Shown: in pieces, positions 1 through 64,000 of the stretch | Layout: every line of letters starts with the position of its first letter | Position numbering within the stretch: position 1 is the first letter of the stretch | Assembly: GCA_001028815.1 (NCBI GenBank) | Contig: LDJB01000004.1 | Coordinates: 13,733 to 77,732, forward strand | Origin: Peptococcaceae bacterium 1109 | Lineage (GTDB): Bacteria; Bacillota; Limnochordia; Darwinibacteriales; Darwinibacteriaceae | Reading direction: 5' to 3' | Length of the DNA stretch: 64,000 nucleotides | The notes under the pieces: model-generated | Told to the model about the DNA's origin: nothing | Database searches by the model: none | The model's input: the letters and a program-made list of their open reading frames with translations, nothing else | Translations under genes and position numbers: made by a program

Positions 1-443
1 GGACGGCTCTAGCGTTTCATTATAAAGCAGCAGCCTCTCCAGGGCTTCCAAAACGTTCTCCTCATCGGCTAAGTTAGTGGCGAAAAAGTGGAGGCTTGCT
101 TCGGGCACTACGCCACATCTACTCCCCACAAATACACTGGCAACCGTTGTTCCATGATAGAGGTCAGTGTCATTCACATCCCCTATCTTCTCAAAATGGA
201 CTAAGCGGTCACCGTACTCCTCATGATCCGCCAAAAGGGAACCATCGATAATCGCAACGTTCACACCTTTACCTGTATATCCACGCTCATGTAGGGTCCG
301 AAGGCCTAGCCCAGGTACGATTGCAGACAGATCCTTAACAACCATCACTCTCTGGCTTCCCTGCTGATTTCTGAAGAATGTGTATCCCAGCAAACCAGCT
401 AACCCGAGGACTAGAAGCCCTATGATCACACTGATCTTCTTCA
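1..443 (-). CDS. S8-family (subtilisin-like) serine peptidase, N-terminal part; the gene continues beyond the window start
   Basis: Minus-strand translation from a GTG at about 443, preceded by a GGAGAGGAG RBS. It reads VKKISVIIGLLVLGLAGLL (N-terminal TM anchor) ... GKGVNVAIIDGS (Asp-box) ... YHGTTVASVFVG (His-box), matching the S8 D/H motifs. No stop occurs before position 1. Confidence 0.6.
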
Positions 444-525
444 CAATATGAGTCGCGCTCCTCTCCGGATACGTGTGCACAAGAACGCACAAACACACAT
501 GAAGGTCAAGCAGGACTTGCCTGGA

Positions 526-1137
526 TCACTTCGCCAGGTATAGTGCCTCCACTAAGGCCGCTCCAACAAGGAAAAGCAGTGTCAACAGGGCGAGTATCCT
601 TTCGACACGGGAAAACTTCAGGGAACTGAGGGTATGCTTTTCCACCCACTCCTTGGCGGGAAAACCGTCGGCAACAAGGAGCGACTTGGTAAGAGTCAGT
701 CCGCAAAAAACGGCATAGGCACTTGTCTCCCATAAGCCTATGCGTAAATACTGCAGGTTGGCAGCTGCTATGCTTGGAAAGGGAACCTCAAAGCCATTCG
801 TTCCCGCGACCCAGCCAATGGTAGCTCCTTGAACAAGTAATACCAAGAGGCCAGGGGTCACCGAGCCGAAGCGGACCAAGATATTGCCTGCACCAATGAG
901 CAGCAGCACGATAGCATTTCTGAAAACGATATATCCTAAGGTGCTGGCAACCCCGCCAACTGCCGCGCTGGCAGGCGCTATAGCGGGCACATCTTGCCAC
1001 GCGCCAGGCCTGGCCAGATACCCTATCACGAAAAACACCCAGAGCACAGCCTGCAGCAAGAGCCAGATTATGATCGTTCTCTTTACCGCGCCAACCTGGT
1101 ACAAACCACTAAAGAACCTACCTATAGATTTTGACAT
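526..1137 (-). CDS. Polytopic membrane protein, SpoIIM/DUF95-like
   Basis: 203-aa ORF with about six hydrophobic segments. The stretch FRNAIVLLLIGAGNILVRFGSVTPGLLVLLVQGATIGWVAG resembles the SpoIIM/DUF95 IFxNN...G..G...NG..G signature. The call rests on memory of family motifs. Confidence 0.45.
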   Translation of the reverse strand: MSKSIGRFFSGLYQVGAVKRTIIIWLLLQAVLWVFFVIGYLARPGAWQDVPAIAPASAAVGGVASTLGYIVFRNAIVLLLIGAGNILVRFGSVTPGLLVLLVQGATIGWVAGTNGFEVPFPSIAAANLQYLRIGLWETSAYAVFCGLTLTKSLLVADGFPAKEWVEKHTLSSLKFSRVERILALLTLLFLVGAALVEALYLAK

Positions 1138-1186
1138 TCTGACACTCCTTCAATTACCCTTCATTACGAGATGCTGTAAGCTCAAT

Positions 1187-4183
1187 CTAGAACGACGTGA
1201 CAAGGCCTACACCAAAGCTTTGGGTATCTGCTAGGGACAGGTTCTTACTGTAATGTGCCTGGATCTTCAGGCCAATGGGCGTTTGGTAAGTTAAGCCCAC
1301 CCCGACGCTGTGAAGTAGGTGACTGTGAGCCCAATCACTTCCATCTTCCCAAATCTTCGCCACCTCATAGTTAACGTGAGCCGCTAAGTCCTGGGTGAAG
1401 TATCGCCGCAGTTCCAGATGGGAGTGTAGATTCATCTCTCCCACAAACATGGGAGAACCTGTCCCCAACTGACCACCGCCACCCAGACGCAGCCTGCGGT
1501 CAAAGGGCGTCCCCCTTTCGGTCCACGCGGCATTTACTTCCACACCGCCAACAAAGCCGCCGCCAAGATAGGATAGATTCCCCGCTCTCACGTGGCAACT
1601 CACATAATTCTCCGCGAAATCTTGCCGGTTCGCTAGGATGGCGACGCCAGCCTGTATGGACGTCCCTTCCTGGGTCCAAGTGGTATTGCCGGGAATACCT
1701 GTCCGCGCCGTGATGGCTAGAGTCACATAATCACCGCTGGGTACTTCTAGGCCTGTTGTAGTCGCTATGCTATCAACCTGGCTTTGTGAATAACCCAGCG
1801 TGAGGCCTATGGCACTGTGTGCCCCAATGGGTATGCTGCTGCTGAACGAAGCATCTTTCCTCTCCAGGCTGTACTCGCTTCCCGCATGCATACCCCAGCG
1901 GACCTTCCCGTGGACCGCCTGCGACTGATACCTTATGGTACTCGGCCATGAGAACAGCGGGAATGTGAGGAAAGCCGTTCTGCTGCGGCTTGGCCCAAAG
2001 CTGTACCCCCCACCGATCGAGGCTAGTGTTCCTGCCACATTGTAATACCGCATAACTATGGTTTGCTGAGAAAGGTTCAGGAAATTTTCCACCACGAACT
2101 GAACGGGGTCCAAGTAAAAGCCGAAGCCTTCACTAATCCGCACAACAATATCGATGGCATTTTCCCCAATGGGAACAACATACATCTGAACCTGATCCAG
2201 TGCGCCCAGGGCATGGAGACGGCGCCTTGCCGCCGCAAACCGTGAGTAATCAAATGGTGAACCTTCCTCAAGCTGGAGAATCCGCGAAACAATCCCTTCA
2301 TTGGTACGGTGGGTTCCCAGAAGGCGAACGTTGGCAATCTTCATACCATGATACTGGCTGTACAGATCCCAATCATTGATGGGGATGGCCTGGGGAGCCT
2401 TAAGGAACCGTGCAAGGGCGCTATCTCCAGTAGTAAAATAATACGAGGACTCGGAGAACTCGAGATAGACAGGCCTGCGCAGGCCTACCTCAGCAAGCTG
2501 ACGGTAAAAGGGAGCGTTGTCAGCCAAATCAGCCACCTCTACCTCTAGCGCCCCTTGATAACACTCCACTGCAGCTTCTCGTTCCCCTGCATTGTCATGC
2601 AAGGAGCCAAGAATGGCTAAGGCTTCTAGTCGGTAAAACGGCTCCGCAGCGCGGGGCATGTCCGCCAGGATCTGGAAGTACCTCTTGGCCTGCCCTTGGT
2701 CCCCCATCCGCAGATAGGTGTGTGCCTTGAGGTTCACTACCGCCTCAGCATGGGAAAGCCCAGGATCAAGCTGGTCAAGATAATCTAGGGTGTCGTCTAG
2801 CCTGTTCTGGGAAAATGCAAGTTTGGCCTTGCGGACAAGCAGCCAGTTGGCGAGGTGGTCATCCTCGACCGTTGGCTCGATGTTGCGCGAAAAGACCGCC
2901 GCATCTTCACCAGCCAGTGCTCTCGCAAGGCTAAAAGCATAGAACTCGTTATCTGGAGCTCCACGCCCATCACCAGGAACGGAAACCCACAGGATCTGTT
3001 CCTCGGGGGAGAACACACAGCTGAGCAAAGTACCGCTGTTGTTAATGCCGTCTAAGAGGCCCTCATATTCGGCACTCCCTGGCCTACCCCGATCCCGCAG
3101 GAGCTCCACCATGGACTCCACCTGAACATCCCCGTACTGGCCGGAAAGGAACTGGGCGAGCCTTTGATCACGGCGTTCAGAGGCCAACCAGCCTGAGGCC
3201 TGGAACTGCCGCATGTACTCACTGTGGTACCGATTTGTGGCCGTTAGCAACCCTTCCTCCGCTTTCCTGATGGCGAAACGGTTGGCATCTACCTCCAGCA
3301 CCACCGCATCAGGGATCTTGCTGTCTGAAATCACGATATTCATGCCGAAGGTTCGTGGCGTGCCCAGTACGATTTCCACCGCTTCATCTAAAGTCGATGC
3401 ATACTGCACGATCTGGCGCAGCAGAAACATCATGGCCATGCCATCGAGGGAGTTGGCTGCTTGATCCACCAAAGAGTAGTTCATGGAAACAGTAATGCCT
3501 TGGTTGTTCATGGCCTGCATTACACCCACGTAAGTGGGGTATGTGTAGGTGATGAACGGAAATCCTTGATCTGGTTCATAGACCACCACATAACCATACT
3601 GCGCCCAATCGATCATGGATATGTTGTCGAGGTTGCGGGCATGATATAGAGATCCGCTAGCTGTAGCCTTGCCAAAGGCTACTATGGAGGTGCATCCGAA
3701 GGCCATGCCAAGGTCCTGGGACACGTTGCTCATTATAACGTCCATAGGATCGGAGTATTGTCCCTCGCTCACTCCAACGATCAAACCCTCTAGCTCCTTC
3801 AAGAAGTCATGGGGGATATTTCTCCGAATCCAGGGAGCCATTTTGTACTGAAAGTAGAATCGCTTGAACCCCTGCACAAGCCGTTCAAATCCTGAAGCTG
3901 GATCATCTAGTGGATTGAGCTCATCCCTCATCTGCAGTAGATGCTCTGCGGGATACAAATGGGTAAGCAGCGTCCCATGCTGCAACCCTATTTCGTAGGG
4001 GGTACCTTTGAGGTGCATGAAGACTATAGGACCGAATGTTTCCACATAACCTTTTCCTGCCTGGAACCTGTTGCCAACTTGCTCAACTGGCAACTCGGGG
4101 GAGCTCTGCGCCAGGCCAGAAAGGAGCACCACTAAGGTCCACGCAATAACCAAAACCCGTCTTGCTCGCTGAACGTCGTCCAT
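1187..4183 (-). CDS. Secreted C45-family (acyl-CoA:6-APA acyltransferase-like) Ntn-hydrolase fused to TPR repeats, a POTRA domain and an Omp85/D15-type outer-membrane beta-barrel
   Basis: 998 aa with a signal peptide (MDDVQRARRVLVIAWTLVVLLSGLAQSS). It carries the C45 autoproteolytic Gly-Cys nucleophile motif (MAFGCTSIVAFG) and a central TPR-like helical region. A POTRA-like beta-alpha-alpha-beta-beta unit follows (MKIANVRLLGTHRTNEGIVSRIL...MYVVPIGENAIDIVVRISEG). The C-terminal ~350 aa alternate amphipathic beta-strands and end in ...GVGLVTSF, the terminal Phe typical of OM barrels. The stop is TAG. Confidence 0.8.
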   Translation of the reverse strand: MDDVQRARRVLVIAWTLVVLLSGLAQSSPELPVEQVGNRFQAGKGYVETFGPIVFMHLKGTPYEIGLQHGTLLTHLYPAEHLLQMRDELNPLDDPASGFERLVQGFKRFYFQYKMAPWIRRNIPHDFLKELEGLIVGVSEGQYSDPMDVIMSNVSQDLGMAFGCTSIVAFGKATASGSLYHARNLDNISMIDWAQYGYVVVYEPDQGFPFITYTYPTYVGVMQAMNNQGITVSMNYSLVDQAANSLDGMAMMFLLRQIVQYASTLDEAVEIVLGTPRTFGMNIVISDSKIPDAVVLEVDANRFAIRKAEEGLLTATNRYHSEYMRQFQASGWLASERRDQRLAQFLSGQYGDVQVESMVELLRDRGRPGSAEYEGLLDGINNSGTLLSCVFSPEEQILWVSVPGDGRGAPDNEFYAFSLARALAGEDAAVFSRNIEPTVEDDHLANWLLVRKAKLAFSQNRLDDTLDYLDQLDPGLSHAEAVVNLKAHTYLRMGDQGQAKRYFQILADMPRAAEPFYRLEALAILGSLHDNAGEREAAVECYQGALEVEVADLADNAPFYRQLAEVGLRRPVYLEFSESSYYFTTGDSALARFLKAPQAIPINDWDLYSQYHGMKIANVRLLGTHRTNEGIVSRILQLEEGSPFDYSRFAAARRRLHALGALDQVQMYVVPIGENAIDIVVRISEGFGFYLDPVQFVVENFLNLSQQTIVMRYYNVAGTLASIGGGYSFGPSRSRTAFLTFPLFSWPSTIRYQSQAVHGKVRWGMHAGSEYSLERKDASFSSSIPIGAHSAIGLTLGYSQSQVDSIATTTGLEVPSGDYVTLAITARTGIPGNTTWTQEGTSIQAGVAILANRQDFAENYVSCHVRAGNLSYLGGGFVGGVEVNAAWTERGTPFDRRLRLGGGGQLGTGSPMFVGEMNLHSHLELRRYFTQDLAAHVNYEVAKIWEDGSDWAHSHLLHSVGVGLTYQTPIGLKIQAHYSKNLSLADTQSFGVGLVTSF

Positions 4184-4635
4184 GCCGTCCTATCATCTCC
4201 CGTTATGGACTGTTGGCAGTCATTGCCAACCCTGTGAGCATTCTTCAGCGAGGAGTACTATCCTGCCGTGAATAACAATGTTTCGGATTTTTTCAACTTT
4301 AAGTGGGCGGTAGCAGACGGAAGGCCGCAAGTGCACCAAAAAGAAAAAGACGCAGAATTCACCAGAATGCTGCGCCCTAAATGTGTTGCCGAATAGGGAT
4401 GGCGTGTAAGGAGCCACCGTCCGTTCACCTTTTCCGCAAAGAAGACCATCTCTCTGCGTTCGTTCACGCTTACCTCAAGGACATCGGTCCAAATAACTGC
4501 TCTACTGTAATCCCTGCCGGAGTATGTGACATCGCGAACACCAATCAATGCCAATCCAGGATAGTCGGGACGCCAGTATAGGGATCCCAGGAGCTTGAGC
4601 CAGAAAGCAGAGCGGTGCTTGAGAAATCAGACATG

Positions 4636-5562
4636 CTAGTAGCTCCTCAACGCCTCTACGAAAAGCGGCCAGAAGCGACGTTGATCGAGGGTCAGGGCGA
4701 CATCTGCATTCGGTTCTCTGCCCGTGATGCCGTAAAAATCGCAGACAGTACGTCCATAACACAGCCCAGGAGTGGTCTCGATATCCACTCGCATGGGCGT
4801 GGTTTCAATCAAGCTCGGATCAATGGCATACGCCACTGCACAGACATCATGTACAGGCGGCCCCGAAAAACCCATCAGCTGACGGTAGGCTTCGCCATAG
4901 TCGGAGAGTAGCTGGGTCACCAAGTGTGCCACGGGCGTTCCTATCATGCGGACCTCTTCCGCGACTTCAGGTGAAACCATAGCTTGGTGCGTGAGCTCGA
5001 GGCCGATCATGGTTATCGGAACACCGCTCTCAAAGACGATCTTAGCCGCCTCTGGATCAGCGTATATGTTGAACTCCGCGGCGGGCGTGAAGTTTCCCAC
5101 GCCAATAGAACCACCCATCAGGATGATTTCCTTTATTCCCCGTTTGGTGTTAGGCTCCCTGAGCAAAGCCATGGCAATGTTGCTCAGCGGCGCCACGGGA
5201 ATAAGGGTGAGATCGCCATCTGCCTCTAGGCAGGCCCTGATCAAAAAGTCCACCGCGTGTTCCGCTTCAGCCTTGCGCGCTGCTGGTGGAAAAACCACAC
5301 TGCCGAGCCCCGAATCGCCATGGATAAAATCAGAAACGAGTGGCTCCCTAACCAATGGCCTTGCCATGCCCGCATAGATTGGCACGCTAATACCCGCAAG
5401 GCTGCACACATCGATAGTGTTGGCCACCGTCTTTTCCAGAACCTGATTGCCAGCAGTCACGGTGATGGCCTGTAGATCAAGGCTTTGGTGAGCCGCGGCC
5501 AGTAGAATGGCCATAGCATCGTCATGGCCCGTATCTACGTCCAAGATGACCTTCCTGCGCAC
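4636..5562 (-). CDS. Inosine-uridine-preferring nucleoside hydrolase (IUNH family)
   Basis: 308 aa. The N-terminal VILDVDTGHDDAMAIL is the DxDxxxDD Ca-binding signature of nucleoside hydrolases. The stop is TAG. Confidence 0.85.
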   Translation of the reverse strand: MRRKVILDVDTGHDDAMAILLAAAHQSLDLQAITVTAGNQVLEKTVANTIDVCSLAGISVPIYAGMARPLVREPLVSDFIHGDSGLGSVVFPPAARKAEAEHAVDFLIRACLEADGDLTLIPVAPLSNIAMALLREPNTKRGIKEIILMGGSIGVGNFTPAAEFNIYADPEAAKIVFESGVPITMIGLELTHQAMVSPEVAEEVRMIGTPVAHLVTQLLSDYGEAYRQLMGFSGPPVHDVCAVAYAIDPSLIETTPMRVDIETTPGLCYGRTVCDFYGITGREPNADVALTLDQRRFWPLFVEALRSY

Positions 5563-5649
5563 ACGGTATCACTCCCCTGCTGCAGTGCCTTGAGAGCAAT
5601 TGTACCATGCGGTAGCCGGCGTGGAACCTTATCCATCCAAAAGTACCCA

Positions 5650-6444
5650 CTATGCCAAAGTGTCCACTCTCCAGACACCTCTTGCTACACCAAGCTGCGT
5701 GACGCCGCTTACCCGCTGAAACCCGCTAGACCGCACCTGTTTCCCAAACCTACCGGGCTTTTCCACCGCCAAATCTTCGTACGCGCTCAGGATATCAAAG
5801 GCCAGGCCAAGCTTACGGTTCACATCCGCATACCGGAAACCAAGATTGTCCAGGCCCAATCCTTGACTAGAGAAATCCAGCATTCTGTGGTCTGCGAAAA
5901 GCCCAGGGTCCACCTTTCGCAGCCTCGCTGCGACAACCTTCGTGAATTCCCCGCCTGTCAGCCCAGAGTAGAGAAGGAAAACCGTATCGACCAGTTCGTC
6001 ATACATTTTGGTTAGCTCATCTGTGATTCCTTGGATGGTGCCGGTCGTTGACCGCATCTCCTCCTCCAAGGATGCCAGCGTTTCGTAATCGGCCCCATCT
6101 TCTAACGCTTGTTGGTAGCGGGCATCCTGTTCCTTGAGGCGCTCGAGATGCGTAGCCAAACATATCTTCAAACTTGATTTCAGTCCAGAAGCCGCGGAAG
6201 CGATTGCCCGCAGTCCCCCCTTGATGAGCGCTCCTCTAGGCTGCTGCGCGGATGAACTGCGCCGCAAACATACCCCTTTGGCCCCGCGCATGCCCTTGCC
6301 AAGCACCTGTTGGGGCCGCTTGTTCAGCTTGCTGCCCCTATCAACGCACCGCTGAGCACCAAGACCACCTGCAGCGCTGAGCGGCCTTCCAGCACCGACT
6401 GCTGATTGCATGAATGGCAATGCAGATCCACTTCTGACTATCAC
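5650..6444 (-). CDS. Hypothetical protein with uncertain start; an internal ATG at 6057 has a GGAGGAGGAG RBS
   Basis: Long minus-strand ORF whose N-terminal ~60 aa are low-complexity and Gly/Arg-rich. A plausible shorter product begins at MRSTTGTIQGITDELTKMYDEL, directly preceded by GGAGGAGGAG. No family was recognised. Confidence 0.35.
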   Translation of the reverse strand: MIVRSGSALPFMQSAVGAGRPLSAAGGLGAQRCVDRGSKLNKRPQQVLGKGMRGAKGVCLRRSSSAQQPRGALIKGGLRAIASAASGLKSSLKICLATHLERLKEQDARYQQALEDGADYETLASLEEEMRSTTGTIQGITDELTKMYDELVDTVFLLYSGLTGGEFTKVVAARLRKVDPGLFADHRMLDFSSQGLGLDNLGFRYADVNRKLGLAFDILSAYEDLAVEKPGRFGKQVRSSGFQRVSGVTQLGVARGVWRVDTLA

Positions 6445-6999
6445 AGTACTTCCTCCCCACAGTGCGCTAATCCTGGCTTTGTTATTTATATCGGCAAGCC
6501 ATGCCCATTGCTTCAGCTGCAGCCACTCTACCGGTCATGCTCGTATTTGAGCATGAGGGTTATCACTGGTTCGTTCTTGTCCCCGCCGTGGCTCAAACCC
6601 ACAACGGCCATCCTTTCCTCAAGCCTAGGCGCTCCCATGACAAAACCAACGTTAACGGCAGAAGAACGCGCCTTCCTAGAAAGAGCAGCCCTCAGAAGGC
6701 TGAACAAGATGTCCAGTCCCCAGCGAGACAGTGAGCCGCTCCCAAAGGTGCGAACCGGCACTGCCCTCTAGGCTAAGCCCGTGGCGGAAGTTGACGAGGG
6801 CCGAGGGATGTTCAGAAGCCTTAGGACAAAACCACGCCGTTCCGCCGGTGTTTCAAACCACAAGTACAGATTTCTCATACCGCAGCCCCCTTCCGTTTTC
6901 TCTATTAGGATGGATACCCACGCGTTTTCGGAGCAGTTACGGCTGAGCGCCACGGAACGGCTCTATACGACGAAAGCCAGGCATATGGCCTGGCCCATT

Positions 7000-7614
7000 T
7001 CAACTTCTCCCGTCTTTTCTCCAATAGTATATCGCCAACTGGGTGCGATCCCTTAACTGCAGCTTATCTAGGATGACGGATAGGGTGTTGCGCACCGTTC
7101 CCTCACTGATGAACAACTGCTGAGCGATCTCCCGGTTAGACAAGCCTTCAGCCACGAGTTCCGCAACCTCCTGCTCCCTCGCGGTTAGAAGCTCCATGGC
7201 ATCGTTCTTGGGTTCCACAAGCTCCTTGAGCACATCGCAGGCGACAACGGCGGTGCCTGCTGTCAGGCCGCACAACTGTTGAGCCATGGCCGATACTTCC
7301 TGCGACTTGAGCAAGTAGCCTTCTGCGCCTGCCCGGATGGCTAACCGGATGTTCTTCTCATCCTTGAATGTGGTGAGCATCACTACCCGAGCGGCAGGCC
7401 AGTTCTGCTTGATCTGGCGGGTAGCTTGGATTCCGTCCATCATAGGCATCTGGATGTCCATTAATACCACATCAGGAAGGGCCTCATGGCACTTGGCGAT
7501 GGCTTCCGCACCATTTAGGGCAGTTCCCATCACTTCCATATCTCGTTCCCGGGACAACAATACCTCAAGACTCTTGCACACCAAGGGATCGTCATCCACA
7601 ATTAAAATCCTCAC
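7000..7614 (-). CDS. Response regulator, NarL/LuxR family (receiver plus LuxR-type HTH)
   Basis: MRILIVDDDPLV...DVVLMDIQMPMMDG receiver domain followed by a C-terminal LTAREQEVAELVAEGLSNREIAQQLFISEGTVRNTLSVILDKL LuxR-type HTH. It overlaps the upstream kinase gene by 4 bp (ATGA). Confidence 0.9.
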   Translation of the reverse strand: MRILIVDDDPLVCKSLEVLLSRERDMEVMGTALNGAEAIAKCHEALPDVVLMDIQMPMMDGIQATRQIKQNWPAARVVMLTTFKDEKNIRLAIRAGAEGYLLKSQEVSAMAQQLCGLTAGTAVVACDVLKELVEPKNDAMELLTAREQEVAELVAEGLSNREIAQQLFISEGTVRNTLSVILDKLQLRDRTQLAIYYWRKDGRS

Positions 7615-8735
7615 GCTTCGTCCTCCCTAGTGTCCCCTATGCCATTTCTCTGTCGGAGAGGCAGAACACACACCAAGCGAAAACCGTTAGTGTCATTGAC
7701 GGAAATACTCCCCCCAACCGCTCGGGCACGCTGCCGCAAGTTCCGCAGCCCTACACCGTCCTTGGCGCGGCCCACAGCTTCCCCATCATTTTGCACGCAC
7801 AGCCTGACGATAAACGGGTTGACGTCCAGGACAACGTCCACTTGCGTGGCCTGGGAATGTCGAATTACATTTGTCAGCCCTTCCTTCAGGCAAGCCTCCA
7901 GCACACTCCAAAGATACACAGGTAGGTCGGAAGTGTCGCCAAACACATGCAACTGCAGTGGGCAAGCTGTGAACCCTCGGCAGATCTCCTCAAACCGCTC
8001 AATGCCCACAAACGCAAGGGGCTTAATGCGGTGAGCGGCTTCCCGAAGCTGCCTCGCGCTCTTGGTCAGCCGTTCTTTGGTGTGAGACAGCATCTCAGCA
8101 GCTAGAGGATCTCTTTCCTCCCACAGTCTCTCAAATGCTTGGAGGGCTAGAACGGCGCCCGTGAGTTCGTGGCCAACATTGTCATGCAGGTCCTGAGCAA
8201 TCCGATTGCGCTCTGTTATTTCCGCCATGCGCGCTATACGTACATTCGCTGTGAGTAATTCTGCCCGAAGGCTTTCCAGCTCATAGCGCTCCCGCCGCTG
8301 GCGGTCTGCCTCTGCACGATACAGGCCTACTTCCCCAGCCCATTCTCGAATAACCCAACCAGAAAGCGCGGCCTGAAGAAGGACGGCCACTAAAGGGAAA
8401 GAGGGTTGGAAATAGATGCAACCGATCATTCCTGGAATAACCAGCCAAGCCCTCCCTTCCCGTACGGCTTCAAATAGGGGAAGGCCCAATCCGTATACGG
8501 CGCCGGGCCAAAAGGGAACAGTCCCAAAGCAGAATAGCTGGTCAAGGAGTACTGTCCATCCAGGCAAAGCGAAGCGCCAGCGCGCCACTGCCATGATGGC
8601 CAGCAGCAGAAGAAGGACCACGCCCGCCTCCCCACCAGGGCCACTCAGCCACAGCAGAGTCAGCAGCAGCAGTCCCGAGACTCGCCAAATCGCTGTACTT
8701 GTTCGGGGATCCAATTGTCGCCACCCATGACCCAT
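7611..8735 (-). CDS. Sensor histidine kinase of the HisKA_3/DesK-LiaS type
   Basis: N-terminal TM segments, an H-box (AQDLHDNVGHELTGAVLALQ) and a C-terminal HATPase region (GLTNVIRHSQA...NDGEAVG...GVGLRNLRQRARAVGGSISV). Confidence 0.85.
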   Translation of the reverse strand: MGHGWRQLDPRTSTAIWRVSGLLLLTLLWLSGPGGEAGVVLLLLLAIMAVARWRFALPGWTVLLDQLFCFGTVPFWPGAVYGLGLPLFEAVREGRAWLVIPGMIGCIYFQPSFPLVAVLLQAALSGWVIREWAGEVGLYRAEADRQRRERYELESLRAELLTANVRIARMAEITERNRIAQDLHDNVGHELTGAVLALQAFERLWEERDPLAAEMLSHTKERLTKSARQLREAAHRIKPLAFVGIERFEEICRGFTACPLQLHVFGDTSDLPVYLWSVLEACLKEGLTNVIRHSQATQVDVVLDVNPFIVRLCVQNDGEAVGRAKDGVGLRNLRQRARAVGGSISVNDTNGFRLVCVLPLRQRNGIGDTREDEA

Positions 8736-8759
8736 AGCCCCACACCTTAACGTTCTGAT

Positions 8760-9446
8760 CTAGATGAGCCGCCTCATACTGCCCAGCAGTACAAACGCCG
8801 CACTGTACAGGAGCATCAAACCCAGAGGGAGCCCCAGCCCCAGCAAACGGGCCCCGTCCGCTGCGGACAGGAGTCCCTTAGTCAACCAATACGTGGGCAC
8901 CAACATCGCCAGGCGCTGAAATAGGGAAGGCATAGCCTGTACTGGCCACATTATCCCCCCAAGCATCATCATCAAAGGGATGACGCCAGTAATGGTGGCA
9001 ACCGCCCCTTCTCTATTACGAAACAGCGAAAACCATGCCAGGGAAAAACCTAGAGAGGCGATGGAAAAACAGGAAAAAACCAGGAAGAGCGTCCCCGGGG
9101 CCACCAAACGGTTCCCATGCACCGCGGTGCCCAGGGCAACGACAATTCCGCTCACACCAACGAGAATCAACGCGAAGGCCGCCAAGGTCTGCCAAAGATA
9201 CTGAGAGTGTTTGACTGGCGCTAGCCCAATGCGGAGCAATGTACCCTTGATCCTGTCTTCCATAACTATAGTGCCCATCCTCGCAGCGATGAACATTAGC
9301 ACCATCCCGAAATACTGGAACCCCATTGGTAAAGGGAACCAACCACTAGGAGGCATAAATACCACGGCGATTGGGAGCAGCGTGACCAACAGGATATTGG
9401 CCGGGTTTCGGAGGAATCGCTTCAGTACGAACCGGAAAATCGTCAT
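8760..9446 (-). CDS. ABC-2 type transporter permease
   Basis: Six-TM hydrophobic protein. The preferred start is MTIFRFVLKRFLRNP at 9446, which has a GGAGGAGG RBS and ATGA coupling to the upstream permease stop. Confidence 0.75.
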   Translation of the reverse strand: MTIFRFVLKRFLRNPANILLVTLLPIAVVFMPPSGWFPLPMGFQYFGMVLMFIAARMGTIVMEDRIKGTLLRIGLAPVKHSQYLWQTLAAFALILVGVSGIVVALGTAVHGNRLVAPGTLFLVFSCFSIASLGFSLAWFSLFRNREGAVATITGVIPLMMMLGGIMWPVQAMPSLFQRLAMLVPTYWLTKGLLSAADGARLLGLGLPLGLMLLYSAAFVLLGSMRRLI

Positions 9447-10177
9447 GCAAGCTTCCTCCTCCCGAAGTAGATAGAAGCCCACACCAACGCTACAGAGGCC
9501 AGCAACAGAATGGCAAGGCTATACAGCGCCTCGTTCCCATACCGGCCTGTCATAATATACAGCATCACGTTCCGCGATAATGACAGCGGGTTTCCGTACT
9601 TGGTCAGGAAGTTGAACACTGTGGTGTTAGGAAGCTGGAACCATATGCCCGCAAGGGCAAAAGAGCCCAAGCCATAAACCTCTCCCAATCTTTCTCCCAG
9701 CTTGTCGGACTTCACACCCAACGCGATCAGCATATAAACTAGCTGGTTGAGGGCGGAGAAGAACACAAGAAGTACCAAGATAGAGAGGAAACTGCCCCAA
9801 CGTACGCGGTAAACCCAATGGGTGTACAGGACCATAGCAAAGCCCTGCAGGGCGCTGAACAACGAAGATGATATGAGGATGGAAAGGGCATGGTAAAAAG
9901 GCGGATAGGGTAGTGAGTATAGCCGCCACTTTCTGGGAGAAAACAGATCGCTTCGCAGAAAATCAAGAGTGTAGTTTCCCCCGAAAAGTTGGAAGGCAAA
10001 GATGATGATCATAGCCACGCCATCTATAGCTGGGATGCCGAGCTTAGGATCAATCCCATCGCCCACCACTAGGCCTATTACACTGATCAATGCTAATGGC
10101 AATACCACCAAGATAGCCAGGCCAAGATACCCTCGCAGCAGTCTCCGGAACATGTAGTTGCTTGCTCTTAACAGCAT
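9443..10177 (-). CDS. ABC-2 type transporter permease
   Basis: 244-aa polytopic membrane protein located between the ABC ATPase and the second permease, in a tight operon. Confidence 0.75.
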   Translation of the reverse strand: MLLRASNYMFRRLLRGYLGLAILVVLPLALISVIGLVVGDGIDPKLGIPAIDGVAMIIIFAFQLFGGNYTLDFLRSDLFSPRKWRLYSLPYPPFYHALSILISSSLFSALQGFAMVLYTHWVYRVRWGSFLSILVLLVFFSALNQLVYMLIALGVKSDKLGERLGEVYGLGSFALAGIWFQLPNTTVFNFLTKYGNPLSLSRNVMLYIMTGRYGNEALYSLAILLLASVALVWASIYFGRRKLA

Positions 10178-10179
10178 AT

Positions 10180-11124
10180 CTACTCCTCACCCCCGTCCCG
10201 GAGCTGTTTGCCGGTGAGGGTCAAGAAGACATCCTCCAGCGTCGGTCTTTCGGCGTTTATCCACAGCACACCACCGGCTTTGCTTGCCGCCGCCAAGACT
10301 CTATCCAAGTTGCCAGATCCTACCTGCGTTGTGATGTGGACAACTCTGCCTTCCACAGTCACTCCCTTAACCCCTTCAAGGCTGCGCAGATTCTGGAGCA
10401 GCGGCTCCGTAACATCCGTTACCTCCAGCCGGATTCGCTCCTCATGGCGAATCTGCTCCACCAAGTCGCTGATGGTTCCTTCAGCGATGATGTGTCCTTG
10501 GTCAAGGATTATAACTCGCGACGCAATGGCCTGAACCTCTTCCATGTAGTGTGTCGTGTACAGAACGGTCGTTCCTTGCCTATTTAGCTCCCGAACCGTT
10601 TCCAGGATGTGTCTGCGTGACTGGGGGTCAACGCCAACTGTGGGCTCATCCATGATAATGAGTTCCGGCTCATGCACTAAGGCACAGGCGATATTGAGCC
10701 GCCTGCTCATGCCGCCGGAAAACCTGGATGGAAGTCTGTTAGCATATTCTGTCAGTCCAACGGTCTCCAAGGCTTGTTGAACGCGCTGTTTAAGACTGGC
10801 CCCCCGGAGTCCGTATATCCCGCCAAAAAACTCCAGGTTCTCCCTGGCCGTCAAGTCATGAAAGACCGAGACTTCCTGAGTTACAAAGCCTATGCGTCCC
10901 TTCGTTTCCAGCGGGTTATCTTCCAGCGGCCTCCCAAAGAGCTCAATTTCTCCAGAGTCAACGCCGATCAAGCCTGTTAGGGCATAGAGCAGCGTTGTTT
11001 TCCCGGCACCGTTGGGGCCGAGCAGGCCAACAATTTCTCCCTCGCCCATCTCCATACTGACGTTATCCAGCACCAAATGGGTACCGTAGCGTTTCACGAC
11101 ATCTGACATGCGCGCGATCACCAT
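10180..11124 (-). CDS. ABC transporter ATP-binding protein
   Basis: Walker A (GLLGPNGAGKTTLL), ABC signature (LSGGMSRRLNIACAL) and Walker B (IIMDEPTVGVD). Confidence 0.9.
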   Translation of the reverse strand: MVIARMSDVVKRYGTHLVLDNVSMEMGEGEIVGLLGPNGAGKTTLLYALTGLIGVDSGEIELFGRPLEDNPLETKGRIGFVTQEVSVFHDLTARENLEFFGGIYGLRGASLKQRVQQALETVGLTEYANRLPSRFSGGMSRRLNIACALVHEPELIIMDEPTVGVDPQSRRHILETVRELNRQGTTVLYTTHYMEEVQAIASRVIILDQGHIIAEGTISDLVEQIRHEERIRLEVTDVTEPLLQNLRSLEGVKGVTVEGRVVHITTQVGSGNLDRVLAAASKAGGVLWINAERPTLEDVFLTLTGKQLRDGGEE

Positions 11125-11331
11125 GTGGCTCCTCCTCGCTTCGTCCTTCCGTTGCTGTCATAATACCAAGAACGAATGCTGGTTTGTAGTGACAAATGTA
11201 ACGAGTTGCGCGCCATGTATGCCCGAGGGAATCGGCCATTTGATCTTCTCTGTACGCTACCGGTTGCTTGCTGCAGCCTGGGGGCAGCTCTTCTCTCAGA
11301 ACTCCCAGGCTTGTTACTTCCCCAACCCTTC

Positions 11332-12498
11332 CTAGACTGTGCTTGAACTAATATTCGAAAGTTCCCTTAGGATATCCTCCAGTTCTTGGAGAAACGCCGA
11401 GTCTGCCAACCGTTCATCTCTGCCCCGCTTTACAGCCCTCCCAAGCCGGAGGATGATGGATGCTAACTGCTCCACTGGACTTCTTAACCTGGATTCTTGA
11501 GCAAACGTATGCGTACCAATCAGGCATACCGCGTCGATCTCGTTAAAACCTGGAACTTGATCAGTTCGGAGCACCAGTCGAACCTGGCGTGCAGGGACGT
11601 TCACTTTGGTATTCTCGATGTACAGGATGCGAGACTCTTGTGGAGCGGTTTGAGCCGTACCCTCCCAGATAACGTGAGCCCTGCCGGTTTCATCAATTAT
11701 CTCCGCCTTGACGATAGCCCCTGGATTATAGGTTTCATACACGTCAATGCGCTGCACATGCACGGCCTCGTCGTAGAAGAGCTCAACCCATTCCTCACCG
11801 CCATCGCTATAAGCGGCGGTCCAGGCTCTATCGTAGTCGCCATATTTGGGATAGACATCGGGTACGCCGGTCATGTGCTCAGGAGTCCACCGGTCTACTC
11901 GGTATTGACTGCTGGCTTTGGCTGCGCTTGCCCACTGGACTACTATGTCGGACTGCCCGAGAGTTTGAGGCCAGGGCGAATTGCGGCTGCCGGTGATGCT
12001 CACTGCGTCGATCTCGTTCCAACCACTAACGGAGTCCGTATCCAACGTGATCCGCACTCGTTGGCACGGTACCGTAACGATGCCGTTCTTCACACTAAAT
12101 ACCCTTGCGCTGCCTCCAGCCGATCCTCCTGTACTGTCCCAGAGCAGGTGCCAGCGTCCTGTCGTGTCTAGCAGCTCCACCTTTACCGTCGCGCCTGCAT
12201 TAAAGGTTTCGTAGATGTCCACACTCTCTACATAAACAGCCTCAGCGAATCCCAGTTCTGCCCACTGAAGGCCGTTGTTCCTGCTAGAGGGTGCCCAAGC
12301 ACGCCCATAGTCTCCGTAGTTGGGGTATACATCAGGCTCCCCTAACATCTGCTGCGCTGACCAGTCCCCACTTCCATACTCACTGCTGGCAGTGACTGAT
12401 ATGGCCCATTGCGTAAAAGACTGGCACTGGGCCTTACCGATAGTGGCCAACAAGACTAACACAGCGAGGAGCGAAATCATCCACCAGTTTCTTGTCAT
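11332..12498 (-). CDS. Membrane-anchored or secreted protein with two tandem ~150-aa beta-rich domains of unknown function
   Basis: The preferred start is MTRNWWMISLLAVLVLLATIG at 12498, which has a GAGGGGGGAAG RBS. Two internal repeats share DVYP(N/K)YGDY(G/D)RAW...W(A/V)EL...Y(V/Q)..(V/I)D(I/V)YET(F/Y)N(A/P)GA(T/I)VK.E(L/I).D.TGR.H..W...GWNEIDAV. The longer ORF extending to 12747 adds an unlikely N-terminus. Confidence 0.6.
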   Translation of the reverse strand: MTRNWWMISLLAVLVLLATIGKAQCQSFTQWAISVTASSEYGSGDWSAQQMLGEPDVYPNYGDYGRAWAPSSRNNGLQWAELGFAEAVYVESVDIYETFNAGATVKVELLDTTGRWHLLWDSTGGSAGGSARVFSVKNGIVTVPCQRVRITLDTDSVSGWNEIDAVSITGSRNSPWPQTLGQSDIVVQWASAAKASSQYRVDRWTPEHMTGVPDVYPKYGDYDRAWTAAYSDGGEEWVELFYDEAVHVQRIDVYETYNPGAIVKAEIIDETGRAHVIWEGTAQTAPQESRILYIENTKVNVPARQVRLVLRTDQVPGFNEIDAVCLIGTHTFAQESRLRSPVEQLASIILRLGRAVKRGRDERLADSAFLQELEDILRELSNISSSTV

Positions 12499-12798
12499 TC
12501 TTCTTCCCCCCTCGTCGTGCGGTGTGATACCGAACACGGTCGCCTCGACCCGATCTCCCTGGATGATCCGATTTGCTTTGCCCCTCTCATCCCCCACCTC
12601 AGCCGCAAGGCCAACCCTACTGCGGATCCAGCTTGTGTGTTTTCTCATATCCACCTCTCCCCTTCCGGTAGCTGTGCCTTTAGCATAACGCCTCAGCGTG
12701 GACATGCCATCCCCTGTTCGGCGGAGAACATAAGAAAACACCCTCATACTTTAGTATGAGGGCGACGTAAACTCCAGCTAGCGACATGTCAGATGTCT

Positions 12799-14979
12799 TC
12801 AATCAAGTTCGCCGAGGATGATTATGGAATTGTACTCCGTAATGGCCAGCTGGTCTCCTGCAGGTGACCAGGCGAGAGACTGGAGGCCAAGTTCTTGGCC
12901 GGGATACGTGTAGAGGACTTCCCCCGTCTTAACATCCCAAATACGTACAGTGCCACTGTGGCTGCCTCCTGCAAGATAACGCCCGCAGGGGGACCACTCC
13001 ACAACGGTAACTACGCTGTCATCGCCGGACAGAGTCCGCTCAACTCTATCTGTCTCCAGATCCCAGATGTAAATCTTCCGATCATAGCCCGAGCTTGCTA
13101 AGTGCTTGCCATCGGGAGACCAAGCAAGCGATTGCACCCAGCCATTGTGGCCCTGGAGCCTCTTAATTTCCTCCCCAGTCGTGCCACTGTAGACATGCAC
13201 AGCCTGATCGTAGCCGCCAAAGGCGACTTGATCACCCCGGGGAGACCAAGCAACGGTAGTCAGCCAACCCTGAGGGTTCTGGATGCCTACAAGTTGGGTT
13301 CTGGTAGGAACATCCCAGATGGCAACGGTCTGGTCCCAGCTGGCACTGGCAAGCCGCTTGCCATCTGGCGCCCAGCTTATGGAGAAGACTATGTCTTCGT
13401 GGCTGACGGATTTTAGCCCAACCGCGAACTCAAATCCCCGGGAATGAACAAACGGTTTCTTGATGCGTTCAGTGAAAGCACCAACGTACTCTCCATCGCC
13501 AGTCATATTCCAAAGCCGCACTAGGAAATCATGCCCGCCGCTTGCGAGATGAGTCCCATCGGGTGACCATGCCAAAACTTCCAAAGGCCCGCTGTGGCTG
13601 GGGCGCAGCTGCATCCTTTCCTTCCGTATCTGCAGGTCCCAGATTCGGATCGTTCCTTCTTCTCCACCCGATGCCAGATAATCACCCTGAGGTGACCAGG
13701 CCAAAGCCTTAACCGCACGGGTATGGCCTGCGATCCTCAGGATGTTCTCCCCTGGGACTGCGGACCAAAGGTCAATGATACCTCTATAGCTCCCACTAGC
13801 CAGCACATGCGACGTATTGCCCCAGTCCAGGGCCAGCACTTCACTGCCCACATTGATGCTCCGCACCAATTCTTGCCCTTCCACGTCCCAAACCTGGATC
13901 AACCTATCTGTACCAGCTGCAAGGTACCGCCCATCGTAGGACCACCTTAAGTCTGTAATGCCGCCACGGTATTGGGCAAGGGAGATCTCCTCTCCTGTTT
14001 CGAAGTTGAGGACCCTCAAGGAACCGTTCCCCAGCCCAAGGGCTACTAAGGAGCCTTCTTGCGCAGCAGATAGTGACATGATCTTATCCTTCATCTTGTA
14101 CTCAGCATGAAGTTCCCCTGACTCCGCCTCCCACACCTTGAGGCTCAGACCATCGCCGCCGCTGAGCAAATACCGGCCGTCGGGGGACCAAGCAACAGCC
14201 CTCACCCAGCCCTCATGAGCCAGCGTGTGGAGTTCACTGGCCGTAGCAAAATCCCAGATCCTTACCTTACTGTCCCAACCAGAACTGGCCAGTTTCATCC
14301 CGTCGGGTGACCACGCCAAATCAGTGAGGGAGTCTGTATGGCCAGCCAAAGCCTTGACTTCTACGCCCGTCTGCCAATCCCAGATCTTGATCTTGCCGTC
14401 TCTCCCACCGCCGGCTAGGTAGTGGCTTTGGGGAGAAAACGCAACCACCTTAACAGCGCTTGCGTGGCCGCTCATGGTCCTCACTAGCTGCCCATCATCT
14501 GTTCTCCAGATCCTGATCGTCCGATCATTGCCGCCACTTGCGATATACTGATCATCCGCGGAAAAGGCTATTGCCTCAACCCAGTCCCGGTGGCTGGCGA
14601 AGGAAAACTGGGCTCCCCATCTGGCGAAGTTAGGTTCCGCCCAGGGATGGGCTGCAAACTCCAACTCCCGGGCATCTTCCACCACCTGCTTTTCCGGGGC
14701 AAAACTGTAACCGGCTTTGCGGGGGATGATCACTGTATCACTCTCAGCAGCAATTTCGAAATACCCTTCCCTATCTGTCTCCAGATACGCCCCGGTTCCA
14801 TCCAGGATCAAGAGGCTCACGCCCTCCAAACCCGCTCCGGGATCTTCCGCCAAGACCACCCGCCCCGCGATCGTGCTCTTCTCCGGCACTGAAGTACCGC
14901 TTTGCACGCAGCCGCTAATTGGCAGGACAAGTAACATCAAACCAACCATCAAGGAAAGGCACTTAGACGTTCTGTTCAT
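12799..14979 (-). CDS. WD40-repeat lipoprotein with an N-terminal carboxypeptidase-regulatory-like domain
   Basis: Lipobox (LLVLPISGC), then a ~80-aa beta-sandwich-like segment (AGRVVLAED...GYFEI). At least 12 WD40-like repeats follow, recurring as GH(T/S)..V..(L/V)A(W/F)SPDG..LASG(S/G).D..(I/V)(R/K)(I/L)WD. Confidence 0.85.
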   Translation of the reverse strand: MNRTSKCLSLMVGLMLLVLPISGCVQSGTSVPEKSTIAGRVVLAEDPGAGLEGVSLLILDGTGAYLETDREGYFEIAAESDTVIIPRKAGYSFAPEKQVVEDARELEFAAHPWAEPNFARWGAQFSFASHRDWVEAIAFSADDQYIASGGNDRTIRIWRTDDGQLVRTMSGHASAVKVVAFSPQSHYLAGGGRDGKIKIWDWQTGVEVKALAGHTDSLTDLAWSPDGMKLASSGWDSKVRIWDFATASELHTLAHEGWVRAVAWSPDGRYLLSGGDGLSLKVWEAESGELHAEYKMKDKIMSLSAAQEGSLVALGLGNGSLRVLNFETGEEISLAQYRGGITDLRWSYDGRYLAAGTDRLIQVWDVEGQELVRSINVGSEVLALDWGNTSHVLASGSYRGIIDLWSAVPGENILRIAGHTRAVKALAWSPQGDYLASGGEEGTIRIWDLQIRKERMQLRPSHSGPLEVLAWSPDGTHLASGGHDFLVRLWNMTGDGEYVGAFTERIKKPFVHSRGFEFAVGLKSVSHEDIVFSISWAPDGKRLASASWDQTVAIWDVPTRTQLVGIQNPQGWLTTVAWSPRGDQVAFGGYDQAVHVYSGTTGEEIKRLQGHNGWVQSLAWSPDGKHLASSGYDRKIYIWDLETDRVERTLSGDDSVVTVVEWSPCGRYLAGGSHSGTVRIWDVKTGEVLYTYPGQELGLQSLAWSPAGDQLAITEYNSIIILGELD

Positions 14980-15022
14980 GGCATATCCCCTTTATCTTGT
15001 TTGTGGCACAGTACACACCAAC

Positions 15023-15400
15023 TCAGCAGGAGATATCCCTGCCGCTCCTCCACTGGGCGATAGCTGCTTGGATGAACTCCTCAAGCCCAGTTTTCTCCAT
15101 GTCAACAGACTTGCCGATGCGAATGCATCCCTTCCCTGTGTTAAACGGTTTGAGCAATGTGTCAGCATTTTCGATTTTGTCGATGTCGCCCACATACAGA
15201 CTCACAAAATGCTTTTGGGCGTTGAGGCCGAACACCCCCTCATCTCCCGTACCATAGTACAACATCTTGTACCTAATACTCTCCTCAAGCTCCGGGCCGT
15301 ACAGCAAAATGAGCCGGCGGACCTCGAGGAGCTTTTCCTTCCTCCAGTCATCTTCAAGCACTTCAAGGTACTCCTCAGGGGTCTTTACATCATATTGCAT
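15023..15400 (-). CDS. DUF1801 (YdhG-like) domain protein
   Basis: 125 aa. MQYDVKTPEEYLEVLEDDWRKEKLLEVRRLIL...GKGCIRIGKSVDMEKTGLEEFIQAAI is typical of the DUF1801 family. The call rests on a remembered family pattern. Confidence 0.55.
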   Translation of the reverse strand: MQYDVKTPEEYLEVLEDDWRKEKLLEVRRLILLYGPELEESIRYKMLYYGTGDEGVFGLNAQKHFVSLYVGDIDKIENADTLLKPFNTGKGCIRIGKSVDMEKTGLEEFIQAAIAQWRSGRDISC

Positions 15401-15542
15401 CGCCTACACCCTCTCCACCAGCACCATGCCGGCAGGAATCACTCGCTTCTGACACCATAATACCACACAATGAAAAACCCTTGTACATTGTGCTTATAAC
15501 ACAAATGACACAAGGGTTCAGTCCAGCTTACCCAGCTCCAGC

Positions 15543-15575
15543 AAAAAAACCCTACCTTTCGGCAGGGTTCGCTGC
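15543..15575 (-). terminator. Rho-independent terminator downstream of the MBL-hydrolase gene
   Basis: The minus-strand RNA reads AACCCUGCC-GAAA-GGUAGGGUU followed by a U-run (plus strand aaaaaaaccctacctttcggcagggtt). Confidence 0.55.
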
Positions 15576-15583
15576 AGCGCTTT

Positions 15584-16549
15584 TTAGTTCAAGAGCCCAC
15601 TGTTCCGATCAAACTGGGTCAGGATGAAATACTCGCCATCGCCAGCGGTAGAGACAAGCACCGCACCATCAATGCTGGTAACGAAGGTTTGGGCGCCCAT
15701 GCGCTGCCATGAGCGATAGGTCATCAGGTCTGCAATAGCATCGTGCATCATCACAGCGACCTGTGGATCCACCGCATCCCGGAAGCGCTTGGTGGAAGAA
15801 GTGTTGGCGCCATGGTGATTCACCTTCACCACTCCGGACTTCAGCCGTTCGCCGTGGCGTGCCACCAAGTCCCGCTCTGCCGCAGTGTAGAGATCACCAC
15901 AGAAGAGAAAGCTAGACTCACCGTAAGTCAGTTTCATCGCAAGGGACAAGTTGTTCACAAACTGCGTGCTGTTCTCTGGATACCCCTGGTAGTACTCGAT
16001 GCCCGGCGCAGGATGGAACACTTCCACCAGCACATGGCCACCGAACATAAACGAATCACCTTCAGCCAAAATAATGTGAGGTACCTGGGTTTCCTCAATT
16101 GCCCGCATGTAGTTGTTGTAGTGCGACGTGGGGTACTCCACTTCGGAAGTGTAGACTGCCCCAATGTCGTAGTTGTAAATTAGCTGGGCAAAGCCACCAA
16201 TGTGATCTACATGAGGATGAGAAGCTACCAGGTAATCGATCCTGGTGATCCCCAGAGACTTCAGGGCCCGATCAATGTCTGGATACGTACTGGGATTCCC
16301 CGCATCGATCATCATCACAAAGCCATCTGGGGAAATCAGAATAGTGGCATCGCCGCTCTTATCATCACTTCTCGTGGTGAGCTGAAGGAAGCGGGCAGTC
16401 AATCGGCCAGCGTCCTGCGATGGATCAAAAACCTCAGCATAGCGGTCAATCTGCTCGTCCGCCAGCGCCACTGCAGCCAGCGCGAAGGCGAGGCAAAGAA
16501 CGAGGACTGCGATCCGCCGCAGATCATTCCGGCGCAGCAGGTTCATCAT
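15584..16549 (-). CDS. MBL-fold metallo-hydrolase, secreted
   Basis: Signal peptide, then the VASHPHVDHIGG metal-binding motif (HxHxDH). Confidence 0.8.
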   Translation of the reverse strand: MMNLLRRNDLRRIAVLVLCLAFALAAVALADEQIDRYAEVFDPSQDAGRLTARFLQLTTRSDDKSGDATILISPDGFVMMIDAGNPSTYPDIDRALKSLGITRIDYLVASHPHVDHIGGFAQLIYNYDIGAVYTSEVEYPTSHYNNYMRAIEETQVPHIILAEGDSFMFGGHVLVEVFHPAPGIEYYQGYPENSTQFVNNLSLAMKLTYGESSFLFCGDLYTAAERDLVARHGERLKSGVVKVNHHGANTSSTKRFRDAVDPQVAVMMHDAIADLMTYRSWQRMGAQTFVTSIDGAVLVSTAGDGEYFILTQFDRNSGLLN

Positions 16550-16561
16550 GGGTAAGCCCCC

Positions 16562-17701
16562 CTATTTCATTGCAGCCTTGCTCATACCAGTCATAATGTA
16601 CTTCTGCAGTACCAGGAACAGGACTACGATGGGAATAATGGCCATAACTGCACCAGCCATGATCTCATTGTAGTTGGCCGTCTCCATACCAGCAAAGGTT
16701 TGGCGCAGCCTGACCACACCAACTGCTACGGTGCGGTACGCATCTTGAGTGACAACCATCTTAGGCCAGAAGTAGCTGTTCCAGCCGTTGATAAACGAGA
16801 TGATAGAAATGGTGATCAGCGTTGGGGCACACATCGGGCAGAGTACATGCACGATCAGCCCAATGCGGGTCAAGCCGTCCACTCGCCCTGCATCTAGGTA
16901 GCTGTCATCCACAGACATGAACGCCTGGCGGAGCATGAAGATGAAGTAAGCACTGACTAAGTTTGGGACGATCAATCCCGGATAGCTGTTCACCCAGCCC
17001 ACACGGGAGACCATCACATAGATGGGAACGAATGTAACTTGAATGGGGATCATCAGGGCTCCCAAGACCAACAGGAACAGGAAGTTCTTACCCTTAAACT
17101 GCCCCTTCGAGAAGCCGTAGGCAGCCAATACCCCGAGGACCACTTCCCCCGCCATCATGAAGAACGTTGTGATCAAGGTGTTCATCAGGTAGCGTAGGAA
17201 CGGTGCTCGCTGCAGGACGCTGGGGAAGTTCTCCCACTGAAACTCCTTCGGCCACAAAGTGGGAACGGGAAGCAGCAGTTCCGTACTGGTCTTCAGCGAT
17301 GAGATGACCATCCAGTAAATGGGAAACAACATCACCAAAGTGATGGCAATGGCCGCAACATACTGCAGCCCCACCTTTACGTTGTCAATGCGCTTCTTGG
17401 CGCCGATGGAGATCCGATCCTCCAGACTGCAGGAAACTGCAAGAAGCAAGAACCCGATGATGGTTGCGGCCAAGGTATAGGAGCCCACCATAACAAAGCT
17501 GTCCCTGGACTTGGCAAACCATCCCAACGCTTGATTTATCTCATAAGGAGTTAAGCCTTCCGGCATTTTGCTCATCTGGACATTGTACTGGATGAAGCCC
17601 ACAGCTCCAATGAGCAGCAAAGCGAGGGAACCGATGAGGGCGTAGACCAGGAGATCAAACCAGCCGGCCTGGCGCATCTTTAAGAACAAAGAATCTGTCA
17701 C
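16562..17701 (-). CDS. Carbohydrate ABC transporter permease (MalG/BPD_transp_1 type) with an N-terminal extension
   Basis: Polytopic membrane protein, last gene of the SBP-permease-permease arrangement. Its N-terminal extension of ~120 aa is unusually long. Confidence 0.8.
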   Translation of the reverse strand: MTDSLFLKMRQAGWFDLLVYALIGSLALLLIGAVGFIQYNVQMSKMPEGLTPYEINQALGWFAKSRDSFVMVGSYTLAATIIGFLLLAVSCSLEDRISIGAKKRIDNVKVGLQYVAAIAITLVMLFPIYWMVISSLKTSTELLLPVPTLWPKEFQWENFPSVLQRAPFLRYLMNTLITTFFMMAGEVVLGVLAAYGFSKGQFKGKNFLFLLVLGALMIPIQVTFVPIYVMVSRVGWVNSYPGLIVPNLVSAYFIFMLRQAFMSVDDSYLDAGRVDGLTRIGLIVHVLCPMCAPTLITISIISFINGWNSYFWPKMVVTQDAYRTVAVGVVRLRQTFAGMETANYNEIMAGAVMAIIPIVVLFLVLQKYIMTGMSKAAMK

Positions 17702-17720
17702 AGTCTCTTCCTCCTTCCGC

Positions 17721-18962
17721 CTACGAATCGTAACTTACTGACCGGTTTGACCAACGCATGGTGGCGGCCGTGCAAACCAAGAGAATGATGAAGAATACCA
17801 CAGAAACGGCTGCGGAACGCCCTGCCCGGTAATCACTAAACGACAGGTTGTAGATCCACTGCACTAACACGTTGGTGGCCCTTCCCGGACCGCCGCCGGT
17901 CATAACGTCCACAGACTGGAAGACCTTCATGCTGGCGATGAACGTGGTTACGAACAGGAATAGGGTAGTCGGAGCCAGCATGGGGATTGTAATGAAGCGG
18001 AAGCGCTGCACAGCATCTGCGCCGTCGATGGCCGCGGCCTCGTAGTAATCCTTGGGAATACCCTGCATTGCCGAGAGATAGATCATCATGGCATACCCAA
18101 CAACACGCCAGGCCGTCAAGATCAGGACACCAGTCAGAGCTGTCTTCGCATCAACCAACCAGTTTGGGCCTTTGAAGCCAAAGAGAGATAGAACGTAGTT
18201 TAAGATACCATAGTTACCGTTGAGAATCCAGATAAACACAATCGCGCTGGTCGAGACAGCAATATACTTGGGCATGAAAACGATGGTCCGCATCCCGTGA
18301 AACGCTTTGGACATACGGTTAAACAACAGTGCCAGGAGCATACCGCCCGCTAAGGTGATGACCAGCTCCCAGAAGGTGTAGGTCATGGTGATGAACAAGG
18401 ATTCCTTAAAAATCTTCCATCCGGACTTCAAAAACAGCCATTCGTAGTTCTTCAAACCAATAAAAGGCTGAGGATCAGCAACTAGCATGCGCATGTCAGT
18501 AAAACTGATCCGCACAAGGTCAATAACAGGGTAGTAAACAAACAGCAGGAAGAAGAATACGGCAGGCTGAACCGTAAACATGTCCTTCATGCGTTCCCAG
18601 GACTGGATGCGCAGCATAATCCCATTAAAGACAAAAAAGATCCCCACGAGAAAGACGAGGATAGCACTATCCATGAGCAGGCTGACCAGCCGCATGGGCA
18701 CTGTTCCCCGGCCTTCCCCGAGCAAATCCACGGTACCGGTAATGGCCCGTTCCTCTGTCCGGGCTTCGCGGCGAGCCGAGTAAACTTCTTTGGCAATGGG
18801 CTGGAGGGGCTCATAGTTCAGGTCCCCCATCAAGTAGCCAAACACGCCTACAACGACTAGTAGAATTCCTAAGACAATCAAAACCGCAGATGTAACTTTT
18901 GCCGCTTGTGTCACATGCGGATTTCCTAAACGGGTCTGAATGCTCACTTTTCCCCACCTCAA
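17721..18962 (-). CDS. Carbohydrate ABC transporter permease (MalF type) with an N-terminal extension
   Basis: Six or more TM segments and the EAAxIDGA-like motif (YEAAAIDGADAVQRFRFITIPM). Confidence 0.85.
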   Translation of the reverse strand: MRWGKVSIQTRLGNPHVTQAAKVTSAVLIVLGILLVVVGVFGYLMGDLNYEPLQPIAKEVYSARREARTEERAITGTVDLLGEGRGTVPMRLVSLLMDSAILVFLVGIFFVFNGIMLRIQSWERMKDMFTVQPAVFFFLLFVYYPVIDLVRISFTDMRMLVADPQPFIGLKNYEWLFLKSGWKIFKESLFITMTYTFWELVITLAGGMLLALLFNRMSKAFHGMRTIVFMPKYIAVSTSAIVFIWILNGNYGILNYVLSLFGFKGPNWLVDAKTALTGVLILTAWRVVGYAMMIYLSAMQGIPKDYYEAAAIDGADAVQRFRFITIPMLAPTTLFLFVTTFIASMKVFQSVDVMTGGGPGRATNVLVQWIYNLSFSDYRAGRSAAVSVVFFIILLVCTAATMRWSNRSVSYDS

Positions 18963-19023
18963 ATATAATCGAGGGGGATAGAAATCCTCCCCCTCAAAGT
19001 CAATGTCTCAGTGCCAGAAGAGC

Positions 19024-20313
19024 TTAATAGTCTTCCAGAATCTCCTCAACGATTTCTGCCAGTTCATCCAAGGTGGCCTGGATTGGGGCGTCTTCATTGA
19101 AGATCAGATTCAGGTGATTCCGCCATTCTGTAGCAATGGTGACGTAAGCAGGATGCTGGTTCCGTGGGTTAATCCAGGAACTCATGGAGACAACGTTCTT
19201 CATCTCAGGCTTGCGCTCGAGGTACTCTTCATACTCTGGAGTTCCCATGACGCTCTGGCGTGTTGGGAAGTAACCAGTCTTGTCAGCCCAGTAAAGGTTG
19301 ATTTCGGGGCTGGTCATGAACATGATGAACTGCCATGCTGCGTTCTTCTGCCGCTGGGAAGCAACTTCGGGAACGATGATGATACCGCCGCCTACTTCGC
19401 TCAGGAAGCTGGTGCCATCAATGCTGCCAGGCAGCCAAGCCATGCCGACTTCAAACTTGTCGCCAACTTGGTCTACATAGGTGTCATACAGGGAGCTGGT
19501 GTGGAACACGCTGAAAGCTTGGTTATCCCAGAAATGCTGCCGCATGTTGGAAGAAGCAGCGGTGCCGTATGCGTAGTAAGCGTATCCCTTGTCCATCCAT
19601 TCCTTCAGCTTGGAGGTGATATACACGGACTGCTCACCGTTGAGGTCAGTGGTCATGCCGTCATCATTGATCACCTTTACGCCGTTGTTCAGGTAAAGTG
19701 TCTCATAGTACCAGTGGTCCCAACCAGGGATTACGGTACCGTAGCGCTTAGTGGTGCCATCTTCGTTGAACAGGGTAGCCTTAGCCAAGAAGTCGTCCAT
19801 GTCGGCGAAAGTCTTGGGCATCTCGATGCCTTCTTCCTCAGCCGCGGTCTTATCATAATAGATGACCTGGGTGGAGATGACGTATGGCAGGGCGATCTGT
19901 TTCCCTTCATAGCTGGTGGAAAGGATGAGGCCCTCACCAAAGTCTTCCACATCGTAGTTGTAGGCCTCAATGTATGGATCCAGGACTTCCAGAATACCTG
20001 CTTCAGCAAAGTATGCAGGCTCGGAACTGTTTACGGTTGCGATAGCAGGTACTTGGCCAGAAGCAACCGCAGCAATTAACTGGGTCTTAATCTCGCCATA
20101 GCTGCCAATGTAAACAGGTTCAACTGTCACATATGGATGCTCTTCGTTAAAGCGGTCGACCATATACATCAGATATGGTGTAAGTTGTTCTTCATGGGCA
20201 TGCCACCACTGGATGGTGATGGGCTCGGTCACATCATAAGGATTTGCAAAGGCGATGCCAGCGGCCGAAACTGCCATTACTAGCGCAAGCATCAAAGTCA
20301 ACAGTCTCTTCAT
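19024..20313 (-). CDS. Extracellular solute-binding protein of a carbohydrate ABC transporter
   Basis: 429 aa with a signal peptide (MKRLLTLMLALVMAVSAAGIAFA). It is Trp/Tyr-rich in the way family 1 SBPs are, and sits first in the operon with the two permeases. Confidence 0.85.
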   Translation of the reverse strand: MKRLLTLMLALVMAVSAAGIAFANPYDVTEPITIQWWHAHEEQLTPYLMYMVDRFNEEHPYVTVEPVYIGSYGEIKTQLIAAVASGQVPAIATVNSSEPAYFAEAGILEVLDPYIEAYNYDVEDFGEGLILSTSYEGKQIALPYVISTQVIYYDKTAAEEEGIEMPKTFADMDDFLAKATLFNEDGTTKRYGTVIPGWDHWYYETLYLNNGVKVINDDGMTTDLNGEQSVYITSKLKEWMDKGYAYYAYGTAASSNMRQHFWDNQAFSVFHTSSLYDTYVDQVGDKFEVGMAWLPGSIDGTSFLSEVGGGIIIVPEVASQRQKNAAWQFIMFMTSPEINLYWADKTGYFPTRQSVMGTPEYEEYLERKPEMKNVVSMSSWINPRNQHPAYVTIATEWRNHLNLIFNEDAPIQATLDELAEIVEEILEDY

Positions 20314-20721
20314 GTAAATAGCCCCTCCTGTCGTATTCCGACACAGATTTTGATGGCTTTAGCCATCCTCTTAGATCCTATCCACACTTCATGCAAAGGT
20401 CAAGCATCAACATTTTCCGAAGCAGTTTTGCGCTCGGCAGTTTTCTGCTAGGCATCCACCTCCGCATGCACAGAAGTGCCGCAGGATGCGGCAGGGAGAT
20501 TGTGTTCCTCCTTTCGTAGATCAATATCTATGCACTTATTTATTCTGTTTTGGGCTTCAAATTCCTTCAGCAAACACAACACTTACAAGACAATTTTCCT
20601 GGAAACGTAAACCCAGAAAATAAAAGTCACTTCAGTACGTTTATCGCTAGGAAGAACGAAAAAAAACACGAAGTCATTAGTTATTGGTAGGAAAAGCAAA
20701 GCGCCAAGGAGGAGAAAAATC

Positions 20722-21507
20722 GTGTTGACTGCAACCATTCCCATCAATCCGCTCAACTTGGAGAGCACTGAGGCGCAGCTCCACGCATATATTCTGGATG
20801 GCGAGCGCCTCAGGCCCGGAGTACTCATCTGCCCCGGTGGGGGTTACGGGTTTATCGCCGATCGGGAAGGGGAGGCTGTGGCACTGCAGTTTTGCGCAGC
20901 GGGATTCCATGCCTTCGTCCTCACATACACTGTCTTTCCAGAATTCTACCGCCTACCCATGCTAGAACTCTCCCAAGCGGTTCGAGAAATAAGGCAATCT
21001 GCGGACAGCTGGAACCTTGATCCTGACCGTATTGCTGTGTGCGGTTTTTCCGCGGGGGGACACCTCGCCGCGAGCCTTGGGGTACACTGGCACAAGCTGC
21101 AGGATGCTCCCGACAACAAGCCCAATGCACTGATCCTTTCTTACCCGGTCATTACCTCAGGGGAATATCGACACCCAGGCTCTTTTGAGAATCTCCTGGG
21201 TCCCAACCCCAGCCCCGAGATGGTGCAGGAGATGTCTCTGGAAACGCAGGTTAGCGCTAACACTCCTCCAACCTTCCTATGGCACACAGTAGCCGATGAT
21301 GTGGTGCCCGTGGAAAACAGCATGCTGTTCGCAGCAGCCCTCCAGGATAACAAAGTCCCCTTTGAGCTGCACATCTTCCCCAATGGCCCACACGGTTTAT
21401 CTTTGGCCGTATGGGAGACAGATGACGGGCGGGGCGTTAACCCCCACGCGGCCCACTGGATGGGACTCTGCATTGAGTGGCTGAAGGACCTATTTCACTT
21501 CGCGTAA
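20722..21507 (+). CDS. Alpha/beta hydrolase (esterase/lipase-like)
   Basis: GTG start with an AAGGAGGAG RBS. It has an HGGG-like oxyanion motif (PGGGYGF) and the nucleophile elbow GFSAGGHLA (GxSxG). Confidence 0.8.
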   Translation: MLTATIPINPLNLESTEAQLHAYILDGERLRPGVLICPGGGYGFIADREGEAVALQFCAAGFHAFVLTYTVFPEFYRLPMLELSQAVREIRQSADSWNLDPDRIAVCGFSAGGHLAASLGVHWHKLQDAPDNKPNALILSYPVITSGEYRHPGSFENLLGPNPSPEMVQEMSLETQVSANTPPTFLWHTVADDVVPVENSMLFAAALQDNKVPFELHIFPNGPHGLSLAVWETDDGRGVNPHAAHWMGLCIEWLKDLFHFA

Positions 21508-22065
21508 TCTAAGAAGATGGCAGCTCCCACCTATCTGGGGGCTGCCTTCGCGATAGCGGCTTCTAATACCTGAGATCCGCCACAAACCATTATAGCCATT
21601 CCTGGCCTGGGCATTTACATCAGCGCCGAATTCCAGCAGAACACGGATATTCTCTGCTCCGCCCCGGAGGGCATAATGAAGCGCAGTTTTGCCATCGGTA
21701 TCGCGCACATCGACTTCTGCTCCGGCTTCCAGCAGCATGCGAACGATCTCGGCATCAAGCCACTCCGATGCCAGCATCAGTGCGGTGTGGCCATACATGA
21801 AACTCCTGTGATCAAGCGCCGCACCCAACTCTAGCAGAGTCACCACCGCCTCCCGATTCTGGACACGGCACGCCAGCATGATGGGAGTATAGTCATCATT
21901 TTCCTCAACGTTGGGCTGGTTAATATCAGACAGTTTTGCTCCTAACTCCGATAGGCGCGCTGCCACCTGTGGGTCGTTGTACACCAGTGCCATGAGTAAG
22001 GGACTCCATCCGGAGGATGTTTCCTGGTTCACATCAAAGCCCGCTTTTGCCACGGCCTCAATCAC
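21490..22065 (-). CDS. Ankyrin-repeat protein
   Basis: Multiple 33-aa ANK repeats (...GHTALMLASEWLDAEIVRMLLEAGAEVDVRDTDGKTALHYALRGG...). Its 3-prime end overlaps the convergent hydrolase gene by 18 bp. Confidence 0.75.
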   Translation of the reverse strand: MIEAVAKAGFDVNQETSSGWSPLLMALVYNDPQVAARLSELGAKLSDINQPNVEENDDYTPIMLACRVQNREAVVTLLELGAALDHRSFMYGHTALMLASEWLDAEIVRMLLEAGAEVDVRDTDGKTALHYALRGGAENIRVLLEFGADVNAQARNGYNGLWRISGIRSRYREGSPQIGGSCHLLRLREVK

Positions 22066-22124
22066 TCTCGGATCGGGATTGTATTTAGCGAAGAAGCCAC
22101 CCGCCAGAGCAGGTGGCGAGCGGC

Positions 22125-23096
22125 TTAACTGGTCCTACGAACTGGCCTGATGTACTTCCAGAACTGCTCTGGATCGTGGTAGAAGTACGCAATCCTCCCG
22201 GGAGTGGTATCTAAGGCATAACCTGTACCGGAGAAGTCAAACTCCGCCATGGCCTTTTCGATTACTTGCTCCACGGTGTGGTTTTCTTTCTCATAGCTGA
22301 AGGGCCCGTGTTCAAACACGATGTACTCCTCTTGAGGGATATCCATGAGCTGCATCTGGGGAGGCACTTCCCCGTTATAGTCAAGAGGAAGGCGCACGCC
22401 ATAGCACTCAACCCGGCGGATACCCCAATCGCACAGCCGGCCTTGGGGATCATTGATGTAGCCCATGACCTGGCCGCTGCCGCTGTTAGGTTCCCCTCCC
22501 CCATGGTCATCCAGCTTACCCTTGATGCTGTCCAAGAGTCCGCAGATGGTATCACAGTCCTGCCCAGGGATCTTGCTTTGCTTTTCCCAGAAGTCCCAAT
22601 AGCCGTTGCTCTCGTAGTTTCTGATGTGTAAGAACTTGTGCGCAGGAATTGTGACGAAGTAGATTTTCACATCATCCGTGGATTTCATCATGCCAATTTC
22701 CCCCAATCCTAATAAGTAGCGGTCGAAGGGGTTGATTTTCGTGCGCAGCACCACTGGCTTGGGGTTCTGCCGGTACTCACTGGGGGTGACACCGTAAGCC
22801 AGCTTAAATGCGCGAGTGAAAGCCGCGTGGGATGAGTAGCCGTAGTCGAGGGCGATGTCTAGGAGGCTCTTATCACTGTCTCGCACTTCAATCAAGGCAA
22901 AGGCCAGCTTCCTGCGGCGCAGATAATCCCTGAGCTGCATCCCTGATACTTCCTTGAACTTGCGAGTTGTATGAAACTCAGAATAACCCAGCCGGCGAGC
23001 AAGGGCCCTAAGCGTCAAAGCCTCATCATCGTAGCTTTTGATGCAAGTATCAATCTCATCGACAATGGCTTGGATTTGCTGGTGCCATTCGTACAT
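22125..23096 (-). CDS. AraC-family transcriptional regulator with a GyrI-like effector-binding C-terminal domain
   Basis: N-terminal AraC HTH (LTLRALARRLGYSEFHTTRKFKEVSGMQLRDYLRRRKL...AFTRAFKLAYGVTPSEYR) followed by ~200 aa GyrI-like. Confidence 0.85.
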   Translation of the reverse strand: MYEWHQQIQAIVDEIDTCIKSYDDEALTLRALARRLGYSEFHTTRKFKEVSGMQLRDYLRRRKLAFALIEVRDSDKSLLDIALDYGYSSHAAFTRAFKLAYGVTPSEYRQNPKPVVLRTKINPFDRYLLGLGEIGMMKSTDDVKIYFVTIPAHKFLHIRNYESNGYWDFWEKQSKIPGQDCDTICGLLDSIKGKLDDHGGGEPNSGSGQVMGYINDPQGRLCDWGIRRVECYGVRLPLDYNGEVPPQMQLMDIPQEEYIVFEHGPFSYEKENHTVEQVIEKAMAEFDFSGTGYALDTTPGRIAYFYHDPEQFWKYIRPVRRTS

Positions 23097-23224
23097 TACT
23101 AACCCACCTCACTTCAACCACCCTACATCTATTCTAGGGAAATGGAGAGATCGCTGCTTGATATTACTTGCTGTGATAAAAACACAAGGCCAAGATGGCA
23201 TTGCTCCTTATTCCACGGAAAAGG

Positions 23225-23250
23225 CCCTGGATAACGCCAGGGCCTTAACG
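23225..23250. other. Perfect 10-bp stem hairpin (aaggccctgg-ataacg-ccagggcctt) just outside the IS66 left end
   Basis: Read directly in the sequence. The minus-strand version is followed by a UUUUCC tract. It may be an insulating terminator or a structured insertion target. Confidence 0.3.
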
Positions 23251-23352
23251 TGTGTTGATTCTACTTATTCGTAAGCGTCAAACCAGCCGTACCTTCTAGC
23301 TCCTCTCCGCTGATGAGATAATGAAGTCATCAGAGGGAAGGAGCTGATTCGT

Positions 23353-23667
23353 GTGACTAAGAAAGCCAGGCAAGAGCTGCGCGAGTTGTGGGCTGAGAGG
23401 ATAGAGGATTTCCGCGCCAGCGGTCTAAGCCAAAGGGCATGGTGCAGAGAACATGGGCTGCGGCCCAACCAACTCTGGTACTGGCTGCGCAAGTTTGAGA
23501 CTGAAACTAACCAGCCGCAAAACGGCATATGGATACAACTGGATTCACTAGCTCCTACTGGCTCTGGTGTCGTGCTGCGCATCGGCAATGTGACTGTGGA
23601 AATTCAGCGCGGGTTTGACCCCCAGGTTCTAACGGAAGTCATCCGCTCCTTGCTGAACGTATGTTAA
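23353..23667 (+). CDS. tnpA: IS66 accessory protein TnpA (Orf1)
   Basis: MTKKARQELRELWAERIEDFRASGLSQRAWCREHGLRPNQLWYWLRKFE is the IS66 Orf1 HTH pattern. Confidence 0.85.
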   Translation: MTKKARQELRELWAERIEDFRASGLSQRAWCREHGLRPNQLWYWLRKFETETNQPQNGIWIQLDSLAPTGSGVVLRIGNVTVEIQRGFDPQVLTEVIRSLLNVC

Positions 23668-24020
23668 TTGGTCATCCTAGGCAAAAGGTGTACCTGGCTG
23701 TGGGAGCCACCGACATGAGGAAGTCAGTGGACGGCCTGGCCGCCATAGTCCAGCTGGATTTCGAGCTCAATCCGTTTGAGCCCTGCCTGTTCGCCTTCTG
23801 CAATCGACAGCGGAACAGGGTTAAGATCCTGGAATGGTCCGAGCGAGGCTTTTGGCTCCACTACTTCCGTTTGGAACAGGGACGCCTGCCATGGCCTCAA
23901 GTAGGCGAGGAAGTTAACCCTCTAGATGTTACCTGGCAGGACCTGCGCCAGCTTCTGGAGGGAACACCGCTAAAGCCCGTTAGCCAGCGTGCTGTTAAGC
24001 TTCCGAAGTATGTAATTTAA
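23661..24020 (+). CDS. tnpB: IS66 Orf2 protein TnpB
   Basis: MLIGHPRQKVYLAVGATDMRKSVDGLAAIV...RNRVKILEWSERGFWLHYFRLEQGRLPWP is a conserved IS66 Orf2. It overlaps tnpA by 7 bp. Confidence 0.9.
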   Translation: MLIGHPRQKVYLAVGATDMRKSVDGLAAIVQLDFELNPFEPCLFAFCNRQRNRVKILEWSERGFWLHYFRLEQGRLPWPQVGEEVNPLDVTWQDLRQLLEGTPLKPVSQRAVKLPKYVI

Positions 24021-24088
24021 CATGCATTTTCCCCTTCCTGAGCCCTTTCCCAGCAGGGAATCAGCTTATCCTTCGCGAAGTACTGGGC

Positions 24089-25660
24089 ATGGAAGACACA
24101 CCGAAAACCCAAGACTCAACCGAATACTCATGGCAAGAACGTGCACTTAAAGCAGAAGCTGAGTTGGCCAAGGCCCTCCAGAAACTGGAGTACCTCGAGG
24201 CTCAACTGCGCCTGCTGACTGCCAAGCGCTTTGGCAGATCCAGCGAGAAGACGAGCAAAGATCAGCTTCAGCTCTTTGAGGACGTTTTCAATGAAGCCGA
24301 ATCAAACGCAGAGCCCTTTGCTCCGGAGCCGGAGCTGATCACGGTGCCCGCCCACCAGCGTGCCAAGCGCAAGAAAAAGAAAGGTGTCAGCCTCGAAGGC
24401 CTGCCCGAGACCGTGGTTGAATACCGCCTTCCCGAGGAAGAGCTGACCTGTTCCTGCGGCCATGAAAGGCATATCATCGGCCAAGAGGTTACCAAAGAGC
24501 TGGTCGTGGTGCCGGCCCAGTTTTCCGTTACTAAGCATGTGCAGTATGTTTACGCCTGCCGCCACTGCGAGAATCACGGAGATGGCACGGCTCCCGTTGT
24601 GGTCAAAGCACCGAAACCAAACCGGGCTTTCCCGGGCAGTATTGCTTCTCCTTCTGCAGTAGCACATGTCATTGAAGAGAAGTACGTTATGGCCGTTCCC
24701 CTCTACCGTCAGGAGAAACAGTGGGAGCGAAGAGGCGTAAAGGTGTCCCGGCAGAACATGGCTAACTGGATCATGGCCGCCCAGCACTGGTTGCAGCCCA
24801 TCTATGACCGCATGAAGCAAGTACTTTTGAGCCAGGACATCATATTTGCCGATGAAACCACTCTCCAGGTTCTCCAGGAAGACGGCAAAAAAGCTGAATC
24901 CCAGTCATACATGTGGCTGTATCGTTCAGGACGTTATGGGCCTGGGATCGTGCTTTTCGAGTACCAGCCCACCCGTTCTGGGGAACACCCGAAAGAGTTC
25001 CTGAAAGGGTTTAAGGGTTACCTGGTCACAGATGCCTATGGAGGTTACAATGGTATCCCCGATGTGACCAGGGTTGGCTGCTGGGCCCATGCTAGAAGGG
25101 GCTTTGATGAAGCCATCAAAGCTGCAGGCAAAAGGTCCAAAGCTCCCCAAGCAGCAGAGGGCCTTAAGTTCTGCAACGATCTGTTTGACATCGAGAATGC
25201 TCTTGAGGATGTCGATCCTAAGGAGCGCTATGCGCGGCGGCTTCTGCGCAGCAAACCTGTGCTGGACGCTTTTTTGGCATGGCTTGAAAAGACCCGCGAG
25301 GAATGTGCCAAGCAAAGCCATTTAGGCAAGGCTGTGGAGTACTGCCTTAACCACTGGAAGGAACTGAACAACTTCCTCTTGGACGGTCGGCTAGAGCTAA
25401 GCAACAACCGCTCAGAGCGGTCCATCAAGCCGTTTGTCATCGGAAGGAAGAACTTCCTGTTCTGCATCACTCCTCGGGGAGCCAAGGCAAGTGCCACAAC
25501 CTACAGCATCGTCGAGTCGGCCAAGGAGAACGGTCTCAAGCCCTTCGAGTACCTGACATACCTGTTCACAGAGCTCCCCAATGCAACCACGAAGGCTCTT
25601 GACGAGTTCCTCCCCTGGTCAGAATCTCTGCCGGATAACTGCCGCATACCCAGCAAATGA
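24089..25660 (+). CDS. tnpC: IS66-family transposase TnpC
   Basis: 523 aa with an N-terminal coiled coil, a Zn-finger (CSCGHERH...CRHC) and a DDE region (...FADETTLQV...LVTDAYGGY...CWAHARR). Confidence 0.9.
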   Translation: MEDTPKTQDSTEYSWQERALKAEAELAKALQKLEYLEAQLRLLTAKRFGRSSEKTSKDQLQLFEDVFNEAESNAEPFAPEPELITVPAHQRAKRKKKKGVSLEGLPETVVEYRLPEEELTCSCGHERHIIGQEVTKELVVVPAQFSVTKHVQYVYACRHCENHGDGTAPVVVKAPKPNRAFPGSIASPSAVAHVIEEKYVMAVPLYRQEKQWERRGVKVSRQNMANWIMAAQHWLQPIYDRMKQVLLSQDIIFADETTLQVLQEDGKKAESQSYMWLYRSGRYGPGIVLFEYQPTRSGEHPKEFLKGFKGYLVTDAYGGYNGIPDVTRVGCWAHARRGFDEAIKAAGKRSKAPQAAEGLKFCNDLFDIENALEDVDPKERYARRLLRSKPVLDAFLAWLEKTREECAKQSHLGKAVEYCLNHWKELNNFLLDGRLELSNNRSERSIKPFVIGRKNFLFCITPRGAKASATTYSIVESAKENGLKPFEYLTYLFTELPNATTKALDEFLPWSESLPDNCRIPSK

Positions 25661-26094
25661 TTTACTACGACCTCTACCACCCCAAGGTAGAGGTCTTTTC
25701 TTCTCCAACTACCGTGACACCAATGGAGCGGTTAACGTCTATGGCCTATGTGGTTTCTCAACTCATTGGCCAGGAGGACATTGTCAAGGTACGCCCTCTT
25801 TAACGCTTACTGTTATTTGAACTCCTGAGTCTAATCCCCTTTCGTCATGGAGACGTCCCCTACCTTGAGTGGTAACAGACGAAAGGATTCTCTCCAAATC
25901 CATTGGGGGGGCTAACTATGTTGAAGCGGTACAGGCGTTACACAAGCGCTTGATCACTTCGTACGTCCCGTGGCGTTGCCTCATGGCATCCGGATAGCAC
26001 GGGCCGAACAGCAAATCTCCAAGCAACGAACCTAAACCTGAGAATACGTCAACGTCTTACGAGAGTGATCGCCGCCGCTTGTCTGAGCCTAATC

Positions 26095-27951
26095 CTAACT
26101 CACCTTGAACCTGGAAATCAAAGCCTGCAGCTCCTGGGCCATTTCGCTGAGCACCTGTACCGAGGAAGAGATCTCTTCTATGGTAGCAGATTGCTCCTCA
26201 GTTGCCGCAGCCATCTCTTGAGCTCCCCGATCGATTTCCGCAGTATCTTCCCCGATGGACTTAATCCTGTCCGCGATTTCCCCTATCAGGCGGATGATGT
26301 TAGACAACAGCCTACCTGTATCCCCCACGACCTGTGACGTTTCCTCCACATTGGCGACGTTGCGGTTCATGCCCTCAACAGCCTCCACTGTCTTGCGCTG
26401 GACATCGCTAATTAGGTGGCGGATGTCTTCAGCAGCGCTGCTGCTCTGTACCGATAAACGGCGCACTTCCTCCGCTACCACCGCAAACCCCCGCCCGTGC
26501 TCCCCTGCACGGGCCGCCTCGATAGCTGCGTTCAAGGACAAGAGGTTGGTTTGCTCTGCGATAGCAGAGATGGTCTCCACGATCTGCTCGATCTCTGCGG
26601 AGCTCGCATCTAGCTGCTGAATTGTGGCCGCCAGCTCTTGGATACTGTGGCGCAGCTCTGCCATCTGGGTAAACGTCCTGTCCAGAGCCGCTTCGCCATC
26701 GGAAGCCATGGCAGTGATGTTGACCGCAGACTGGGAGACCTCGCTTACATTGCTGTTCATGGAGGACACTGTTTGGGAAAAGGTATTGGCGCTTGCCGCG
26801 ACTTCCTCGATGGAAGCCGCTGTTTCTGCAGTGGCCGCAGAGAGCTGGTTAGAAGTGCCCAGCACCTTTTCTGCAGAGTCCTTCACGCTCTCAATAATCC
26901 CACTGAGATTTTGGATCATCTGACCAAAAGCAGAAGCCAAGAGCCCGATCTCGTCCTGGCGCTCCGCGTGAACCACCTCGGTAAGATCCCCAGCGCTCAC
27001 CTTTTCAGCACTCTGAGTAAGGCGCACAACAGGGGTAGTTAGCGAAGCGGCAAGGCCATACCCTATGGCTAGGCCGATGAGGAGTGCCACCACAAACGTG
27101 GAAACGATAATGGTGCGTGTCTGGGCAACAACCCTCAGCACATCACCTTCATCTGCTTCCACTGCTATAGCCCACCCGTTTTGGGCTATGGGTGCGAAGG
27201 CCACCAGCCGCTGGCCCTTTTCGGCTGTATAGCGATCCACTCCAGACCTACCTGCGAGCATCTGCTCCACGATGGGCTTCAGGCCGGATATGTCTGAAAA
27301 CAGCGCTGTGCTCCCCACATACTCCAAGTTGGGATGCCCCACAATCACCCCTGTGTCGTTGATCAGCCACCCATGGCCATAGCCTGCTAGGTTCAGGCTC
27401 TCCGCCACTTGCTGCAAGTGCTCTAGAGTAACGGAAAAGGCAAGCACGCCAACGGGCCGACTATCATCACCAAGAACGGGCCGAGCCACCATCACAGTAG
27501 CTACATTAGTCCCCTGAGTGATCATAGGTTCGGAATAGTAGATTTTCTCTGTCCCTAAGGCTCCGCTGAAGTAATCCCGTGCAGCAATATTAATCGTCAA
27601 ACCTTCCACGGTCGTTGCTTCACCGGTGAGGTCAGCGAGGAGAATCCCGCCGTACTCTGGCCTGTTGGCCATCAAAGCAGCCATGAGCGCCCTGGCTTCA
27701 TCCAGGTCAAACCCCCGCACTGCTGGAACTGAGGAAAACAGATAGAGTTCATCCTCAATGGACTTAAACCATTGGGACATGACCTCTGCATTTTTTTCCG
27801 TAACTGCCTGAGCTTCTCTGGCTACACCATCTCCTACCACCTGCCGTAAGCTAAAATACGAAAACAGGCTGGTGCCCCCAATCAACAGCAACACCAGCAA
27901 GCTGATGTAGAGCATGAGTCTAGCCTTGATACTGAGCCTCAATCCTTTCAC
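26095..27951 (-). CDS. Methyl-accepting chemotaxis protein with a dCache-type periplasmic sensor
   Basis: TM1, a ~250-aa periplasmic Cache-like domain, TM2, HAMP, and the conserved MCP signalling hairpin ([40 protein letters not shown]). Confidence 0.9.
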
Positions 27952-28195
27952 GATTGGCCCTCCCCTCAGATAACACGCTCTTCCCGGCCAAATAAGTTTG
28001 AAAGTGTCTATTTAATTCTCCCATATCGCCCGTTTTCCTACGGGAAAACCAAACTATGGAGAAGACTATTTTTCGCAGCACGAGCCGGCATATGCCGCTA
28101 AATGTTATCTGTAAATTTACATATTCCTTCTGAATTTCCGCGTTTGTTTCTCAATTCATAGGTGTGGCTGCATATGTGTAAGCTCACCCTGGCAT

Positions 28196-28225
28196 ATAAA
28201 AAGGCCTCTACCAGGCGTAGAGGCC
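28196..28225 (-). terminator. Rho-independent terminator downstream of the flaG-like gene
   Basis: ggcctctac-caggc-gtagaggcc gives a perfect 9-bp stem, followed on the minus strand by UUUUU. Confidence 0.55.
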
Positions 28226-28245
28226 AGATTCAACGATTTCGGCAC

Positions 28246-28545
28246 TTAAGCTCTTTCATCTACAAACAAGCCCATGAGCTTTCTCATCCGGATCATGTGG
28301 TCGACCTGGGTGGGCGTTGGAAGCTGCCTAACGGTCTTGCCTGTGGAGTTGTCAATGATGTGCGCTACATTCTTCCCCAAGTCCTTGTCATACCTAAAGC
28401 TGACCCTATGGTTTTCCTTTGAACCAGGGACGTTAAGATCTTCAACCTGATCAACCTGCCTGGCGGCAAGTTTGGGCAGATCGCCAGTCAAGAGATCCCG
28501 ATAGCGTGTTCCATATGACTCGCCAGAAATCTTCACAGTCCTCAC
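28246..28545 (-). CDS. flaG: FlaG-family flagellar protein
   Basis: 99 aa. The C-terminal HIIDNSTGKTVRQLPTPTQVDHMIRMRKLMGLFVDERA matches the FlaG tail pattern (...vIRqIPpEe.l.l..rl.el.GllvDk.a). No other flagellar genes are nearby. Confidence 0.5.
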   Translation of the reverse strand: MRTVKISGESYGTRYRDLLTGDLPKLAARQVDQVEDLNVPGSKENHRVSFRYDKDLGKNVAHIIDNSTGKTVRQLPTPTQVDHMIRMRKLMGLFVDERA

Positions 28546-28583
28546 TCCCCAGTGTAAGGAAAACCTTTTGTGGGAAAGATTCT

Positions 28584-29210
28584 CTAGAAATCTGTCTGTT
28601 CCTGCCGCTCTTGAGAAGACTGGGACTTTATCTCCATGAGCCTGGCAGTGACCTCGCGCACAACAGGGATGACCTCAGCTTCGAACCAGGGGTTGCGCTT
28701 CAGCCAGGCCTTATTCCGGGGTGAGGGGTGTACTAGAGGCAAGTAACGGGGTAAATACTCCTGGAAGTGCTTCACCGTCTCCGTTAGGTTTGTTTTGCGC
28801 CGCTCCACTAGATAGTATCTCTGGGAATAGTCACCCACCAGGATGATGGTTTCCACGTTGGGCATAGCCGCCAGGAGCCGGGGGTGCCACTTTTCCGCAA
28901 ACCCAGGCCGAGGCGGGTTGTCCCCAGACTTACCTTTACCGGGATAGTAGAAGTCCATGGGCAGCTGGGCAAGGTAAGGGGAGTTGTAAAACTGGTCTCT
29001 GTCAATGCCCATCCATTCCCGGAGGCGATCGCCGCTGGGATCGTTCCAAAACAGCCGGGTTGCCTCGGCTTTCCTGCCCAGTGCTTGGCCTACGATCACT
29101 AGCCGAGCATCCTTAGAAGCCTTAAACAAGGGAAAGATCCCCCGTTCAGTGTATTCTTTGTTCATGGGATCAGCGGCGATCTCGGCGTGGATTTCATCGA
29201 AGATGGTCAA
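28584..29210 (-). CDS. Uracil-DNA glycosylase superfamily protein (family uncertain)
   Basis: 208 aa. ARLVIVGQALGRKAEA resembles the UDG-superfamily motif-1 region (GEAPG/GQDPY-like), and the size and layout fit. This is a weak motif-level call. Confidence 0.4.
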   Translation of the reverse strand: MTIFDEIHAEIAADPMNKEYTERGIFPLFKASKDARLVIVGQALGRKAEATRLFWNDPSGDRLREWMGIDRDQFYNSPYLAQLPMDFYYPGKGKSGDNPPRPGFAEKWHPRLLAAMPNVETIILVGDYSQRYYLVERRKTNLTETVKHFQEYLPRYLPLVHPSPRNKAWLKRNPWFEAEVIPVVREVTARLMEIKSQSSQERQEQTDF

Positions 29211-29215
29211 TTCTT

Positions 29216-29764
29216 CTACCTCCTAGGTGATTCTCCAAAACCTGCTTCCTCATATCCTGTGCGGATCCAACTCAGATAGTCTGCGGTAGGAGCCGCTGTT
29301 TCAGGTGTAACCATTCGCTTCTTCCTATCTGTCATCACATAGGCCATGGCTGAGAATCTCATTCTGCCGCAGGAGATCACGAAGTTCTCCTTGCGGTAAT
29401 CTCTTAGCCTGCGGCCTAGGCTCGCGGAAAGGGCCTTTTCCAGGGCATCCTTAAGCGTTTCCTGGGGCAGCTTTGGCTGCGAGGCGAGATACGCCCTCAT
29501 CAGAACAGCTGAGGCCACATAGGTTGGATAATAGCCAAATTCAACGCGGGCATCCGCGGGCATTTTCCAACTGTCGCTCAGCCTAAAAGAGCCATCTTCT
29601 GCTTGGAACTGGAGCACCTCCTGCAGGGCTTGGGCATCAACCTCGGGGCAGTGGGAAAGCATGGCCTCAAGAGCTGCTATGGTTCTTCTAGCTGCGACTA
29701 AATCAGGGGAGTGAGCAGGAAATCTCCTCAGCGGTAGGTTCTCATGGCGATGTTCCATCCTCAT
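29216..29764 (-). CDS. Hypothetical protein
   Basis: 182-aa ORF with good coding periodicity, lying 6 bp upstream of the UDG-like gene. No family was recognised. Confidence 0.4.
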   Translation of the reverse strand: MRMEHRHENLPLRRFPAHSPDLVAARRTIAALEAMLSHCPEVDAQALQEVLQFQAEDGSFRLSDSWKMPADARVEFGYYPTYVASAVLMRAYLASQPKLPQETLKDALEKALSASLGRRLRDYRKENFVISCGRMRFSAMAYVMTDRKKRMVTPETAAPTADYLSWIRTGYEEAGFGESPRR

Positions 29765-29854
29765 AGACGATCGACCTCCTAGATGGCTTTATCGTGCGGT
29801 AATTATACCTCAGGAGGCCAGATAAAACTATGCATTCAAATGTCGAGTTTGGCT

Positions 29855-30532
29855 TTACATGTAGTCAATCTCATCCCAGTCTATAAAGATCTCACTAGAG
29901 TGCCGTGACAACGTTGAGCCTTCCTCAAGATCCCGGAAGGTGATTATCCCTTCTTTGTAGTTCCTAACGCGGCCGAGCCTTGTAACACGGTCACCCTTCT
30001 CGGTTGTATAGGTAATTTTCACCTGCCGGCCGCTTTTGAGCAGATAAAGAATGTTCGTCCGGTAGATATCCTCTTCGGGGCGGTTTTGAGCAGGCTCTTT
30101 GGGAATTTCCACATCCAGGACGTGCTGTAACCTCCCCTTGGCATAGTCGGTAAGCTGGCGGTATACATAGTTTAAGAGGTGTCTGTATGTTTCCCTCACC
30201 TGTTGATCTGGGTCCCTGCAGCCCCATTGTAGGGCTTTGAGCAGTGCAGTAAGCTCTGTTAGGTTAAGCGCTAGAAACAGGGGATGGACGGTTGATTTGT
30301 AGTACTTCAATGAATGGCCGCGGGTTTCTTCAGTTATCTTGAGGGTGGTGCCTAAGAACTCAAAGCCATCCTGCAGAGCCCGAAGATCTCTCTGGATGGT
30401 TCGGGGATCTACCGTCTCTGCGTCCTCTGACCGGAAATAATCCCCGATATCAGCGGTTCGCATAGGATTGCCCTGCAAGAGCTTGAGAATCTCTAGCCTG
30501 CGGACGAGAGGCCCGCCCCGGATCCTGGACAT
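29855..30532 (-). CDS. HTH transcriptional regulator, possibly YafY/WYL-type
   Basis: The preferred start is MSRIRGGPLVRRLEILKLLQGNPMRTADI at 30532, which has a GGGGAAG RBS. It has an N-terminal HTH_11-like region and ~200 aa of ligand-binding-like sequence. The longer ORF extending to 30583 is less likely. Confidence 0.5.
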   Translation of the reverse strand: MSRIRGGPLVRRLEILKLLQGNPMRTADIGDYFRSEDAETVDPRTIQRDLRALQDGFEFLGTTLKITEETRGHSLKYYKSTVHPLFLALNLTELTALLKALQWGCRDPDQQVRETYRHLLNYVYRQLTDYAKGRLQHVLDVEIPKEPAQNRPEEDIYRTNILYLLKSGRQVKITYTTEKGDRVTRLGRVRNYKEGIITFRDLEEGSTLSRHSSEIFIDWDEIDYM

Positions 30533-30782
30533 ATCTCTTCCCCTTTTCAGAAAGAATCGCGAACTTTCGTAATAAAAGATCATTCATAACACGAACTCAG
30601 TACCAGTTGACAGAATCCTCCAACTATATTACGATTACATTAGGCCTTATTATCGAAGCCTTGTCTCGGTGCAGAGTAACCCCTCTTAAACCAAGGCAAG
30701 GCTTTTATATTTCATTCCCAGCTCTACCCACCCTTTCTCAAGCCAATCTGTCTTGAACGCTCCGCATAAAGGAGGTCGCACG

Positions 30783-31865
30783 ATGAACGTCATTGTGATT
30801 GGTGCTGGAAACTCCGGCCTTGCCACAGCCGGACACTTGACAAAAGAGGGAGACACTGTGGTTCTTTGGAATCGGTCCCGTGAGACCATTGACGAGCTCA
30901 TGGATGACCGGAAGATTACCCTGCACGGTGCCATCGAAGGAGAGTATGAGATCGCTCTCATCACCGATGACTTGAAACAAGCCTTAAGTTTCTTCGAGCC
31001 GCAGGTGATCCTTGTCACAACGCCAGCTAACTCTCATCGGGAAGTGGCAGAACTTTTGGCCAAACACATGCAAGTATCTCAGATCCTCATCGTCCTCAAT
31101 CCAGGGCGAACCTTTGGTGCTCTAGACTTCTACAACGTGTTCCGCATGCGCAACCGCTCTACTTCCCTTAAGGTAGCTGAAACGCAAACTATTGTCTACA
31201 CCTGCCGCAAGACCGAGCCAGATGCGGTGCATGTCATTTCCCTAAAAGAGAGGATCCCTATCTCTACCCTAAATCCGAGGGAAAATGAGGAGATCATCAA
31301 GATGCTCCCTAAATGCCTCCAGCCGTACTTTGTCCCGGCAAGGTCCATGATCCAGACGTCCCTTGGGAATGTGGGGATGGTTCTTCACTGTGCACCCTTG
31401 CTGCTAAACACAGGCTGGACTGAGAGCACAGACGGTAGCTACAAGTACTATTACGAGGGGATAACGCCCTCTATCGGCAGACTCATAGAAAGAATAGATG
31501 CGGAGAGAGTTGAGGTATCCAGGCAGCTAGGCTATGAGGTGGAAACTGTCCTGGACTGGCTGAGAAGGACGTACCGGGTAGAAGGCAGCAGCGTTTTCCA
31601 GTGCATTCAGGCTATCGAAGCCTATAAAACCATCGATGCACCCTCTTCCCTTAGGCACCGCTATATCCTCGAAGATGTCCCCTTTGGGCTGGTGCCCCTG
31701 GAGGCAGTGGGAAAGGCACTGCGGCTAGATATGCAGTACACTACACTGGTCATCGATCTCGCCAACGCTCTCCTTGAGGAAGACTTCCGGGAATCGGGCC
31801 GTAACTTGGGGAGCCTCTTACGCCCAGAGGGACTGGAGTCTTTCACATCGATGATGATGCAATAA
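30783..31865 (+). CDS. NAD(P)-dependent opine (octopine/nopaline) dehydrogenase family protein
   Basis: Start MNVIVIGAGNSGLATAGHL (Rossmann GxGxxG) with a perfect AAGGAGG RBS. It is ~360 aa, the size and layout of opine dehydrogenase and CntM-like proteins. The upstream in-frame ATG at 30753 lacks an RBS. Confidence 0.7.
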   Translation: MNVIVIGAGNSGLATAGHLTKEGDTVVLWNRSRETIDELMDDRKITLHGAIEGEYEIALITDDLKQALSFFEPQVILVTTPANSHREVAELLAKHMQVSQILIVLNPGRTFGALDFYNVFRMRNRSTSLKVAETQTIVYTCRKTEPDAVHVISLKERIPISTLNPRENEEIIKMLPKCLQPYFVPARSMIQTSLGNVGMVLHCAPLLLNTGWTESTDGSYKYYYEGITPSIGRLIERIDAERVEVSRQLGYEVETVLDWLRRTYRVEGSSVFQCIQAIEAYKTIDAPSSLRHRYILEDVPFGLVPLEAVGKALRLDMQYTTLVIDLANALLEEDFRESGRNLGSLLRPEGLESFTSMMMQ

Positions 31866-31880
31866 GCGGGAGGTCAACGA

Positions 31881-33779
31881 ATGAGCAGCATTCGCTACGC
31901 TTTTTTGAAGCCTACTTTGGACGCACACACCTTGGGAATCAATGCCGCAGTTGACTTGGTGCGGGATTGCGGGTATGAGGTGATCGTGGGAGATCAAGCA
32001 GTTAGTGAATACCTGAATGAGATTCAGCATGAAAAGCATCAGGAGTATATTATAGAGTGGCTGAGGGCACAAAGGATTAACAGAGTTGGGCTAACCTACA
32101 GACTTGACCCTGAGGCAGCGGTGGACATGGTTGGGTATTTCATCCGCGCCTTGCGGTCGGCGGAGCTTTTGAGCCACCAAGGGGGGCCCATTGATGGAGT
32201 TTTCTTTGCGGGCCTTCCCAGCGCATGTGAGAGGATTGAAAAGGAACACAAAGGCTTGGTGGTTACCTTCGGGGGTGGTGAATCTCCTAGTGAGACCCTG
32301 GTGAAGCTGAATGTACCGTCCGAGCGCATTCCCAGGGACGTGCTAGCTGGATCGGGCTACGATGATTTCCGCCTGCAGTTCGGGAGCGATGTGATCAACA
32401 GCCAAGAGTACTTGGGGCTTCAGCCAGTGGATCGCTCAGGGTACCCTGAGTTTGGCACGAGGCGAGACACGGTGGAAAGGCGGCTGCAGCATGCCCTCAA
32501 ACACGAGCCGTTCTACCCCTTGATGCGAGCCCACTGCGGCCCATACGATGCCAAGGGCACCAGGGAGGAGTCCGTGAAGGAATTTATCGCCTGGGCGAGG
32601 CAGCTTGGGAAAAACGGGTATCTGGACATCCTCTCCATCGGAACCTCACAGCTTACTCAGTCCAACTTCGGCGAGAATTGGGGTGACCGCCCCAACGGCG
32701 GCGGCGTGCCCATCAACAGCCCTGAGGAGTACCGGGAAGTGTGGGAAAACTCCCGCCCCCTGCTCCTGCGGACTTATGCAGGCACAAAGCGCATCCCAGA
32801 ACTGGCAGCCATCCACGAGGAAACTATCAACATCTGCTGGCACGCCTTGTCCCTCTGGTGGTTCAACCAACTCGATGGGCGTGGGCCATACGATCTCTAT
32901 ACAAATCTCCAGCAGCACGTGGAGGCCCTGCGATACATTGCCCAGACAGGCAAGCCTTTTGAGGCAAATGTGTCGCACCACTTCGCCTTCCGGGGTGCGG
33001 ATGATGTGACATATATCGTTTCCGCTTACTTGGCTGCGAAGCTTGCCAAGTCATTGGGCATCCGAACTTATATCCTGCAAAACATGCTGAACACCCCGCG
33101 GATGACCTGGGGTGTGCAGGACCTAGCCAAATCCAGGGCTATGCTTACACTCCTTCGAGAGCTGGAGGGCCCCACCTTCCGCGTGATCCTCCAACCTCGA
33201 GCAGGGCTAGATTACTTCCGCCCCGATCTTTACGAGGCGAAAGTACAGCTCGCGGCTGTAACGGCCCTCATGGATGATATTGAGCCTCTAGATGAAACAA
33301 GCCCACCCATTATTCATGTGGTGAGCTACTCGGAAGCGGTGCATTTGGCCACACCTGATATCATCGACGACAGCGTTAAGATAACCCTGTTTGCCCTCAA
33401 AAAGTACAGGGAGCTTCGGAAAGGCGGCGCTATAGAAGATATGAGTGCAAACGGGGATGTGGCTGCTCGCCAGGCTGCGCTTCTCCGTTCGGCACGAATC
33501 GTGATCGCCAGCCTCGAACGGCACATCCCTCAGTTGTACACACCCGAAGGGCTGTACCTGGCCTTTGCTGCGGGCTTCTTACCCACACCATTCCTGTGGA
33601 ATGACTCTGGGGAGTACCAGTTCGCAAAACGTTGGAACACCAAATCTTACAGGGGTGGCACCGTTTTGGTCGATGAACAAGGCAAACCCATCAGCCCTGA
33701 AGAGGTGGTGAACTACGCCGTGAGCAACCTGCCCGAAGGCCACTACCTCCTCAAGGAGAAAGCTCCACAGCGTGGTTGA
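31881..33779 (+). CDS. 632-aa protein with an N-terminal cobalamin-binding-like (DxHxxG Rossmann) domain and a large uncharacterised C-terminal domain
   Basis: LKPTLDAHTLGINAAVDLVRDCGYEVI fits the B12-binding DxHxxG(x)n G(F/Y)EV pattern. There is no CxxxCxxC radical-SAM motif. Its start lies 16 bp after the opine-DH gene stop with a GGGAGG RBS (gcgggaggtcaacgaATG). Confidence 0.6.
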   Translation: MSSIRYAFLKPTLDAHTLGINAAVDLVRDCGYEVIVGDQAVSEYLNEIQHEKHQEYIIEWLRAQRINRVGLTYRLDPEAAVDMVGYFIRALRSAELLSHQGGPIDGVFFAGLPSACERIEKEHKGLVVTFGGGESPSETLVKLNVPSERIPRDVLAGSGYDDFRLQFGSDVINSQEYLGLQPVDRSGYPEFGTRRDTVERRLQHALKHEPFYPLMRAHCGPYDAKGTREESVKEFIAWARQLGKNGYLDILSIGTSQLTQSNFGENWGDRPNGGGVPINSPEEYREVWENSRPLLLRTYAGTKRIPELAAIHEETINICWHALSLWWFNQLDGRGPYDLYTNLQQHVEALRYIAQTGKPFEANVSHHFAFRGADDVTYIVSAYLAAKLAKSLGIRTYILQNMLNTPRMTWGVQDLAKSRAMLTLLRELEGPTFRVILQPRAGLDYFRPDLYEAKVQLAAVTALMDDIEPLDETSPPIIHVVSYSEAVHLATPDIIDDSVKITLFALKKYRELRKGGAIEDMSANGDVAARQAALLRSARIVIASLERHIPQLYTPEGLYLAFAAGFLPTPFLWNDSGEYQFAKRWNTKSYRGGTVLVDEQGKPISPEEVVNYAVSNLPEGHYLLKEKAPQRG

Positions 33780-33787
33780 AAGACTAA

Positions 33788-33816
33788 GAGCTAGGCATAG
33801 GCCTAGCTCATTTTTT
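33788..33816 (+). terminator. Rho-independent terminator after the B12-like gene
   Basis: gagctaggc-atag-gcctagctc gives a perfect 9-bp stem, followed by a-tttttt. Confidence 0.65.
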
Positions 33817-34233
33817 ACTCAAAGACAACTTGGGCTTCTGCGGTAACGTCCTTACCGCCTGTAATCGTAACTTTCAGGGTGTAGGTCTTACCCTTATACT
33901 GTGCGATGTAATCTTCCTCTGACAGTTCGCTAGGGTTAAAGGGAAGGTTCAGCGGTTGGATCTCGGTGCGGCCAACACCAGGAACTACGACCGCACTGGT
34001 ACCGAGGTTAATTTCGGTCCGATTAGCGGAGGCTCCATCTTCATCAAGAAGTTCCAGGATCAGCCTGTTCAGCTGCAGTACACCGAATCCTTGGGTACGG
34101 AGCTTGAACGTGATATCTGCGCTTCTTTGCCGTACTCATACGTGATCGGATTGGGAGTGATAGTCATAACCAATGATGCTTGAAAACAGCCAGTGGCGTT
34201 ACGGCGAGGAGAAGAATAACTGCGATTTTCATT
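33815..34233 (-). pseudogene. Decayed small secreted or membrane-anchored protein gene (three frame-fragments)
   Basis: Reading the minus strand, fragment one is MKIAVILLLAVTPLAVFKHHWL followed by a stop. Shifted by one frame, fragment two is MTITPNPITYEYGKEAQ... followed by a stop. Shifted again, fragment three is a ~100-codon protein-like run ...DITFKLRTQGFGVLQLNRL...KTYTLKVTITGGKDVTAEAQVVFE that ends at TAA but has no start codon. Confidence 0.3.
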
Positions 34234-34287
34234 AATCGTGAAAAACTAATCCCCCGTTTCCAGTTTGCGAATCTAAGTGGCTTCCGC

Positions 34288-36339
34288 TTAACCTTCTACC
34301 TGTTCCAGCCCGATTCCTCCTGATGAAGCATCAAGGGAACCGAGTTCTAAGACGTACTCCCAAGGCCGCTTAAGCCGCCGGGTGGACTTGACAAGGCGGG
34401 ACAACTGGCCTGGATGTGACCGGTAATAGTAGAGCTGTTCTTTCAGATTATCCACATAGAACCCTTGATTCAGAGCCCGGGTGATCCATTCGTAGTCTTC
34501 TGCTCCTTTCAGGAAGCTGGTGAGGCCTCCTATGCGTTCAAAGAGAGCACGCTTAAAGAGCAGTGTACCGAAACAGATCACGTGTCCGCCATTCTGGTAG
34601 CTGGTGGCGATCCGCTCAAAACCGTAGCGCACCATGTAGCTTCGTCGCTTTTTGGTAATGTCCCCGGCAAAGACGGCGAAGTTGGTCCCTACGAAACTGT
34701 AGTCAGGGTTAGCAAGGAGGAATGCAACCTGTTTTTCCAGCCTCTGGGGATGGCTTATATCATCTGAGTCTTGATTAGCAATAAGCTTCCCTGTGCTGAG
34801 GCGATAGGCGATGCTTTGGGCCGAGGCATATCCCGTGTTGTGGGGCAATGCCAAATAGACAAAGGAGAGCCCGTCCTTATCTTCCAGCGCAGCCCACCAG
34901 TTCTGGGAAACCTCTCCGGTATTATCTGTGGAACCATCATTGACAACCACGATCTCCAGGGGACGGTATGTCTGGGCGGCTAGGGACTGCAGGCACTCCT
35001 CTAGGTATTGGCCTCGGTTATACGCAGGGATTGCCACGCTGACCAAGGGCCGTTCGTCAAAAAGGGAGAGGCTTGGCACATTCTGCTTGCCTCCCCGCCG
35101 CTTCTGTCCTGCTGGCTTCTCGTCGCTTGTGGCTAGTTCAGGCAGCAAGGACGAGCTCAACTCCTTGCCCGCTAGGGTGTCTTCATAGAACTGCAGGGTC
35201 TGCTTGGCGATGTCTTTGATATCGAAGTTGGCCAATACCCATTCCCGCAGTTTGGCTGCGTTTTGCTCCGCTTCCGCGATGTTTTCTAAGACGCGACGCA
35301 GATCGTTTGTTAACCGTTCCACGGTGAGGGGGTAGGCCCAGTGGTGGTCTCCGAAATACACTGACCAGGCCTTTTCGAGGTTGCTCGGTTCGAGATAGCC
35401 AACATAGGAGGCGTTGCCGCCTGCAATCAACGGCCTTTGGCAACTCAGGGCTTCCAGAGCAACCCGGGCTGTGCCGATAACCACATCCGCTGCTTGGAAG
35501 CAGTGAAGGGGGTCAATCCTTTGACCGATTACCCTTACCACGTCTTTGCTTGCAGCGGCGTTGGCGAGCCGAGCAGCTGCATGGACTAACGGTTGGTGAG
35601 CTCCTCCCCCCACAATCGCGAGGTGAAGGGGAAACTCCCCTTGGAGATTGACAACCGCTTGGATGGCCGCTTCCACAACACGGGTCTTTTCCCAGGCAAG
35701 GCGGCTCACGATGACGGCCAGTCTCTCCTCTTCTGGGATCTGAAGCTCGGCCCGGAAGGGGTTGAGCTTTTCTCCAGGTGTGAAGTACTCCGTATCGACC
35801 CCATTGGGTATTAGTGCAATCTGATGAATGGGATAGTCAATGGCTTTGGAGAGCCAATTGACAACAGGGCTGCTTACGGCAATCACTTTAGGACAGCGAT
35901 CTAGAAGCCCTCTAAGCCTGCGGGGTGGATAAAACTTGCCGTGGATGGTTGCCACCGTGGGTACTAGGGTTTCATCGCTCACTTGGACTGCTACCTTCAG
36001 GGCAGCAATGGAATGGGCATGGATCAGGTTCACACTATGGGTTACAACCAGCTCTTTGGCCTTCTCCAGGAGAAGCTTGTACTCGGAATAGACTGGGTTA
36101 TCGCTCTTGAAGGGCAGGTGTGCGATTTCAAGTTGGCTCTCTGAATATCCATCGAGAAGGACGCCCCCGGCAGTGCCGATAACGACGTTAACGCCCTCCT
36201 TTTTTAGTTGCTTAGCTAATGACAGGACGTGGGTTTCTGTCCCGCCCACATCTAGTTGATTGACCAGCATCAAAACGGTCAGGGCCACATTTACCACCTC
36301 GGTCAAGTTATGCCCTAGTATATGAGGTGGAAAAGCCAT
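34288..36339 (-). CDS. Bifunctional glycosyltransferase: N-terminal GT4 (group 1) plus C-terminal GT2 (family 2)
   Basis: N-terminal ...LVNQLDVGGTETHVLSLAKQL... (GT4 N-domain) and E(x7)E-type C-lobe. C-terminal VSVAIPAYNRGQYLEECLQSLAAQTY...VVVNDGSTDNT (GT2 DxD region). The start is uncertain between 36339 and 36270. Confidence 0.85.
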   Translation of the reverse strand: MAFPPHILGHNLTEVVNVALTVLMLVNQLDVGGTETHVLSLAKQLKKEGVNVVIGTAGGVLLDGYSESQLEIAHLPFKSDNPVYSEYKLLLEKAKELVVTHSVNLIHAHSIAALKVAVQVSDETLVPTVATIHGKFYPPRRLRGLLDRCPKVIAVSSPVVNWLSKAIDYPIHQIALIPNGVDTEYFTPGEKLNPFRAELQIPEEERLAVIVSRLAWEKTRVVEAAIQAVVNLQGEFPLHLAIVGGGAHQPLVHAAARLANAAASKDVVRVIGQRIDPLHCFQAADVVIGTARVALEALSCQRPLIAGGNASYVGYLEPSNLEKAWSVYFGDHHWAYPLTVERLTNDLRRVLENIAEAEQNAAKLREWVLANFDIKDIAKQTLQFYEDTLAGKELSSSLLPELATSDEKPAGQKRRGGKQNVPSLSLFDERPLVSVAIPAYNRGQYLEECLQSLAAQTYRPLEIVVVNDGSTDNTGEVSQNWWAALEDKDGLSFVYLALPHNTGYASAQSIAYRLSTGKLIANQDSDDISHPQRLEKQVAFLLANPDYSFVGTNFAVFAGDITKKRRSYMVRYGFERIATSYQNGGHVICFGTLLFKRALFERIGGLTSFLKGAEDYEWITRALNQGFYVDNLKEQLYYYRSHPGQLSRLVKSTRRLKRPWEYVLELGSLDASSGGIGLEQVEG

Positions 36340-36377
36340 GTGGCATGGCTATTTTTCAAGCTAGTACTGGCGAAGGC

Positions 36378-36710
36378 CTAGTCCTCTACCCATTCCAACC
36401 AGATGCCGTCGTCAAATCCTCCCCGTTCACTTCTCTTCCTGTCCTTGAGTTGCAGGACTTCCTCGAAGGAAGAACCAAGGTGAGCGGCCAAACCATCGAT
36501 TACTTCCAGTATATCCGCGAGCTCTTCTACGTCCCGCTCAGAATCAAGAAACTCTCTCCACTCCTCCAGGAGCTTTGCCTCAAGCCCTGCGATGAGCTGC
36601 TCTCCGCTCACCTGAGAAAAACGGCACTTCTTTCCGTTGGCATTGATGATCTCCGGGATGCGGTCCCGCACTAACTTGTCATATACAGCTATGATAATCC
36701 ACCCTCTCAT
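36378..36710 (-). CDS. HisE/MazG-like all-alpha nucleoside-triphosphate pyrophosphohydrolase
   Basis: 110 aa. YDKLVRDRIPEII...EE..E..DILEVIDGLA matches the PRA-PH/MazG-like NTP-PPase signature. Its start codon overlaps the upstream helicase stop (ATGA). Confidence 0.7.
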   Translation of the reverse strand: MRGWIIIAVYDKLVRDRIPEIINANGKKCRFSQVSGEQLIAGLEAKLLEEWREFLDSERDVEELADILEVIDGLAAHLGSSFEEVLQLKDRKRSERGGFDDGIWLEWVED

Positions 36711-39091
36711 CCTCTTCGTTTGTATAGGCTGGCAACTTTCACCCGTTCGCGATACCTCAGGATATCCTCAATGTGTTGAATAAGCGCAGGCGACTGTCTT
36801 ACCACAACTGTAGGCGCCAGCCGCAGCTGCCTGTTGATCTCATCGTACTGAAAAAACGATGAGCTTCTGTTCAGGAAATGAATGGGGTTGTTCTCAGCCA
36901 AGCGTGTCCATTTCTCCAGCGGCCACTCTGCATAGCCCTTGCTAGATTTATCCTGCATGTCCACTTTGAAACGGGGATCTTGGTAATAACTCTGCATGGC
37001 CTTCCCTATCTCGGTGCTGGACACTGCAGGCCGCAGCCTGCCTTCATGAATAAAGGCCTTGATGGTTGGTATCTTGTAAAGCTTGGTCATGGACGTCTTC
37101 TCAAGGTCAATGAGAAACTCCTCAATATCCGTATCTAGCCAGCTCTCCTCTTCCGTGCTAAGCTCGCCAATATCCGCTAAGAACCGCAGATACCCCTTGA
37201 ACGGACGCAGGTAACTTGGCCTTAGGAACACTCGAGAGGCAATGTCACTCCCGGCATGAATGTCAAGGCGGAGGGGCCTGCGGCCTAAGTCGGCTTTGAT
37301 GCGGAAGTACTCAGCTTTCATCCGTTCAGGCAGCGGATCGTACTTGCGCATCTCCTCAAAGACGTCTAGCAAGCGCATATCAAAGTGCACCATACAGCCC
37401 TCCGCGACAGACTCAGATAGATCGCGGATGCTGTAATAATGATCCCGCTCGTCTTGAGGATTGCGTCCGGTAAGAATCAAGGGTATCCAATGGGCTCTCT
37501 TATAGTTGCCGATGAAGTCTAGGACTGTTACATGTCTTTTGCCTCCACACTTCCTCAAACCCCGCCCCAGCTGCTGCACAAACACTGTATAAGACTCTGT
37601 TGGGCGAAGGAACATGATAAGGTCAACTTCGGGAATATCCACTCCTTCATTAAACTGATCCACCGAGAAGATCACTTCCACTTCCCCAGTGCGCAGGGCC
37701 TTAACGGCTTGTTCTCGGTCCATAACATGCGGGCCTTCTCCGCTGTGTACCGCTACCGCCCTCACCCCATGCTGTCTAAACACGTCCGTCATGAAGTTGG
37801 CATGCCTGATGCCGCTGCAGAACCCCAAGGCCCGCTCTGTTTTGTACTCCTGATAGCACTTCAGAATGAGATCAGCACGGGGTGCGGCAGACAGGGCTCT
37901 TTCTAGCTGTTCACTGACATAGCGGCCGTTAGAAATGTCGATTGTGGAGTAATCGGTCGTATCATCGTAGATCCCGTAGTAGTGAAAGGGCACCAGATAG
38001 TCCTTATTGATTGCCTCCTGAAGGTTGATTTCGTAGACTATATTGTCCTCACAGAACTGATAAATATCCTGATTGTCCATCCGGTACGGCGTGGCGGTTA
38101 ACCCCAGCAAGAAGCGGGGCCTGAAGTAGTCAACTATCCTGCGATAGCTCTGAGCGGCCACGTGGTGAAACTCATCGATGACAATGTAATCAAAGCAATC
38201 AGGCGCAAAATACGATGGCCGCAGGTACCTCTCCTGACCCAACGTTTGCACCGAGGCAAAGACTATATCGGAATCCGTGGCCTTTTCCACGGCATTGAAG
38301 AAGCCCTTAGTCCTTAGTGGCACTACCTTTTCGTAAGTCTCATAGGCTTGACGCAAGATTTCCTCTCGGTGGGCCACAAAAAGGACACGCCGAAACTCTT
38401 GGCTGTCAAATGCCGCCAAGTAGGTTTTGCCTACTCCGGTAGCCATCACAACCATGCCCCGCCGAAAACCCTCTTCCCGAGACCGTTCCAAATAATGGAG
38501 CGCCTCGATCTGCGCCCCCCGTGGAAACACCTCGGCGGCAGGCTCCTGGGGAGTGCTGGAGATTCCCAGCCAGCGAGGCCGCCTCCAAGATAGGCTGTAT
38601 TCTTTGAGCCAGTCGTCATCCACCGGGCGTGCCTGGGTGAACAAAGCATCGAATTGAGTAATGAACTCGTGGTAATCCTCTTGCCTGTACCGCGAAAGGA
38701 GGCGGTAGTTCCATTCTATGCCATCTACCAAACCACTGCGGGACAAGTTTGATGATCCCACGTAGACCTCTCCTGTGGTACCGCCAATGAAAATGTAGGT
38801 CTTGGGATGAAAAGCTATATCCCCAGACTCATATATACGGATATCTGCCTTGTTTTCCAGCTGATCTTTGAGAAGATACAGAGCAGAGGGTTCTGTAACA
38901 TTAAGATAGCGGCCTGTGAGAATCTGCACGGACACCCCGCGCTCCACCGCGCCCTTTAGGTCAGGTAGAAGCAGGCGAACCCCAGATTCGACCACAAAGG
39001 AAACCACCAGTTTGATCTGTTCCGCCCGCCTAATTGACGATTGCAGACTCCTGAGCAAGGAAACCCGATCGTTGGTAATCACGTTACACAC
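36707..39091 (-). CDS. PLD-family (single HKD) nuclease, SF2 DExH helicase and DUF3427 fusion protein
   Basis: 794 aa. HKD motif AFHPKTYIFIGG...VGSSNLSRSGL, Walker A VMATGVGKTYLAAF, motif II DEFHH, motif III GLTATPYR, motif VI QQLGRGLR. The C-terminal ~250 aa are DUF3427-like. Confidence 0.85.
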   Translation of the reverse strand: MCNVITNDRVSLLRSLQSSIRRAEQIKLVVSFVVESGVRLLLPDLKGAVERGVSVQILTGRYLNVTEPSALYLLKDQLENKADIRIYESGDIAFHPKTYIFIGGTTGEVYVGSSNLSRSGLVDGIEWNYRLLSRYRQEDYHEFITQFDALFTQARPVDDDWLKEYSLSWRRPRWLGISSTPQEPAAEVFPRGAQIEALHYLERSREEGFRRGMVVMATGVGKTYLAAFDSQEFRRVLFVAHREEILRQAYETYEKVVPLRTKGFFNAVEKATDSDIVFASVQTLGQERYLRPSYFAPDCFDYIVIDEFHHVAAQSYRRIVDYFRPRFLLGLTATPYRMDNQDIYQFCEDNIVYEINLQEAINKDYLVPFHYYGIYDDTTDYSTIDISNGRYVSEQLERALSAAPRADLILKCYQEYKTERALGFCSGIRHANFMTDVFRQHGVRAVAVHSGEGPHVMDREQAVKALRTGEVEVIFSVDQFNEGVDIPEVDLIMFLRPTESYTVFVQQLGRGLRKCGGKRHVTVLDFIGNYKRAHWIPLILTGRNPQDERDHYYSIRDLSESVAEGCMVHFDMRLLDVFEEMRKYDPLPERMKAEYFRIKADLGRRPLRLDIHAGSDIASRVFLRPSYLRPFKGYLRFLADIGELSTEEESWLDTDIEEFLIDLEKTSMTKLYKIPTIKAFIHEGRLRPAVSSTEIGKAMQSYYQDPRFKVDMQDKSSKGYAEWPLEKWTRLAENNPIHFLNRSSSFFQYDEINRQLRLAPTVVVRQSPALIQHIEDILRYRERVKVASLYKRRG

Positions 39092-39209
39092 AGCCAGTCA
39101 CTCCACACCCATCAGATTGCGCCACCTCGTGTTGGAACTGTTTTCTAGATGTTAAGGCTATTTTCCTTTTGCATCGCTCTGCAGGCGAGAGAGGCAACTG
39201 AGTTCCGCA

Positions 39210-39245
39210 CAAAAAACGACCGACAGCAGCTAAGCTGCTATCGGC
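39210..39245 (-). terminator. Rho-independent terminator after the FMN-binding protein gene
   Basis: On the minus strand, ccgatagcagc-tta-gctgctgtcgg forms an 11-bp stem with one mismatch, followed by UUUUUU. Confidence 0.5.
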
Positions 39246-39261
39246 CGTGTGTATTGATGCA

Positions 39262-40950
39262 TTAGTCTTCAATTGTGAGATCGATGGTTACCCGGTTTTC
39301 GAAGGATTTTCTGATTGCCCCGACGATGTCGCCGTGGGAGTCGTTCAAGCTCATGGTAGCACCGGTGACAACGTCAGCAAGCATTGCCTGTTCTTCTGCA
39401 GTCAAGGCATCGAACTTGGCCTTATCTTGCTCGTTGGTGGAATCGGGCTTGAGAGGCCTACCGTTCCGGTCAGATGTATACTTCGCAAACCATTCTTCCA
39501 CTTCGTCCACAGTCATGCCTACGAAGAGTTCCTCAAAGGTGTTCATCTGATCGGCCCAGGTCCCTACGCCCATGCGGTACCCTTGGCCCCGCTCCCGCTT
39601 GGTCTTCCAGCTGGCAATCTCGGCAGCGAAGAAGGCTTCGCTATCACCAGTCTTGCCATCTACCTTACCGTCGTGGTCAAGGTCCAGGTTGTAGCCGCCT
39701 TGGCCTGGGAAGCCGCTGAAGTGAGGCATGCCGGCTCCATCATAGTTAGGAGTAGAGATCTCCAGCTGATCCACGTGGATAGCTGCGATTCTGCCTTCCC
39801 CGTCAAAGAGGGTGTTGGCAAACACTTGGTTAATGCTGTATACAGGTGTGCCTGTATCATCGCTGCCAGGCCCTACCCGGTGGGTGCTCAGCAGGCCAAG
39901 GCCCATGGAAGCAGCTCCGTTAATGTCAAGGCCAATGCGGTTTTCGTATGCGAAACGAATGGCTTCCACGATGTTGCCGTGAGAGTCGTTCAGGCTCATG
40001 GTAGCGCCAGTGACAACATCAGCAAGCATTGCTTGTTCTTCTGCGGTCAGGGCATCAAACTTTGCCTTGTCCTGCTCGTTGGTGGAACCGGGTTTGAGAG
40101 GCCTGCCGTTCCGGTCAGAGGTATACTTCGCAAACCACTCTTCCACTTCATCAACGGTCATGCCCACGAAAAGGCGCTCAAAGGTGTCCATCTGATCGGC
40201 CCAGGTGCCAACTCCCATGCGGTAGCTGTCGCCCCGCTCCCGCTTGGTTCTCCAGCCAGCTACCTCAGCCGCGAAGTTCTCAACTGTGTCTTCGGTCTTG
40301 CCATCCACTTTGCCGTCGTGGTCCATATCCCAGTTGTAGCCGCCTTGGCCTGGGAAGCCGCTGAAATGAGGCATGCCGTCGCCATCATAGTTGGGAGTGG
40401 CAACTTCTAGCTGATCGACGTGGAGGGCGAGGATTCTGCCTTCCTCATCAAACAAAACATGAGTCATTACTTGATTGATGCTGTATACAGGTGTGCCTGT
40501 ATCATCTGCACCAGGCCCAAAGCGGTGCATGTTCGAAAGGCCAAAGCCTTGGTATACCTTCGCTGCAGTCACGGCCTTAGGCTCTACTGCCTTCTTGGCT
40601 TCCTCAGCCGGTGCCGGGTAGTTCTCTGGGTCTAGTGCGTTATTTACTGCGTAGATGATTGCTTTGCTGGTGATCGTTGCGTTGGTAATGACATCCACAT
40701 CGGTGGAATTGGCTTCCACGATCATCTGGGGGATTTTCTCCAATGCTGGTCCTGCAATAGCTGGTGTTTCCCGTTCACCAACTGCTTCAACCGCGATGAT
40801 TTTGTCTCCTTGCTTGGTTACGGTAACGATAATCTCGCCGCCGAAACCTTTCGCCTTACCAACAAGAGTTTCTACCGCTTCGGCACTGCCCATCAGTGCG
40901 AGGGCGCCAACCAGTAAGAAACAGCAGCCAACCAACAACGCCTTCTTCAT
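39262..40950 (-). CDS. Secreted FMN-binding-domain protein carrying two tandem near-identical ~215-aa repeat domains
   Basis: The preferred start is MKKALLVGCCFLLVGALALMGSAEA (signal peptide) at 40950. An FMN_bind-like region follows (GFGGEIIVTVTKQGDKIIAVEAVGERETPAIAG...ITNATITSKAII). Two repeats then follow, ...HRFGPGADDTGTPVYSINQV...VGTWADQM.TFE.LFVGMTVDEVEEWFAKYTSDRNGRPLKP.STNEQDKAKFDALTAEEQAMLADVVTGATMSLNDSHG.IV.AIR, more than 90% identical to each other. Confidence 0.75.
   Translation of the reverse strand: MKKALLVGCCFLLVGALALMGSAEAVETLVGKAKGFGGEIIVTVTKQGDKIIAVEAVGERETPAIAGPALEKIPQMIVEANSTDVDVITNATITSKAIIYAVNNALDPENYPAPAEEAKKAVEPKAVTAAKVYQGFGLSNMHRFGPGADDTGTPVYSINQVMTHVLFDEEGRILALHVDQLEVATPNYDGDGMPHFSGFPGQGGYNWDMDHDGKVDGKTEDTVENFAAEVAGWRTKRERGDSYRMGVGTWADQMDTFERLFVGMTVDEVEEWFAKYTSDRNGRPLKPGSTNEQDKAKFDALTAEEQAMLADVVTGATMSLNDSHGNIVEAIRFAYENRIGLDINGAASMGLGLLSTHRVGPGSDDTGTPVYSINQVFANTLFDGEGRIAAIHVDQLEISTPNYDGAGMPHFSGFPGQGGYNLDLDHDGKVDGKTGDSEAFFAAEIASWKTKRERGQGYRMGVGTWADQMNTFEELFVGMTVDEVEEWFAKYTSDRNGRPLKPDSTNEQDKAKFDALTAEEQAMLADVVTGATMSLNDSHGDIVGAIRKSFENRVTIDLTIED
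39300..40590. repeat. Direct tandem duplication, 2 x ~645 bp at about 90% nucleotide identity, inside the FMN-binding protein gene
   Basis: For example 39331-39490 aligns with 39975-40135, and 39733-39860 aligns with 40383-40510, with only scattered substitutions. Confidence 0.8.
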
Positions 40951-41216
40951 CTTTCTTCCCACACAAGTTCCTCCCTCGTACATTTGTTGTTCCCCGTACT
41001 GCAAATGGACCTGGCAGAGGGCTTTTGATTGCGGCATAAGTCTTTTGTGATTGTGAACTTATTCGCAATCCAAGCTCTACTATACCACATTCCCTGCAGT
41101 AGTCAATAGGTTAAGGAGAACTTATATAGAATTCTTGTGATAAAACTCTCGTGCATAGCACCAGCAGCAAAAACCCAGCTTACCACAGGGTTTGCTGGGC
41201 GCTTTCAGCCGTACTC

Positions 41217-42086
41217 CTAACTAGCCTGTGCCTTTTGGCGAATGAGGGACCCGTTCGGAGGCGGGATCTTCTCCCCATCAATGTGGTTCAGCTCACAAAA
41301 ATGCTGGAAAAACTCCTTAGCCAGCTCTTCCCCTTCGGTCTCGGCCCTCAAGGAAACTACATCTCGGAGAATCTGCGCCATCCAGATGTTGTGGAAGTAG
41401 CGGTGCCTCCCCCGATTCCAAGTGGTGTTCAAGGGATATCTTTCGTCGCAGTAGTAGTTCCAGAAGAGGAGCCTCTGAGATTCTTCTTCAGAAAAGCGCA
41501 GCCTGTACTTGGGATGCCCGGGGATATAACCGTCGTCACACAGTTTACCCACGAAGGTTTCATCTGCCAGAAAAACGCCTGCAATCCGCCGGTCTTCCTC
41601 AGCCATGCCCTGTTCCCGCTCAGTAATAAGGCAGGCACTATTGTTGCCCATACGCACTAAGCGCACCGGTTTCCCTGCATCCTGTCCCGATTTACGGAGC
41701 CCTGTGAAGACCCGCCACTCGGCGAACACCTTCTCCAGCTCCTCCCCATCACACCAAAAGCACGCCTGAGATGCGGGGGAAAACGCCTGGCTTCTGAGGA
41801 GCCGCTCCCGCTCCAACTCCCTCTGACGCTCCGCCAATTCCTCAGCTCGCTGCTTGTCTAGGGCGCGGCGCTTTGCTTTTCGCTTTTTTTCAACTTCTTT
41901 TTTGAGATCCTCTACCAACCTTGCCGTTTCTGGATCAGTCAGGCTCAAGTACGTCCCAAACGCATCGGGAAAAGCGAACCGCTTTTCTCCCACCGGGAAG
42001 CGCACTCTCACGTGGGATGCGGTGCAGTCTACCACTGTTCCGTCGCCAAAATGCTCGTGCCTCACCTGCTGATTGAGCAAATTCAT
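41217..42086 (-). CDS. Hypothetical protein with an N-terminal UvrD/PcrA-C-terminal-like (Tudor-like) domain, a basic coiled coil and a Cys/His-containing C-terminal domain
   Basis: The preferred start is MNLLNQQVRHEHFGDGTVVDCTASHVRVRFPVGEKRFAF at 42086, which has a TGGAGGAA RBS. The HxxFGxGxV motif matches the helicase C-terminal Tudor-like domain. KKRKAKRRALDKQRAEELAERQRELERERL forms a basic coiled coil. Confidence 0.5.
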   Translation of the reverse strand: MNLLNQQVRHEHFGDGTVVDCTASHVRVRFPVGEKRFAFPDAFGTYLSLTDPETARLVEDLKKEVEKKRKAKRRALDKQRAEELAERQRELERERLLRSQAFSPASQACFWCDGEELEKVFAEWRVFTGLRKSGQDAGKPVRLVRMGNNSACLITEREQGMAEEDRRIAGVFLADETFVGKLCDDGYIPGHPKYRLRFSEEESQRLLFWNYYCDERYPLNTTWNRGRHRYFHNIWMAQILRDVVSLRAETEGEELAKEFFQHFCELNHIDGEKIPPPNGSLIRQKAQAS

Positions 42087-42259
42087 CTGCGTTCCTCCAT
42101 TATTGTCTTGTCTTAATGATACCACACTGGCGAGAGAAACGCAAATTTGGCATTGACACTACTTTCCAGCCAGTGTAAAATGTAGTTTTATATATTGCCG
42201 GCTCCGGCAGGAGTCAAAAAAACGTGCGCCCTTTCGAGCGCACGCTCCTTACCGATCTG

Positions 42260-42655
42260 TTACTTTCCCTGGACGAAGTCGCCGATCTTCTTGTCCATAT
42301 TGGAGATATGTTTAGTAAGCCAGTCGATGACCATTTTGTTCGCCTGGATAATCACCGTCAGGCTTCCTCCGGATGCCTGGTAATCGCTGCGAAGCTTCTC
42401 AAGCTGGCCAATGAAAGCAGTATGGGCCTTCTTCTGCTCATCATAGCCGGGATAGTTGATGCTGAGCATATAGCGCTCTTCATCAGCAAAGTGCTTCTTG
42501 GTGTACTGATCGAGAAACCCCAAAAGCTCCCCTATATACTCCTTCGCTTGTCCTTTCTTCCCCGCTTCAAAAAGGTCCTCAGCCCGCTTAAACCACTCTT
42601 TGTGCTGTTCGTCGATGAGTTCAATTCCCACAGATAAAGATGGATGCCACGGCAT
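42260..42655 (-). CDS. Bacteriohemerythrin
   Basis: 131 aa with W-x-x-x-LSVGIELIDEQHKEWF, ...KKHFADEE..., and H/E/D iron ligands spaced as in hemerythrin-like domains. Confidence 0.8.
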   Translation of the reverse strand: MPWHPSLSVGIELIDEQHKEWFKRAEDLFEAGKKGQAKEYIGELLGFLDQYTKKHFADEERYMLSINYPGYDEQKKAHTAFIGQLEKLRSDYQASGGSLTVIIQANKMVIDWLTKHISNMDKKIGDFVQGK

Positions 42656-42746
42656 GCCTTAACCCTCCCCATGTAGTCGAGTGTGGATTTTATATATATT
42701 ATCACGAAGATGCGAAATTCTCAATCGCAACCTCGTCCACCTCCAG

Positions 42747-44603
42747 TTAGACCTTGAACTTACCGCTCAGCTCCTGAAGGGTTTCTGCCATCTGGTTGAG
42801 AGTTTGGGCAACGGCGGCCATCTCATCCATCACCGCAAACTGCTCTTGAGCCGCTGCGCTGATCTCCTGGCTGGTAGTGTTGAGCTGTTCTATGCTGCGG
42901 GAAGCCTGCTCCACCAACCCTGTTACCCGTGACACCGTGGCCACAATGCGGGCAAGTGCTTCCCCACTCTTGCTCACCCGCTGGCTGGTCTCAGCTGTTT
43001 GCTGGGCGCTCTGAGACATACCCATGACCGCTTCATTGGTCTCCTGCTGAATAGACCTGATGAGTTCACTGATTTCCTTCGCAGCCTGGGCCGATTGCTC
43101 CGCGAGCTTCCGCACCTCTTCTGCGACTACAGCAAAGCCCCGCCCTTCATCACCGGCCCGGGCCGCCTCAATTGCGGCGTTCAGTGCCAGAAGGTTAGTC
43201 TGCTCCGCGAGGCCGCTGATTACCTCCACGATCCTGCCGATCTCCTCTGAGCGCTGGGCTAGGATGTGGATAAACTCAGTGAGCCGTCCCATAGTTTCTT
43301 TTAGTTCCTCCGTACCAACCACGGCTTGGCCCACCACTAGATTGCCCTCTTGGGCAGCGCCCACAATGTCGTTTACGGCAGAAGAAATGCTCTCCATGGC
43401 CTGGGCCGCCGCGGAGTAGTCATCAGCCGTCTCGTAGACTTGTCCCATGGACATCCGGGCCTGCACCGTAGAAGAAGCCAGCTGCTGGCTCGCGGAACTC
43501 ATCTCACCGATTGCCGCTGCCAACGATCCTACCATCTCCTTGAGAGATGCGGTCATACCGGTAAAGGCGGAGACCAAGGTTCCCACTTCGTCCCGGCCCC
43601 CCACCGCTGGGAGCTCTCCGGTTAGATCCCCCGCCGCGATTGCATCGGCGGCCTGGGCTACTGTCTGAAGTGGAGCCAAGACCCTGCCCATCAGGTATAA
43701 CAGCAGCGCAATGAATACCCCCGAGCCCACAGCCAAGATGATGATCATCTGTAAGCTTTGCTGAGTGATCATACGCCGGTAGCCCCCAATGTCCTGGTAT
43801 ACCCCCACCACCGCAAGCTCAGCCCCATCGTAGCTTAGCACTGGAAAGAAGATATGGGCCCAGCTGCGGCCGCTTCCCTGGCTTTCCCCAGGCCTTGGGG
43901 TAAGGCCCTTAAGCTCAGGTTCGGACAGGACCCCTGGGGTAAAGGCGAGCAAGGTATACCCCTCTTCACCAGGGACAAACACCGCTAGCTCCACGCCCAC
44001 TGCCTCGTGAATCTCCTGCAGGAGCTGCTCTGTAAAGGGTATATTTGTCTCCACTGTTCCAACCACTACGCCATCAGCTGTGATGGGCGCCCAACCTCGC
44101 ATGCCCATCCCGAAGGGGCCCCGATCATATCCCCAGAGAGGTATCCCTAAGCGGCCCGCGTCCAGAATCCCGCCCCGGTTCTACACGTCGCCATAGACTT
44201 CTGGGTTTTGGCCCCGAACAAGGGACGTATCAAAGGGTGCCCGTACGTGGAGTACGTCCACGCCAAAGGCGGCATGGACCTCTTCGTAGACCTTCACTAC
44301 CGTATCCACTATGGCCGTGCGGTCTCGGTTTGCAGCGCCAGTAGCGATCTCTGGCATTCCCGCGACAGCCATGGCGACACCTAGGGCCTGCTCCGCCTTG
44401 CCTTGGAGCTTGCTGTCTACCACCCGTTGTGCCGCGGCCAGGCTGTCTGCCACCATTGCCCGCAGCAGCCGCTGTTGGTTCGAAAGCATTAACACGCCCA
44501 CCATAGTGACTGCAATGGCTAGGGCGATGACGATTACAGCAAACAACCGAGTCCGCATACTAAGCTTGGCCACAAACTTCACTCCCGCTCCATGGTATTG
44601 CAA
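42747..44603 (-). pseudogene. Methyl-accepting chemotaxis protein with a Cache-like sensor, interrupted by a single in-frame TAG at 44181-44183
   Basis: ORF 44181..44603 (TM plus sensor N-terminus) and ORF 42747..44108 (sensor C-terminus, TM2, HAMP, MCP signalling domain ...[40 protein letters not shown]) are in the same frame. Exactly 24 sense codons follow the TAG: ...[40 protein letters not shown]... Confidence 0.6.
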
Positions 44604-44662
44604 TTACGAATGATATTCGTTCTCAATTATCCGAATCCTGCAACGATCCCGCAAAAAAGCAG

Positions 44663-47320
44663 TTACTTGTTTTCCTCATTAGTACCTAGCCCTTCTATTT
44701 GCTGGACCGTTTGGGGAGAGAGGATGTCTGTAAGGGATGCCTTTCCTGTACCCTGCCTTCGCATGTACGATTCCTGAGAGAGTTCCAGAGCGCTTTCCAT
44801 GGCTTCCCTGAGCTCCCTGGCGGAGAGCAGCGCACTGCCGGCTCCCCTGATAATCACCTGCTGGAGCCCGTCGGAGGTAGCGACGGTAATGTTGTACTTA
44901 TCTTGATTGTCAAAGGCAAACTTCTCAATGTACTGGTCGGCAGTCTGGGCTGCCTTAGTAAAGACGACATGAATGTTATGGTATGCCTCTAACTCCGCTA
45001 GCTGCCGATCCTTGATGCTATACGCATCAAACACAACAATGATCTTATACGGACTCACCGCCTGATAAGAGCTTAGAGCATCCAGGAGCCGAGTGCGGGC
45101 AATGTCCATATCTTCCTGGGCAAGGCCTTTGAGCTCCGGCCAAGCATGGATCACGTTGTACCCGTCCACTAGCAGATAGTTCTCCCTCGGTGGAAGGGAG
45201 TTTGAGGGGCCCTTGCCGCGCTCTGCTTCTGCCCGGCGCTGCCCTGCCCGTTCTTTCCAGCTTGATTTCCGGCCCAGATTGCCCGTAGTCTGAAGGTAGG
45301 GGTAATCATCGTGGTCGTACTCAAATTGCTCTCTGGCCACCCCTGCCCGCGGCCTCGTAATAGGGCTGGAGCCAGGGGCAGCACGTTGTCCTTCCCTAAA
45401 CTGCGCTTCGATGTGCATGTAGTCTTTCACTTGATCCCAGGGCACGTGAAAACCTGCCCCGCCCGCGCAGAATACCGACCCAGGAGGATTGTCCACATCG
45501 GCTTCTGCATCATAGCCTATGCGCGCAATCACTTCATCTCCATTGTGGCAGGGGAAGTACCCTGCGGAGCTGCAAAACAGCCGCCCTTGGCCCCTAGTAT
45601 AGGCGGCTACTTCCTGAGCGTAGTTCTGCATCGTAGCTACCGGCGCCCGTCCCGTGAGGATTGTCATCTCGCCAGAGGTGCCTGCAATCTCCCAGGTGCC
45701 GTGCGTGCTTTCCAGATCTGTGATGGCCCTGCCCACAACCTTCTCCGGCACTTCCAGCCGGAACTCGTAGTAGGGCTCCAGCAGGACAGATTCTGCTTGC
45801 ATCAACCCCTGGCGAACCGCCCGGTAGGTGGCTTCGCGGAAATCTCCCCCTTGGGTGTGATCTAGGTGGGCCCGTCCTGCCACTAAAGTGATCTTCATAT
45901 CTGTAATGGGGGCCCCGGTGAGGACGCCCTTATGCGCCTTTTCCGCCAAGTGGGTGAGGATTAGCCGCTGCCAGTTTTTCGCAAGGAAGTCTTCACTGCA
46001 GTCAGCAGCAAACTCCAATCCGCTCCCCCGGGGAGCAGGCTCTAGGAGAAGGTGGACCTCCGCATAGTGCCCTAAGGGTTCGAAATGGCCAATCCCTTCA
46101 ACAGTGCTCGCAATGGTCTCTTTGTAGAGAATGCGCCCTGCGTCAAAGGATACATTCACGCCAAAGCGCTCTGAGATGAGCCTCTGGAGGATTTCAATCT
46201 GCACTTCCCCCATGATCTGCACCTGAATCTCCTGGAGCTGTTCATCCCACACAACGCTCAGCTCTGGTGCTTCCTCTTCCAGCTCCTTTAGTTTCGGCAG
46301 CATCACCCGGGGTTCCAATTCTTCTGGCAGCACGACCCGGTAGGACAACACGGGCTCCAGGACCGGGACCATTAGGCCGCGCTCCCCCCCGATCCCCTGT
46401 CCCGGCCGAGTTTGGGTGAGGCCTGTCACCGCGCAGACCGTTCCCGCACTGACTTCCCCCACTGCTTCATACTTCTGTCCAGAATAGATCCGGATCTGAT
46501 TGACTTTCTCTTTCCAGCCTTCACCAGTGATTTCATCCCTGACCTTCAAAACGCCCCCAGTCACTTTCAGGTGGGTAAGGCGGCTTCCCTGCTCGTCCCG
46601 GGAGATTTTGAAGACCTTTGCCCCAAATTCCTGGGGATAACTGGGGATGACAGCATAGCGCGCAAGTCCCCGCATGAACTCTTCCACCCCATCTAAGTGG
46701 AGTGCTGACCCGAAGTAGCAGGGGAACACTTTCCGCTCCCTTACCGCCTCTTTGATTTCTTCCTGGGAAAGCTGTTTTGCAGCAAGGTAGGACTCAAATA
46801 GGCCCTCATCACACAGGGCAACCCGCTCAAAAAAAGCTGCCCCCTCTCCGCCACCAAACTCCGTGCACCGGCTGTCGAGCCTTTCCTGAAGTTCCTCAAG
46901 GAGTGCTGCCTTATCGGTCCCTGGTTGATCCATCTTGTTCACGAAGATGAATACCGGGACTTTGTATACGTCTAAAAGGCGCCATAGGGTGCTTGTGTGC
47001 CCCTGCACTCCATCAGCGCCGCTGATCACCAAGATGGCGTAATCCAAAACCTGCAGGGTGCGCTCCATCTCTGTGGAAAAATCCACGTGGCCCGGGGTAT
47101 CTAAAAGTGTGATCTGCAAATCGCCCAAGGCAAAAACGGCTTGCTTGGAAAATATGGTGATGCCCCGTTCCTTTTCCAGGTCATGGGTGTCTAGAAAAGC
47201 TGTCCTTTTATCTACCCGGCCCAGCCTCTGGATTCTGCCCGCCAAGTACAGCATGCCCTCTGAGAGAGTGGTCTTTCCCGCATCCACGTGGGCAAGGATG
47301 CCGACAACTAGTTTCTTCAT
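44663..47320 (-). CDS. Translational GTPase of the EF-G/Tet(M)-like ribosomal-protection-type family fused to a C-terminal Rae1/YacP-type NYN ribonuclease domain
   Basis: 885 aa. G1 AHVDAGKTTL, G3 DTPGH, G4 NKMD, then EF-G-like domains II-V to about aa 640 and a basic linker. The NYN domain is YLLVDGYNVIHAWPELKGLAQ...YKIIVVFDAY...HNIHVVFTKAAQTADQYIEKFA...ITVATSDGLQQVIIRGAGSALLSARELREAM, which closely resembles B. subtilis YacP/Rae1. Confidence 0.85.
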   Translation of the reverse strand: MKKLVVGILAHVDAGKTTLSEGMLYLAGRIQRLGRVDKRTAFLDTHDLEKERGITIFSKQAVFALGDLQITLLDTPGHVDFSTEMERTLQVLDYAILVISGADGVQGHTSTLWRLLDVYKVPVFIFVNKMDQPGTDKAALLEELQERLDSRCTEFGGGEGAAFFERVALCDEGLFESYLAAKQLSQEEIKEAVRERKVFPCYFGSALHLDGVEEFMRGLARYAVIPSYPQEFGAKVFKISRDEQGSRLTHLKVTGGVLKVRDEITGEGWKEKVNQIRIYSGQKYEAVGEVSAGTVCAVTGLTQTRPGQGIGGERGLMVPVLEPVLSYRVVLPEELEPRVMLPKLKELEEEAPELSVVWDEQLQEIQVQIMGEVQIEILQRLISERFGVNVSFDAGRILYKETIASTVEGIGHFEPLGHYAEVHLLLEPAPRGSGLEFAADCSEDFLAKNWQRLILTHLAEKAHKGVLTGAPITDMKITLVAGRAHLDHTQGGDFREATYRAVRQGLMQAESVLLEPYYEFRLEVPEKVVGRAITDLESTHGTWEIAGTSGEMTILTGRAPVATMQNYAQEVAAYTRGQGRLFCSSAGYFPCHNGDEVIARIGYDAEADVDNPPGSVFCAGGAGFHVPWDQVKDYMHIEAQFREGQRAAPGSSPITRPRAGVAREQFEYDHDDYPYLQTTGNLGRKSSWKERAGQRRAEAERGKGPSNSLPPRENYLLVDGYNVIHAWPELKGLAQEDMDIARTRLLDALSSYQAVSPYKIIVVFDAYSIKDRQLAELEAYHNIHVVFTKAAQTADQYIEKFAFDNQDKYNITVATSDGLQQVIIRGAGSALLSARELREAMESALELSQESYMRRQGTGKASLTDILSPQTVQQIEGLGTNEENK

Positions 47321-47473
47321 GATCTTCCAATCCCATCCAAAGCGAGCTTCAGCTGCTGCCTGTTCTCCTATTTATTGACTTATTCGCTTGCCCCTATCCC
47401 ATTACCTCCAGGAAAATCCCAGGCACAATAAAGAGCGGCCCTCAAAGAGCCGCCCATCCATAGGGGAAATCAC

Positions 47474-48682
47474 TTAGTAGATGGTTTTCTGCAGTTCAGC
47501 GTATTCCTCAAACAAGGTAAGGCACTGTTCTCTCCCGTACTCGGAGATCGCTAGGACAGAGGTGTCCTGCTGCCCCCCTTCAATGAAGCGGTAGATGAAG
47601 GCATCCCGGAAACCGATCTCCTCCGCATCTTCCGGCCTGCAGCCGTACACTACTTGCTTCACATTGGCCCAGATAATCGCGGAAAGACACATTGGACAAG
47701 GGTAGGCGGTGGTGTAGATCCAACAGCCAGTGAGGTCGTGGGTGCCTAAGATCTGCCCTGCTAAGCGGATGGCATTGATCTCCGCATGAGCGGTGGGATC
47801 GTGATCCCGCAGCACGCTGTTGGAAGCGACGCACACAATGTTGCCTTCTCCATCAATCACCGCGGCACCGAAAGGCCCTCCAATATCCTGCCGCATGGTC
47901 GTCCTCGCCTGTTCAATAGCCCTGGCCATGGCTTCATCCATAGCGGTACCTCCGTGCTTTGCTCCAATGTCTACGGGGAAGTCAAAATACGTATCAGGGT
48001 ACGGTTCACCCACCAGGCTGTAGTGCCACCATTCCTCAGGATAGGGAGCAAAGCCTGCGGCCACCATAGCATCTCGGAGGATGCTGCGGTTGGCGGCTTG
48101 CTCAGGGGTGATGAGGTCTGTTCCGTGGTGGGAAATCTCACCGAAGAAATCAAAACCGCTGCCCATATCTACTTCTTCCCCAGTGTCCTTGTACACCAGT
48201 GTTAAGTCCACCACGCTACCCCGGGTGTGTCCAGATTTCTCCGCAATGTAACCAAGCTCAAAGAGCCGGGACTTGTCCACCTGAGGATAGAAGATCCCTT
48301 TCATCTTCTGGTCCTCCAAGTCTGCGGCCCAGCGCACAAAATGGTCCACGGCCCGCTGTGGCCGGTAAGCATCGAAAACCTTGATGTAGTACCCCTGCTC
48401 ATCTAAGATATCCGCAGCGACTTTCAACGCCGCGGCAGCTTCTTCAGTGAGGATGGCAACGGGAGCCTCGTAACCATCGACAGGCGCTCCTACGAAGTTA
48501 TTGTCCCCGTAATACCTGATCTCAAGTTGGGCAGTTTCCACCACATCCGTGACATACACGAAACCTTCAGGAAGAGTGAATGCCGAAGCTTGAGCAGTAA
48601 CGCAGGCCAACACCAACAGTACCCAAAGGACGCCAGCTTTTCTCTTGAACATCTCTCTGCACCTCCTTGAAACGTAAGCCAT
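47474..48682 (-). CDS. Secreted fusion of a VanX-like D-Ala-D-Ala dipeptidase (M15D) and a CDA-fold nucleoside/nucleotide deaminase (TadA/GuaD-like)
   Basis: Signal peptide MFKRKAGVLWVLLVLACVTAQASA. VanX motifs SGHTRGSVVD and EEWWHY. The deaminase carries HAEINAI ... PCPMC zinc ligands. Confidence 0.8.
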   Translation of the reverse strand: MAYVSRRCREMFKRKAGVLWVLLVLACVTAQASAFTLPEGFVYVTDVVETAQLEIRYYGDNNFVGAPVDGYEAPVAILTEEAAAALKVAADILDEQGYYIKVFDAYRPQRAVDHFVRWAADLEDQKMKGIFYPQVDKSRLFELGYIAEKSGHTRGSVVDLTLVYKDTGEEVDMGSGFDFFGEISHHGTDLITPEQAANRSILRDAMVAAGFAPYPEEWWHYSLVGEPYPDTYFDFPVDIGAKHGGTAMDEAMARAIEQARTTMRQDIGGPFGAAVIDGEGNIVCVASNSVLRDHDPTAHAEINAIRLAGQILGTHDLTGCWIYTTAYPCPMCLSAIIWANVKQVVYGCRPEDAEEIGFRDAFIYRFIEGGQQDTSVLAISEYGREQCLTLFEEYAELQKTIY

Positions 48683-48702
48683 TCTCTCTAGCCACCCTCC
48701 CC

Positions 48703-49437
48703 TTAGCTCTCTGGCTCTAAGAGGTAGATGGAGCGCTTTCCAATCTTAAAACCTTCCAGCCGCTTGAACCCCTGAGCCTGCACCTTCTGCTGCTTGGTCG
48801 TGACCAGGGCAACCACTCCTTGGTCCCGTACAGCCGGGCGCAGATTGCTGAGCATAACCCCAATAGGATCAGTGATGTCCTGTGACCAGCTGGCGATACT
48901 TCCGTAAGGTACATCTGTAATGACGATGTCTATGGACTGAGGCGCAATCTTCCCAGCTAGGCCAGGCCGCAAGACATCTATCTCCATGCAGTGGATCTCA
49001 AGGTGAGCGGTGTGCTCCACCAGCTCCCCAAGGCGGGAAGCGCTGGCCAAAGCTTCCCTGTGAGAGTCCTTGCCGTAGAGTGCGAAGAGCTCCTCAAGCT
49101 CTGCGATGCGCCTTGCCATCCCTGCGGGGGTTAGCAGTGCAAGGTTAGCCTTGGCCAGCTCCAGAATCTCCCCGTCCACATCGGAAGCGTAAAGCTTAGA
49201 AAACTCTCTGCCGTGGAGCAGGGCTATGGTAGTCAACAAGTACGCACCCCCGCAGCAGGGATCGTAGATGGTCAGGGGAACCTTTCCCCGGGCCTTGCGG
49301 ACGCGCTCAAGGCATCGCTGGATAATCTCGCTCCCCAAGCGCACCGGGAATGCGGTTGCCCCTTTACGGTTGTACAAAACCCTGCCGCTGGCAAAATCCT
49401 CGTAGTTCTTGGCCTCAATTTCAAACCTGTACTTCAT
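48703..49437 (-). CDS. Class I SAM-dependent N-methyltransferase (DPPY-type amino-methyltransferase, RNA or DNA)
   Basis: SAM motif I IYDPCCGGAY and motif IV ITDVPYG. The preferred start is MKYRFEIEAK at 49437. The ORF extends to 49503 if the upstream ATG is used. Confidence 0.65.
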   Translation of the reverse strand: MKYRFEIEAKNYEDFASGRVLYNRKGATAFPVRLGSEIIQRCLERVRKARGKVPLTIYDPCCGGAYLLTTIALLHGREFSKLYASDVDGEILELAKANLALLTPAGMARRIAELEELFALYGKDSHREALASASRLGELVEHTAHLEIHCMEIDVLRPGLAGKIAPQSIDIVITDVPYGSIASWSQDITDPIGVMLSNLRPAVRDQGVVALVTTKQQKVQAQGFKRLEGFKIGKRSIYLLEPES

Positions 49438-49609
49438 GAGCTTGCCCTGTTCCACCCTTCCCACACTAGTGGTGACTTCCTGTTTCGTAACACCAGCGGG
49501 CAATATCCCCGATGAGCTCTAGGGGGAGGGGCCTATCGTAGGGAAACTGCACTGCACCGCTTGAGCTCCCTGCCGCAATCTGGGCACTGCCACACAGCCT
49601 GCCCCTCCT

Positions 49610-50053
49610 CTACCCTTGCTGCTCTGCCCGTTCTTCCCAGAGTTTAACCCTTTCCTCAAAGCTCACAACCTTGTGCACCTGGTGCACCATCCAATGGTAC
49701 CCAAAGGGATCGAAAAAGGACGCGTGGGACACGCCATACTCTGGCATCTCCGTGATAGGCTGCACTTCGAGGCAGCCTGCATCCATGGCTTTGGCAAAGG
49801 TCTCTTTGATATCTGGTACGAGGACATTGAACCACACAGATCGGATGCCCTCTTCCCCCGGCGCCATGAGCTGAAACTCAGGGTTTTCATCTAGGAGGTG
49901 AAAACGCACTCCATAGATGGAGAAAACCGCTTCGTTCTGCCCTTGGGGGAAATCGGTTACCTCAATCCGTTCCACCTCAAAAATCTTCTCGTAAAGTGCC
50001 AATGCCGCCAAACTGTCCTTCACAACCATATCAATTTCTACTCCGACCATCAA
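49610..50053 (-). CDS. VOC-family protein (glyoxalase/bleomycin-resistance fold)
   Basis: 147 aa with a two-betaalphabetabetabeta-module pattern (...VFSIYGVRFHLLDEN...HASFFDPFGYHWMV). Confidence 0.75.
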   Translation of the reverse strand: MMVGVEIDMVVKDSLAALALYEKIFEVERIEVTDFPQGQNEAVFSIYGVRFHLLDENPEFQLMAPGEEGIRSVWFNVLVPDIKETFAKAMDAGCLEVQPITEMPEYGVSHASFFDPFGYHWMVHQVHKVVSFEERVKLWEERAEQQG

Positions 50054-50226
50054 CTCGGCCTCCTCACGTGCCAGGCGGCACCTTTTTTGATATAACTTCG
50101 ACCACCATACCGTGACTCCTTGCAGTCCTTCCGTTTCGCGGAAAACTCTCCCTTGACATACATAGAAGTCCTAGGTATACTGTTGGTAATACATAGCACT
50201 TCTAGGTATCTGCCAAGGAGGTTCAC

Positions 50227-50583
50227 ATGGATGTCTCGAAGGACCTGATCGCTGCCTCGGCCACTCCGCTTATCCTGGCGATCCTGCAGTACGCAGACAG
50301 CTACGGCTACGAGATCATTAAGAAGATCAGAAGCGCATCGGACAACGAGTTGGTTTGGACCGAAGGAATGCTGTATCCTGTGCTCCACCGCTTAGAGAAA
50401 AATGGGTTTATCCAGTCGTACTGGAAGGAGTCCCCAGAGGGGCGCCGCAGGAAGTACTACAGGTTGCTGCCTGAAGGCAAGGGGGAGCTGGAGCGGCACA
50501 GGCAGCAGTGGGAACTGGTGTACTCTGTATTATCTGCCGCCATCCACGGCACTATTAAGGAAGGGTCGGATTCCTATGTTTGA
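50227..50583 (+). CDS. PadR-family transcriptional regulator
   Basis: LILAILQYADSYGYEIIKKIRSASDNELVWTEGMLYPVLHRLEKNGFIQSYW...RRKYYRLLPEGK is the canonical PadR winged HTH. Confidence 0.9.
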   Translation: MDVSKDLIAASATPLILAILQYADSYGYEIIKKIRSASDNELVWTEGMLYPVLHRLEKNGFIQSYWKESPEGRRRKYYRLLPEGKGELERHRQQWELVYSVLSAAIHGTIKEGSDSYV

Positions 50584-51916
50584 TTTGGAACAAAACATTA
50601 AATCCTGGTGTGATTACTTCCGCGCCCGGGGCTCCTTAACAGAGGAGGATATCTTGGAGATCGAACACCACCTCCGAGACCAAATCGCTGACCTTGTGGA
50701 GAGCGGCCTCAGTGAAGAGGAAGCTTTTATCATCAGCGTGAAGCGCCTCGGTAACGTCAGTACAATCTCCGAGGAGTTCTCCAAAGTCAATACGGAGAGC
50801 CTCTGGAAGCACCTTCTCTTTGACCCAGACCCAGCGGCTAAGGCCCAAACGCAGAAGCAAGTCTTTCGCGTGATCGTCCTGGCATTGCTCGCGGGAACCG
50901 CCGCTAAGCTCCCAACCCTCTTTGGGGTGGAACTGGGCTCTATCGCCTACTTCAAAAACCTCAGCTTCTACATTCTCCCCTTCATTGCTTTCTGGCTCGC
51001 CAAGAAGAATGAGGTCTCAACGAGGTTGCAGTGGATCATGGGCGGAGTTTTTGCTGCGGCACTGCTTGTCATTAATCTTTACCCAGCCTACGGGCCCAGG
51101 CATACTGAAACGCTCACCGCGATACACTTGCCCATCTTGATGTGGCTGGTGACCGGCATTGCCTACATGGGAGAGGACTGGCAGTCCAGCAAAGCCAGGA
51201 TGGACTTTTTGCGGTTCACTGGGGAAAGTGTCATCTACGGCAGCCTGCTTATGCTGGGGCTCATGGTCCTGACCATGTTTACGGTGATGATTTTCCAATC
51301 CATCGCCATTGATATGGAGTGGTTCGTTGAGAACTACCTCTTGGTCTACGGAGGCTGTGCAGTGGCCGTGCTTACGGTCTACCTTGTGGAAGCCAAAAAG
51401 AGCATTGTGGAGAACTTCGCCCCCGTGTTGGCAAAGATCTTCAGCCCGTTGTTCTGTGTCACGCTCACCGCTTTCCTGGTAGTGATGCTAGCGACGGGCC
51501 GCAGCCCCTTCGCGGAGCGGGAGTTCCTCATCGGATTCGACCTAATGCTTGTCCTAGTACTGGGGCTAGTTCTGTACACCATTTCCGCACGGAACCAGTA
51601 CGATGACCCTTCCACCTTCGACTATCTCAACACTGCGCTAATCGCCGCTGCCATCATCGTGGATGCGGCAGCGCTCTGGGCCATAGCAGGCAGGCTTTCA
51701 GAATTTGGCATTACTCCCAACAAGCTCGCGGCCCTAGGTGAAAATGTACTCTTGCTGGTTAACCTCACGGCCCTCTTGGTGCTTTACATCCGCTACTTCA
51801 TGCAGAAAATTGAGTTTAAGCGGATTGAGATGTGGCAGACCAAGTACCTCACGGTCTATGCAGTGTGGCTAGGGATTGTGGCCTTTGTGTTCCCCATCGT
51901 ATTCCAGTTTCAATAA
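50576..51916 (+). CDS. PadR-associated membrane protein with a DUF1700-like N-terminal domain and a polytopic C-terminal domain
   Basis: Its start ATG overlaps the PadR stop (ATGTTTGA). The N-terminal MFDLEQNIKSWCDYFRARGSLTEEDILEIEHHLRDQIADLVESGLSEEEAFIISVKRLG is typical of the sensor module downstream of PadR genes. About 10 TM segments follow. The longer ORF from 50402 lies in the PadR overlap and is unlikely. Confidence 0.7.
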   Translation: MFDLEQNIKSWCDYFRARGSLTEEDILEIEHHLRDQIADLVESGLSEEEAFIISVKRLGNVSTISEEFSKVNTESLWKHLLFDPDPAAKAQTQKQVFRVIVLALLAGTAAKLPTLFGVELGSIAYFKNLSFYILPFIAFWLAKKNEVSTRLQWIMGGVFAAALLVINLYPAYGPRHTETLTAIHLPILMWLVTGIAYMGEDWQSSKARMDFLRFTGESVIYGSLLMLGLMVLTMFTVMIFQSIAIDMEWFVENYLLVYGGCAVAVLTVYLVEAKKSIVENFAPVLAKIFSPLFCVTLTAFLVVMLATGRSPFAEREFLIGFDLMLVLVLGLVLYTISARNQYDDPSTFDYLNTALIAAAIIVDAAALWAIAGRLSEFGITPNKLAALGENVLLLVNLTALLVLYIRYFMQKIEFKRIEMWQTKYLTVYAVWLGIVAFVFPIVFQFQ

Positions 51917-51925
51917 AGCTAGAAG

Positions 51926-51972
51926 CCTTGCCTGGTGTGTTTCGCCCGTTATCACCAAGCAAGGCTTCTGCA
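51926..51972. terminator. Bidirectional terminator-like hairpin between convergent genes
   Basis: gaagccttgcctggtg ... caccaagcaaggcttc forms a 16-bp stem with one mismatch around a 15-nt loop. Confidence 0.45.
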
Positions 51973-52095
51973 GTCCCCCCCAAACCCCTTCTATCTGAGA
52001 AGAACGATAGTATGCTGCTAATCTGTTAGCCCTATCTTAGCATGGACTCCCCGATTACATTAGCCAACGAAAGTTTGTTTTGATCCACGAGGCGC

Positions 52096-52132
52096 AAAAA
52101 AACCGCCGCAGCCCGTCCCTGGCGCGGCGGTT
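52096..52132 (-). terminator. Rho-independent terminator downstream of the STAND/LuxR gene
   Basis: The minus-strand RNA has AACCGCCGCG...CUGCGGCGG followed by UUUUUUU. Confidence 0.7.
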
Positions 52133-52147
52133 GTCCTTACCCCCTTC

Positions 52148-55100
52148 TCAGCTTTGGCCTTGATCTTTATCCGTGGTAACGCCCCACTCCGCGGCTTTCA
52201 CCACCGCTTGCGTCCGGCTTTGCACGCCTAGTTTCTTAAAGATCTTGTTAGTGTGCCACTTGACCGTCCCTTCAGAGAGGTACAGCTGCTTCCCAATCTC
52301 CCGGTTCGAAAGCCCCTGAACCATCAAGTCAAAGATGCGGCGCTCCTGATTGGTCAAGCTCTCCAACTCAGGGGCGGATACGGCACCTTCTTCTCGCTCC
52401 ACTTGGGCAGAACTGAGTGCCAAGGCCCCTAGCTTCTGCACGATGTCCATGCGCTCGCCGGAAAAGGCACCGGGCGTTAGGTTGTTCTCTAAGTACAAGA
52501 CTCCCCCCAGTTCATCGTCTAAGTAGATAGGGAGGCACTGGATTGATAGGGGTTTCTTTGTGAGGATGTAGGTGTCTTGGCCAAACACTGTGCTGTCTAG
52601 AGCATTGTCAACCAGCACCGGTTCCCCTGCGTTGATCACGTAGGATACTACCGCCTTGGAGACCAGCTCACTTAAGGCCCGCTCTGGATCAGTCACAAAG
52701 CCCACGGAACCGTTGGCTTCCCGAAAGGCCAACGCCTGCAGGGCTTTGCTCGTGCTGTCCAAGGCAAATAAATAAACCCGCTGTGCACCAGAACTGGCCA
52801 CAATCACCTCAAAAAGCTGCTTGATAGCCGCTTCGCTGTCATCGGAGGCCAAGAAGCTGTCGAGCACCTTGCTCACGGTCAGGATATCAGCCATGCGGGA
52901 TACCTCTGCAGGCAAGGACTGGCCATTTATTTCAGGACGGGCGCCCCGAACCTGGGCCCCTTGCCCATCATCAGATTGGGAGGCGCTCTTCACTGCCGGG
53001 CTCTCTTCCAACAGACGGGCCTTCGCGCTGGCGCCAAACCTAGCATAAAGGGATTGGGCTTTCTTCTGGTATGTCTCCCGGTAGTGCTCCATGCCCATTG
53101 CTTCGTAGTGCCTGGCGGCCAGCTCACTAGCGACGGCTGCATCCAAGACATAGCCGTGTTTTTCTGCTGAACTGATTGCTTCTTGGTAAAGCTTGATCCG
53201 CCGCCAGTGGTCTGAGCGTCTGTATGGCAGTTCCGCCAGAGCCAGCTTATATTTGTGGAAGAAGTTCACCGGGCACCAGCGGGCCCACTTCCGGAGCTGC
53301 TTGACATACCTGTTCAAGGCTTTGGCCACCTTCCGCTGCTCCTTCGAATCAAGGCGGTCGTAAACTGCTGCAGAAGCAAGGCATGCCCAGAAGATGTGTG
53401 CCGCATAGAGGATTTTGCCCCTGAGCGCCTCCAGCTTGTCGCTGATCTCCTTCACGGCCCCGTACGCCTCTAAGTAATCTCCCCGCAGATAGCTCACTTG
53501 AATCTTCATCAAGTAATGGTAGGGGACGATCATAGCAGAGTCTGTGTGGAGCATGCGCTGGACCACACTTTCCGGAATGGTGTACTCCTCCAGCTCCCCC
53601 CTCAGGCTCTTTATATAGACATTCACCGCTTCATGAATGTCCACCAATAACAGCATGCCGTACTTTGTTGTTTCCCCCAAGGCCATCTCATTTACTGCCG
53701 CGAGTTCGTCCAATGATTCCCCTAAGGCGTGGTGAACCTGCACGAGTTCGGTGACCGCGGCACCTGCAAATAGAGTGTCGCCGTGCTCGTAAGCTGCCGC
53801 GTAGACCTGCCTAGCATAGTCTAGGCTTGTGCGTAGATGCTTGTGCCAGAAGTTGAGAAACGCGCTGACAACATAATAGGTCCTGTACCTGATGCTAGGG
53901 CTGCTCGTTTCCGCAAGCTCAAGTGCAATGTCTTGGAGCCTGCGGACTTTAGGCAAGTTCAACCCCAATCCATATGCCACAATAGGATAACACGCAAAAG
54001 CAAAGGCGGAGGCATCACACCGGCCGTACTTCAAGGTCAGGTAGTTCATCTTCAAAACAACGTACACAAACAGCTCGGGGTTAACTAAACTCGTGGGAGG
54101 CACCAAGCTTGCCAGCAGCTCCATTGTCCTCTGGGCCCATGGATCCTCCATTTCTGGTTGGTGCAGGAGGGCTTTGAATGGCCTGGTTAAGAAAAGCAGG
54201 GTTACCCCAAGGAACACCCAGGCAATGTTCCACGGCTTGGGGCGAACGGGGAGCTTCAGCCCGTGGTACATAAGGCCTGTAATCCCCGCTTTAATCGCTT
54301 CGTCGTCTGTGTGATACCCGGTGCAAAGAATTGTCTTGAGCTCATAGACACCTATCAGTTCCTGCCCCGGCTGCGCGTGGCTCACTATCTCGTGGAAAAT
54401 CGGCTCGGCGCTAGCGAAGCCGTTGAGCACGAACGTGCAGTAATAGTAACTGGTGAAAATGTCATAACTCAGTTGGTGGGCTTTGTGCCAATGATCAGAT
54501 GGCAGAAGTTTCACCGCGAAGGCCAAGTAGCGCAGGGCAGCCTGAAAGGCGATTACCGCCTTAGCCCGATTGGCCGCCTCCAAATTAAGGTGGGCAAGTT
54601 CTAGCTGTTCAGCCTCTGTAGCAATTAACTCCGCACTTTCGTTTAGATGGTCAACTGCCTCAAAAAGCAAACTGGATGCGTCCCCCGTTGCGGCTTCCAA
54701 AAACCTTCTTCCCGCTCGCTGGTGGATCTTTTTCCGTTCCAAAGGGCCGAGAAGGGCATAAGCAGTTTCCCTGATGCGGGCATGAAGGAAAGCAAAGGCA
54801 GAGCCATCTCCAGAGTCCTCATCGCTCTCCACAGCAATTGCGGCCTCTACAGCGGGCTGAAGCAAATGCCGAATGTGCCCTGGAGGCTGGCCCAGAATTG
54901 CCCCAAGGCCCTCCAGGGAAAAGGGCTGTTTCAAGCATGCGGCAATCTTCAACAGCTCCACCGTTTCCAAGGGCAGCCGCTTGATGCGCTCCTTGACTAG
55001 GTCAACCACATCTTGGGGCAAAGCCATCTCCTTGAGGCCTTCTCCCCGGTACTGCCAGCAATGCCCTTTAGGGGAAAATGTGAGAAGGCCGTCCTCGTTG

Positions 55101-56500
55101 AGCTTCTGCAGGATCTGCTTCACGTGGAAAGGGTTGCCTGCAGACTTCTGATACACGTCCTCCAACAGCGGCTCCAGCCCACCATCTTCTAGGTGCACCA
55201 AGCTGCGGATCAGTTGGGCGGTCTGGGGCTTCGCAAGCACATCCAACTCCATGGTGCTGATGGAGATGTCCCCCCGGGCCTTCGCCTCACCCACCCAGGC
55301 CAGGAAGGGATGAGAGCTGTCCATTTCATTGCAGCGGTACGCACCAATAAACAGCAGGCGGCTCTCAACGGCATTGTCCAGCAGGGAACAGATCATCTGG
55401 CATGAAGCTGCGTCAATCCACTGCAGGTTATCTAGGAACACCACCAGCGGGGCTGGCCCGCCCAAGGCCACGTGTAGAAACTCAGAGAACGCGCGGCGAA
55501 ACCGCTGTTCCGCTTCGCGCACAGATTCATAGGCTGCAGTCTCAAACTCCCCTGCCACCAGCTCCAGTTCAGGTATGAGCTCGCCGATCCTAGCCCCGTC
55601 CTTTCCCAGCACCTTTCGAAACCTATCCCGCCACAGGGCCAACTGCCCTGGATCCCCCGCAAGGATTTGGCGGATCCTCTCCCGCAAGATCTGCACCAAA
55701 GGTGCATAGGGCGCGCTGGTGCGGTACTGGTCAACATCGCCCCGGACGAAATCCACTTTCGCTGCTGCATCGGTCCGCCGAAAGGCTTCCACCAGGGCAG
55801 TCTTGCCCGTGCCTGGGAAGCCTGCAACCAGGGCGATCTCTGTCCTCCCTGTGCAGACTCTGTGAAAAGCCTCTGTGAGTCTCGCGAGTTCTCCATCCCG
55901 TCCCACCAATGGGCCCCCGCGGCCTATGCCCCGGAGGCTATCTGCTTGTCCCAGGTCAAAGTATGCCACACTTCCCGTGCTCAGCCACTCGTCCCGGCAG
56001 CGCTCCAAGTCCACTTGGAGGCTGAACGCGCTTTGGTAGCGCTCCGCTGGGTTTTTGGCCAGGAGCTTAAGGACGATTTCCCCGATCACCTGCGGAATGT
56101 CCGGGTCCAGGTCCGCAGGGGATTTCGGCTGGAGGGACGTGTGAGCGTAACTCCAGCCCAAGGCGTCTTTAGCCTCAAAGGGCAGCTCCCCGGTGAGCAG
56201 TTCGTAGAAAACAACTCCCACTGAGTAGAGGTCACTTCTGGCATCTGCTGCTGCTTTGAGCCTGCCTGTCTGTTCCGGAGACATGTAGGGCAGGCACAGT
56301 TCCAAATCACTGGGTGGATCGCCCAGCTCAACCTGTTCCGTGTGAAGGTCAACAGAGATGCACTGGGGCAGCAGCCTCTCTAGCACCACGCCAGCGGCAT
56401 GCTGGCCCGCGAGGAACTTGCACAGGGCCACGCTGGCGTCAAAAAACTGCCCCAGCCCGGCCTTTGGCTCCTGTATAAGTTCAGCCAAGAGTGTCTTCAT
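52148..56500 (-). CDS. Large STAND-type LuxR-family regulator: degenerate partial protein-kinase-like N-terminus, AAA/NB-ARC ATPase, TPR-like helical region, GAF domain and C-terminal LuxR HTH
   Basis: 1450 aa. The kinase C-lobe remnants SPEQ and DLYSVGVVFYELLTG are present, but the HRD catalytic loop is replaced by LERLLPQC and there is no N-lobe. Walker A VAGFPGTGKT. The C-terminal HTH is LTNQERRIFDLMVQGLSNREIGKQLYLSEGTVKWHTNKIFKKLGV. Confidence 0.85.
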   Translation of the reverse strand: MKTLLAELIQEPKAGLGQFFDASVALCKFLAGQHAAGVVLERLLPQCISVDLHTEQVELGDPPSDLELCLPYMSPEQTGRLKAAADARSDLYSVGVVFYELLTGELPFEAKDALGWSYAHTSLQPKSPADLDPDIPQVIGEIVLKLLAKNPAERYQSAFSLQVDLERCRDEWLSTGSVAYFDLGQADSLRGIGRGGPLVGRDGELARLTEAFHRVCTGRTEIALVAGFPGTGKTALVEAFRRTDAAAKVDFVRGDVDQYRTSAPYAPLVQILRERIRQILAGDPGQLALWRDRFRKVLGKDGARIGELIPELELVAGEFETAAYESVREAEQRFRRAFSEFLHVALGGPAPLVVFLDNLQWIDAASCQMICSLLDNAVESRLLFIGAYRCNEMDSSHPFLAWVGEAKARGDISISTMELDVLAKPQTAQLIRSLVHLEDGGLEPLLEDVYQKSAGNPFHVKQILQKLNEDGLLTFSPKGHCWQYRGEGLKEMALPQDVVDLVKERIKRLPLETVELLKIAACLKQPFSLEGLGAILGQPPGHIRHLLQPAVEAAIAVESDEDSGDGSAFAFLHARIRETAYALLGPLERKKIHQRAGRRFLEAATGDASSLLFEAVDHLNESAELIATEAEQLELAHLNLEAANRAKAVIAFQAALRYLAFAVKLLPSDHWHKAHQLSYDIFTSYYYCTFVLNGFASAEPIFHEIVSHAQPGQELIGVYELKTILCTGYHTDDEAIKAGITGLMYHGLKLPVRPKPWNIAWVFLGVTLLFLTRPFKALLHQPEMEDPWAQRTMELLASLVPPTSLVNPELFVYVVLKMNYLTLKYGRCDASAFAFACYPIVAYGLGLNLPKVRRLQDIALELAETSSPSIRYRTYYVVSAFLNFWHKHLRTSLDYARQVYAAAYEHGDTLFAGAAVTELVQVHHALGESLDELAAVNEMALGETTKYGMLLLVDIHEAVNVYIKSLRGELEEYTIPESVVQRMLHTDSAMIVPYHYLMKIQVSYLRGDYLEAYGAVKEISDKLEALRGKILYAAHIFWACLASAAVYDRLDSKEQRKVAKALNRYVKQLRKWARWCPVNFFHKYKLALAELPYRRSDHWRRIKLYQEAISSAEKHGYVLDAAVASELAARHYEAMGMEHYRETYQKKAQSLYARFGASAKARLLEESPAVKSASQSDDGQGAQVRGARPEINGQSLPAEVSRMADILTVSKVLDSFLASDDSEAAIKQLFEVIVASSGAQRVYLFALDSTSKALQALAFREANGSVGFVTDPERALSELVSKAVVSYVINAGEPVLVDNALDSTVFGQDTYILTKKPLSIQCLPIYLDDELGGVLYLENNLTPGAFSGERMDIVQKLGALALSSAQVEREEGAVSAPELESLTNQERRIFDLMVQGLSNREIGKQLYLSEGTVKWHTNKIFKKLGVQSRTQAVVKAAEWGVTTDKDQGQS

Positions 56501-56601
56501 GTTGCCCTCCTGTGAAAGTCCCCACTCCGTCCCCCGACATGGCTATATCATACATAAGTTCGCTTTTTTCTTCTTAATCCCTGCTTTTTCCAAATAGCCT
56601 G

Positions 56602-57816
56602 TCATTCGTAACTGAGGGCAACTACAGGATCGAGCCTGGCAGCCCGCATGGCAGGGTATACTCCCGCTACCAAGCCTACCAGCGCGGAAAAGCCAAAAGC
56701 AAGGGCCAGGGCGGACACCTGAATCTTGGTGGGCCATCCTCCGAACCTGCTCACTCCCTCGGCAACGGCTGTTCCAACCAAAAGGCCGATGGCCCCGCCG
56801 CTGGTGCTCAAAACCAACGCTTCTACGATAAACTGCAGGAGGAGGTCCCGCTGCTTGGCGCCAAGAGCCTTGCGCGTCCCGATTTCCCGAGTACGCTCGC
56901 TCACCGACACCAGCATGATGTTCATCACCCCAATCCCCCCAACAACTAGCGAGATTCCTCCGATGGCTCCAAGCATGAGCTGCAAGGTAAAGGCAACATC
57001 ACCCATAGTTTCCAGCATCTCATCTTGGCTGGTGACGTTGAACCCATCTGCCGTGCCCAAGCGGGAGTACAAGAGAAACTCCGCCTGCTGCACCGCCTCG
57101 CTGGCCGCTTCTGCAGATGCAGCCTGAGCCATGAGGGTAGAGACCGTCTTTGTCCGGAGAATACGCTCCATGGCAAGGGTAAGGGGAATGTACACTTGGT
57201 TGTCATAGTTGCCCATAAGGACTTGTCCCTTAGATTCCATTACCCCCACTACAGTGAAGCTGTACCGCCGATCCCCCACCACGTAGGTGATCTGCTCTCC
57301 CACAGGGTTGGCCTGTCCAAACAGGCGCTCTGCTACTCGGGAACCTAAGACCATCACTTGGGTTTGGTGCTCCAGGTCCAAGTCGTGTAAGAACCGCCCT
57401 GCACGAACCTTATAGTTGGTCACCTCTGTGTAAGCGGGGGTGGTTCCCACCACTGTGGACCGCAAGTTAGAGCCGCCGTAGATCAAGAGGCCGCTCCCTT
57501 GAACGAGAGGGACTACCAGCTTGATACCAGGTGAGCGCTCCTGCATGTGTTGGGCAAGCTGCACCGTAAAGACATCTCTTGGATCTGCACTCACACTTCC
57601 GCCCCGCCCTAAGGTTGGCGCAGGGCTGATCATAATCAAGTTTGATCCGAGCGCGGATACCATGTCCAGTACCGAGGTCTGGGCACCGAGGCCGATGGAT
57701 ACTATGCCAACAACTGCCGCCACCCCGATAATAATCCCCAGCATGGAAAGGAAGGAGCGCAGTTTGCTGCTCTGCAGGCTCCAGACAGCTGAGCGGATTG
57801 TCTCTCCTAGATTCAT
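56602..57816 (-). CDS. ABC transporter permease of the MacB/FtsX type
   Basis: 404 aa with TM1, a large periplasmic domain, then three C-terminal TM segments, which is the FtsX/MacB topology. Confidence 0.85.
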   Translation of the reverse strand: MNLGETIRSAVWSLQSSKLRSFLSMLGIIIGVAAVVGIVSIGLGAQTSVLDMVSALGSNLIMISPAPTLGRGGSVSADPRDVFTVQLAQHMQERSPGIKLVVPLVQGSGLLIYGGSNLRSTVVGTTPAYTEVTNYKVRAGRFLHDLDLEHQTQVMVLGSRVAERLFGQANPVGEQITYVVGDRRYSFTVVGVMESKGQVLMGNYDNQVYIPLTLAMERILRTKTVSTLMAQAASAEAASEAVQQAEFLLYSRLGTADGFNVTSQDEMLETMGDVAFTLQLMLGAIGGISLVVGGIGVMNIMLVSVSERTREIGTRKALGAKQRDLLLQFIVEALVLSTSGGAIGLLVGTAVAEGVSRFGGWPTKIQVSALALAFGFSALVGLVAGVYPAMRAARLDPVVALSYE

Positions 57817-58511
57817 GCCCTCACCTCACTTCCACCGGTGTCGCTTACAATACGGCCATCCAGAAGCCTTATGACCCGCTGTGCCCGGGCAGCCACAGCC
57901 TCATCGTGGGTGATGAGGAGAATTGTATTGCCCTCACTGTTGAGTTCTGCAAAAAGGTCCAGGATTTGTGCACCCGTTGCGGTATCCAGCGATCCCGTTG
58001 GCTCGTCCGCTAGAATGAAGGCGGGTTCGGTGACAATCGCTCTAGCAATGGCTACACGCTGGCGCTGTCCACCGGAAAGCTCGCTTGGGCGGTGGCCCAT
58101 GCGGTCTGCCAGGCCCACCCGCTCCAGTACCGCCGCGGCCCGTTCCCGCCGCTCCCGCCTGCGCACCCCCGCGTAAATCAGAGGCAGCTCCACGTTTTCC
58201 AACGCGGTAGCCTTGGGCAAGAGGTTAAAAGTTTGGAACACAAAGCCGATCTTGCGGTTGCGGATCTCAGCAAGTTCATTATCTGTGGCCTTGCGGACGT
58301 CTCGGTCTTCGATAGCCAGTTCCCCTGATGTAGGCCGATCTAAGCATCCCACAATGTGGAGCAGGGTCGACTTCCCTGACCCTGAGGGCCCCATAATCGC
58401 AATATACTCCCGGCTCTCCACGGTAAAGGAGACGCCCCGCAGGGCGTGGACCTGTTCCGCACCCATGTGGTAGACTTTCGTGAGCCCTTTAGCTTCAAGC
58501 ATCTTGGTCAT
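57813..58511 (-). CDS. ABC transporter ATP-binding protein (MacB/LolD type)
   Basis: Walker A GPSGSGKSTLL, signature LSGGQRQRVAIARA, Walker B LADEPTGSLD. It overlaps neighbours by 4 bp on both sides. Confidence 0.9.
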   Translation of the reverse strand: MTKMLEAKGLTKVYHMGAEQVHALRGVSFTVESREYIAIMGPSGSGKSTLLHIVGCLDRPTSGELAIEDRDVRKATDNELAEIRNRKIGFVFQTFNLLPKATALENVELPLIYAGVRRRERRERAAAVLERVGLADRMGHRPSELSGGQRQRVAIARAIVTEPAFILADEPTGSLDTATGAQILDLFAELNSEGNTILLITHDEAVAARAQRVIRLLDGRIVSDTGGSEVRA

Positions 58512-59542
58512 CGGCCAAACCCACCGATCCGAATCCCACTCACGCCGAAAGCGGGGGCTGCACCTCGTGGGCTGGAGGAGTACATGCCGAAATTGAAGCC
58601 TACAATCTCATCTGTGGGCTGTAACCCTGCGACGATCTCCACTTCCATGCCGTCGGTGATTCCTGTGATCACCTCTACGGGCATTCGTTCACCATTCCGG
58701 ACCACCGTCACAAAGGAACGGGCCCCTTGCCGAACCACTGCCTCCACCGGGACTTTGAGGACATTCTCCGCTCGCTCCACCTCGATCACCACTGCTGCGG
58801 AGTAGCCGACACGCAAATCAAGGGCCTCGTCCTCTATCCGAATGGTTACAGGCACTGTGGTAACCCCACCAGAGGATTGCGCGATCATGCCGATCTGGGA
58901 CACCGTGCCCCGCAAGGGCCTTCCCCCTAAGGCATCTACCTTTACAACTGCCCCTTGGCCCAGGCGGATTTGGCTCATGTCCAGTTCATCCACGGAAATC
59001 TGTGCGTAGAACACGCTGTTGTCTAAGAGCGAAATAACAGACGAGTTCGCAGATGCGTGCTCTCCCGCTTCAATGTTGACAGCAGTCACCACCCCAGCAA
59101 AGGGTGCCCGGATGGTAGTGTTCTCCAGATTTGTGCGGGCAACTTGGAGATCAAGCTCCGCCTCCCGCTGCGCATTTACGGTGCCGCTGATGAGGGCCAG
59201 TTCGTACGCATTCTCCGCCCGGAGCAGGGCCAGCTCTTGTTGGGCGCTGTCCATTTCTGCGAGGACTTCCCCTGCTTCCACAAACTGCCCCACTTCCACT
59301 AAGACCTGCTTCACCTTCCCGCTCGCGGCAAAGGCTAGGTCCGCTTGGCGGGCTCCAGTGATGGTACCTGAGGCCTCAATCTGCCGGACGATGTCCCCTC
59401 TAGGCACAGGCATCGCGAGCTGAGCCACAGCCTCCGCAGCCCGCTCTGCAACCTGTGAGCGCGTGCGCCGGCGTGCGTAGTATACTCCCGTTCCCAGGAG
59501 AGCCACTAGTATCCCTGCTGCAATCCATCGTTTGCCCCTCAT
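58508..59542 (-). CDS. Efflux periplasmic adaptor subunit (MacA/HlyD family)
   Basis: N-terminal TM anchor, alpha-hairpin coiled coil, and lipoyl/beta-barrel domains typical of membrane fusion proteins. Confidence 0.85.
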   Translation of the reverse strand: MRGKRWIAAGILVALLGTGVYYARRRTRSQVAERAAEAVAQLAMPVPRGDIVRQIEASGTITGARQADLAFAASGKVKQVLVEVGQFVEAGEVLAEMDSAQQELALLRAENAYELALISGTVNAQREAELDLQVARTNLENTTIRAPFAGVVTAVNIEAGEHASANSSVISLLDNSVFYAQISVDELDMSQIRLGQGAVVKVDALGGRPLRGTVSQIGMIAQSSGGVTTVPVTIRIEDEALDLRVGYSAAVVIEVERAENVLKVPVEAVVRQGARSFVTVVRNGERMPVEVITGITDGMEVEIVAGLQPTDEIVGFNFGMYSSSPRGAAPAFGVSGIRIGGFGR

Positions 59543-60942
59543 CGCCCTTGGCCCCCTATTCCTGTCAAATCTCCTACTAATCCCAAGTTTAGTGCCCGTT
59601 TAGCCCAAGCACAGTTCCACAGGCTTTCGTAATAGTCAAGTTGAGCTTGTTTGAGCCGGAGCTCTGCGCTTTGAAGGGTGGTTGACTCAATCATCCCCGC
59701 TGCGTATTGACGCTGAGCTAACTCCCATTCCAGTTCCGCCTGGCGAAGGGTCAAGAAGGCAATGCGCTCGTCCCTCTCCAGGCTCTTAATCTCCTCCGCC
59801 CCGTCTTTAATCAGGCTTACGACATTCTCCACAGCACTTGCATAGCTGTCTTCCGCTTTCTCCTGACTGTCTGTGAGTGCCTTGATGGTATTCTCCCGCT
59901 GGTTCCGGTCGAGGAGAGGATACCCAATGGTTACCGCGGCTTCAAAGGTTGTGCCCCCCTGGCCTCCTTGCGCTGTCCGTTCCCCTAAGCTCACTCTCAA
60001 GGAAGCTTGAGGTTTGCCCGCGGCGAGGCTCGCTTCCAGCTCCCGCTCTGCCCGATCAAGCTCAACCTCATACTGCAGCACCAACGGGTGCTGGTGGGCC
60101 TGGGAGATGAGTGCATCCACGTCAATTTCGCCCGATGATTCTGGAAGCTCCTCCAGATCGAGGGGGGCCAGCTGGTAATCCCCAGCCAGATCTACCGCCT
60201 TAAGGAGGTTAGCCTTGGCAGCGGCGGCACTTGCTATAAGGGCCTCTAGTTCCCGTTCAGCCCGGAGCACGCTGAGCTCGCCACTGATTAAGTCAGCTTC
60301 CCCCGCTTCCCCCATGGCCTGCTTCTGCTCTAAAACGCTGAGGCTCCTGATGGCTTCGCCAAGGCGCGCTTCCGCTAAGGCAACCCGGGCCTCCGCGAGC
60401 TGCGCGGCCCTGTAAAGCCGTTCAATCTTTAGCTGGGCATTGGCCACAACATAATCCCGCTGCCGATGAAGGACGCCCTGAGTCTGGTAGGCTGCCTGCA
60501 GCGTGAGCTGATCCGACCCTTGCTGGGGCAGTGGCCAGAGGGTCTGGGTGAGCTCCAACGACCAGCTGGTTTGGGCAGACCCTTTGGATAGATCCCAGGT
60601 GGGCGTCAAACGTCCTTGGACAGATGTCCCCCAACGGTTAGTCTTGGAGAGGGACAACCCAGCCCCGGTGGAAAGCCTGGATGACTCTGTGTCGAGGTTA
60701 TACGAATAAGTGAGCAAGTTTCCGCTAAGCTCCAAGGCAAGCCCGTGCTTGTCTAAGAGGCTTTGCAGAGTAGCGGTGGAGCTCTCAAGACTTGACTCCC
60801 AGGCTTTGTAATCGCTGTGGTACTCCACCCGCGCGAGGACGTCTTCTAGGGTGAGAACGCCAGGCACATCCGCGGCACAGGCAACATGAGTAAGCCCAAA
60901 GAGAAGGCACACAGCAGCTGCCAAAAACCCGACTCTTCTCAT
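59539..60942 (-). CDS. TolC-family outer-membrane efflux protein
   Basis: 467 aa with a signal peptide and two repeated coiled-coil/beta-strand halves. Confidence 0.8.
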   Translation of the reverse strand: MRRVGFLAAAVCLLFGLTHVACAADVPGVLTLEDVLARVEYHSDYKAWESSLESSTATLQSLLDKHGLALELSGNLLTYSYNLDTESSRLSTGAGLSLSKTNRWGTSVQGRLTPTWDLSKGSAQTSWSLELTQTLWPLPQQGSDQLTLQAAYQTQGVLHRQRDYVVANAQLKIERLYRAAQLAEARVALAEARLGEAIRSLSVLEQKQAMGEAGEADLISGELSVLRAERELEALIASAAAAKANLLKAVDLAGDYQLAPLDLEELPESSGEIDVDALISQAHQHPLVLQYEVELDRAERELEASLAAGKPQASLRVSLGERTAQGGQGGTTFEAAVTIGYPLLDRNQRENTIKALTDSQEKAEDSYASAVENVVSLIKDGAEEIKSLERDERIAFLTLRQAELEWELAQRQYAAGMIESTTLQSAELRLKQAQLDYYESLWNCAWAKRALNLGLVGDLTGIGGQGR

Positions 60943-61988
60943 TGGATGTTCCCATCCAATCCTAGGGTGTGGTGGAATTGGATGTAGCTCGTGAGGTAAG
61001 CGGTGAGGGCATCGGCAAGGCTCCCCTCGGCATTAAGCAAGGATACCCTATGCTGCCGCAGCTGCATATCTGTGATAAGGCCCATCTCTGCCTGGCGGCG
61101 ATAGATCTCATATGTCTCCTGCGCGATCTCCCAATCCCGCACCGCGCTCTCATACCTGGCCAAGGCTTCACCTAGGGCGTAGTACGCAGAGGTAATGGAT
61201 TCTACGATGCTCTCCTCTTCCCGGGCTAGGTTGAGGCGGGCGATTTGGGCATTGAGTTCAGCGCGCCTTAAATCGATTGGGGGCGTCCCATCGATCCTGG
61301 CTGTCTCCAACTGCCGCTCTTGCAGTTCCAAACTGGACTTCTGATCCCACAGGGTAAAGCTGTTTTCCAGCCCCTTCTCAATACACTCGGCCAGTGTCCA
61401 TGACAGTACGGGCAAAGGAAACTCAGCAGAAAGGTTTAGCGGCGCATCTTCCCCCAAGCCCAGGAGGCGCCGAAGAACCCGTTCCCGTTCAGCTAGGCTC
61501 TGCTTGGCGCTGTTGGCGTTGCGGCGGGCCGCCTCAACCCGGTTCATCTCAGAAAGCTCATCCAACTTGCCCGCATCACCAATGCGGACCTTTTCTTGCA
61601 CCACTGCGAAATTGTGTTCCGCAATCACTAGCTCGAGCTCCCGTACCTCAACTGAGCGCTGCCCTGCCAAGACATCAGTATAGGCTCGGAAAGTCTCCAG
61701 ATAGCTGTTCTGCCTCGCGGTACGGTAGGAGTTCTTCGCCCGCTCCAAACTGTGTTCGGCCTGCATAGCGCTCTGCTGCGAGCCGCTCATCAGGACCGCG
61801 GCCATCGCTTTATCGTAGTCGATTTGGGCGATTTCCAGGTTAAGCTGGGCGATTTGGAGAGCCGCGTTGTTCTCATACATCAGTTCCAGTGCATCAGCGA
61901 AGCACAGCTCGGGGCCAGGTTCAGCACCTGCTAAGGCTGGAACAGCACACAAAGCTACGATAATCCCCAGAATAACTGCGTGTTTCAT
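60939..61988 (-). CDS. Second, shorter TolC-like outer-membrane protein
   Basis: 349 aa with a signal peptide (MKHAVILGIIVALCAVPALAGA) and long coiled coils. It overlaps the downstream TolC gene by 4 bp. Confidence 0.7.
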   Translation of the reverse strand: MKHAVILGIIVALCAVPALAGAEPGPELCFADALELMYENNAALQIAQLNLEIAQIDYDKAMAAVLMSGSQQSAMQAEHSLERAKNSYRTARQNSYLETFRAYTDVLAGQRSVEVRELELVIAEHNFAVVQEKVRIGDAGKLDELSEMNRVEAARRNANSAKQSLAERERVLRRLLGLGEDAPLNLSAEFPLPVLSWTLAECIEKGLENSFTLWDQKSSLELQERQLETARIDGTPPIDLRRAELNAQIARLNLAREEESIVESITSAYYALGEALARYESAVRDWEIAQETYEIYRRQAEMGLITDMQLRQHRVSLLNAEGSLADALTAYLTSYIQFHHTLGLDGNIQ

Positions 61989-62058
61989 CTGTACCTTTCC
62001 TCCTCCACGTTTTGCATATATTTCGGCTCCATACTCTCATAACTTGGGCATGGGGGGA

Positions 62059-62658
62059 TCACATCACCACAAGCGCACTCAGAAGGTTGCTGATCCCGTG
62101 CATCAGCCAGCTGGGGATAATGGAGCCCTGTGCAAGCTCTTCATTCATGTATCCCATCAGCCCTCCTATGGTACCTGTGAGGATTGTGATGGCCATTGCG
62201 GCCAGGACTCCACTCTCGCCCACGAACATTACCCCGTGAAGGAGCCCGAAGAGCAAGGCCTGTAAGAAGTTGCCTGTCCTAAAGCCAAACCGTTCGCCCA
62301 AGCGCTTCCCTAGGAAACCTCGGAAAAAGACCTCTTCCCCTAGGCCTGTCTGCACAAAAGCAAAGAGCAGAGCGGGCACAAGGGCAGAAAAGCCTTTCCC
62401 AGCGAACTGAGCCACAGCGGTGCTTTCCCCGTTCACAAGCAGAGGGACAAGGATAAGGCCAATCCCGCAAAACACCGCGGTTGAACCTACAAAGAAGAGC
62501 CAAAAACGGGCACCATCCGCAACCTGCGGCTTCTTAATACCGATCCACTGGAAAAAAGACGCCTTACTCCTTGCCGTGGCAAGCCACCAGCCAAAGGGAA
62601 TTAGCCCTAAGAGGATGGCCTGAACAACAGCGTTCATTACAGCATTGGCAACACTCAT
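62059..62658 (-). CDS. CPBP-family intramembrane metalloprotease (CAAX protease/Abi)
   Basis: Motif 1 GLGEEVFFRGFL (EExxxR), motif 3 HG, and six TM segments. Confidence 0.75.
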   Translation of the reverse strand: MSVANAVMNAVVQAILLGLIPFGWWLATARSKASFFQWIGIKKPQVADGARFWLFFVGSTAVFCGIGLILVPLLVNGESTAVAQFAGKGFSALVPALLFAFVQTGLGEEVFFRGFLGKRLGERFGFRTGNFLQALLFGLLHGVMFVGESGVLAAMAITILTGTIGGLMGYMNEELAQGSIIPSWLMHGISNLLSALVVM

Positions 62659-62720
62659 ACAACCGCCTCCTCACGATCTACTTCTGGAATAATACTACAC
62701 ACCCAAAAAAGCACCCTGCC

Positions 62721-63368
62721 TTAGGGCAAGGTGCTTGGCATAAGTCGGGCAACAACTCTCACGGGGCAGCCCTCGGAAGCGATTTTCAGAGGGAAGGCCA
62801 TAACCTCGAAGTCACCTTGGCCCTCCAGCGCCGCCAAGTTGGTGAGGTTCTCCAACAGGGGAATCCCAGCCCCAAGCAGACTTTTGTGCACTGTAAAGGG
62901 AGGTTGGTCAGGTGAGGGTAAGTCCATCCCCAGCATCTTAATGCCCTTGGCTATGAGAAACTCCCCCAAGCAGTCGCCCACAACAGGGTGCTCCAGGTAG
63001 TACCCGGCTGTGCCAAACAGCCGGCTGTGATCGGTACGGAGCAGTACGATATCCCCAGGGGAAACCATCTCATCATACTCAGGCTTGTACTCAATCACTT
63101 CCTGGCCCCGGGCATCGATAAGGCAGCCCCGTCCCGCAAACTTTTCCACAGGAAGAGCGCTAACAGGGGCTCCCCCCTGGATAAAGTGAAGCGGGGCATC
63201 GAGATGTGTCCCCACATGCATCCCTGTTTCCATCCGGAAATATGTATAGCCATCATCCTCGATGCTGCGCGTTCTTATCAGCCGAGTAGGATCATCTCCA
63301 GGATAAACAGGCATGCTGTCGGCCAGGGTATGGCTGAGATCAACCAACCCGGGCATTCTTAGTCCCAC
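62721..63368 (-). CDS. Cyclase-family protein (kynurenine formamidase-like)
   Basis: HVGTHLDAPLHF metal-binding motif, 215 aa. Confidence 0.75.
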   Translation of the reverse strand: MGLRMPGLVDLSHTLADSMPVYPGDDPTRLIRTRSIEDDGYTYFRMETGMHVGTHLDAPLHFIQGGAPVSALPVEKFAGRGCLIDARGQEVIEYKPEYDEMVSPGDIVLLRTDHSRLFGTAGYYLEHPVVGDCLGEFLIAKGIKMLGMDLPSPDQPPFTVHKSLLGAGIPLLENLTNLAALEGQGDFEVMAFPLKIASEGCPVRVVARLMPSTLP

Positions 63369-64000
63369 TCAATCCCGCTGAACTTCCGGAAAGCATTCAT
63401 GCTTACTTGGATGGACTCCAGTTCGTCCAGCTGAGAATGATCTTGCTCAAGGAGAATGTACTCTAGATGAGGCGCGCTTTGTGCCTTATCAATGATCTTC
63501 TGGATTGGAAGAGTACCTGTGCCAATCTCTGTGAAGCAGCGGGGGTCCACAGTGGAGCCGAATGCAGCCATATCAATGTCGGCGCCGCGGTCAATGACAC
63601 CGTCAAACACAACCACTGGCTGCGGTGCCTCCGCAGGGAAGTCTTTCTGGTGCAAGAGCACTAGGCGATCCCGATACTGCTCCATCAGGGCGATAGGATC
63701 AATGCCCGCCCGAGTTGCCCAATAGGTATCGATTTCCACAAATACCAGGGATGGATCGGTGTTCTCCATGAGGATTTCATACACGGTCTTGTCACCAAAC
63801 TTCTGGAACTCCTGGTAGTGATTGTGATAGTAGAAACGCATCCCCCGGGCTTTGCACTTTTCCCCGATTTGGTTGAAGAGATCGCACCGGCGCAGGACGA
63901 AATCCACATCGCCGTAGGGGAAGAAGTCAATCGCACAGCCGATCTGGGGATTGCCCAGCACTTGATGGTAATCTAATACCCTGTCGATGACATCTAGCTC
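63359..64000 (-). CDS. Sugar phosphate isomerase/epimerase (xylose-isomerase-like TIM barrel), C-terminal part; the gene continues past the window end
   Basis: ...YYHNHYQEFQKFGDKTVYEILMENTDPSLVFVEIDTYW... is the AP_endonuc_2/TIM-barrel family pattern. The reading frame stays open to position 64000. Confidence 0.65.
   Translation of the reverse strand, partial: ELDVIDRVLDYHQVLGNPQIGCAIDFFPYGDVDFVLRRCDLFNQIGEKCKARGMRFYYHNHYQEFQKFGDKTVYEILMENTDPSLVFVEIDTYWATRAGIDPIALMEQYRDRLVLLHQKDFPAEAPQPVVVFDGVIDRGADIDMAAFGSTVDPRCFTEIGTGTLPIQKIIDKAQSAPHLEYILLEQDHSQLDELESIQVSMNAFRKFSGIEWD

Follow-up and report, generated by a model that had tools for sequence, protein, structure and literature searches.

A C45-family Ntn-hydrolase domain joined to TPR-like repeats, a single POTRA domain and an Omp85-type barrel in Limnochordia

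The usual view of Omp85 proteins is that they bring other proteins into or across a membrane. A gene in the window, by which we mean the whole stretch of 64,000 nucleotides of Peptococcaceae bacterium 1109 that was analysed, raises the question of what such a barrel is used for when it carries an enzyme, and on which side of the outer membrane this enzyme is located. The gene is an uninterrupted ORF for 998 residues at 1187..4183 (window coordinates are used throughout, and all features named below lie on the minus strand), with AGGA and GGGAG 5' of an ATG at 4183 and a stop codon at 1187..1189. It encodes, in this order, a signal peptide, a C45 Ntn-hydrolase proenzyme, about three TPR repeats, a single POTRA domain and an Omp85-fold barrel with a terminal Phe. 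This domain order had been proposed in the initial annotation and is borne out by Pfam, NCBIfam, AF2 and Foldseek. We found no paper that describes a protein with this C45-TPR-POTRA-Omp85 combination.

The gene's relatives map to Limnochordia, and TolC-like proteins are also encoded within the window. The earlier proposal that the gene is evidence for an outer membrane in this organism is correct, but not new, as the Limnochordia were already established as diderms (PMC11456536).

Conservation and neighbourhood of the gene

Full-length orthologues with 55–99% identity and lengths of 989–1011 residues form about 22 clusters, drawn from assemblies of JGI, ENA, NCBI and Logan, and the same architecture and length recur at 14 or more loci of species-representative genomes. 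The hosts are almost all Limnochordia/Bacillota MAGs, with one cluster labelled Petrotogales. Mean column identity in the orthologue alignment is 72%, the catalytic and structural residues being invariant, and diverged versions with 31–38% identity, one cluster of which is again labelled Petrotogales, keep the full layout. Length, identity and recurrence in independent MAGs show this to be a genuine gene on which selection acts. Alternatives to be considered were a chimeric assembly, read-through from one gene into its neighbour and a pseudogene in decay, as the data are metagenomic and two ORFs, of 288 and 715 residues, take the place of the orthologue at locus L009; the unbroken ORF and the conservation data just given effectively refute such an artefact, to which we attach hardly any credence.

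Located 49 bp past the stop codon is the gene of a 203-residue multi-pass membrane protein (526..1137) that has no match in Pfam or NCBIfam. It lies at most about 170 bp downstream of the orthologue at four loci (L003, L005, L006 and L009) and about 1–3 kb further downstream at three others (L001, L002 and L011); it is possibly co-transcribed with the 998-residue gene and may be linked to it in function. No outer-membrane biogenesis cluster was seen around the gene at the loci examined, and the neighbourhood in the window and at the orthologous loci holds no clue to the substrate of the enzyme.

Signal peptide, C45 domain and TPR-like repeats

Residues 1–27 (MDDVQRARRVLVIAWTLVVLLSGLAQS; 4103..4183) read as a Sec-type signal peptide, with a basic n-region (R6/R8/R9), a hydrophobic core (VLVIAWTLVVLL) and a putative signal peptidase I cut after A-Q-S, small residues occupying positions -3 and -1. 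Residues 2–24 are modelled as a helix that is followed by a low-confidence break. As the signal peptide has no lipobox Cys, the protein would not be a lipoprotein.

The enzyme domain is matched by NCBIfam NF040521 (C45_proenzyme; 185.7 bits, cut-off 85), residues 59–396 covering profile positions 1–311 of 313, and by Pfam AAT (PF03417; 69.6 bits, cut-off 23.2) at residues 178–404. NF040521 and Foldseek support an N-terminal part, the predicted alpha chain, at residues 28–163 (3695..4102), ending in Gly163. The catalytic beta chain would extend from residue 164 to about 435 (2879..3694), judging from Pfam AAT, the invariant columns and the model, and contains a HARNLD motif (residues 181–186; 3626..3643). 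Conservation and the model predict Cys164 (codon 3692..3694) as the Ntn nucleophile and Gly163/Cys164 as the autoprocessing site. The Gly-Cys site had already been pointed out in the initial annotation and, as a sequence feature, it holds: this is the sole GC dipeptide of the whole protein, and the Cys is unchanged in 19 orthologues as well as in 20 more broadly sampled C45 relatives, while the residue before it varies among orthologues (G, A or M). C164, R183, D186, N226, G229 and R338 are invariant columns in relatives down to 24% identity.

In a confident model of the N-terminal module (pLDDT 87.3, pTM 0.86) the C45 and TPR regions form one compact folded unit, in which most residues of the catalytic region exceed a pLDDT of 85 and Cys164 is placed at the start of a beta-strand (163–169). 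The best Foldseek match of the C45 model is precursor isopenicillin-N acyltransferase (IAT; 2x1c, E = 2.1e-15, TMt 0.76), aligned over the whole 355-residue chain including the pro-region, followed by NAAA (6dxw, E = 1.1e-13) and acid ceramidase (5u81, E = 1.1e-11). Other Cys-Ntn hydrolases follow, and the structural neighbours include enzymes acting on small amides, such as penicillin V acylase and bile salt hydrolases. Taken from alignments and model together, this is a C45 domain with a conserved catalytic constellation and an Ntn alpha-beta-beta-alpha fold like that of IAT.

TPR-like helical repeats follow at residues 440–570 (2474..2866), with about three repeats and seven helices, the latter modelled at residues 442–569 with pLDDT >90. 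The best Pfam TPR score of the protein, TPR_8 at residues 520–548, stays just under its cut-off (25.5 versus 25.7 bits), so that, in the Pfam scan of the proposed architecture, AAT and POTRA score above and the repeats marginally below their cut-offs. However, TPR_2 is matched by 16 of the 19 orthologues and TPR_8 by 15, and designed or consensus TPR proteins in the PDB are matched with E-values from 1.5e-6 (single sequence) down to 2.5e-16 (family profile). Alignment and model define a linker at residues 571–612 (2348..2473), which consists of a conserved hairpin (SSYYFTT.DSA.ARFLKAP) and a variable low-confidence stretch (595–610).

The combination of C45 and TPR without a barrel is also found in stand-alone proteins of Myxococcota. 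These have no obvious signal peptide, suggesting that residence in the envelope is no inherent property of the C45-TPR module.

The POTRA domain, the barrel and its relatives

A single POTRA domain at residues 613–686 (2126..2347) is recognized by PF07244 (30.2 bits, cut-off 21.3, residues 615–686), as it is in all 19 orthologues. It aligns best with the membrane-proximal, i.e. last, POTRA of BamA (4k3b, residues 349–417). The remaining residues 687–998 (1190..2125), ending in ...GVGLVTSF, are assigned to an Omp85-type beta-barrel on the basis of AF2, Foldseek and orthologue matches to PF01103. The Pfam scan gave no PF01103 match for the 998-residue protein itself, but three of the 19 orthologues (best 2.3e-9) and further relatives reach this family. 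In the AF2 model 15 clear strands are seen over residues 708–994 with a pLDDT of about 70–90, the expected strand 1 (686–705) being modelled as a low-confidence helix, and the full-length model has a pTM of 0.42. Foldseek matches the barrel to TamA (4c00, E = 1.7e-13) and to more than 40 chains of BamA (E about 1e-12). The terminal Phe is present in 16 of 19 aligned sequences. Model and profile matches thus identify the C-terminal region as a barrel of the Omp85 superfamily preceded by a POTRA domain.

This barrel departs from the canonical pattern at the L6 loop (RLRLGGGGQLGTGSPM, residues 897–912; 1448..1495), as located by HMMER and MAFFT alignments. In the HMMER alignment with Fusobacterium BamA (9ccg), GGGNSLRGYD stands opposite LGGngqLgaes. 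The loop of the window protein reads LGGGGQLGTGS, in which LGG is kept and R-G-(F/Y) has become L-G-T. According to MAFFT the Omp85 signature (V/I)RG(F/Y) is absent from the window barrel and its whole main clade and is also lost in P0030, P0035, P0036 and the S41 family, whereas RGY or RGF is retained in P0022, P0028, P0077 and P0160, with RGH in P0052. A deeper C45 clade retains both the canonical L6 and beta-13 motifs. At the strand-13 motif (F/Y)xDxG, N-Y-E-V-A of the window protein stands opposite F-F-D-A-G; an acidic residue remains in the form of Glu, and Phe and Gly are replaced. Since this motif has degenerated only in part, some Omp85 function may persist in the barrel.

In an exhaustive profile search the nearest barrel relatives scored 125–290 bits, compared with 55–75 bits for the canonical BamA proteins checked. 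The POTRA-barrel unit of these nearest relatives carries different N-terminal modules, namely C45-TPR, Peptidase_S41, C39-like-TPR or TPR alone, the last in proteins that have no enzyme domain (P0055, P0062, P0063 and P0074). A patatin motif (GGGx(R/K)G...GxSxG...DG(G/A)), searched for by regular expression as a crude test and not a phylogeny, occurs in none of the best 148 barrel relatives, and Pfam detects no patatin domain in the 40 relatives scanned. Single-POTRA Omp85 barrels with hydrolases are apparently an undescribed group.

The enzyme-less TPR-POTRA-Omp85 relatives, the canonical motifs in the deeper C45 clade and the likeness of the POTRA domain to the membrane-proximal one of BamA would all fit a working paralogue of the Omp85 insertases or translocases, in which barrel and POTRA handle client proteins, the TPR repeats serve as a BamD-like receptor fused in cis and the C45 domain processes or acylates the clients; the same is true for the absence of BamB-E from diderm Firmicutes (PMC13018214). 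We nevertheless regard this as quite improbable, since the window clade has lost RG(F/Y) of L6, only one POTRA is present, the BamA equivalog TIGR03303 reaches 34.9 bits (profile positions 322–512) against a cut-off of 297.15, and the gene is located outside any outer-membrane biogenesis cluster. In addition, the TPR repeats accompany C45 in the barrel-less Myxococcota proteins, which argues that they are part of the enzyme module, and when compared between the fusion families the TPR regions show no detectable sequence similarity.

Orientation, proposed function and comparison with known systems

We slightly favour the view that the protein is an outer-membrane-anchored, periplasm-facing Cys-Ntn amidohydrolase or acyltransferase of the C45 family, belonging to an apparently undescribed group of single-POTRA Omp85 proteins that carry hydrolases. 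The precursor would be exported by Sec and residues 1–27 taken off by signal peptidase I, whereupon the BAM machinery of the cell would insert the C-terminal 312 residues as a 16-stranded Omp85-type barrel, with C45, TPR and POTRA staying on the periplasmic face. The proenzyme would then cut itself between Gly163 and Cys164, making Cys164 the N-terminal nucleophile. The alpha chain (28–163, about 15 kDa) would remain non-covalently bound, as in IAT, and the beta chain would still be covalently joined to TPR, POTRA and barrel. Tethered in this way, the enzyme may cleave or transfer an acyl-amide bond of an envelope substrate near the periplasmic side of the outer membrane, with the TPR repeats possibly holding substrate or partner and the barrel serving mainly as membrane anchor or scaffold instead of as translocator.

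The data above show the domain content, the conserved catalytic residues, the folds, the loss of the L6 motif and the family relationships, whereas we infer the orientation, the self-cleavage, an activity close to the outer membrane and the use of the barrel as an anchor. To our knowledge, the N-terminal parts are periplasmic in all topologically characterised Omp85 proteins, including PlpD, and the N-terminal module is placed directly upstream of the POTRA domain, which argues for the same orientation. C45 and TPR are predicted to form one compact fold, while the passengers exported by type V systems are beta-helical, which again points to the periplasm. Furthermore, in PlpD, the closest analogous architecture, the PL domain was found in 2024 to be exclusively periplasmic and not secreted, and FplA was not detected at the surface (PMC11116518). 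The anchor role is suggested by the absent RG(F/Y) tip of L6 in the window clade and by the interchangeable N-terminal modules on the POTRA-barrel unit of the nearest relatives.

The initial annotation had instead seen the C45 domain as a passenger that is displayed or released in the manner of a type Vd autotransporter. On such a model the POTRA-aided barrel would move C45-TPR to the outside, where it stays displayed or is released by linker cleavage; its substrates would be amides found outside the cell, for example acyl-homoserine lactones, beta-lactams or bile-salt-like conjugates. The domain order is that of PlpD and FplA, secretion was proposed in the original PlpD report (summarised in PMC4104836), the structural neighbours of C45 include enzymes of small amides, and the 42-residue linker, being long and partly disordered, could in principle thread the barrel and span the pore. 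Moreover, stand-alone relatives of the S41 module exist in Clostridia with a single membrane, in which export would place them outside the cell, and an outward-facing role for such modules is thus not absurd. Still, we consider autotransport unlikely, as the secretion model has been contradicted by experiment for PlpD itself, and a closed Omp85 barrel was judged to be an energetically unfavourable route for a folded domain (PMC11116518). The compact alpha/beta and helical-repeat module would have to cross unfolded and as a single chain, before self-cleavage, and no patatin-type proteins are found among the best 148 barrel relatives. The window barrel also misses RG(F/Y) of L6, a motif required for TpsB-type secretion.

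Returning to the periplasmic, anchored enzyme, we tentatively extend this reading to the clade, which may constitute a modular outer-membrane anchor for periplasmic hydrolases (C45-TPR, S41 and C39-like-TPR) in Limnochordia, Thermotogota (diderm Terrabacteria) and some Acidobacteriota. The tethered hydrolases would act on proteins, peptides or lipids of the envelope where the outer membrane borders the periplasm. Among S41 peptidases, Prc and CtpA are examples that work in the periplasm of diderms. If this is true, the principle found in PlpD, where the barrel can be a scaffold for a periplasmic enzyme (PMC11116518), would be extended from a single phospholipase to a whole toolkit, the locus and its relatives suggesting repeated use with different hydrolases (C45, S41 and C39-like). 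In diderm Firmicutes it would point to a reaction on amide bonds at the outer membrane, and more generally to envelope processing in lineages without proteobacterial accessory machinery such as BamB-E. The hosts are deep-branching lineages with two membranes, and hardly anything of their envelope biology has been explored. The finding would also provide a testable case for whether proteins of the type enzyme-POTRA-Omp85 are ever secretion systems. Should the protein turn out to be no more than an anchored amidase with a small role, it would be a modest addition to the catalogues of domain architectures.

Among known enzymes, IAT (PenDE, MEROPS C45; 2x1c-2x1e) shares the Gly/Cys autoprocessing site, which lies some 100 residues from the start of the domain, although identity to the window C45 is only 16–17%. 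IAT is a soluble peroxisomal fungal enzyme without TPR or membrane anchor; it uses acyl-CoA, which is unlikely to be available to the window enzyme outside the cytoplasm. NAAA and acid ceramidase (MEROPS family C89) are self-cleaving Cys-Ntn enzymes of eukaryotic lysosomes that hydrolyse fatty-acid amides at membranes, a precedent that fits a membrane-proximal amidase, although the likeness is at the level of the fold and says nothing firm on the substrate. BamA and TamA have in common with the window protein POTRA, the 16-stranded barrel fold, LGG of L6 and the C-terminal aromatic residue, but they possess three to five POTRA domains instead of one, and RG(F/Y) is lost in the window protein.

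Omp85 barrels with unrelated N-terminal enzyme or interaction domains are known from the 'Metallo' (PF00149-Omp85) and WD40-Omp85 subfamilies, which carry non-POTRA domains at the N-terminus (Heinz & Lithgow 2014, PMC4104836). Their profiles were described without POTRA sequences, whereas the window family keeps one POTRA. None of the ten subfamilies of that study contains C45, S41, C39-like or TPR domains (PMC4104836), so that the group described here would add to them.

The layout of the window protein does parallel that of PlpD-type proteins, as had been suggested initially: both combine in a single chain a signal peptide, a hydrolase at the N-terminus, just one POTRA and an Omp85-type barrel of 16 strands. 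The enzyme of PlpD and FplA is however a Ser-Asp patatin phospholipase, in contrast to the Cys-Ntn amidase predicted here, which would need self-cleavage; Pfam and NCBIfam scans report no patatin family in the window protein, its N-terminal domain being C45/AAT. It also differs in the TPR repeats between enzyme and POTRA and in its hosts (Bacillota of the Limnochordia and Thermotogota, as against Proteobacteria and Fusobacteria), and the crude motif test does not indicate a specific relation of its barrel to the patatin-Omp85 barrels. Both are likely to follow one logic, in which an Omp85 scaffold keeps an enzyme at the outer membrane on its periplasmic side (PMC11116518).

Domain architecture of the C45-Omp85 protein

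The C45-Omp85 gene (window 1187..4183, minus strand) is a single unbroken ORF of 998 codons, with AGGA and GGGAG close upstream of its ATG and a G+C content of about 53%, which is nothing unusual in a window ranging from 51 to 59%. The N-terminus reads as a putative Sec signal peptide, MDDVQRARRVLVIAWTLVVLLSGLAQS, which would be cut in front of S at an A-x-S site and which shows no lipobox Cys. The C45 domain is matched by Pfam AAT (PF03417; 69.6 bits, residues 178-404) and, over nearly the whole profile, by NCBIfam NF040521, 'C45 family autoproteolytic acyltransferase/hydrolase' (185.7 bits, cut-off 85, residues 59-396); Gly-Cys occurs once in the protein, at 163/164. The TPR_8 match stays just under the Pfam cut-off in the window protein (25.5 versus 25.7 bits). 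Among 19 orthologues, TPR_2 exceeds the search threshold in 16 and TPR_8 in 15, and the family profile matches designed or consensus TPR proteins with E-values down to 2.5e-16. A POTRA domain (PF07244; 30.2 bits, cut-off 21.3) follows at residues 615-686.

In the Pfam scan the window protein itself did not reach PF01103, and as a failure of the C-terminal region to score as Omp85 had been named beforehand as speaking against the layout, the barrel was examined further. PF01103 is matched by three of the 19 full-length orthologues (best 2.3e-9) and also by remoter relatives of the barrel, and TIGR03303 (BamA) aligns weakly to the window protein, beginning at the last POTRA and continuing into the barrel. 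The AF2 model based on the orthologue alignment is confident for residues 708-994 (pLDDT about 70-90) and contains 15 strands. Its L6-like loop sits between strands 10 and 11, so that one strand is absent upstream in this count; if the conserved 'RYYNVAG' segment matches, as we assume, the N-x-x-G-x-G with which BamA strand 2 ends, strand 1 would fall within residues 686-705, which were modelled at low confidence. In a Foldseek search of the PDB the barrel was matched to TamA (4c00, E 1.7e-13) and to dozens of BamA chains, and the protein ends in ...GVGLVTSF, with Phe terminal in 16 of 19 aligned sequences. The C-terminus is an Omp85 barrel. The initial annotation had proposed a signal peptide, a C45 domain with a Gly-Cys site, TPR repeats, a POTRA domain and an Omp85 barrel ending in Phe, and each of these elements proved correct.

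For the C45 domain and the inter-domain geometry, the first full-length AF2 model was left out, being weak on the C45 part (pLDDT 30-50, pTM 0.42). Searching the PDB by sequence with only the C45 region gave no match even at E 10, which called for a fold search with an improved model. A second model, of residues 1-610, used an alignment to which diverged relatives (24-40% identity) had been added (A4) and is confident (pLDDT 87.3, pTM 0.86). In this model, the C45 domain makes up a single compact unit together with seven TPR-type helices (442-569), and the beta-strand 163-169 begins with Cys164, as an Ntn nucleophile should. The top Foldseek match of the C45 module was 2x1c, the uncleaved precursor of Penicillium isopenicillin-N acyltransferase (E 2.1e-15, TMt 0.76 across the entire chain). 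The next matches were human NAAA (1.1e-13) and acid ceramidase (1.1e-11), ahead of penicillin V acylase and bile salt hydrolases. Fourteen columns are invariant over 20 aligned sequences (A4), including C164, R183, D186, N226, G229 and R338. From alignment and model we conclude that the domain is probably a catalytically competent, self-processing C45 enzyme, the cleavage itself being deduced from homology. In the cleaved protein only non-covalent contacts would retain the alpha chain (28-163), and the beta chain would still be continuous with the TPR, POTRA and barrel.

Distribution and gene neighbourhood

A search of 5.8 billion proteins recovered about 22 clusters of full-length orthologues (55-99% identity, 989-1011 aa) and a further full-length cluster at 33% identity, all of them from metagenomes or MAGs; that the architecture is an artefact is hardly conceivable. 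The loci in species-representative genomes lie in MAGs, mostly from anaerobic digesters, whose labels read Limnochordia, Bacillota, Clostridia DTU065 and the like, a second clade (about 35% identity) again comes from Limnochordia/Bacillota MAGs, and one cluster (31% identity) carries the label Petrotogales (Thermotogota). At one locus (L009 10001..13001) the orthologue is split into two ORFs of 288 and 715 aa, the latter being P0021, through a frameshift, pseudogene formation or misassembly. JAKOUW01, a MAG labelled Chloroflexota, holds two gene copies on two contigs (loci L002 and L011), each sharing about 78% identity with the window protein, which suggests mis-binning or a strain mixture and not a Chloroflexota origin.

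Stand-alone C45 proteins with TPR-like repeats (about 575-600 aa), which match residues 41-571, are present in Myxococcota (L017 9791..11593 and L019 9842..11644; ORFs of 600 aa, about 575 aa from an internal Met). They show no barrel and no evident signal peptide, and share the GCTS and YHARNLD motifs with the C45-Omp85 proteins.

The outer membrane that the initial annotation had deduced from this gene is correct, but it is not new since Limnochordia are already known as diderms from genomics and electron microscopy (PMC11456536). Independent evidence for an outer membrane in the host is a tripartite TolC-HlyD-MacB type efflux cluster (window 56602..61988), all on the minus strand, with two TolC-like OEP genes (59539..60942 and 60939..61988), HlyD (58508..59542), a 232-aa ORF assigned by position as a putative ABC ATPase (57813..58511) and MacB/FtsX (56602..57816).

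The only syntenic neighbour of the C45-Omp85 gene lies directly downstream and encodes a 203-aa multi-pass membrane protein (window 526..1137, minus strand), which is conserved there in several Limnochordia loci and has no Pfam or NCBIfam match even at E 10. None of the upstream genes (nucleoside hydrolase, two-component system, ABC-2 transporter) is syntenic in the compared loci, and the surroundings of the gene offer few hints at the substrate. At a single locus, L012, a 511-aa beta-lactamase-fold/S12 D-peptidase-like gene (8351..9886, plus strand) ends 16 bp upstream of a C45-Omp85 gene of the diverged deep C45 clade. The promoter and terminator scan performed no better than on shuffled sequence, and neither tRNA genes nor Rfam families were found in the window.

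A gene for a 726-aa protein consisting nearly entirely of WD40 repeats (window 12799..14979, minus strand; 10 stretches reported) and an adjoining 471-aa ORF with only a weak DUF7402 match (11332..12747, minus strand) are seen again close to the C45-Omp85 gene in L011; L001 and L002 likewise have the WD40 gene there. Elsewhere, the window encodes an 885-aa protein (44663..47320, minus strand) that unusually combines an EF-G-like GTPase (GTP_EFTU, EFG_III, EFG_IV, EFG_C) with a YacP-like NYN nuclease domain at its C-terminus, and a 402-aa protein (47474..48682, minus strand) in which an M15 D-Ala-D-Ala dipeptidase (VanX-like) is joined to a cytidine/deoxycytidylate deaminase domain. Also encoded are a 1450-aa protein with a partial protein-kinase domain, AAA_16, GAF and a LuxR-type HTH (52148..56500, minus strand) and an intact IS66-family transposase (24089..25660, plus strand; zf-IS66, DDE_Tnp_IS66, IS66_C).

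Relatives of the barrel and candidate substrates

As a word-index homology search with the POTRA-barrel profile of the family (A2) yielded just 2 additional proteins, 1.84 billion cluster representatives were searched exhaustively with HMMER. Sixteen proteins were found at E < 1e-30, and the full-length ones were scanned with Pfam. Matches with a C45 (with or without TPR)-POTRA-Omp85 layout were P0028, P0030, P0035, P0036 and P0040, and a Peptidase_S41-POTRA-Omp85 layout, in some with Tricorn_C1, was found at E < 1e-30 in P0031 to P0034 and P0039 and recurs in the lower-scoring P0056, P0067, P0092 and P0112. Members of this S41 sister family are 800-940 aa long and also include P0204-P0208. 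The S41 and C45 barrels share 22-28% identity over about 400 residues (E to about 1e-36), and the S41 fusions have the barrels most closely related to the C45-Omp85 barrel. Where members of the S41 family carry an organism name, it is that of a 'Firmicutes bacterium' MAG or a 'Thermotogota bacterium' MAG. Monoderm Clostridia such as Thermoanaerobacter and Caloramator encode stand-alone proteins of about 535 aa related to the S41 module.

Lower in the list are TPR-POTRA-Omp85 proteins without an enzyme (P0055, P0062, P0063, P0074) and fusions of a C39-like papain peptidase with TPR-POTRA-Omp85 (P0066, labelled Vicinamibacteria, Acidobacteriota, and P0081); in P0048 a C39-like domain and a POTRA but no TPR were detected. 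The similarity of the C39-like fusions to the window protein is limited to the POTRA and the first barrel strands. Canonical multi-POTRA BamA proteins reached only 55-75 bits, and none of the 148 best matches carries a patatin motif. Given these diverse modules on related barrels, the POTRA-barrel unit is a carrier for varied hydrolase modules. The idea that the TPR is an ancestral part of the barrel scaffold was set aside as unproven, as no similarity is detectable between the TPR of the C45 fusions and those of the C39-like and TPR-only ones and C45-TPR also occurs barrel-free in Myxococcota.

The fold neighbours of the enzyme include lipid amidases (NAAA, acid ceramidase) and small-molecule amidases/acyltransferases, the sister fusions carry peptidases, and TPR repeats typically bind peptides. 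By analogy, candidate substrates would be envelope proteins or peptides and N-acyl lipids. Lipid A deacylation as a conserved function is unlikely if the Petrotogales member, resting on one MAG label, is genuine, because LPS synthesis genes are absent in Thermotoga maritima (PMC10160955).

Location of the enzyme and comparison with known systems

HMMER aligned the family segment 'RLGGngqLgaes' to BamA 'GGGNSLRGYD'. In the MAFFT alignment RG(Y/F) is retained by P0022 and P0028 of the deep C45 clade and by the canonical BamA/TamA-like P0077 and P0160, P0052 has RGH at this position, and the motif is absent from the main orthologue clade of the window protein (QLGTGS), from P0030, P0035 and P0036 and from the S41 family (xAAYxP). 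The strand-13 motif F-x-D-x-G reads N-Y-E-V-A in the window protein, with the acidic residue alone kept. The L6 Arg and the strand-13 Asp reportedly make a conserved 'lid lock' in functional Omp85 transporters. Judging from the alignments, the loss of the L6 Arg argues for, without proving, a relaxed transport or insertase function. No outer-membrane biogenesis cluster was found around the gene in the loci examined. That the protein is an Omp85 paralogue that still works, with its TPR in a BamD-like role, as the absence of BamB-E from diderm Firmicutes (PMC13018214) might suggest, appears rather improbable.

The initial annotation took the C45 enzyme for a passenger displayed or released by the barrel, a reading that rests on the type Vd paradigm. 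The topology of enzyme-Omp85 fusions had already been left open by Heinz & Lithgow 2014 (PMC4104836). More recently the patatin domain of PlpD, which is a dimer, was reported to be solely periplasmic, with inner-leaflet lipids as its probable target; FplA was not detected at the surface, and post-folding passage through an Omp85 barrel was considered energetically implausible (Hanson et al. 2024, PMC11116518). We regard true export of the C45 module as unlikely. Sequence, model and analogy lead us to favour, with some caution, an anchored periplasmic enzyme, because the C45-TPR part stands directly upstream of the POTRA and is modelled as a compact folded unit, because the L6 motif is degenerate and because the sister family bears S41 peptidases, which are periplasmic in diderms.

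No paper on C45-Omp85 or S41-Omp85 fusions came up in our literature searches, and the databases offer just automatic names for such proteins ('BamA/TamA family outer membrane protein', 'C45 family ... hydrolase', 'predicted choloylglycine hydrolase', etc.). C45-Omp85 is a real, conserved and apparently undescribed architecture, which broadens the idea of Omp85 as a scaffold and allows a clean test of it, the mechanism proposed here being analogical. The principle itself, an enzyme joined to an Omp85 barrel, is already known from PlpD and Metallo-Omp85. The C45-Omp85 barrel is not a branch of the PlpD family, as the patatin-free best barrel matches indicate, and it also differs from BamA, whose canonical members have multiple POTRA domains and keep RG(Y/F), whereas the window protein has one POTRA and has lost this motif.

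Follow-up and report, generated by a model that had tools for sequence, protein, structure and literature searches.

The locus raises the question of why a gene for a small nucleotide pyrophosphohydrolase adjoins a gene for a large restriction-type nuclease-helicase, and what the two proteins might do together. In Firmicutes, gene transfer and genetic manipulation meet a major obstacle in SauUSI-type enzymes, and enzymes of Type IV are usually regarded as single-gene systems. Among the characterised Type IV enzymes is SauUSI, which has a NUDIX/MutT gene linked to it in at least 60 genomes (PMC3141236). Restriction persisted when the SauUSI-linked NUDIX gene was deleted (PMC3312211; given as "data not shown" and for the transformation barrier only). 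The adjacency of SauUSI and a pyrophosphohydrolase has been remarked on since 2011 and never explained; the linkage previously noted in the literature is that of SauUSI and NUDIX only, with a partner whose role is unexplained and which is dispensable for restriction. Literature searches on SauUSI with MazG, and on MazG with modification-dependent restriction, returned nothing relevant. The window, that is, the whole stretch of 64,000 nucleotides analysed here, was used to address the question together with the relatives of the two genes in other genomes.

Gene pair and its boundaries

Two open reading frames were verified on the minus strand: a large one of 794 aa with a GTG start (36707..39091), for which an identical gene is called in the NCBI record, and a small one of 110 aa (36378..36710). 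In the 110-aa reading, the stop of the large gene and the ATG start of the small gene share a 4-nt ATGA overlap. This overlap, reported in a preliminary description of the locus, is present with ATG 36710; the start of the small gene is ambiguous, however, with ATT 36698 and ATA 36692 as further candidates. The NCBI record of the identical sequence has ATA 36692, which gives 104 aa and a 14-nt gap to the large gene, and the 104-aa start agrees with the N-terminus of the family. In the closest relative (L082), an overlapping GTGA is kept, and an ATG is found at the position of the window's ATT 36698. Gene 2 is probably coupled to gene 1 translationally, or at least transcriptionally.

An intrinsic terminator belonging to the upstream FMN_bind gene (39216..39248, minus strand) was taken as the 5' limit of the module. 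It was found by scan and by direct reading; its stem of 15 bp contains 9 GC pairs and precedes a T-run. The 124-nt intergenic stretch between this terminator and the GTG start (39092..39215, minus strand) is the presumed promoter and 5'UTR region. Of the earlier proposal that the module has its own promoter region behind an upstream terminator, the terminator was recovered at 39248-39216, but the sigma-70 consensus scan of 39092..39215 returned zero consensus promoters, and a promoter is placed within this stretch by position only.

The 89-nt spacer 3' of the small gene contains a palindromic hairpin (36334..36350, no strand assigned), detected in the terminator scan. The call is terminator-like on the plus strand; on the minus strand, the hairpin continues with only TTTTCC. 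It possibly separates the module from the glycosyltransferase gene as a weak or bidirectional terminator. The glycosyltransferase gene has a promoter-like site upstream (36346-36317, minus strand; scan) and a GTG start with a preceding SD, and no homologue of it was found beside the pair in 160 other loci, including that of the 74%-identical L082. It was therefore placed outside the module and rejected as a third member.

Genomic neighbourhood

The neighbouring genes encode FMN_bind, hemerythrin, chemoreceptor, glycosyltransferase, UDG, and AraC proteins, along with transport and regulatory proteins, and the GC content of the locus is not deviant. The IS66 element of the preliminary description was confirmed by its transposase gene (24089-25660), which is the nearest mobile gene and stands 10.7 kb off the module at its nearer end and 12.3 kb at the other. 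With neighbours that are neither defence nor mobile genes and the nearest mobile gene more than 10 kb off, the setting of a defence island or mobile defence cassette was discarded. The called genes up to 10 kb to either side of the module include no methyltransferase, and no DUF3427 was detected elsewhere in the 64-kb window.

Nuclease and motor of the large protein

Judged by homology, the large protein is a relative of the SauUSI family of Type IV restriction enzymes, an ATP-dependent restriction nuclease-helicase of 794 aa without the SRA/DUF3427 reader. In the PDB, its residues 5-638 matched residues 33-665 of SauUSI (7clg_A, E = 7.2e-95). The PADLOC check that had been recommended for the region gave a match of the large protein to mREase_IV (PDLC03659, E = 1.5e-101), confined to profile positions 35-570 of 945, with the reader part of the model uncovered. 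The view that this architecture is without an assigned function was abandoned, since SauUSI has been characterised and PADLOC recognises the family. Among NCBIfam models, the best name for the helicase core was RadD, at 135 bits far below the cut-off of 720.

The single-HKD PLD nuclease domain occupies residues 20-149 (38645..39034, minus strand; Pfam PLDc_2, 3.5e-10). Its single HxK motif is H95-P-K97 (H95 and K97 codons at 38801-38809), accompanied by GSSN at 112-115 and E126. H95, K97, N115, and E126 align to SauUSI H119, K121, N139, and E150 (correspondence also from PMC3141236), and across 14 relatives (alignment A4; regex-checked) there is no variation at H95, K97, GSSN, or E126. The SF2 DExH ATPase/translocase core covers residues 190-531 (37499..38524, minus strand; Pfam ResIII 1.4e-37, Helicase_C 1.1e-12) and contains Walker A GVGKT at 219-223 (codons 38423-38437), DEFH at 306-309 (DEFHH encoded at 38162-38176), TAT at 332 (motif III), and QQLGRGLR at 506-513 (arginine finger), all intact and invariant in the same alignment. 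Motifs, Pfam, and the SauUSI alignment agree on the single-HKD PLD nuclease and the DExH helicase core, as first described.

C-terminal region of the large protein

Residues 532-794 (36710..37498, minus strand) comprise a coupler-like region plus a family-specific tail. The SauUSI domain boundaries used for the coupler comparison were taken from PMC7913695. Coupler subdomain 1 (SauUSI 618-669) aligns, and the alignment of the large protein to SauUSI reaches residue 638; the remainder of the coupler-like region is helical in the AF2 model, without detectable similarity. Residues ~588-794 were modelled with pLDDT >85 and are mostly helical, with small beta hairpins.

The preliminary description had assigned a DUF3427 tail to the protein. 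A DUF3427/SRA tail was excluded by zero Pfam matches on residues 528-794 even at E ≤ 10 and by an hhalign probability of 3.3% for the tail profile against the DUF3427 profile. Foldseek of the tail found no SRA fold and only weak winged-helix matches, none of them significant. Other genomes have paralogues of 937-1052 aa that score 1e-22 to 1e-76 for DUF3427, and longer relatives sharing the whole tail carry an additional S24-like domain and an SRA half-domain after the equivalent region.

The C-terminal ~155 aa form a separate, small, and rare domain family with 207 representative clusters. The same domain was found on a McrB-like AAA_5 protein, where it stands at the reader position, on a RecC_C protein, and alone, which argues for a modular reader. 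The C-terminal domain of the window protein is a candidate DNA target-recognition module.

Small protein

The small gene encodes a protein of 110 or 104 aa which homologues, acidic motifs, the AF2 model, and PDB profile matches identify as an all-alpha NTP pyrophosphatase of the MazG/HisE type (COG4997-like), in line with the original reading; the activity is a predicted one. The 1341 homologues are annotated in their sources as NTP pyrophosphohydrolase or MazG superfamily. The metal-binding signature EExxE...EExxDxxE is represented by EEWRE (49-53) and EELADILE (62-69), encoded at 36504-36566. E49, E50, E63, D66, and E69 are invariant in an alignment of 20 sequences (A1), and the equivalent acidic residues are invariant in one of 48 sequences (A3, 104-aa numbering).

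In the AF2 model (pLDDT 96.8), four helices are formed at 12-18, 30-50, 55-71, and 76-90. Foldseek of the monomer against the PDB gave the HisE domain 7bgn and MazG 1vmg, with rmsd ~2.8-3.0 over ~60 residues and a non-significant E of ~1.5-2.6. In the profile search against the PDB, seven of the nine top matches were all-alpha NTP-PPases (HisE, YpjD, MazG-like, and MazZ 7ody), at sub-threshold E of 0.1-1. The Pfam models considered were MazG (PF03819), MazG-like (PF12643), and PRA-PH (PF01503). The window protein scored a sub-threshold 14.5 bits against MazG-like (cut-off 27), fused homologous domains pass the PRA-PH gathering score of 21.3 (L147 24.9, P0312 25.7), and several family members have precomputed PF12643, PF03819, or PF01503 matches. 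One homologue (P0131) has a precomputed match to PF26350.

The four-helix core, the EExxE...ExxD pattern, and the size of ~100 aa are shared with MazG, HisE/PRA-PH, YpjD, DCTPP1, and phage MazZ. Unlike these known all-alpha NTP-PPases, to which its similarity is marginal at the E-values and bit score above, the small family has motifs of its own, an N-terminal Y-[DN]-K-L-V-R-D-x-I-P and a C-terminal K-x3-R-G-G-F. It is almost absent from phages (1 of 50,697 records). No PADLOC model matches the small protein, and the literature searches found no characterised member of the COG4997-type family.

Conserved pairing and fusions

Co-occurrence of the two genes across genomes, named at the outset as the decisive test, was positive in both directions and reinforced by fusions. 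The small gene was surveyed in 80 species-level loci, and a SauUSI-like gene was counted when it lay within 3.5 kb. Such a gene was present in 36 loci; 34 of these pairings were co-oriented and 32 within 600 nt, and both gene orders were found. When any nuclease partner was included (SauUSI-like, HNH, McrBC-like, or NERD), the count rose to 53 of the 80, with about a third of the loci having no recognised nuclease neighbour. The pairing spans Clostridia, Bacilli, Bacteroidota, Actinomycetota, and one archaeon. A PDB search with the partner HNH protein returned the HNH core only and no known reader.

In the reverse survey, 33 evaluable clusters (70% identity) of the large protein's subfamily were inspected, and a MazG-like, HIT, or NUDIX gene was within 1.5 kb or fused in 23 of them. 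In one large human-gut lineage (30 loci, one cluster), the hydrolase was absent nearby. Fusions of the MazG-like, PLD, and helicase parts were found in L158, L147/L148, P0312, and P0320-P0324, and HIT fusions in L151, L154, and L159; some relatives have a SAM-methyltransferase-like domain in the hydrolase position. NUDIX genes were present in 7 of the 80 small-gene loci. Several loci hold a NUDIX or HIT gene together with a MazG-like gene, so these are not simple substitutes for one another.

These data support a conserved module in which the genes for the restriction-type nuclease-helicase and the MazG-like protein point the same way. Over the window and its relatives, the link is general and extends to several nuclease classes; three unrelated hydrolase folds in the same position argue that nucleotide-hydrolysing activity is what matters.

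Proposed function and alternatives

The preferred reading, to which we give a probability a little short of even, is that of a restriction nuclease with a pool-sanitising hydrolase that prevents the incorporation of modified nucleotides and self-restriction. By homology, the nuclease would be a dimer joined through the single-HKD PLD domains, which would make up one nuclease site between them. The target would be recognised by the protein's own C-terminal domain, replacing the SRA (DUF3427) 5mC reader of SauUSI, after which the SF2 DExH motor would translocate on the DNA and the foreign DNA would be cut and shredded. Since no methyltransferase is nearby, the action would most likely be of Type IV, i.e. 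modification-dependent. The hydrolase would convert non-canonical (base-modified) dNTPs, which may come for example from phage metabolism or from modified DNA that is degraded and salvaged, to dNMP and PPi. The modified base would thus be kept out of the host chromosome, which would be no substrate for the cell's own nuclease, and the hydrolase would take the self-protection part played by the methyltransferase in classical R-M. We infer modification dependence, the tail as reader, the hydrolase substrate, and the logic of self-protection from the homology, the intact motifs, and the conserved linkage and fusion described above.

Several points count against this reading. The protein contains no recognised modified-base reader, modification dependence being an assumption, and the hydrolase-less human-gut lineage and the small-gene loci without a nuclease do not fit it. 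Hydrolysis of dNTPs is not typical of HIT enzymes, and their occurrence, like that of SAM-methyltransferase-like domains, at the same position is not obviously explained by dNTP sanitation. In favour of the reading, there is precedent for such an activity: E. coli NudG prefers 5-methyl-dCTP (PMC5158307, Table 3), and human DCTPP1, which is MazG-like, is reported to hydrolyse methylated dCTPs and to prevent their misincorporation (PMC13291643, PMC4491611). The near-absence of the small family from phages also speaks for it.

The NUDIX deletion left restriction in place (PMC3312211), as expected if the hydrolase is an accessory, protective part, and for the same reason a sanitising role fits better than an offensive one. 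The latter, which we consider unlikely, would have the MazG-like enzyme destroy the non-canonical dNTPs of phages (5hm-dCTP, 5hm-dUTP, dZTP, dUTP) while the nuclease cuts the remaining modified DNA, a two-pronged defence that would starve hypermodifying phages and not self-protection. Linkage and fusion count for this attack on the pool as they do for sanitation, there are all-alpha NTP-PPases that act narrowly on modified or particular dNTPs (MazZ 7ody, among the profile matches, and DCTPP1), and a phage-induced shift to 5hm-dCTP is a possible detection point (review, PMC12707154). However, if a phage were forced to make unmodified DNA, the nuclease would lose what it is meant to cut, the small protein is without a matching PADLOC model, and it was restriction of methylated plasmid DNA by SauUSI that the deletion did not weaken. 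The attack is nearest to the nucleotide depletion of the preliminary description, an analogy that is possible but not the best reading of the pair. Enzymes such as dCTP deaminase, dGTPase, and SAMHD1-like proteins likewise have the nucleotide pool as their target in an antiviral context, but they are stand-alone, of other folds, and not nuclease-linked, and they deplete canonical dNTPs and abort replication, whereas no sign of canonical dNTP hydrolysis was seen at the window locus.

It is similarly improbable that the enzyme is not modification-dependent and senses a specific unmodified sequence, free ends, ssDNA, or replication intermediates, with the hydrolase employed elsewhere, e.g. in control over a nucleotide cofactor or signal by which the nuclease is gated. 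SRA/DUF3427 is absent from both the protein and the window, and the PADLOC Type IV match is limited to the shared nuclease-ATPase part. PLD plus SF2 enzymes that cut unmodified DNA exist (NgoAVII and CglI, mentioned in PMC7913695), SauUSI is reported to be an ssDNA endonuclease as well (bioRxiv 10.1101/2022.12.11.519956), and HIT and SAM-methyltransferase-like domains in place of MazG hint at a broader small-molecule role. Yet a cutter of unmodified sequence with no cognate methyltransferase within 10 kb would be self-toxic without some other safeguard, the SRA half-domain of the longer relatives ties the lineage to modified-base reading, and the tail sits where the McrB-like protein has its reader. 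A coincidental meeting of a house-cleaning enzyme of general use with a helicase-nuclease for repair or recombination, which the location outside defence islands, the RadD name (at 135 vs 720 bits), and the small-gene loci without a nuclease neighbour might suggest, is effectively refuted by adjacency in 36 of 80 species over several phyla in both gene orders and by independent fusions, and the SauUSI match (7e-95) is far stronger than that to any repair helicase.

Significance and comparison with known systems

The generality of the link, in places hard-wired as a fusion, makes of an old aside a testable hypothesis of how cells avoid self-restriction during salvage of modified nucleotides. 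The SRA-less SauUSI subfamily identified here could yield a tool enzyme for mapping DNA modification and a new modified-dNTP sanitising activity. More generally, it is conceivable, though we would not call it probable, that Type IV-like nucleases are not solitary: in many cases a dedicated small-molecule partner (MazG-like, HIT, NUDIX, or even SAM-methyltransferase-like) would police the pool and bar the targeted modification from host DNA, an overlooked metabolic immunity akin to the R-M methyltransferase, and the SRA-less subfamily would read a DNA mark via a new modular sensor common to McrB-like and RecC_C-like proteins.

The module shares with SauUSI the N-terminal single-HKD PLD domain with the H-K-N-E set, the SF2 DExH ATPase, the first helical coupler subdomain, the lack of a cognate methylase, and the adjoining gene for a small nucleotide pyrophosphohydrolase (PMC3141236). 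Unlike SauUSI, the window protein lacks the SRA/DUF3427 domain (SauUSI residues 806-953), is ~160 aa shorter, ends in ~155 aa from a separate family, and has an all-alpha MazG-like partner in place of NUDIX. The SauUSI-linked NUDIX/MutT protein SAUSA300_2432 (PADLOC candidate PDC-S07) is likewise a small pyrophosphohydrolase conserved beside SauUSI-type nucleases, but its alpha/beta NUDIX fold is unrelated to the four-helix MazG-like one.

An N-terminal HxK PLD domain with a variable C-terminal sensor, winged-helix included, is also found in END nucleases and in BfiI/NgoAVII-type PLD enzymes (PMC12191111). END nucleases differ from the window protein in having no ATPase motor and an inactivated EndoIII as the sensor; BfiI and NgoAVII, unlike the module, are accompanied by methyltransferases and cut unmodified sites.

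The nuclease-ATPase and its C-terminal tail

The two genes form a genuine, conserved restriction module, and the nuclease belongs to the known SauUSI family as a new variant without SRA. The large gene (36707..39091, minus strand; 794 aa, GTG start) and the small gene (36378..36710, minus strand; 110 aa, ATG start) were both confirmed, with the ATG of the small gene overlapping the TGA of the large gene as ATGA. Pfam assigned PLDc_2 (residues 20-149), ResIII (190-337) and Helicase_C (408-513) to the large protein, in agreement with the single-HKD PLD nuclease and DExH helicase core proposed in the preliminary description. The single HxK is H95-P-K97, and H95, K97, N115 and E126 correspond to the published SauUSI set H119-K121-N139-E150 (PMC3141236). 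Walker A GVGKT, DEFH, TAT and QQLGRGLR were in place, and the PLD catalytic residues and helicase motifs were invariant in 14 relatives. Homology to SauUSI, with all catalytic motifs, is thereby shown together with the structural match given next. The best solved-structure match was SauUSI (7clg_A, E=7.2e-95; residues 5-638 against SauUSI 33-665), and the PADLOC Type IV model mREase_IV matched the nuclease-ATPase part only (1.5e-101). ATP-dependent cleavage of 5mC/5hmC DNA is documented for SauUSI, a Type IV enzyme of solved structure (PMC3141236; PMC7913695); the earlier statement that no function had been assigned to this architecture was therefore wrong.

SauUSI is composed of nuclease (1-191), ATPase (221-617), coupler (618-805) and SRA reader (806-953) domains (PMC7913695), whereas the large protein stops about where the coupler would end. 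Three longer relatives (L149, L151, L152) were alignable through the entire tail and only then added a Peptidase_S24-like domain and the SRA half of DUF3427, so that the large protein is, as judged from these alignments, an enzyme of the SauUSI type that lacks the SRA reader. The rest of the 64-kb window encodes no SRA/DUF3427 either. The tail itself had been taken for DUF3427, an assignment that was rejected: Pfam left residues 528-794 unmatched at a cut-off as loose as E<=10, and comparison of the tail profile with that of genuine DUF3427 domains gave 3.3% probability. SauUSI paralogues of 937-1052 aa in other genomes carry DUF3427 at 1e-22 to 1e-76.

The AF2 model of the tail was confident (pLDDT >85 from about residue 588) and consisted mainly of helices and small hairpins. 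A structure search with it returned no significant neighbour, the weak matches being winged-helix proteins. A search of 1.84 billion proteins gave a small tail family of 207 representative clusters, most full-length members of which measure about 790-845 aa. The domain is modular, since it was also found outside the SauUSI-like context (P0177 and about 15 similar proteins, P0304, P0175): as a stand-alone form of about 213 aa, as the N-terminal part of a McrB-like AAA_5 protein, where it occupies the reader position of that family, and in fusion with a RecC_C nuclease-like domain. This modular occurrence makes the tail the leading candidate for target recognition in the large protein.

The small protein and the gene junction

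The small protein was matched by no PADLOC or NCBIfam model, and its Pfam match was sub-threshold (MazG-like, 14.5 bits, E=0.045). Its 1341 homologues included proteins named 'nucleoside triphosphate pyrophosphohydrolase' or 'house-cleaning noncanonical NTP pyrophosphatase (MazG superfamily)'. The acidic signature of the superfamily is present (EEWRE 49-53, EELADILE 62-69), and E49, E50, E63, D66 and E69 are invariant in the alignment, leaving the metal site intact; the motifs K-L-V-R-D-x-I-P and K-x3-R-G-G-F are family-specific. AF2 produced a four-helix model (pLDDT 96.8), and seven of the nine top matches in the PDB profile search, each sub-significant, were all-alpha NTP pyrophosphatases (among them HisE, YpjD, MazG-like and MazZ). 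Nuclease-fused homologues in L147 and P0312 scored above the Pfam PRA-PH gathering threshold. Motifs, model, profile matches and the scores of the fused domains together support the HisE/MazG-type assignment. In phage genomes the family is very rare (1 of 50,697 records).

An essentially identical contig, DURB01000026.1 (Firmicutes MAG, GCA_012837505.1), has the same 794-aa gene called, and its small gene is annotated from a non-canonical ATA at window position 36692, 14 nt past the stop of the large gene. From this start the product has 104 aa and begins with M-x-x-Y-D-K-L-V-R-D, as is typical of the family. At L082, the locus of the closest relative found (large protein 74% identical), an overlapping GTGA lies at the same junction, and an ATG occupies the position homologous to ATT 36698 of the window, upstream of ATA 36692. 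With either start, both genes point the same way and lie no more than 14 nt apart. As to the promoter region previously ascribed to the module, the strong intrinsic terminator of the upstream gene is present (39248-39216), and the consensus promoter scan found none in the 124-nt spacer upstream of the large gene; a promoter of its own is putative, from position only.

Conservation of the pairing

For the forward scan, the small-protein alignment was searched against one genome per species, which recovered 499 relatives or more; the analysis covers the 80 best loci. A SauUSI-like gene lay within 3.5 kb of the small gene in 36 of the 80 loci (34 co-oriented, 32 within 600 nt). Within the same distance were found an HNH endonuclease of about 330-400 aa (18/80), a McrBC-like pair (DUF2357/PD-(D/E)XK + AAA_5; 3/80) and a NERD nuclease (3/80); at least one nuclease partner was present in 53/80. 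HIT (10/80) and NUDIX proteins (PADLOC PDC-S07; 7/80) were often encoded interleaved with the MazG-like gene. Both orders of small gene and nuclease were seen, and the taxa represented include Clostridia, Bacilli, Bacteroidota, Eggerthellaceae, Sulfobacillus and a Methanomethylophilaceae archaeon. In annotated plasmid records of B. cereus and Rhodococcus, HNH endonucleases adjoin NTP pyrophosphohydrolase genes.

For the reverse scan, 80 metagenomic relatives of the large protein were grouped into 41 clusters at 70% identity, 33 of them evaluable. A MazG-like, HIT or NUDIX gene was located within 1.5 kb or fused in 23 of these; one large human-gut lineage had none in that range. The strongest evidence for the pairing comes from fusions, in which the PLD-helicase is joined to a MazG-like domain (L158, L147/L148, P0312, P0320-P0324; P0320 is named 'HKD family nuclease/...MazG superfamily' at JGI) or to a HIT domain (L151, L154, L159). 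N-terminal SAM-methyltransferase-like domains (Methyltransf_25/TehB-like, small-molecule type) were found in SauUSI-like proteins of the metagenome contigs L152 (3781-7674), L155 and L161; there they hold the position of the MazG-like/HIT domains of other fusions, and the C-terminus carries the Peptidase_S24-like domain and the SRA half of DUF3427. The pairing is conserved in both scan directions, and the central idea of the preliminary description, a nuclease-helicase functionally coupled to an NTP pyrophosphatase, holds.

Several related arrangements were observed. Four Bacillaceae loci (L016, L032, L037, L077) and L015 encode two SauUSI paralogues, of which one carries DUF3427 and the other the window-type tail; these flank NUDIX or HIT genes plus a MazG-like gene, an arrangement that suggests multi-specificity cassettes or heterodimers. 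A third nuclease-helicase class adjoining the MazG-like gene (L013:4225-6474, L061:6967-9252, P0317) has an MTES_1575 REase domain in place of PLD, with seven C-terminal HNH_repeat units in one member. On haloarchaeal megaplasmids, e.g. the Halorussus vallis plasmid (L163, 5001-6072), the MazG-like gene is preceded by a small winged-helix protein gene and followed by an HD-domain protein gene, with no nuclease in those places.

Proposed function

A MutT/NUDIX-type pyrophosphohydrolase was linked to SauUSI in at least 60 genomes, its function left open (Xu et al. 2011; PMC3141236), and deletion of the NUDIX gene next to SauUSI did not remove the restriction barrier (Monk et al. 2012; PMC3312211). 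A figure legend in Bell et al. 2020 mentions MutT homologues beside SauUSI homologues. The literature search returned no paper linking SauUSI-type enzymes to MazG-like or HIT partners, and no functional discussion of the COG4997-type family. The small protein is an analogue of the SauUSI-linked NUDIX gene: both are pyrophosphohydrolase-type partners of a SauUSI-like nuclease, but they are not homologous. Although not new in category, the finding makes a general, testable hypothesis of the SauUSI-NUDIX link, which had stood unexplained for 15 years.

The nuclease would dimerise via its PLD domains, as SauUSI does, recognise its target with its own C-terminal domain as reader, translocate at the expense of ATP and then cleave DNA in a SauUSI-like manner. 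The hydrolase may clear base-modified dNTPs and so keep the mark attacked by the nuclease out of host DNA. This reading is based on three unrelated nucleotide-hydrolase folds at the same position, on the dispensability of the NUDIX partner for restriction itself, and on two precedents: 5-methyl-dCTP is preferred by E. coli NudG (NUDIX; Table 3 of PMC5158307), and the MazG-like human DCTPP1 removes methylated dCTPs to prevent their misincorporation (PMC13291643; PMC4491611).

Its weak points are that no recognised modified-base reader was found in the large protein, that HIT and methyltransferase-like domains at the hydrolase position fit simple dNTP sanitation poorly, and that some lineages have no hydrolase gene nearby. 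It is unlikely, at roughly one chance in five, that the nuclease is not modification-dependent and the hydrolase acts as its regulator. An offensive role of the hydrolase, attacking phage-specific dNTP pools, is likewise considered improbable. Coincidental proximity of the two genes is highly improbable, being effectively excluded by the co-occurrence data.

Neighbouring genes

The downstream glycosyltransferase was rejected as part of the module: no GT4+GT2 homologue lies beside the pair in any of 160 other loci, L082 included, and the gene has a promoter-like site of its own and an SD-preceded GTG start. A defence-island setting was not borne out either. The module is surrounded by genes for an FMN-binding protein, hemerythrin, chemoreceptors, UDG, an AraC regulator and a solute-binding protein, with no defence genes among them, and GC content was unremarkable. 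An IS66 transposase is located at 24089-25660 of the window.

The FMN_bind protein upstream of the module (39262-41037, minus strand) contains an internal tandem duplication of a segment of about 215 aa, both halves of which match the same stretch of the L082 homologue. Two genes upstream of the module, a conserved 302-aa protein with no family match is encoded (41217-42125, minus strand), and the gene of a UDG-superfamily glycosylase is found at a distance of 7 kb (28584-29210, minus strand). The 402-aa product of 47474-48682 (minus strand) is an unusual combination of a VanX-type D-Ala-D-Ala dipeptidase (Peptidase_M15, 1.4e-46) and a cytidine/dCMP deaminase domain (5e-23). At 52148-56500 (minus strand), a 1450-aa STAND-like regulator is encoded, with a partial protein kinase domain, AAA_16, GAF and a LuxR-type HTH.

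Follow-up and report, generated by a model that had tools for sequence, protein, structure and literature searches.

In their GTP form, EF-G/Tet-type factors occupy the factor site of the ribosome, with domain IV entering the 30S A site, and their release from the ribosome requires GTP hydrolysis. Non-hydrolysable GTP can be used to trap Tet proteins on ribosomes. In the Tet ribosomal protection proteins (RPPs), the tip of loop III carries the sequence YSPVS, of which Ser508-Pro509-Val510 reach the tetracycline site, and these proteins are spread mainly via transposons, plasmids, and other horizontally transferred elements.

Rae1 of B. subtilis is an experimentally characterised translation-dependent mRNA endonuclease (PMC12407103) with a NYN_YacP domain, which is defined by four Asp residues and a GYN motif (Matelska 2017; PMC5499597). 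Standalone Rae1 associates with ribosomes only transiently, and according to its authors this is the reason why no ribosome-bound Rae1 structure exists (PMC13622287). During 2025-2026 the view of the enzyme changed from an “A-site nuclease” to one that cuts at the rear of stalled or collided ribosomes and feeds trans-translation; its cut has been mapped to the side of the stalled ribosome where the mRNA exits, a long way from the factor-binding site. The premise of the sequence-only reading of the locus described here, that Rae1 cleaves mRNA in the A site, has been superseded (Deves et al.), a 2026 preprint having tied the enzyme to collided ribosomes and trans-translation (PMC13622287).

Proteins combining both types of module have been reported twice: as Tet proteins with a YacP-like NYN domain in ten Clostridiales species (Atkinson 2015, BMC Genomics; PMC4342817), and as TetM-NYN_YacP fusions in Clostridia (Matelska 2017, NAR; PMC5499597). 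No functional experiment on any member of this fusion family was found in the literature searched. The protein analyzed here is encoded in a 64,000-nucleotide stretch of DNA (the window) from Peptococcaceae bacterium 1109, and it is a member of this known family, as it carries a Tet/EF-G-like translational GTPase (trGTPase) and a NYN_YacP domain in one polypeptide and belongs to the Clostridia/Bacillota. Its architecture, domain order, and taxonomic group are all the same as those of the described TetM-like/NYN_YacP fusions, with no architectural difference. The architecture is therefore neither undescribed, as had been supposed, nor rare: the fusion is common in Clostridia and generic database names are already attached to it. 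What is new here is that the family is far bigger than the “ten species” of 2015 (295 clusters at 50% identity match at E ≤ 1e-30), that the active-site residues of both modules, like those of a domain IV tip private to the family, are essentially invariant, and that the layout of the tether between the two modules is conserved while the gene context is not. Hosts include the genetically tractable A. thermocellus, R. cellulolyticum, and L. phytofermentans, as well as abundant human gut Lachnospiraceae.

A single polypeptide with six domains

The window translation yields a single ORF with an ATG start and no internal stop codon, whose 885 amino acid product carries six Pfam domains above their gathering cutoffs, in agreement with the earlier claim that GTPase and NYN nuclease form one polypeptide. 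The gene and its parts are as follows:

44663..47320, minus strand: trGTPase-NYN fusion gene, complete 885-aa ORF including the stop codon
46655..47308, minus strand: G domain, residues 5-222, with a short Tet-like G' region (GTP_EFTU PF00009, E 2.6e-49)
46412..46627, minus strand: domain II, residues 232-303 (EF-G_D2 PF22042, 31.7 bits vs cutoff 27)
46145..46357, minus strand: domain III, residues 322-392 (EFG_III PF14492, 28.6 bits vs cutoff 27)
45794..46138, minus strand: domain IV, residues 395-509, with a family-specific tip (EFG_IV PF03764, E 9.7e-18)
45545..45787, minus strand: domain V, residues 512-592 (EFG_C PF00679, E 3.6e-17)
45392..45544, minus strand: C-terminal extension of the GTPase, residues 593-643 (PCHN..EV....YD.E.D..NP.GS.F..G...V.W..VK.YMH)
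45185..45391, minus strand: flexible tether, residues 644-712 (AF2 pLDDT 25-43, low conservation)
44693..45184, minus strand: Rae1/YacP-type NYN endoribonuclease domain, residues 713-876 (PF05991, E 1.6e-45)

An artefactual fusion, in which a Tet-like GTPase gene and an adjacent yacP were joined through a sequencing or assembly error, has a vanishingly small probability. The frame is unbroken, and a near-identical protein (~99.8% identity, with two residue differences from the window translation as compared over segment 395-735) is encoded as one gene on at least 24 contigs from independent assemblies. In addition, the junction from domain IV to the NYN domain is unbroken in 80/80 of the best species-level genomes, complete genomes among them, and both halves are present in 120/120 of the best homologs. 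As the gene is intact on these 24 contigs and the junction is continuous in all 80 genomes, two genes separated by an overlooked stop codon or frameshift are excluded.

The GTPase module and its domain IV tip

Profile searches recovered all five EF-G/Tet-type domains above the Pfam cutoffs, which supports the completeness and the boundaries previously proposed for the trGTPase, and identified G1-G5 with the catalytic His together with domains II-V. The GTPase motifs are intact (G1 AHVDAGKT, G2 RGIT, G3 DTPGH, and G4 NKMD), the corresponding residues being K16/T17 in G1, T55 in G2, D74/H78 in G3, and N128/K129/D131 in G4. Conservation was assessed in 80 fusion-family members that are 39-57% identical to the query, where all listed G1-G4 residues are kept in 79-80 members (K16, T55, D74, N128, K129, and D131 in 80/80; H78 in 79/80). 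A Foldseek search matched the fold to EF-G over ~680 columns (E about 1e-48). Together, these analyses show that the N-terminal 640 residues form a complete EF-G/Tet-type translational GTPase, predicted from its residues to be catalytically competent.

Loop I of domain IV reads G411-H412-F-E414-P415..H418-Y419 and loop III reads GRAHLDHTQGGDFR (H485, H488, D493); the loop I residues, H488, and D493 are present in 80/80 family members. The loop III tip of the query is equal in length to those of TetO (GLYYSPVSTPADFR) and EF-G (GSYHEVDSSAMAFK). As the tip is invariant within the family yet unlike both EF-G and Tet, it argues for a putative ribosomal read-out of its own and speaks against a role in translocation or drug displacement. 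The C-terminal extension that follows domain V is conserved among close relatives (sets of 121 and 67) and retains W628 in 76/80 and P612 in 65/80 of the divergent members; in the AF2 model it consists of a helix, two short strands, and a helix (pLDDT ~66-72). A zinc or other metal site built from Cys/His was considered and rejected, since the divergent members do not retain C441, C591, and H592.

EF-G shares with the fusion its domain order, GTPase motifs, and overall fold, and its loop III has the same length and a His at a comparable position. However, the fusion has a shorter G' region, a loop I that lacks the GGxGQ[YF]G of EF-G, and, as extras, the conserved C-terminal extension, the tether, and the NYN domain, and it scores well below the EF-G models (TIGR00484, 295.8 bits vs 659.4; PRK12740, 331 vs 583). 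Tet(M)/Tet(O) share with it the five-domain EF-G-like body, the Tet-like G' region, and a C-terminal extension after domain V, whereas the fusion has family-specific His-rich sequences in loops I and III, a nuclease domain, and a chromosomal gene, as opposed to their transposon- or plasmid-borne genes.

Comparison with tetracycline ribosomal protection proteins

The suggestion made by Atkinson in 2015 (PMC4342817) amounts to an intrinsic antibiotic ribosome-protection factor, whose Tet-like module would remove tetracycline or a different A-site drug from the ribosome and whose NYN domain would contribute an RNase step. The best NCBIfam match of the protein is indeed the generic tet_protect model, and its best PDB sequence match is TetO (E 4.6e-76), which shares the Tet-like G' region and aligns in one stretch, as compared to two for EF-G, with a break at G'. 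However, the tet_protect score of 420.7 bits compares with a cutoff of 775, and every curated RPP cutoff is missed by far (TetM/W/O/S, 279.1 vs 1100; Otr(A), 303.5 vs 900; Tet(Q), 267.4 vs 1425). Since the pairwise scores of EF-G (254.5 bits) and TetO (259.8 bits) are nearly equal, the fusion family is, by this pairwise measure, not nested among the RPPs.

The tip points in the same direction: the functional YSPVS of RPP loop III, with Pro509, is replaced by HLDHT in the query, and loop I differs too. This replacement, in which loop length is preserved, lowers the likelihood that the fusion would displace drugs, although loop changes can be tolerated when loop conformation is preserved and Tet(M) S508A/P509A/V510A is still active (PMC4750697). 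In the lineage of the window, the neighbours of the gene include an AviRa-like rRNA methyltransferase, a VanX-like peptidase, and a glyoxalase/bleomycin-resistance-type protein, and Rae1 itself responds to antibiotic-induced stalling (PMC13622287). Nevertheless, such resistance-like neighbours are missing in A. thermocellus, Desulfosporosinus, Ca. Darwinibacter, and 74 other loci; the family is chromosomal and not carried on mobilizable elements, unlike RPPs; and drug displacement offers no reason for an invariant nuclease active site. Taken together, we consider drug protection improbable. Because the fusion proteins fail the curated RPP cutoffs, their frequent annotation as [quoted passage not shown] is probably wrong, and proteins mislabelled in this way can inflate resistome counts.

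The NYN nuclease domain and its relation to Rae1

The NYN_YacP profile (PF05991) matched residues 716-876 with 155.6 bits (cutoff 24.6), covering profile positions 1-162 of 166, which leaves the C-terminal region clearly NYN-like, and the Asp-containing motifs described earlier were all found (LLVDGYNVIHAW, 716-727; VVFDAY, 762-767; VATSDG, 813-818). An alignment to B. subtilis Rae1 (5MQ8/5MQ9; E 4.5e-24; 43% identity over 129 aa) equates Rae1 D7/D53/D81/D104 with D719/D765/D795/D817 of the query, with the numbering counted from the alignment. These four Asp residues and the GYN that follows the first of them (G720-Y721-N722) are present in 80/80 family members. The C-terminal 170 residues are thus shown to be a complete Rae1/YacP NYN nuclease domain, with what by homology is a full acidic active site. 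Since the GTPase and NYN residues are near-invariant at 39-57% identity, both activities have probably been kept together in the fusion family.

Rae1 and the fusion share the NYN_YacP fold, the four catalytic Asp residues, and the GYN motif, and the fusion is presumed to act, like Rae1, on ribosomes that are translating or stalled. In contrast, Rae1 is a standalone protein of ~170-180 aa encoded in a conserved gltX-cysS-mrnC-rlmB-yacP-sigH context, which we also observed for C. difficile Rae1, whereas the NYN domain of the fusion is the C-terminus of an 885-aa GTPase whose gene has no conserved neighbours. Given this length and neighbours that vary by lineage, the protein does not fit the pattern of the standalone Rae1 orthologs. 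A further difference is that Rae1 binds ribosomes only transiently whereas the fusion would have a built-in GTPase docking module, which is plausible as an evolutionary answer to this transient binding.

Short NYN-only proteins that appeared to be close standalone relatives turned out to be pieces of fusion genes. No second NYN copy was found in the window or in 88 loci, which are too small to be informative on this point. Matches in the C. difficile Rae1 search were saturated by Peptostreptococcaceae, and comparison of this list with a search that used a fusion from a Peptostreptococcaceae MAG as the query gave no shared species among the matches listed.

Genomic context

One further feature lies upstream of the fusion gene:

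47433..47455, minus strand: terminator-like hairpin with a 10-bp stem followed by a T-rich tail (consensus scan and direct reading)

As this hairpin separates the upstream VanX-deaminase gene from the fusion gene, it weakly suggests that the latter is its own transcription unit, the total of terminator-like sites in the region being not above shuffle expectation. A search of Rfam for a regulatory RNA leader gave no match, either within the window or in the regions preceding the gene at eight diverse loci. To analyze the neighbourhood across the family, four neighbours per side were clustered in 74 loci using crude ORF calls. No conserved operon or partner gene was found in these loci, where the commonest neighbour family occurs in at most 11; the top families are all generic and not fixed in position (hybrid histidine kinase, 11; ABC exporter, 7; MATE pump, 7; GreA, 4; MCP, 3), and linkage to ssrA/smpB was not seen in the neighbourhoods. 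The HTH co-expression hinted at by Matelska 2017 is not general, as 77 close same-strand immediate neighbours are heterogeneous. Expression data of C. thermocellum (PMC3478167) were set aside because “small GTP-binding protein” is there a generic label for several genes and cannot be mapped to the fusion.

The only plasmid matches are two non-mobilizable replicons of 252 kb and 518 kb, and the phage matches are two unannotated faecal-virome scaffolds deposited as “Bacteriophage sp.”, of which the one examined is a bacterial chromosome with AddAB, FeoB, GltX, and RsmH. Genuine phage or mobilizable-plasmid carriage was not found among these matches, and the contexts are chromosomal. This bears on the earlier proposal of abortive infection, in which the fusion would be a toxin that shuts down translation upon phage attack. 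A ribosome-targeted nuclease could be toxic in principle, the Rae1 authors speculate about action on invader mRNA (PMC13622287), and the window contains defence-like genes elsewhere, such as a Type IV restriction-like PLD-helicase 5.6 kb away. However, no PADLOC model matches the protein, the 74 loci contain no conserved antitoxin, immunity, or sensor neighbour, no enrichment in defence islands or on mobile elements was seen in the genomic data analyzed, and the 52-64% conservation between Clostridia families is consistent with vertical inheritance of a housekeeping gene, so we regard a defence function as extremely unlikely. A gene that is chromosomal, slowly evolving, widespread in Clostridia, and without a fixed partner is typical of a self-contained housekeeping factor.

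A different possibility is that the docked GTPase directs the NYN domain to 16S/23S rRNA or ribosome-bound tRNA, for ribosome maturation, inactivation, or turnover, e.g., during starvation or sporulation, the hosts being mostly spore-forming Clostridia. The substrate is deduced solely via homology to Rae1, and rRNA or tRNA are conceivable targets too; a nuclease tethered to a GTPase at the factor site would lie as near to rRNA as to mRNA, and the basic tail of the tether is a candidate for rRNA binding. NYN_YacP was first tied to rRNA/tRNA processing through gene context (mrnC, rlmB; PMC5499597), and on one gut Clostridia contig the fusion gene lies between gltX and a gene for an RsmH-type 16S rRNA methyltransferase. 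This arrangement is nevertheless a single case, no ribosome-biogenesis linkage is conserved across the 74 loci, and translation-dependent mRNA cleavage is the only activity that experiments have defined for the closest characterised homolog (PMC12407103), for which reasons we consider rRNA or tRNA an unlikely substrate.

The tether and a proposed mechanism

The GTPase and NYN modules are connected via a disordered tether of 65-194 residues across the family, and of ~70 in the query. AF2 supports an EF-G-like body and a disordered tether and leaves the placement of the NYN domain undefined (pTM 0.45). Although its length is variable, an acidic-motif-basic layout is kept across the family: at least 45/80 members carry the motif [DE]E[IVL][DE]xI[FL]xxT[FY][GY], after which comes a tail with a median net charge of +6, and the query has an acidic N-terminal part, a degenerate copy of the motif (DDYPYLQTTGNLGRKSSW), and a basic C-terminal part. 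The earlier description of the linker as basic applies to its C-terminal half only (9 K+R vs 4 D+E) and not to the linker overall (14 vs 11).

These features modify the sequence-only reading of the protein as a ribosome-targeted RNase. [quoted passage not shown] Such a tether may instead reach a Rae1-type cut on the exit side, a neighbouring ribosome, or the mRNA entry side.

We favor, at slightly less than even chances, a chromosomal housekeeping-type translation quality-control factor in which GTP-gated docking would keep a Rae1-type nuclease beside a stalled ribosome, where it would cut the mRNA. The invariant family-specific tip of domain IV would select one ribosome state, either stalled with the A site open to access or incapable of translocation, and the docked GTPase would hold the tethered NYN domain at high local concentration beside the 30S mRNA path. 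The message would then be cut outside the A site itself, on the entry side, on the exit side, or between collided ribosomes, giving a truncated message that could be resolved through trans-translation, as is now proposed for standalone Rae1. GTP hydrolysis would set a time window, so that only long-lived stalls would be cleaved. Counting against this reading are the distance between the mapped Rae1 cut and the factor-binding site, the undefined placement of the NYN domain in AF2, and the neighbourhoods, where no ssrA/smpB linkage was seen.

A more specific form of this proposal, which we put forward with greater reserve as a possible but rather doubtful reading, is a one-polypeptide bacterial no-go-decay machine, whose His-rich tip would sense blocked ribosomes, license the Rae1-type cut, and thereby feed trans-translation. 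The tip would recognize an A site that is empty or blocked, or else the ribosome that trails in a collision, and the tethered nuclease would cut the mRNA while GTP stays unhydrolysed. If this were true, the fusion would be a natural “trapped” form of the Rae1 pathway, and locking it on ribosomes with GDPNP would give the first view of a Rae1-type nuclease engaging the ribosome. Bench work on the fusion would be timely, as Rae1 has recently been re-assigned and the fusion joins this type of nuclease to a GTPase that, like Tet proteins, could be arrested on ribosomes.

Other systems offer functional analogies. SmrB of E. coli and Cue2/NONU-1 of eukaryotes are endonucleases recruited to stalled or collided ribosomes, where they cut mRNA, and in Dom34/Pelota-Hbs1 a translational GTPase delivers an A-site-probing module. 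The analogy would be one of function only: the folds are unrelated (SMR vs NYN), and in these systems nuclease and GTPase are separate proteins, whereas in the fusion they form one polypeptide.

The fusion gene and its domains

Analysis of the window identified an ORF encoding an 885 amino acid protein in which an EF-G/Tet-like translational GTPase is joined to a C-terminal nuclease domain of the type found in Rae1 (YacP), a standalone ribosome-associated endoribonuclease of B. subtilis. With the Pfam gathering cutoffs as criterion, six domains were identified in this protein, each above its cutoff:

44663..47320 (-): fusion ORF, ATG start, 885 codons, zero internal stops
residues 5-222: GTP_EFTU (Pfam, E = 2.6e-49)
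residues 232-303: EF-G_D2 (Pfam)
residues 322-392: EFG_III (Pfam)
residues 395-509: EFG_IV (Pfam)
residues 512-592: EFG_C (Pfam)
residues 716-876: NYN_YacP (Pfam, E = 1.6e-45; 155.6 bits against a cutoff of 24.6)

The domain assignments of the sequence-only reading were thus right, and each motif that it quoted was found in the protein. A frameshift, an overlooked stop or an assembly artefact was excluded by the continuous ORF and by three comparisons: a ~99.8%-identical protein is a single gene call on 24 contigs, in independent assemblies; the same six domains are present in 120/120 best homologs (identity 62-100%); and the junction between domain IV and the NYN domain is unbroken in all 80 of the best species-level genomes. 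Within the segment compared (395-735), two residues separate the near-identical database protein P0001 from the window translation. As first claimed, a single gene encodes the fusion, which is real; an artefact is close to impossible.

Nuclease domain, GTPase body and tether

The C-terminal 185 residues match the sequence of the B. subtilis YacP/Rae1 crystal structure (5MQ8/5MQ9; E = 4.5e-24), with 43% identity to Rae1 over 129 amino acids, and the NYN domain is complete, including its C-terminal helices. D7, D53, D81 and D104 of Rae1 correspond to D719, D765, D795 and D817 of the fusion (positions counted from the alignment), and precisely these four Asp residues, together with the GYN motif, define the NYN active site (Matelska et al., 2017; PMC5499597). 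Conservation was counted in 80 full-length members of the family, 39-57% identical to the window protein, all of which retain the four Asp residues and the GYN motif.

In the GTPase, motifs G1-G5 are intact, as is the catalytic His in DTPGH. Among the same 80 members (39-57% identical), K16, T55, D74, N128, K129 and D131 are invariant, while the catalytic H78 is conserved in 79. Among PDB sequences, TetO matches best (259.8 bits), in a single stretch covering residues 1-591, whereas T. thermophilus EF-G reaches nearly the same score (254.5 bits) in two stretches, with a gap at G'. The protein scored below the cutoff of the NCBIfam models tet_protect (420.7; cutoff 775), TetM/W/O/S (279; cutoff 1100) and EF-G TIGR00484 (295.8; cutoff 659.4). 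Because these curated models all failed, the GTPase is assigned, on sequence criteria, to a separate EF-G/Tet-like subfamily.

In factors of the EF-G family, the tip of domain IV inserts into the decoding site. Loop III of this domain reads GRAHLDHTQGGDFR in the window protein, equal in length to its counterparts in TetO (GLYYSPVSTPADFR) and EF-G (GSYHEVDSSAMAFK) but different in residues, and loop I reads GHFEPLGHYAEV. G411, H412, E414, P415, H418, Y419, H488 and D493 are conserved in 80/80 members (39-57% identical). Pro509 in loop III of Tet(M) occupies a position that overlaps the drug site. The match to TetO is what an antibiotic ribosome-protection factor might give, and a novel resistance mechanism has been a matter of speculation for the fusion (Atkinson, 2015; PMC4342817); set beside the distinct loop III and the scores below both Tet models, this alternative appears improbable.

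Past domain V, a conserved C-terminal extension (residues 593-643) leads into a tether, in which AF2 predicts residues 644-710 to be disordered (pLDDT 25-43; model mean pLDDT 70, pTM 0.45). Across the family, the tether measures 65-194 amino acids (median 95), with an acidic first part followed by a short motif and a basic tail (median net charge +6) that precedes the nuclease. The motif, [DE]E[IVL][DE]xI[FL]xxT[FY][GY], occurs in 45 or more of the 80 members and is degenerate in the window protein; in close relatives it reads ...EIDxIxNxTxYANQGKKSxWKRRK. It is kept although the tether (45185..45391 (-) in the window, with equivalents in database proteins P0121-P0270) is otherwise variable. 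The motif may serve to anchor the protein on the ribosome or on RNA, or may act as an autoinhibitory peptide.

Prior description and distribution of the family

The sequence-only reading regarded the architecture as undescribed. Although the observation is correct, the claim of novelty fails, because TetM-like/NYN_YacP fusions have already been reported in Clostridia (Atkinson, 2015; Matelska et al., 2017) and are common in databases; the fusion does not represent a novel type of system. Our literature searches found no functional study of the family.

When residues 594-885 were used as query in an exhaustive HMMER search, 295 clusters (50% identity) were returned at E<=1e-30. Among the best 150 of these, 82 are at least 780 amino acids long with the matching region at the C-terminus, and the remainder are mostly gene fragments. 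Scanning a single genome for each species gave at least 600 stretches, with 577 confirmed relatives among the matches listed, and the best 80 of these at least 577 relatives were all fusions. The family is thus much larger than the earlier remarks imply. The best 80 carriers belong to Desulfitobacteriaceae, Clostridiaceae, Lachnospiraceae (Roseburia, Blautia, Dorea, Anaerostipes, Mediterraneibacter, Enterocloster and Hungatella), Oscillospiraceae, Peptostreptococcaceae, Anaerovorax, Fusibacter and other groups. Cultured carriers include Acetivibrio thermocellus, Ruminiclostridium cellulolyticum, Lachnoclostridium phytofermentans and Pseudoclostridium thermosuccinogenes.

Members appear in databases under generic or misleading names: 'small GTP-binding protein', 'translation factor GTPase family protein', 'NYN domain-containing protein' and 'TetM/TetW/TetO/TetS family tetracycline resistance ribosomal protection protein'. 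Many members (P0086, P0095, P0097, P0098, P0120, P0428, P0439 and P0451) carry the last label or 'TetO'. The window protein, the sole member scanned, scored 279 against the TetM/W/O/S cutoff of 1100, and such labels are likely over-annotation that could swell resistome surveys.

Possible mode of action

Rae1 was reportedly proposed in 2017 to cut in the A site. The sequence-only reading built on this proposal, which has been superseded; Rae1 biology was revised in 2025-2026, which makes the fusion family more interesting, and an attractive and tractable experimental target. According to a 2026 preprint, tmRNA tagging after ribosome collisions depends on Rae1, and the transient nature of its binding is the reason that no structure of Rae1 on the ribosome is available (PMC13622287).

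It is established that proteins of the EF-G/Tet family dock at the factor site, where their domain IV reaches or enters the A site, and that Tet proteins are released via GTP hydrolysis. The best-supported reading, which we favor tentatively, is that the fusion is a self-docking Rae1. The GTPase would dock in the manner of other EF-G/Tet family members, and its private domain IV tip may select the ribosome state. The tethered nuclease would then cut mRNA near the docked ribosome, or between this ribosome and its neighbor, and GTP hydrolysis would release the factor, as for Tet proteins. Literal delivery of the nuclease to the decoding center, as originally envisaged, is unlikely because the A site cannot hold the NYN domain and domain IV together and because the tether is flexible. 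A docking GTPase with an intact nuclease would also suit a ribosome-directed rRNA or tRNA nuclease; given the similarity to Rae1, we consider this doubtful.

Gene neighborhood

In the window and four same-lineage assemblies, PadR, glyoxalase/bleomycin-resistance-type, AviRa-like rRNA methyltransferase and VanX-like peptidase-deaminase genes lie upstream of the fusion gene and a chemoreceptor gene lies downstream. A terminator-like hairpin separates the fusion gene from its upstream neighbor. These neighbors are absent in A. thermocellus, Desulfosporosinus and Ca. Darwinibacter, where the adjacent genes are unrelated, and no conserved neighbor was found across 74 loci (top family in at most 11, with no fixed position). 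The canonical context of standalone C. difficile Rae1 (gltX-cysS-mrnC-thyX-rlmB-yacP-sigH-tuf) is unlike that of the fusion gene. No Rfam leader was matched in the window or upstream of the fusion gene in 8 diverse loci.

A ribosome-directed nuclease could also be a toxin or abortive-infection effector. The fusion protein has no PADLOC match, and no genuine phage or mobilizable-plasmid carriage was found among the database matches; we regard this explanation as highly improbable. GC content is even along the window. Two human fecal virome records, MT835514.1 (locus L008, 1..37795) and MT835563.1, bear the title 'UNVERIFIED: Bacteriophage sp.'; the gene content of MT835514 (AddAB, FeoB, CspB protease, RsmH, GltX, glycerol kinase) is that of a bacterial chromosome. 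The fusion gene in MT835514 is flanked by a gene for an RsmH-type methyltransferase and by gltX, with which the classical Bacillus yacP operon begins.

The resistance-like cluster at 48703..50388 (-), encoding an AviRa-type 23S rRNA methyltransferase homolog (267.9 bits), a glyoxalase/bleomycin-resistance-family protein and a PadR-type regulator, is lineage-specific, being present in same-lineage loci L001-L004 and absent at loci of other genera. The 402 amino acid protein encoded at 47474..48682 (-) has an N-terminal signal-peptide-like segment and an unusual pair of domains, a VanX-type D-Ala-D-Ala dipeptidase (Peptidase_M15, E = 1.4e-46) and a cytidine/dCMP-type deaminase (E = 5e-23); in L001 the gene call covers the deaminase part alone. 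The chemoreceptor gene (42747..44603 (-)) is split in the window into a 140 amino acid ORF (44181..44603, no Pfam match) and a 453 amino acid ORF (42747..44108, HAMP and MCPsignal), whereas the four other same-lineage assemblies have one gene of 608-611 amino acids (dCache_3, HAMP and MCPsignal). The split is probably a frameshift or stop near 44108-44181, that is, a pseudogene or sequence error.

Divergent from the PadR gene, a 504 amino acid ORF at 50402..51916 (+) (446 amino acids in related assemblies) has zero Pfam or PADLOC matches. The ORF at 52148..56500 (-) encodes a 1450 amino acid regulator with a partial protein kinase, an AAA_16 (STAND-type) ATPase, TPR-like repeats, GAF and a LuxR/GerE HTH, whose kinase part matches PADLOC PD-T4-6 models (E = 8.5e-26). 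At 36707..39091 (-), a PLD-nuclease and ResIII/helicase protein strongly matches PADLOC Type IV methyl-directed restriction enzyme models (338.8 bits); in L002 it is replaced by a NERD and protein-kinase gene, and this is therefore a variable defense spot, ~5.6 kb from the fusion gene. Finally, the Ca. Darwinibacter locus (L007) carries a c-di-GMP-I riboswitch (15215..15299 (+), 70.9 bits) upstream of a FapA-domain gene, unrelated to the fusion.
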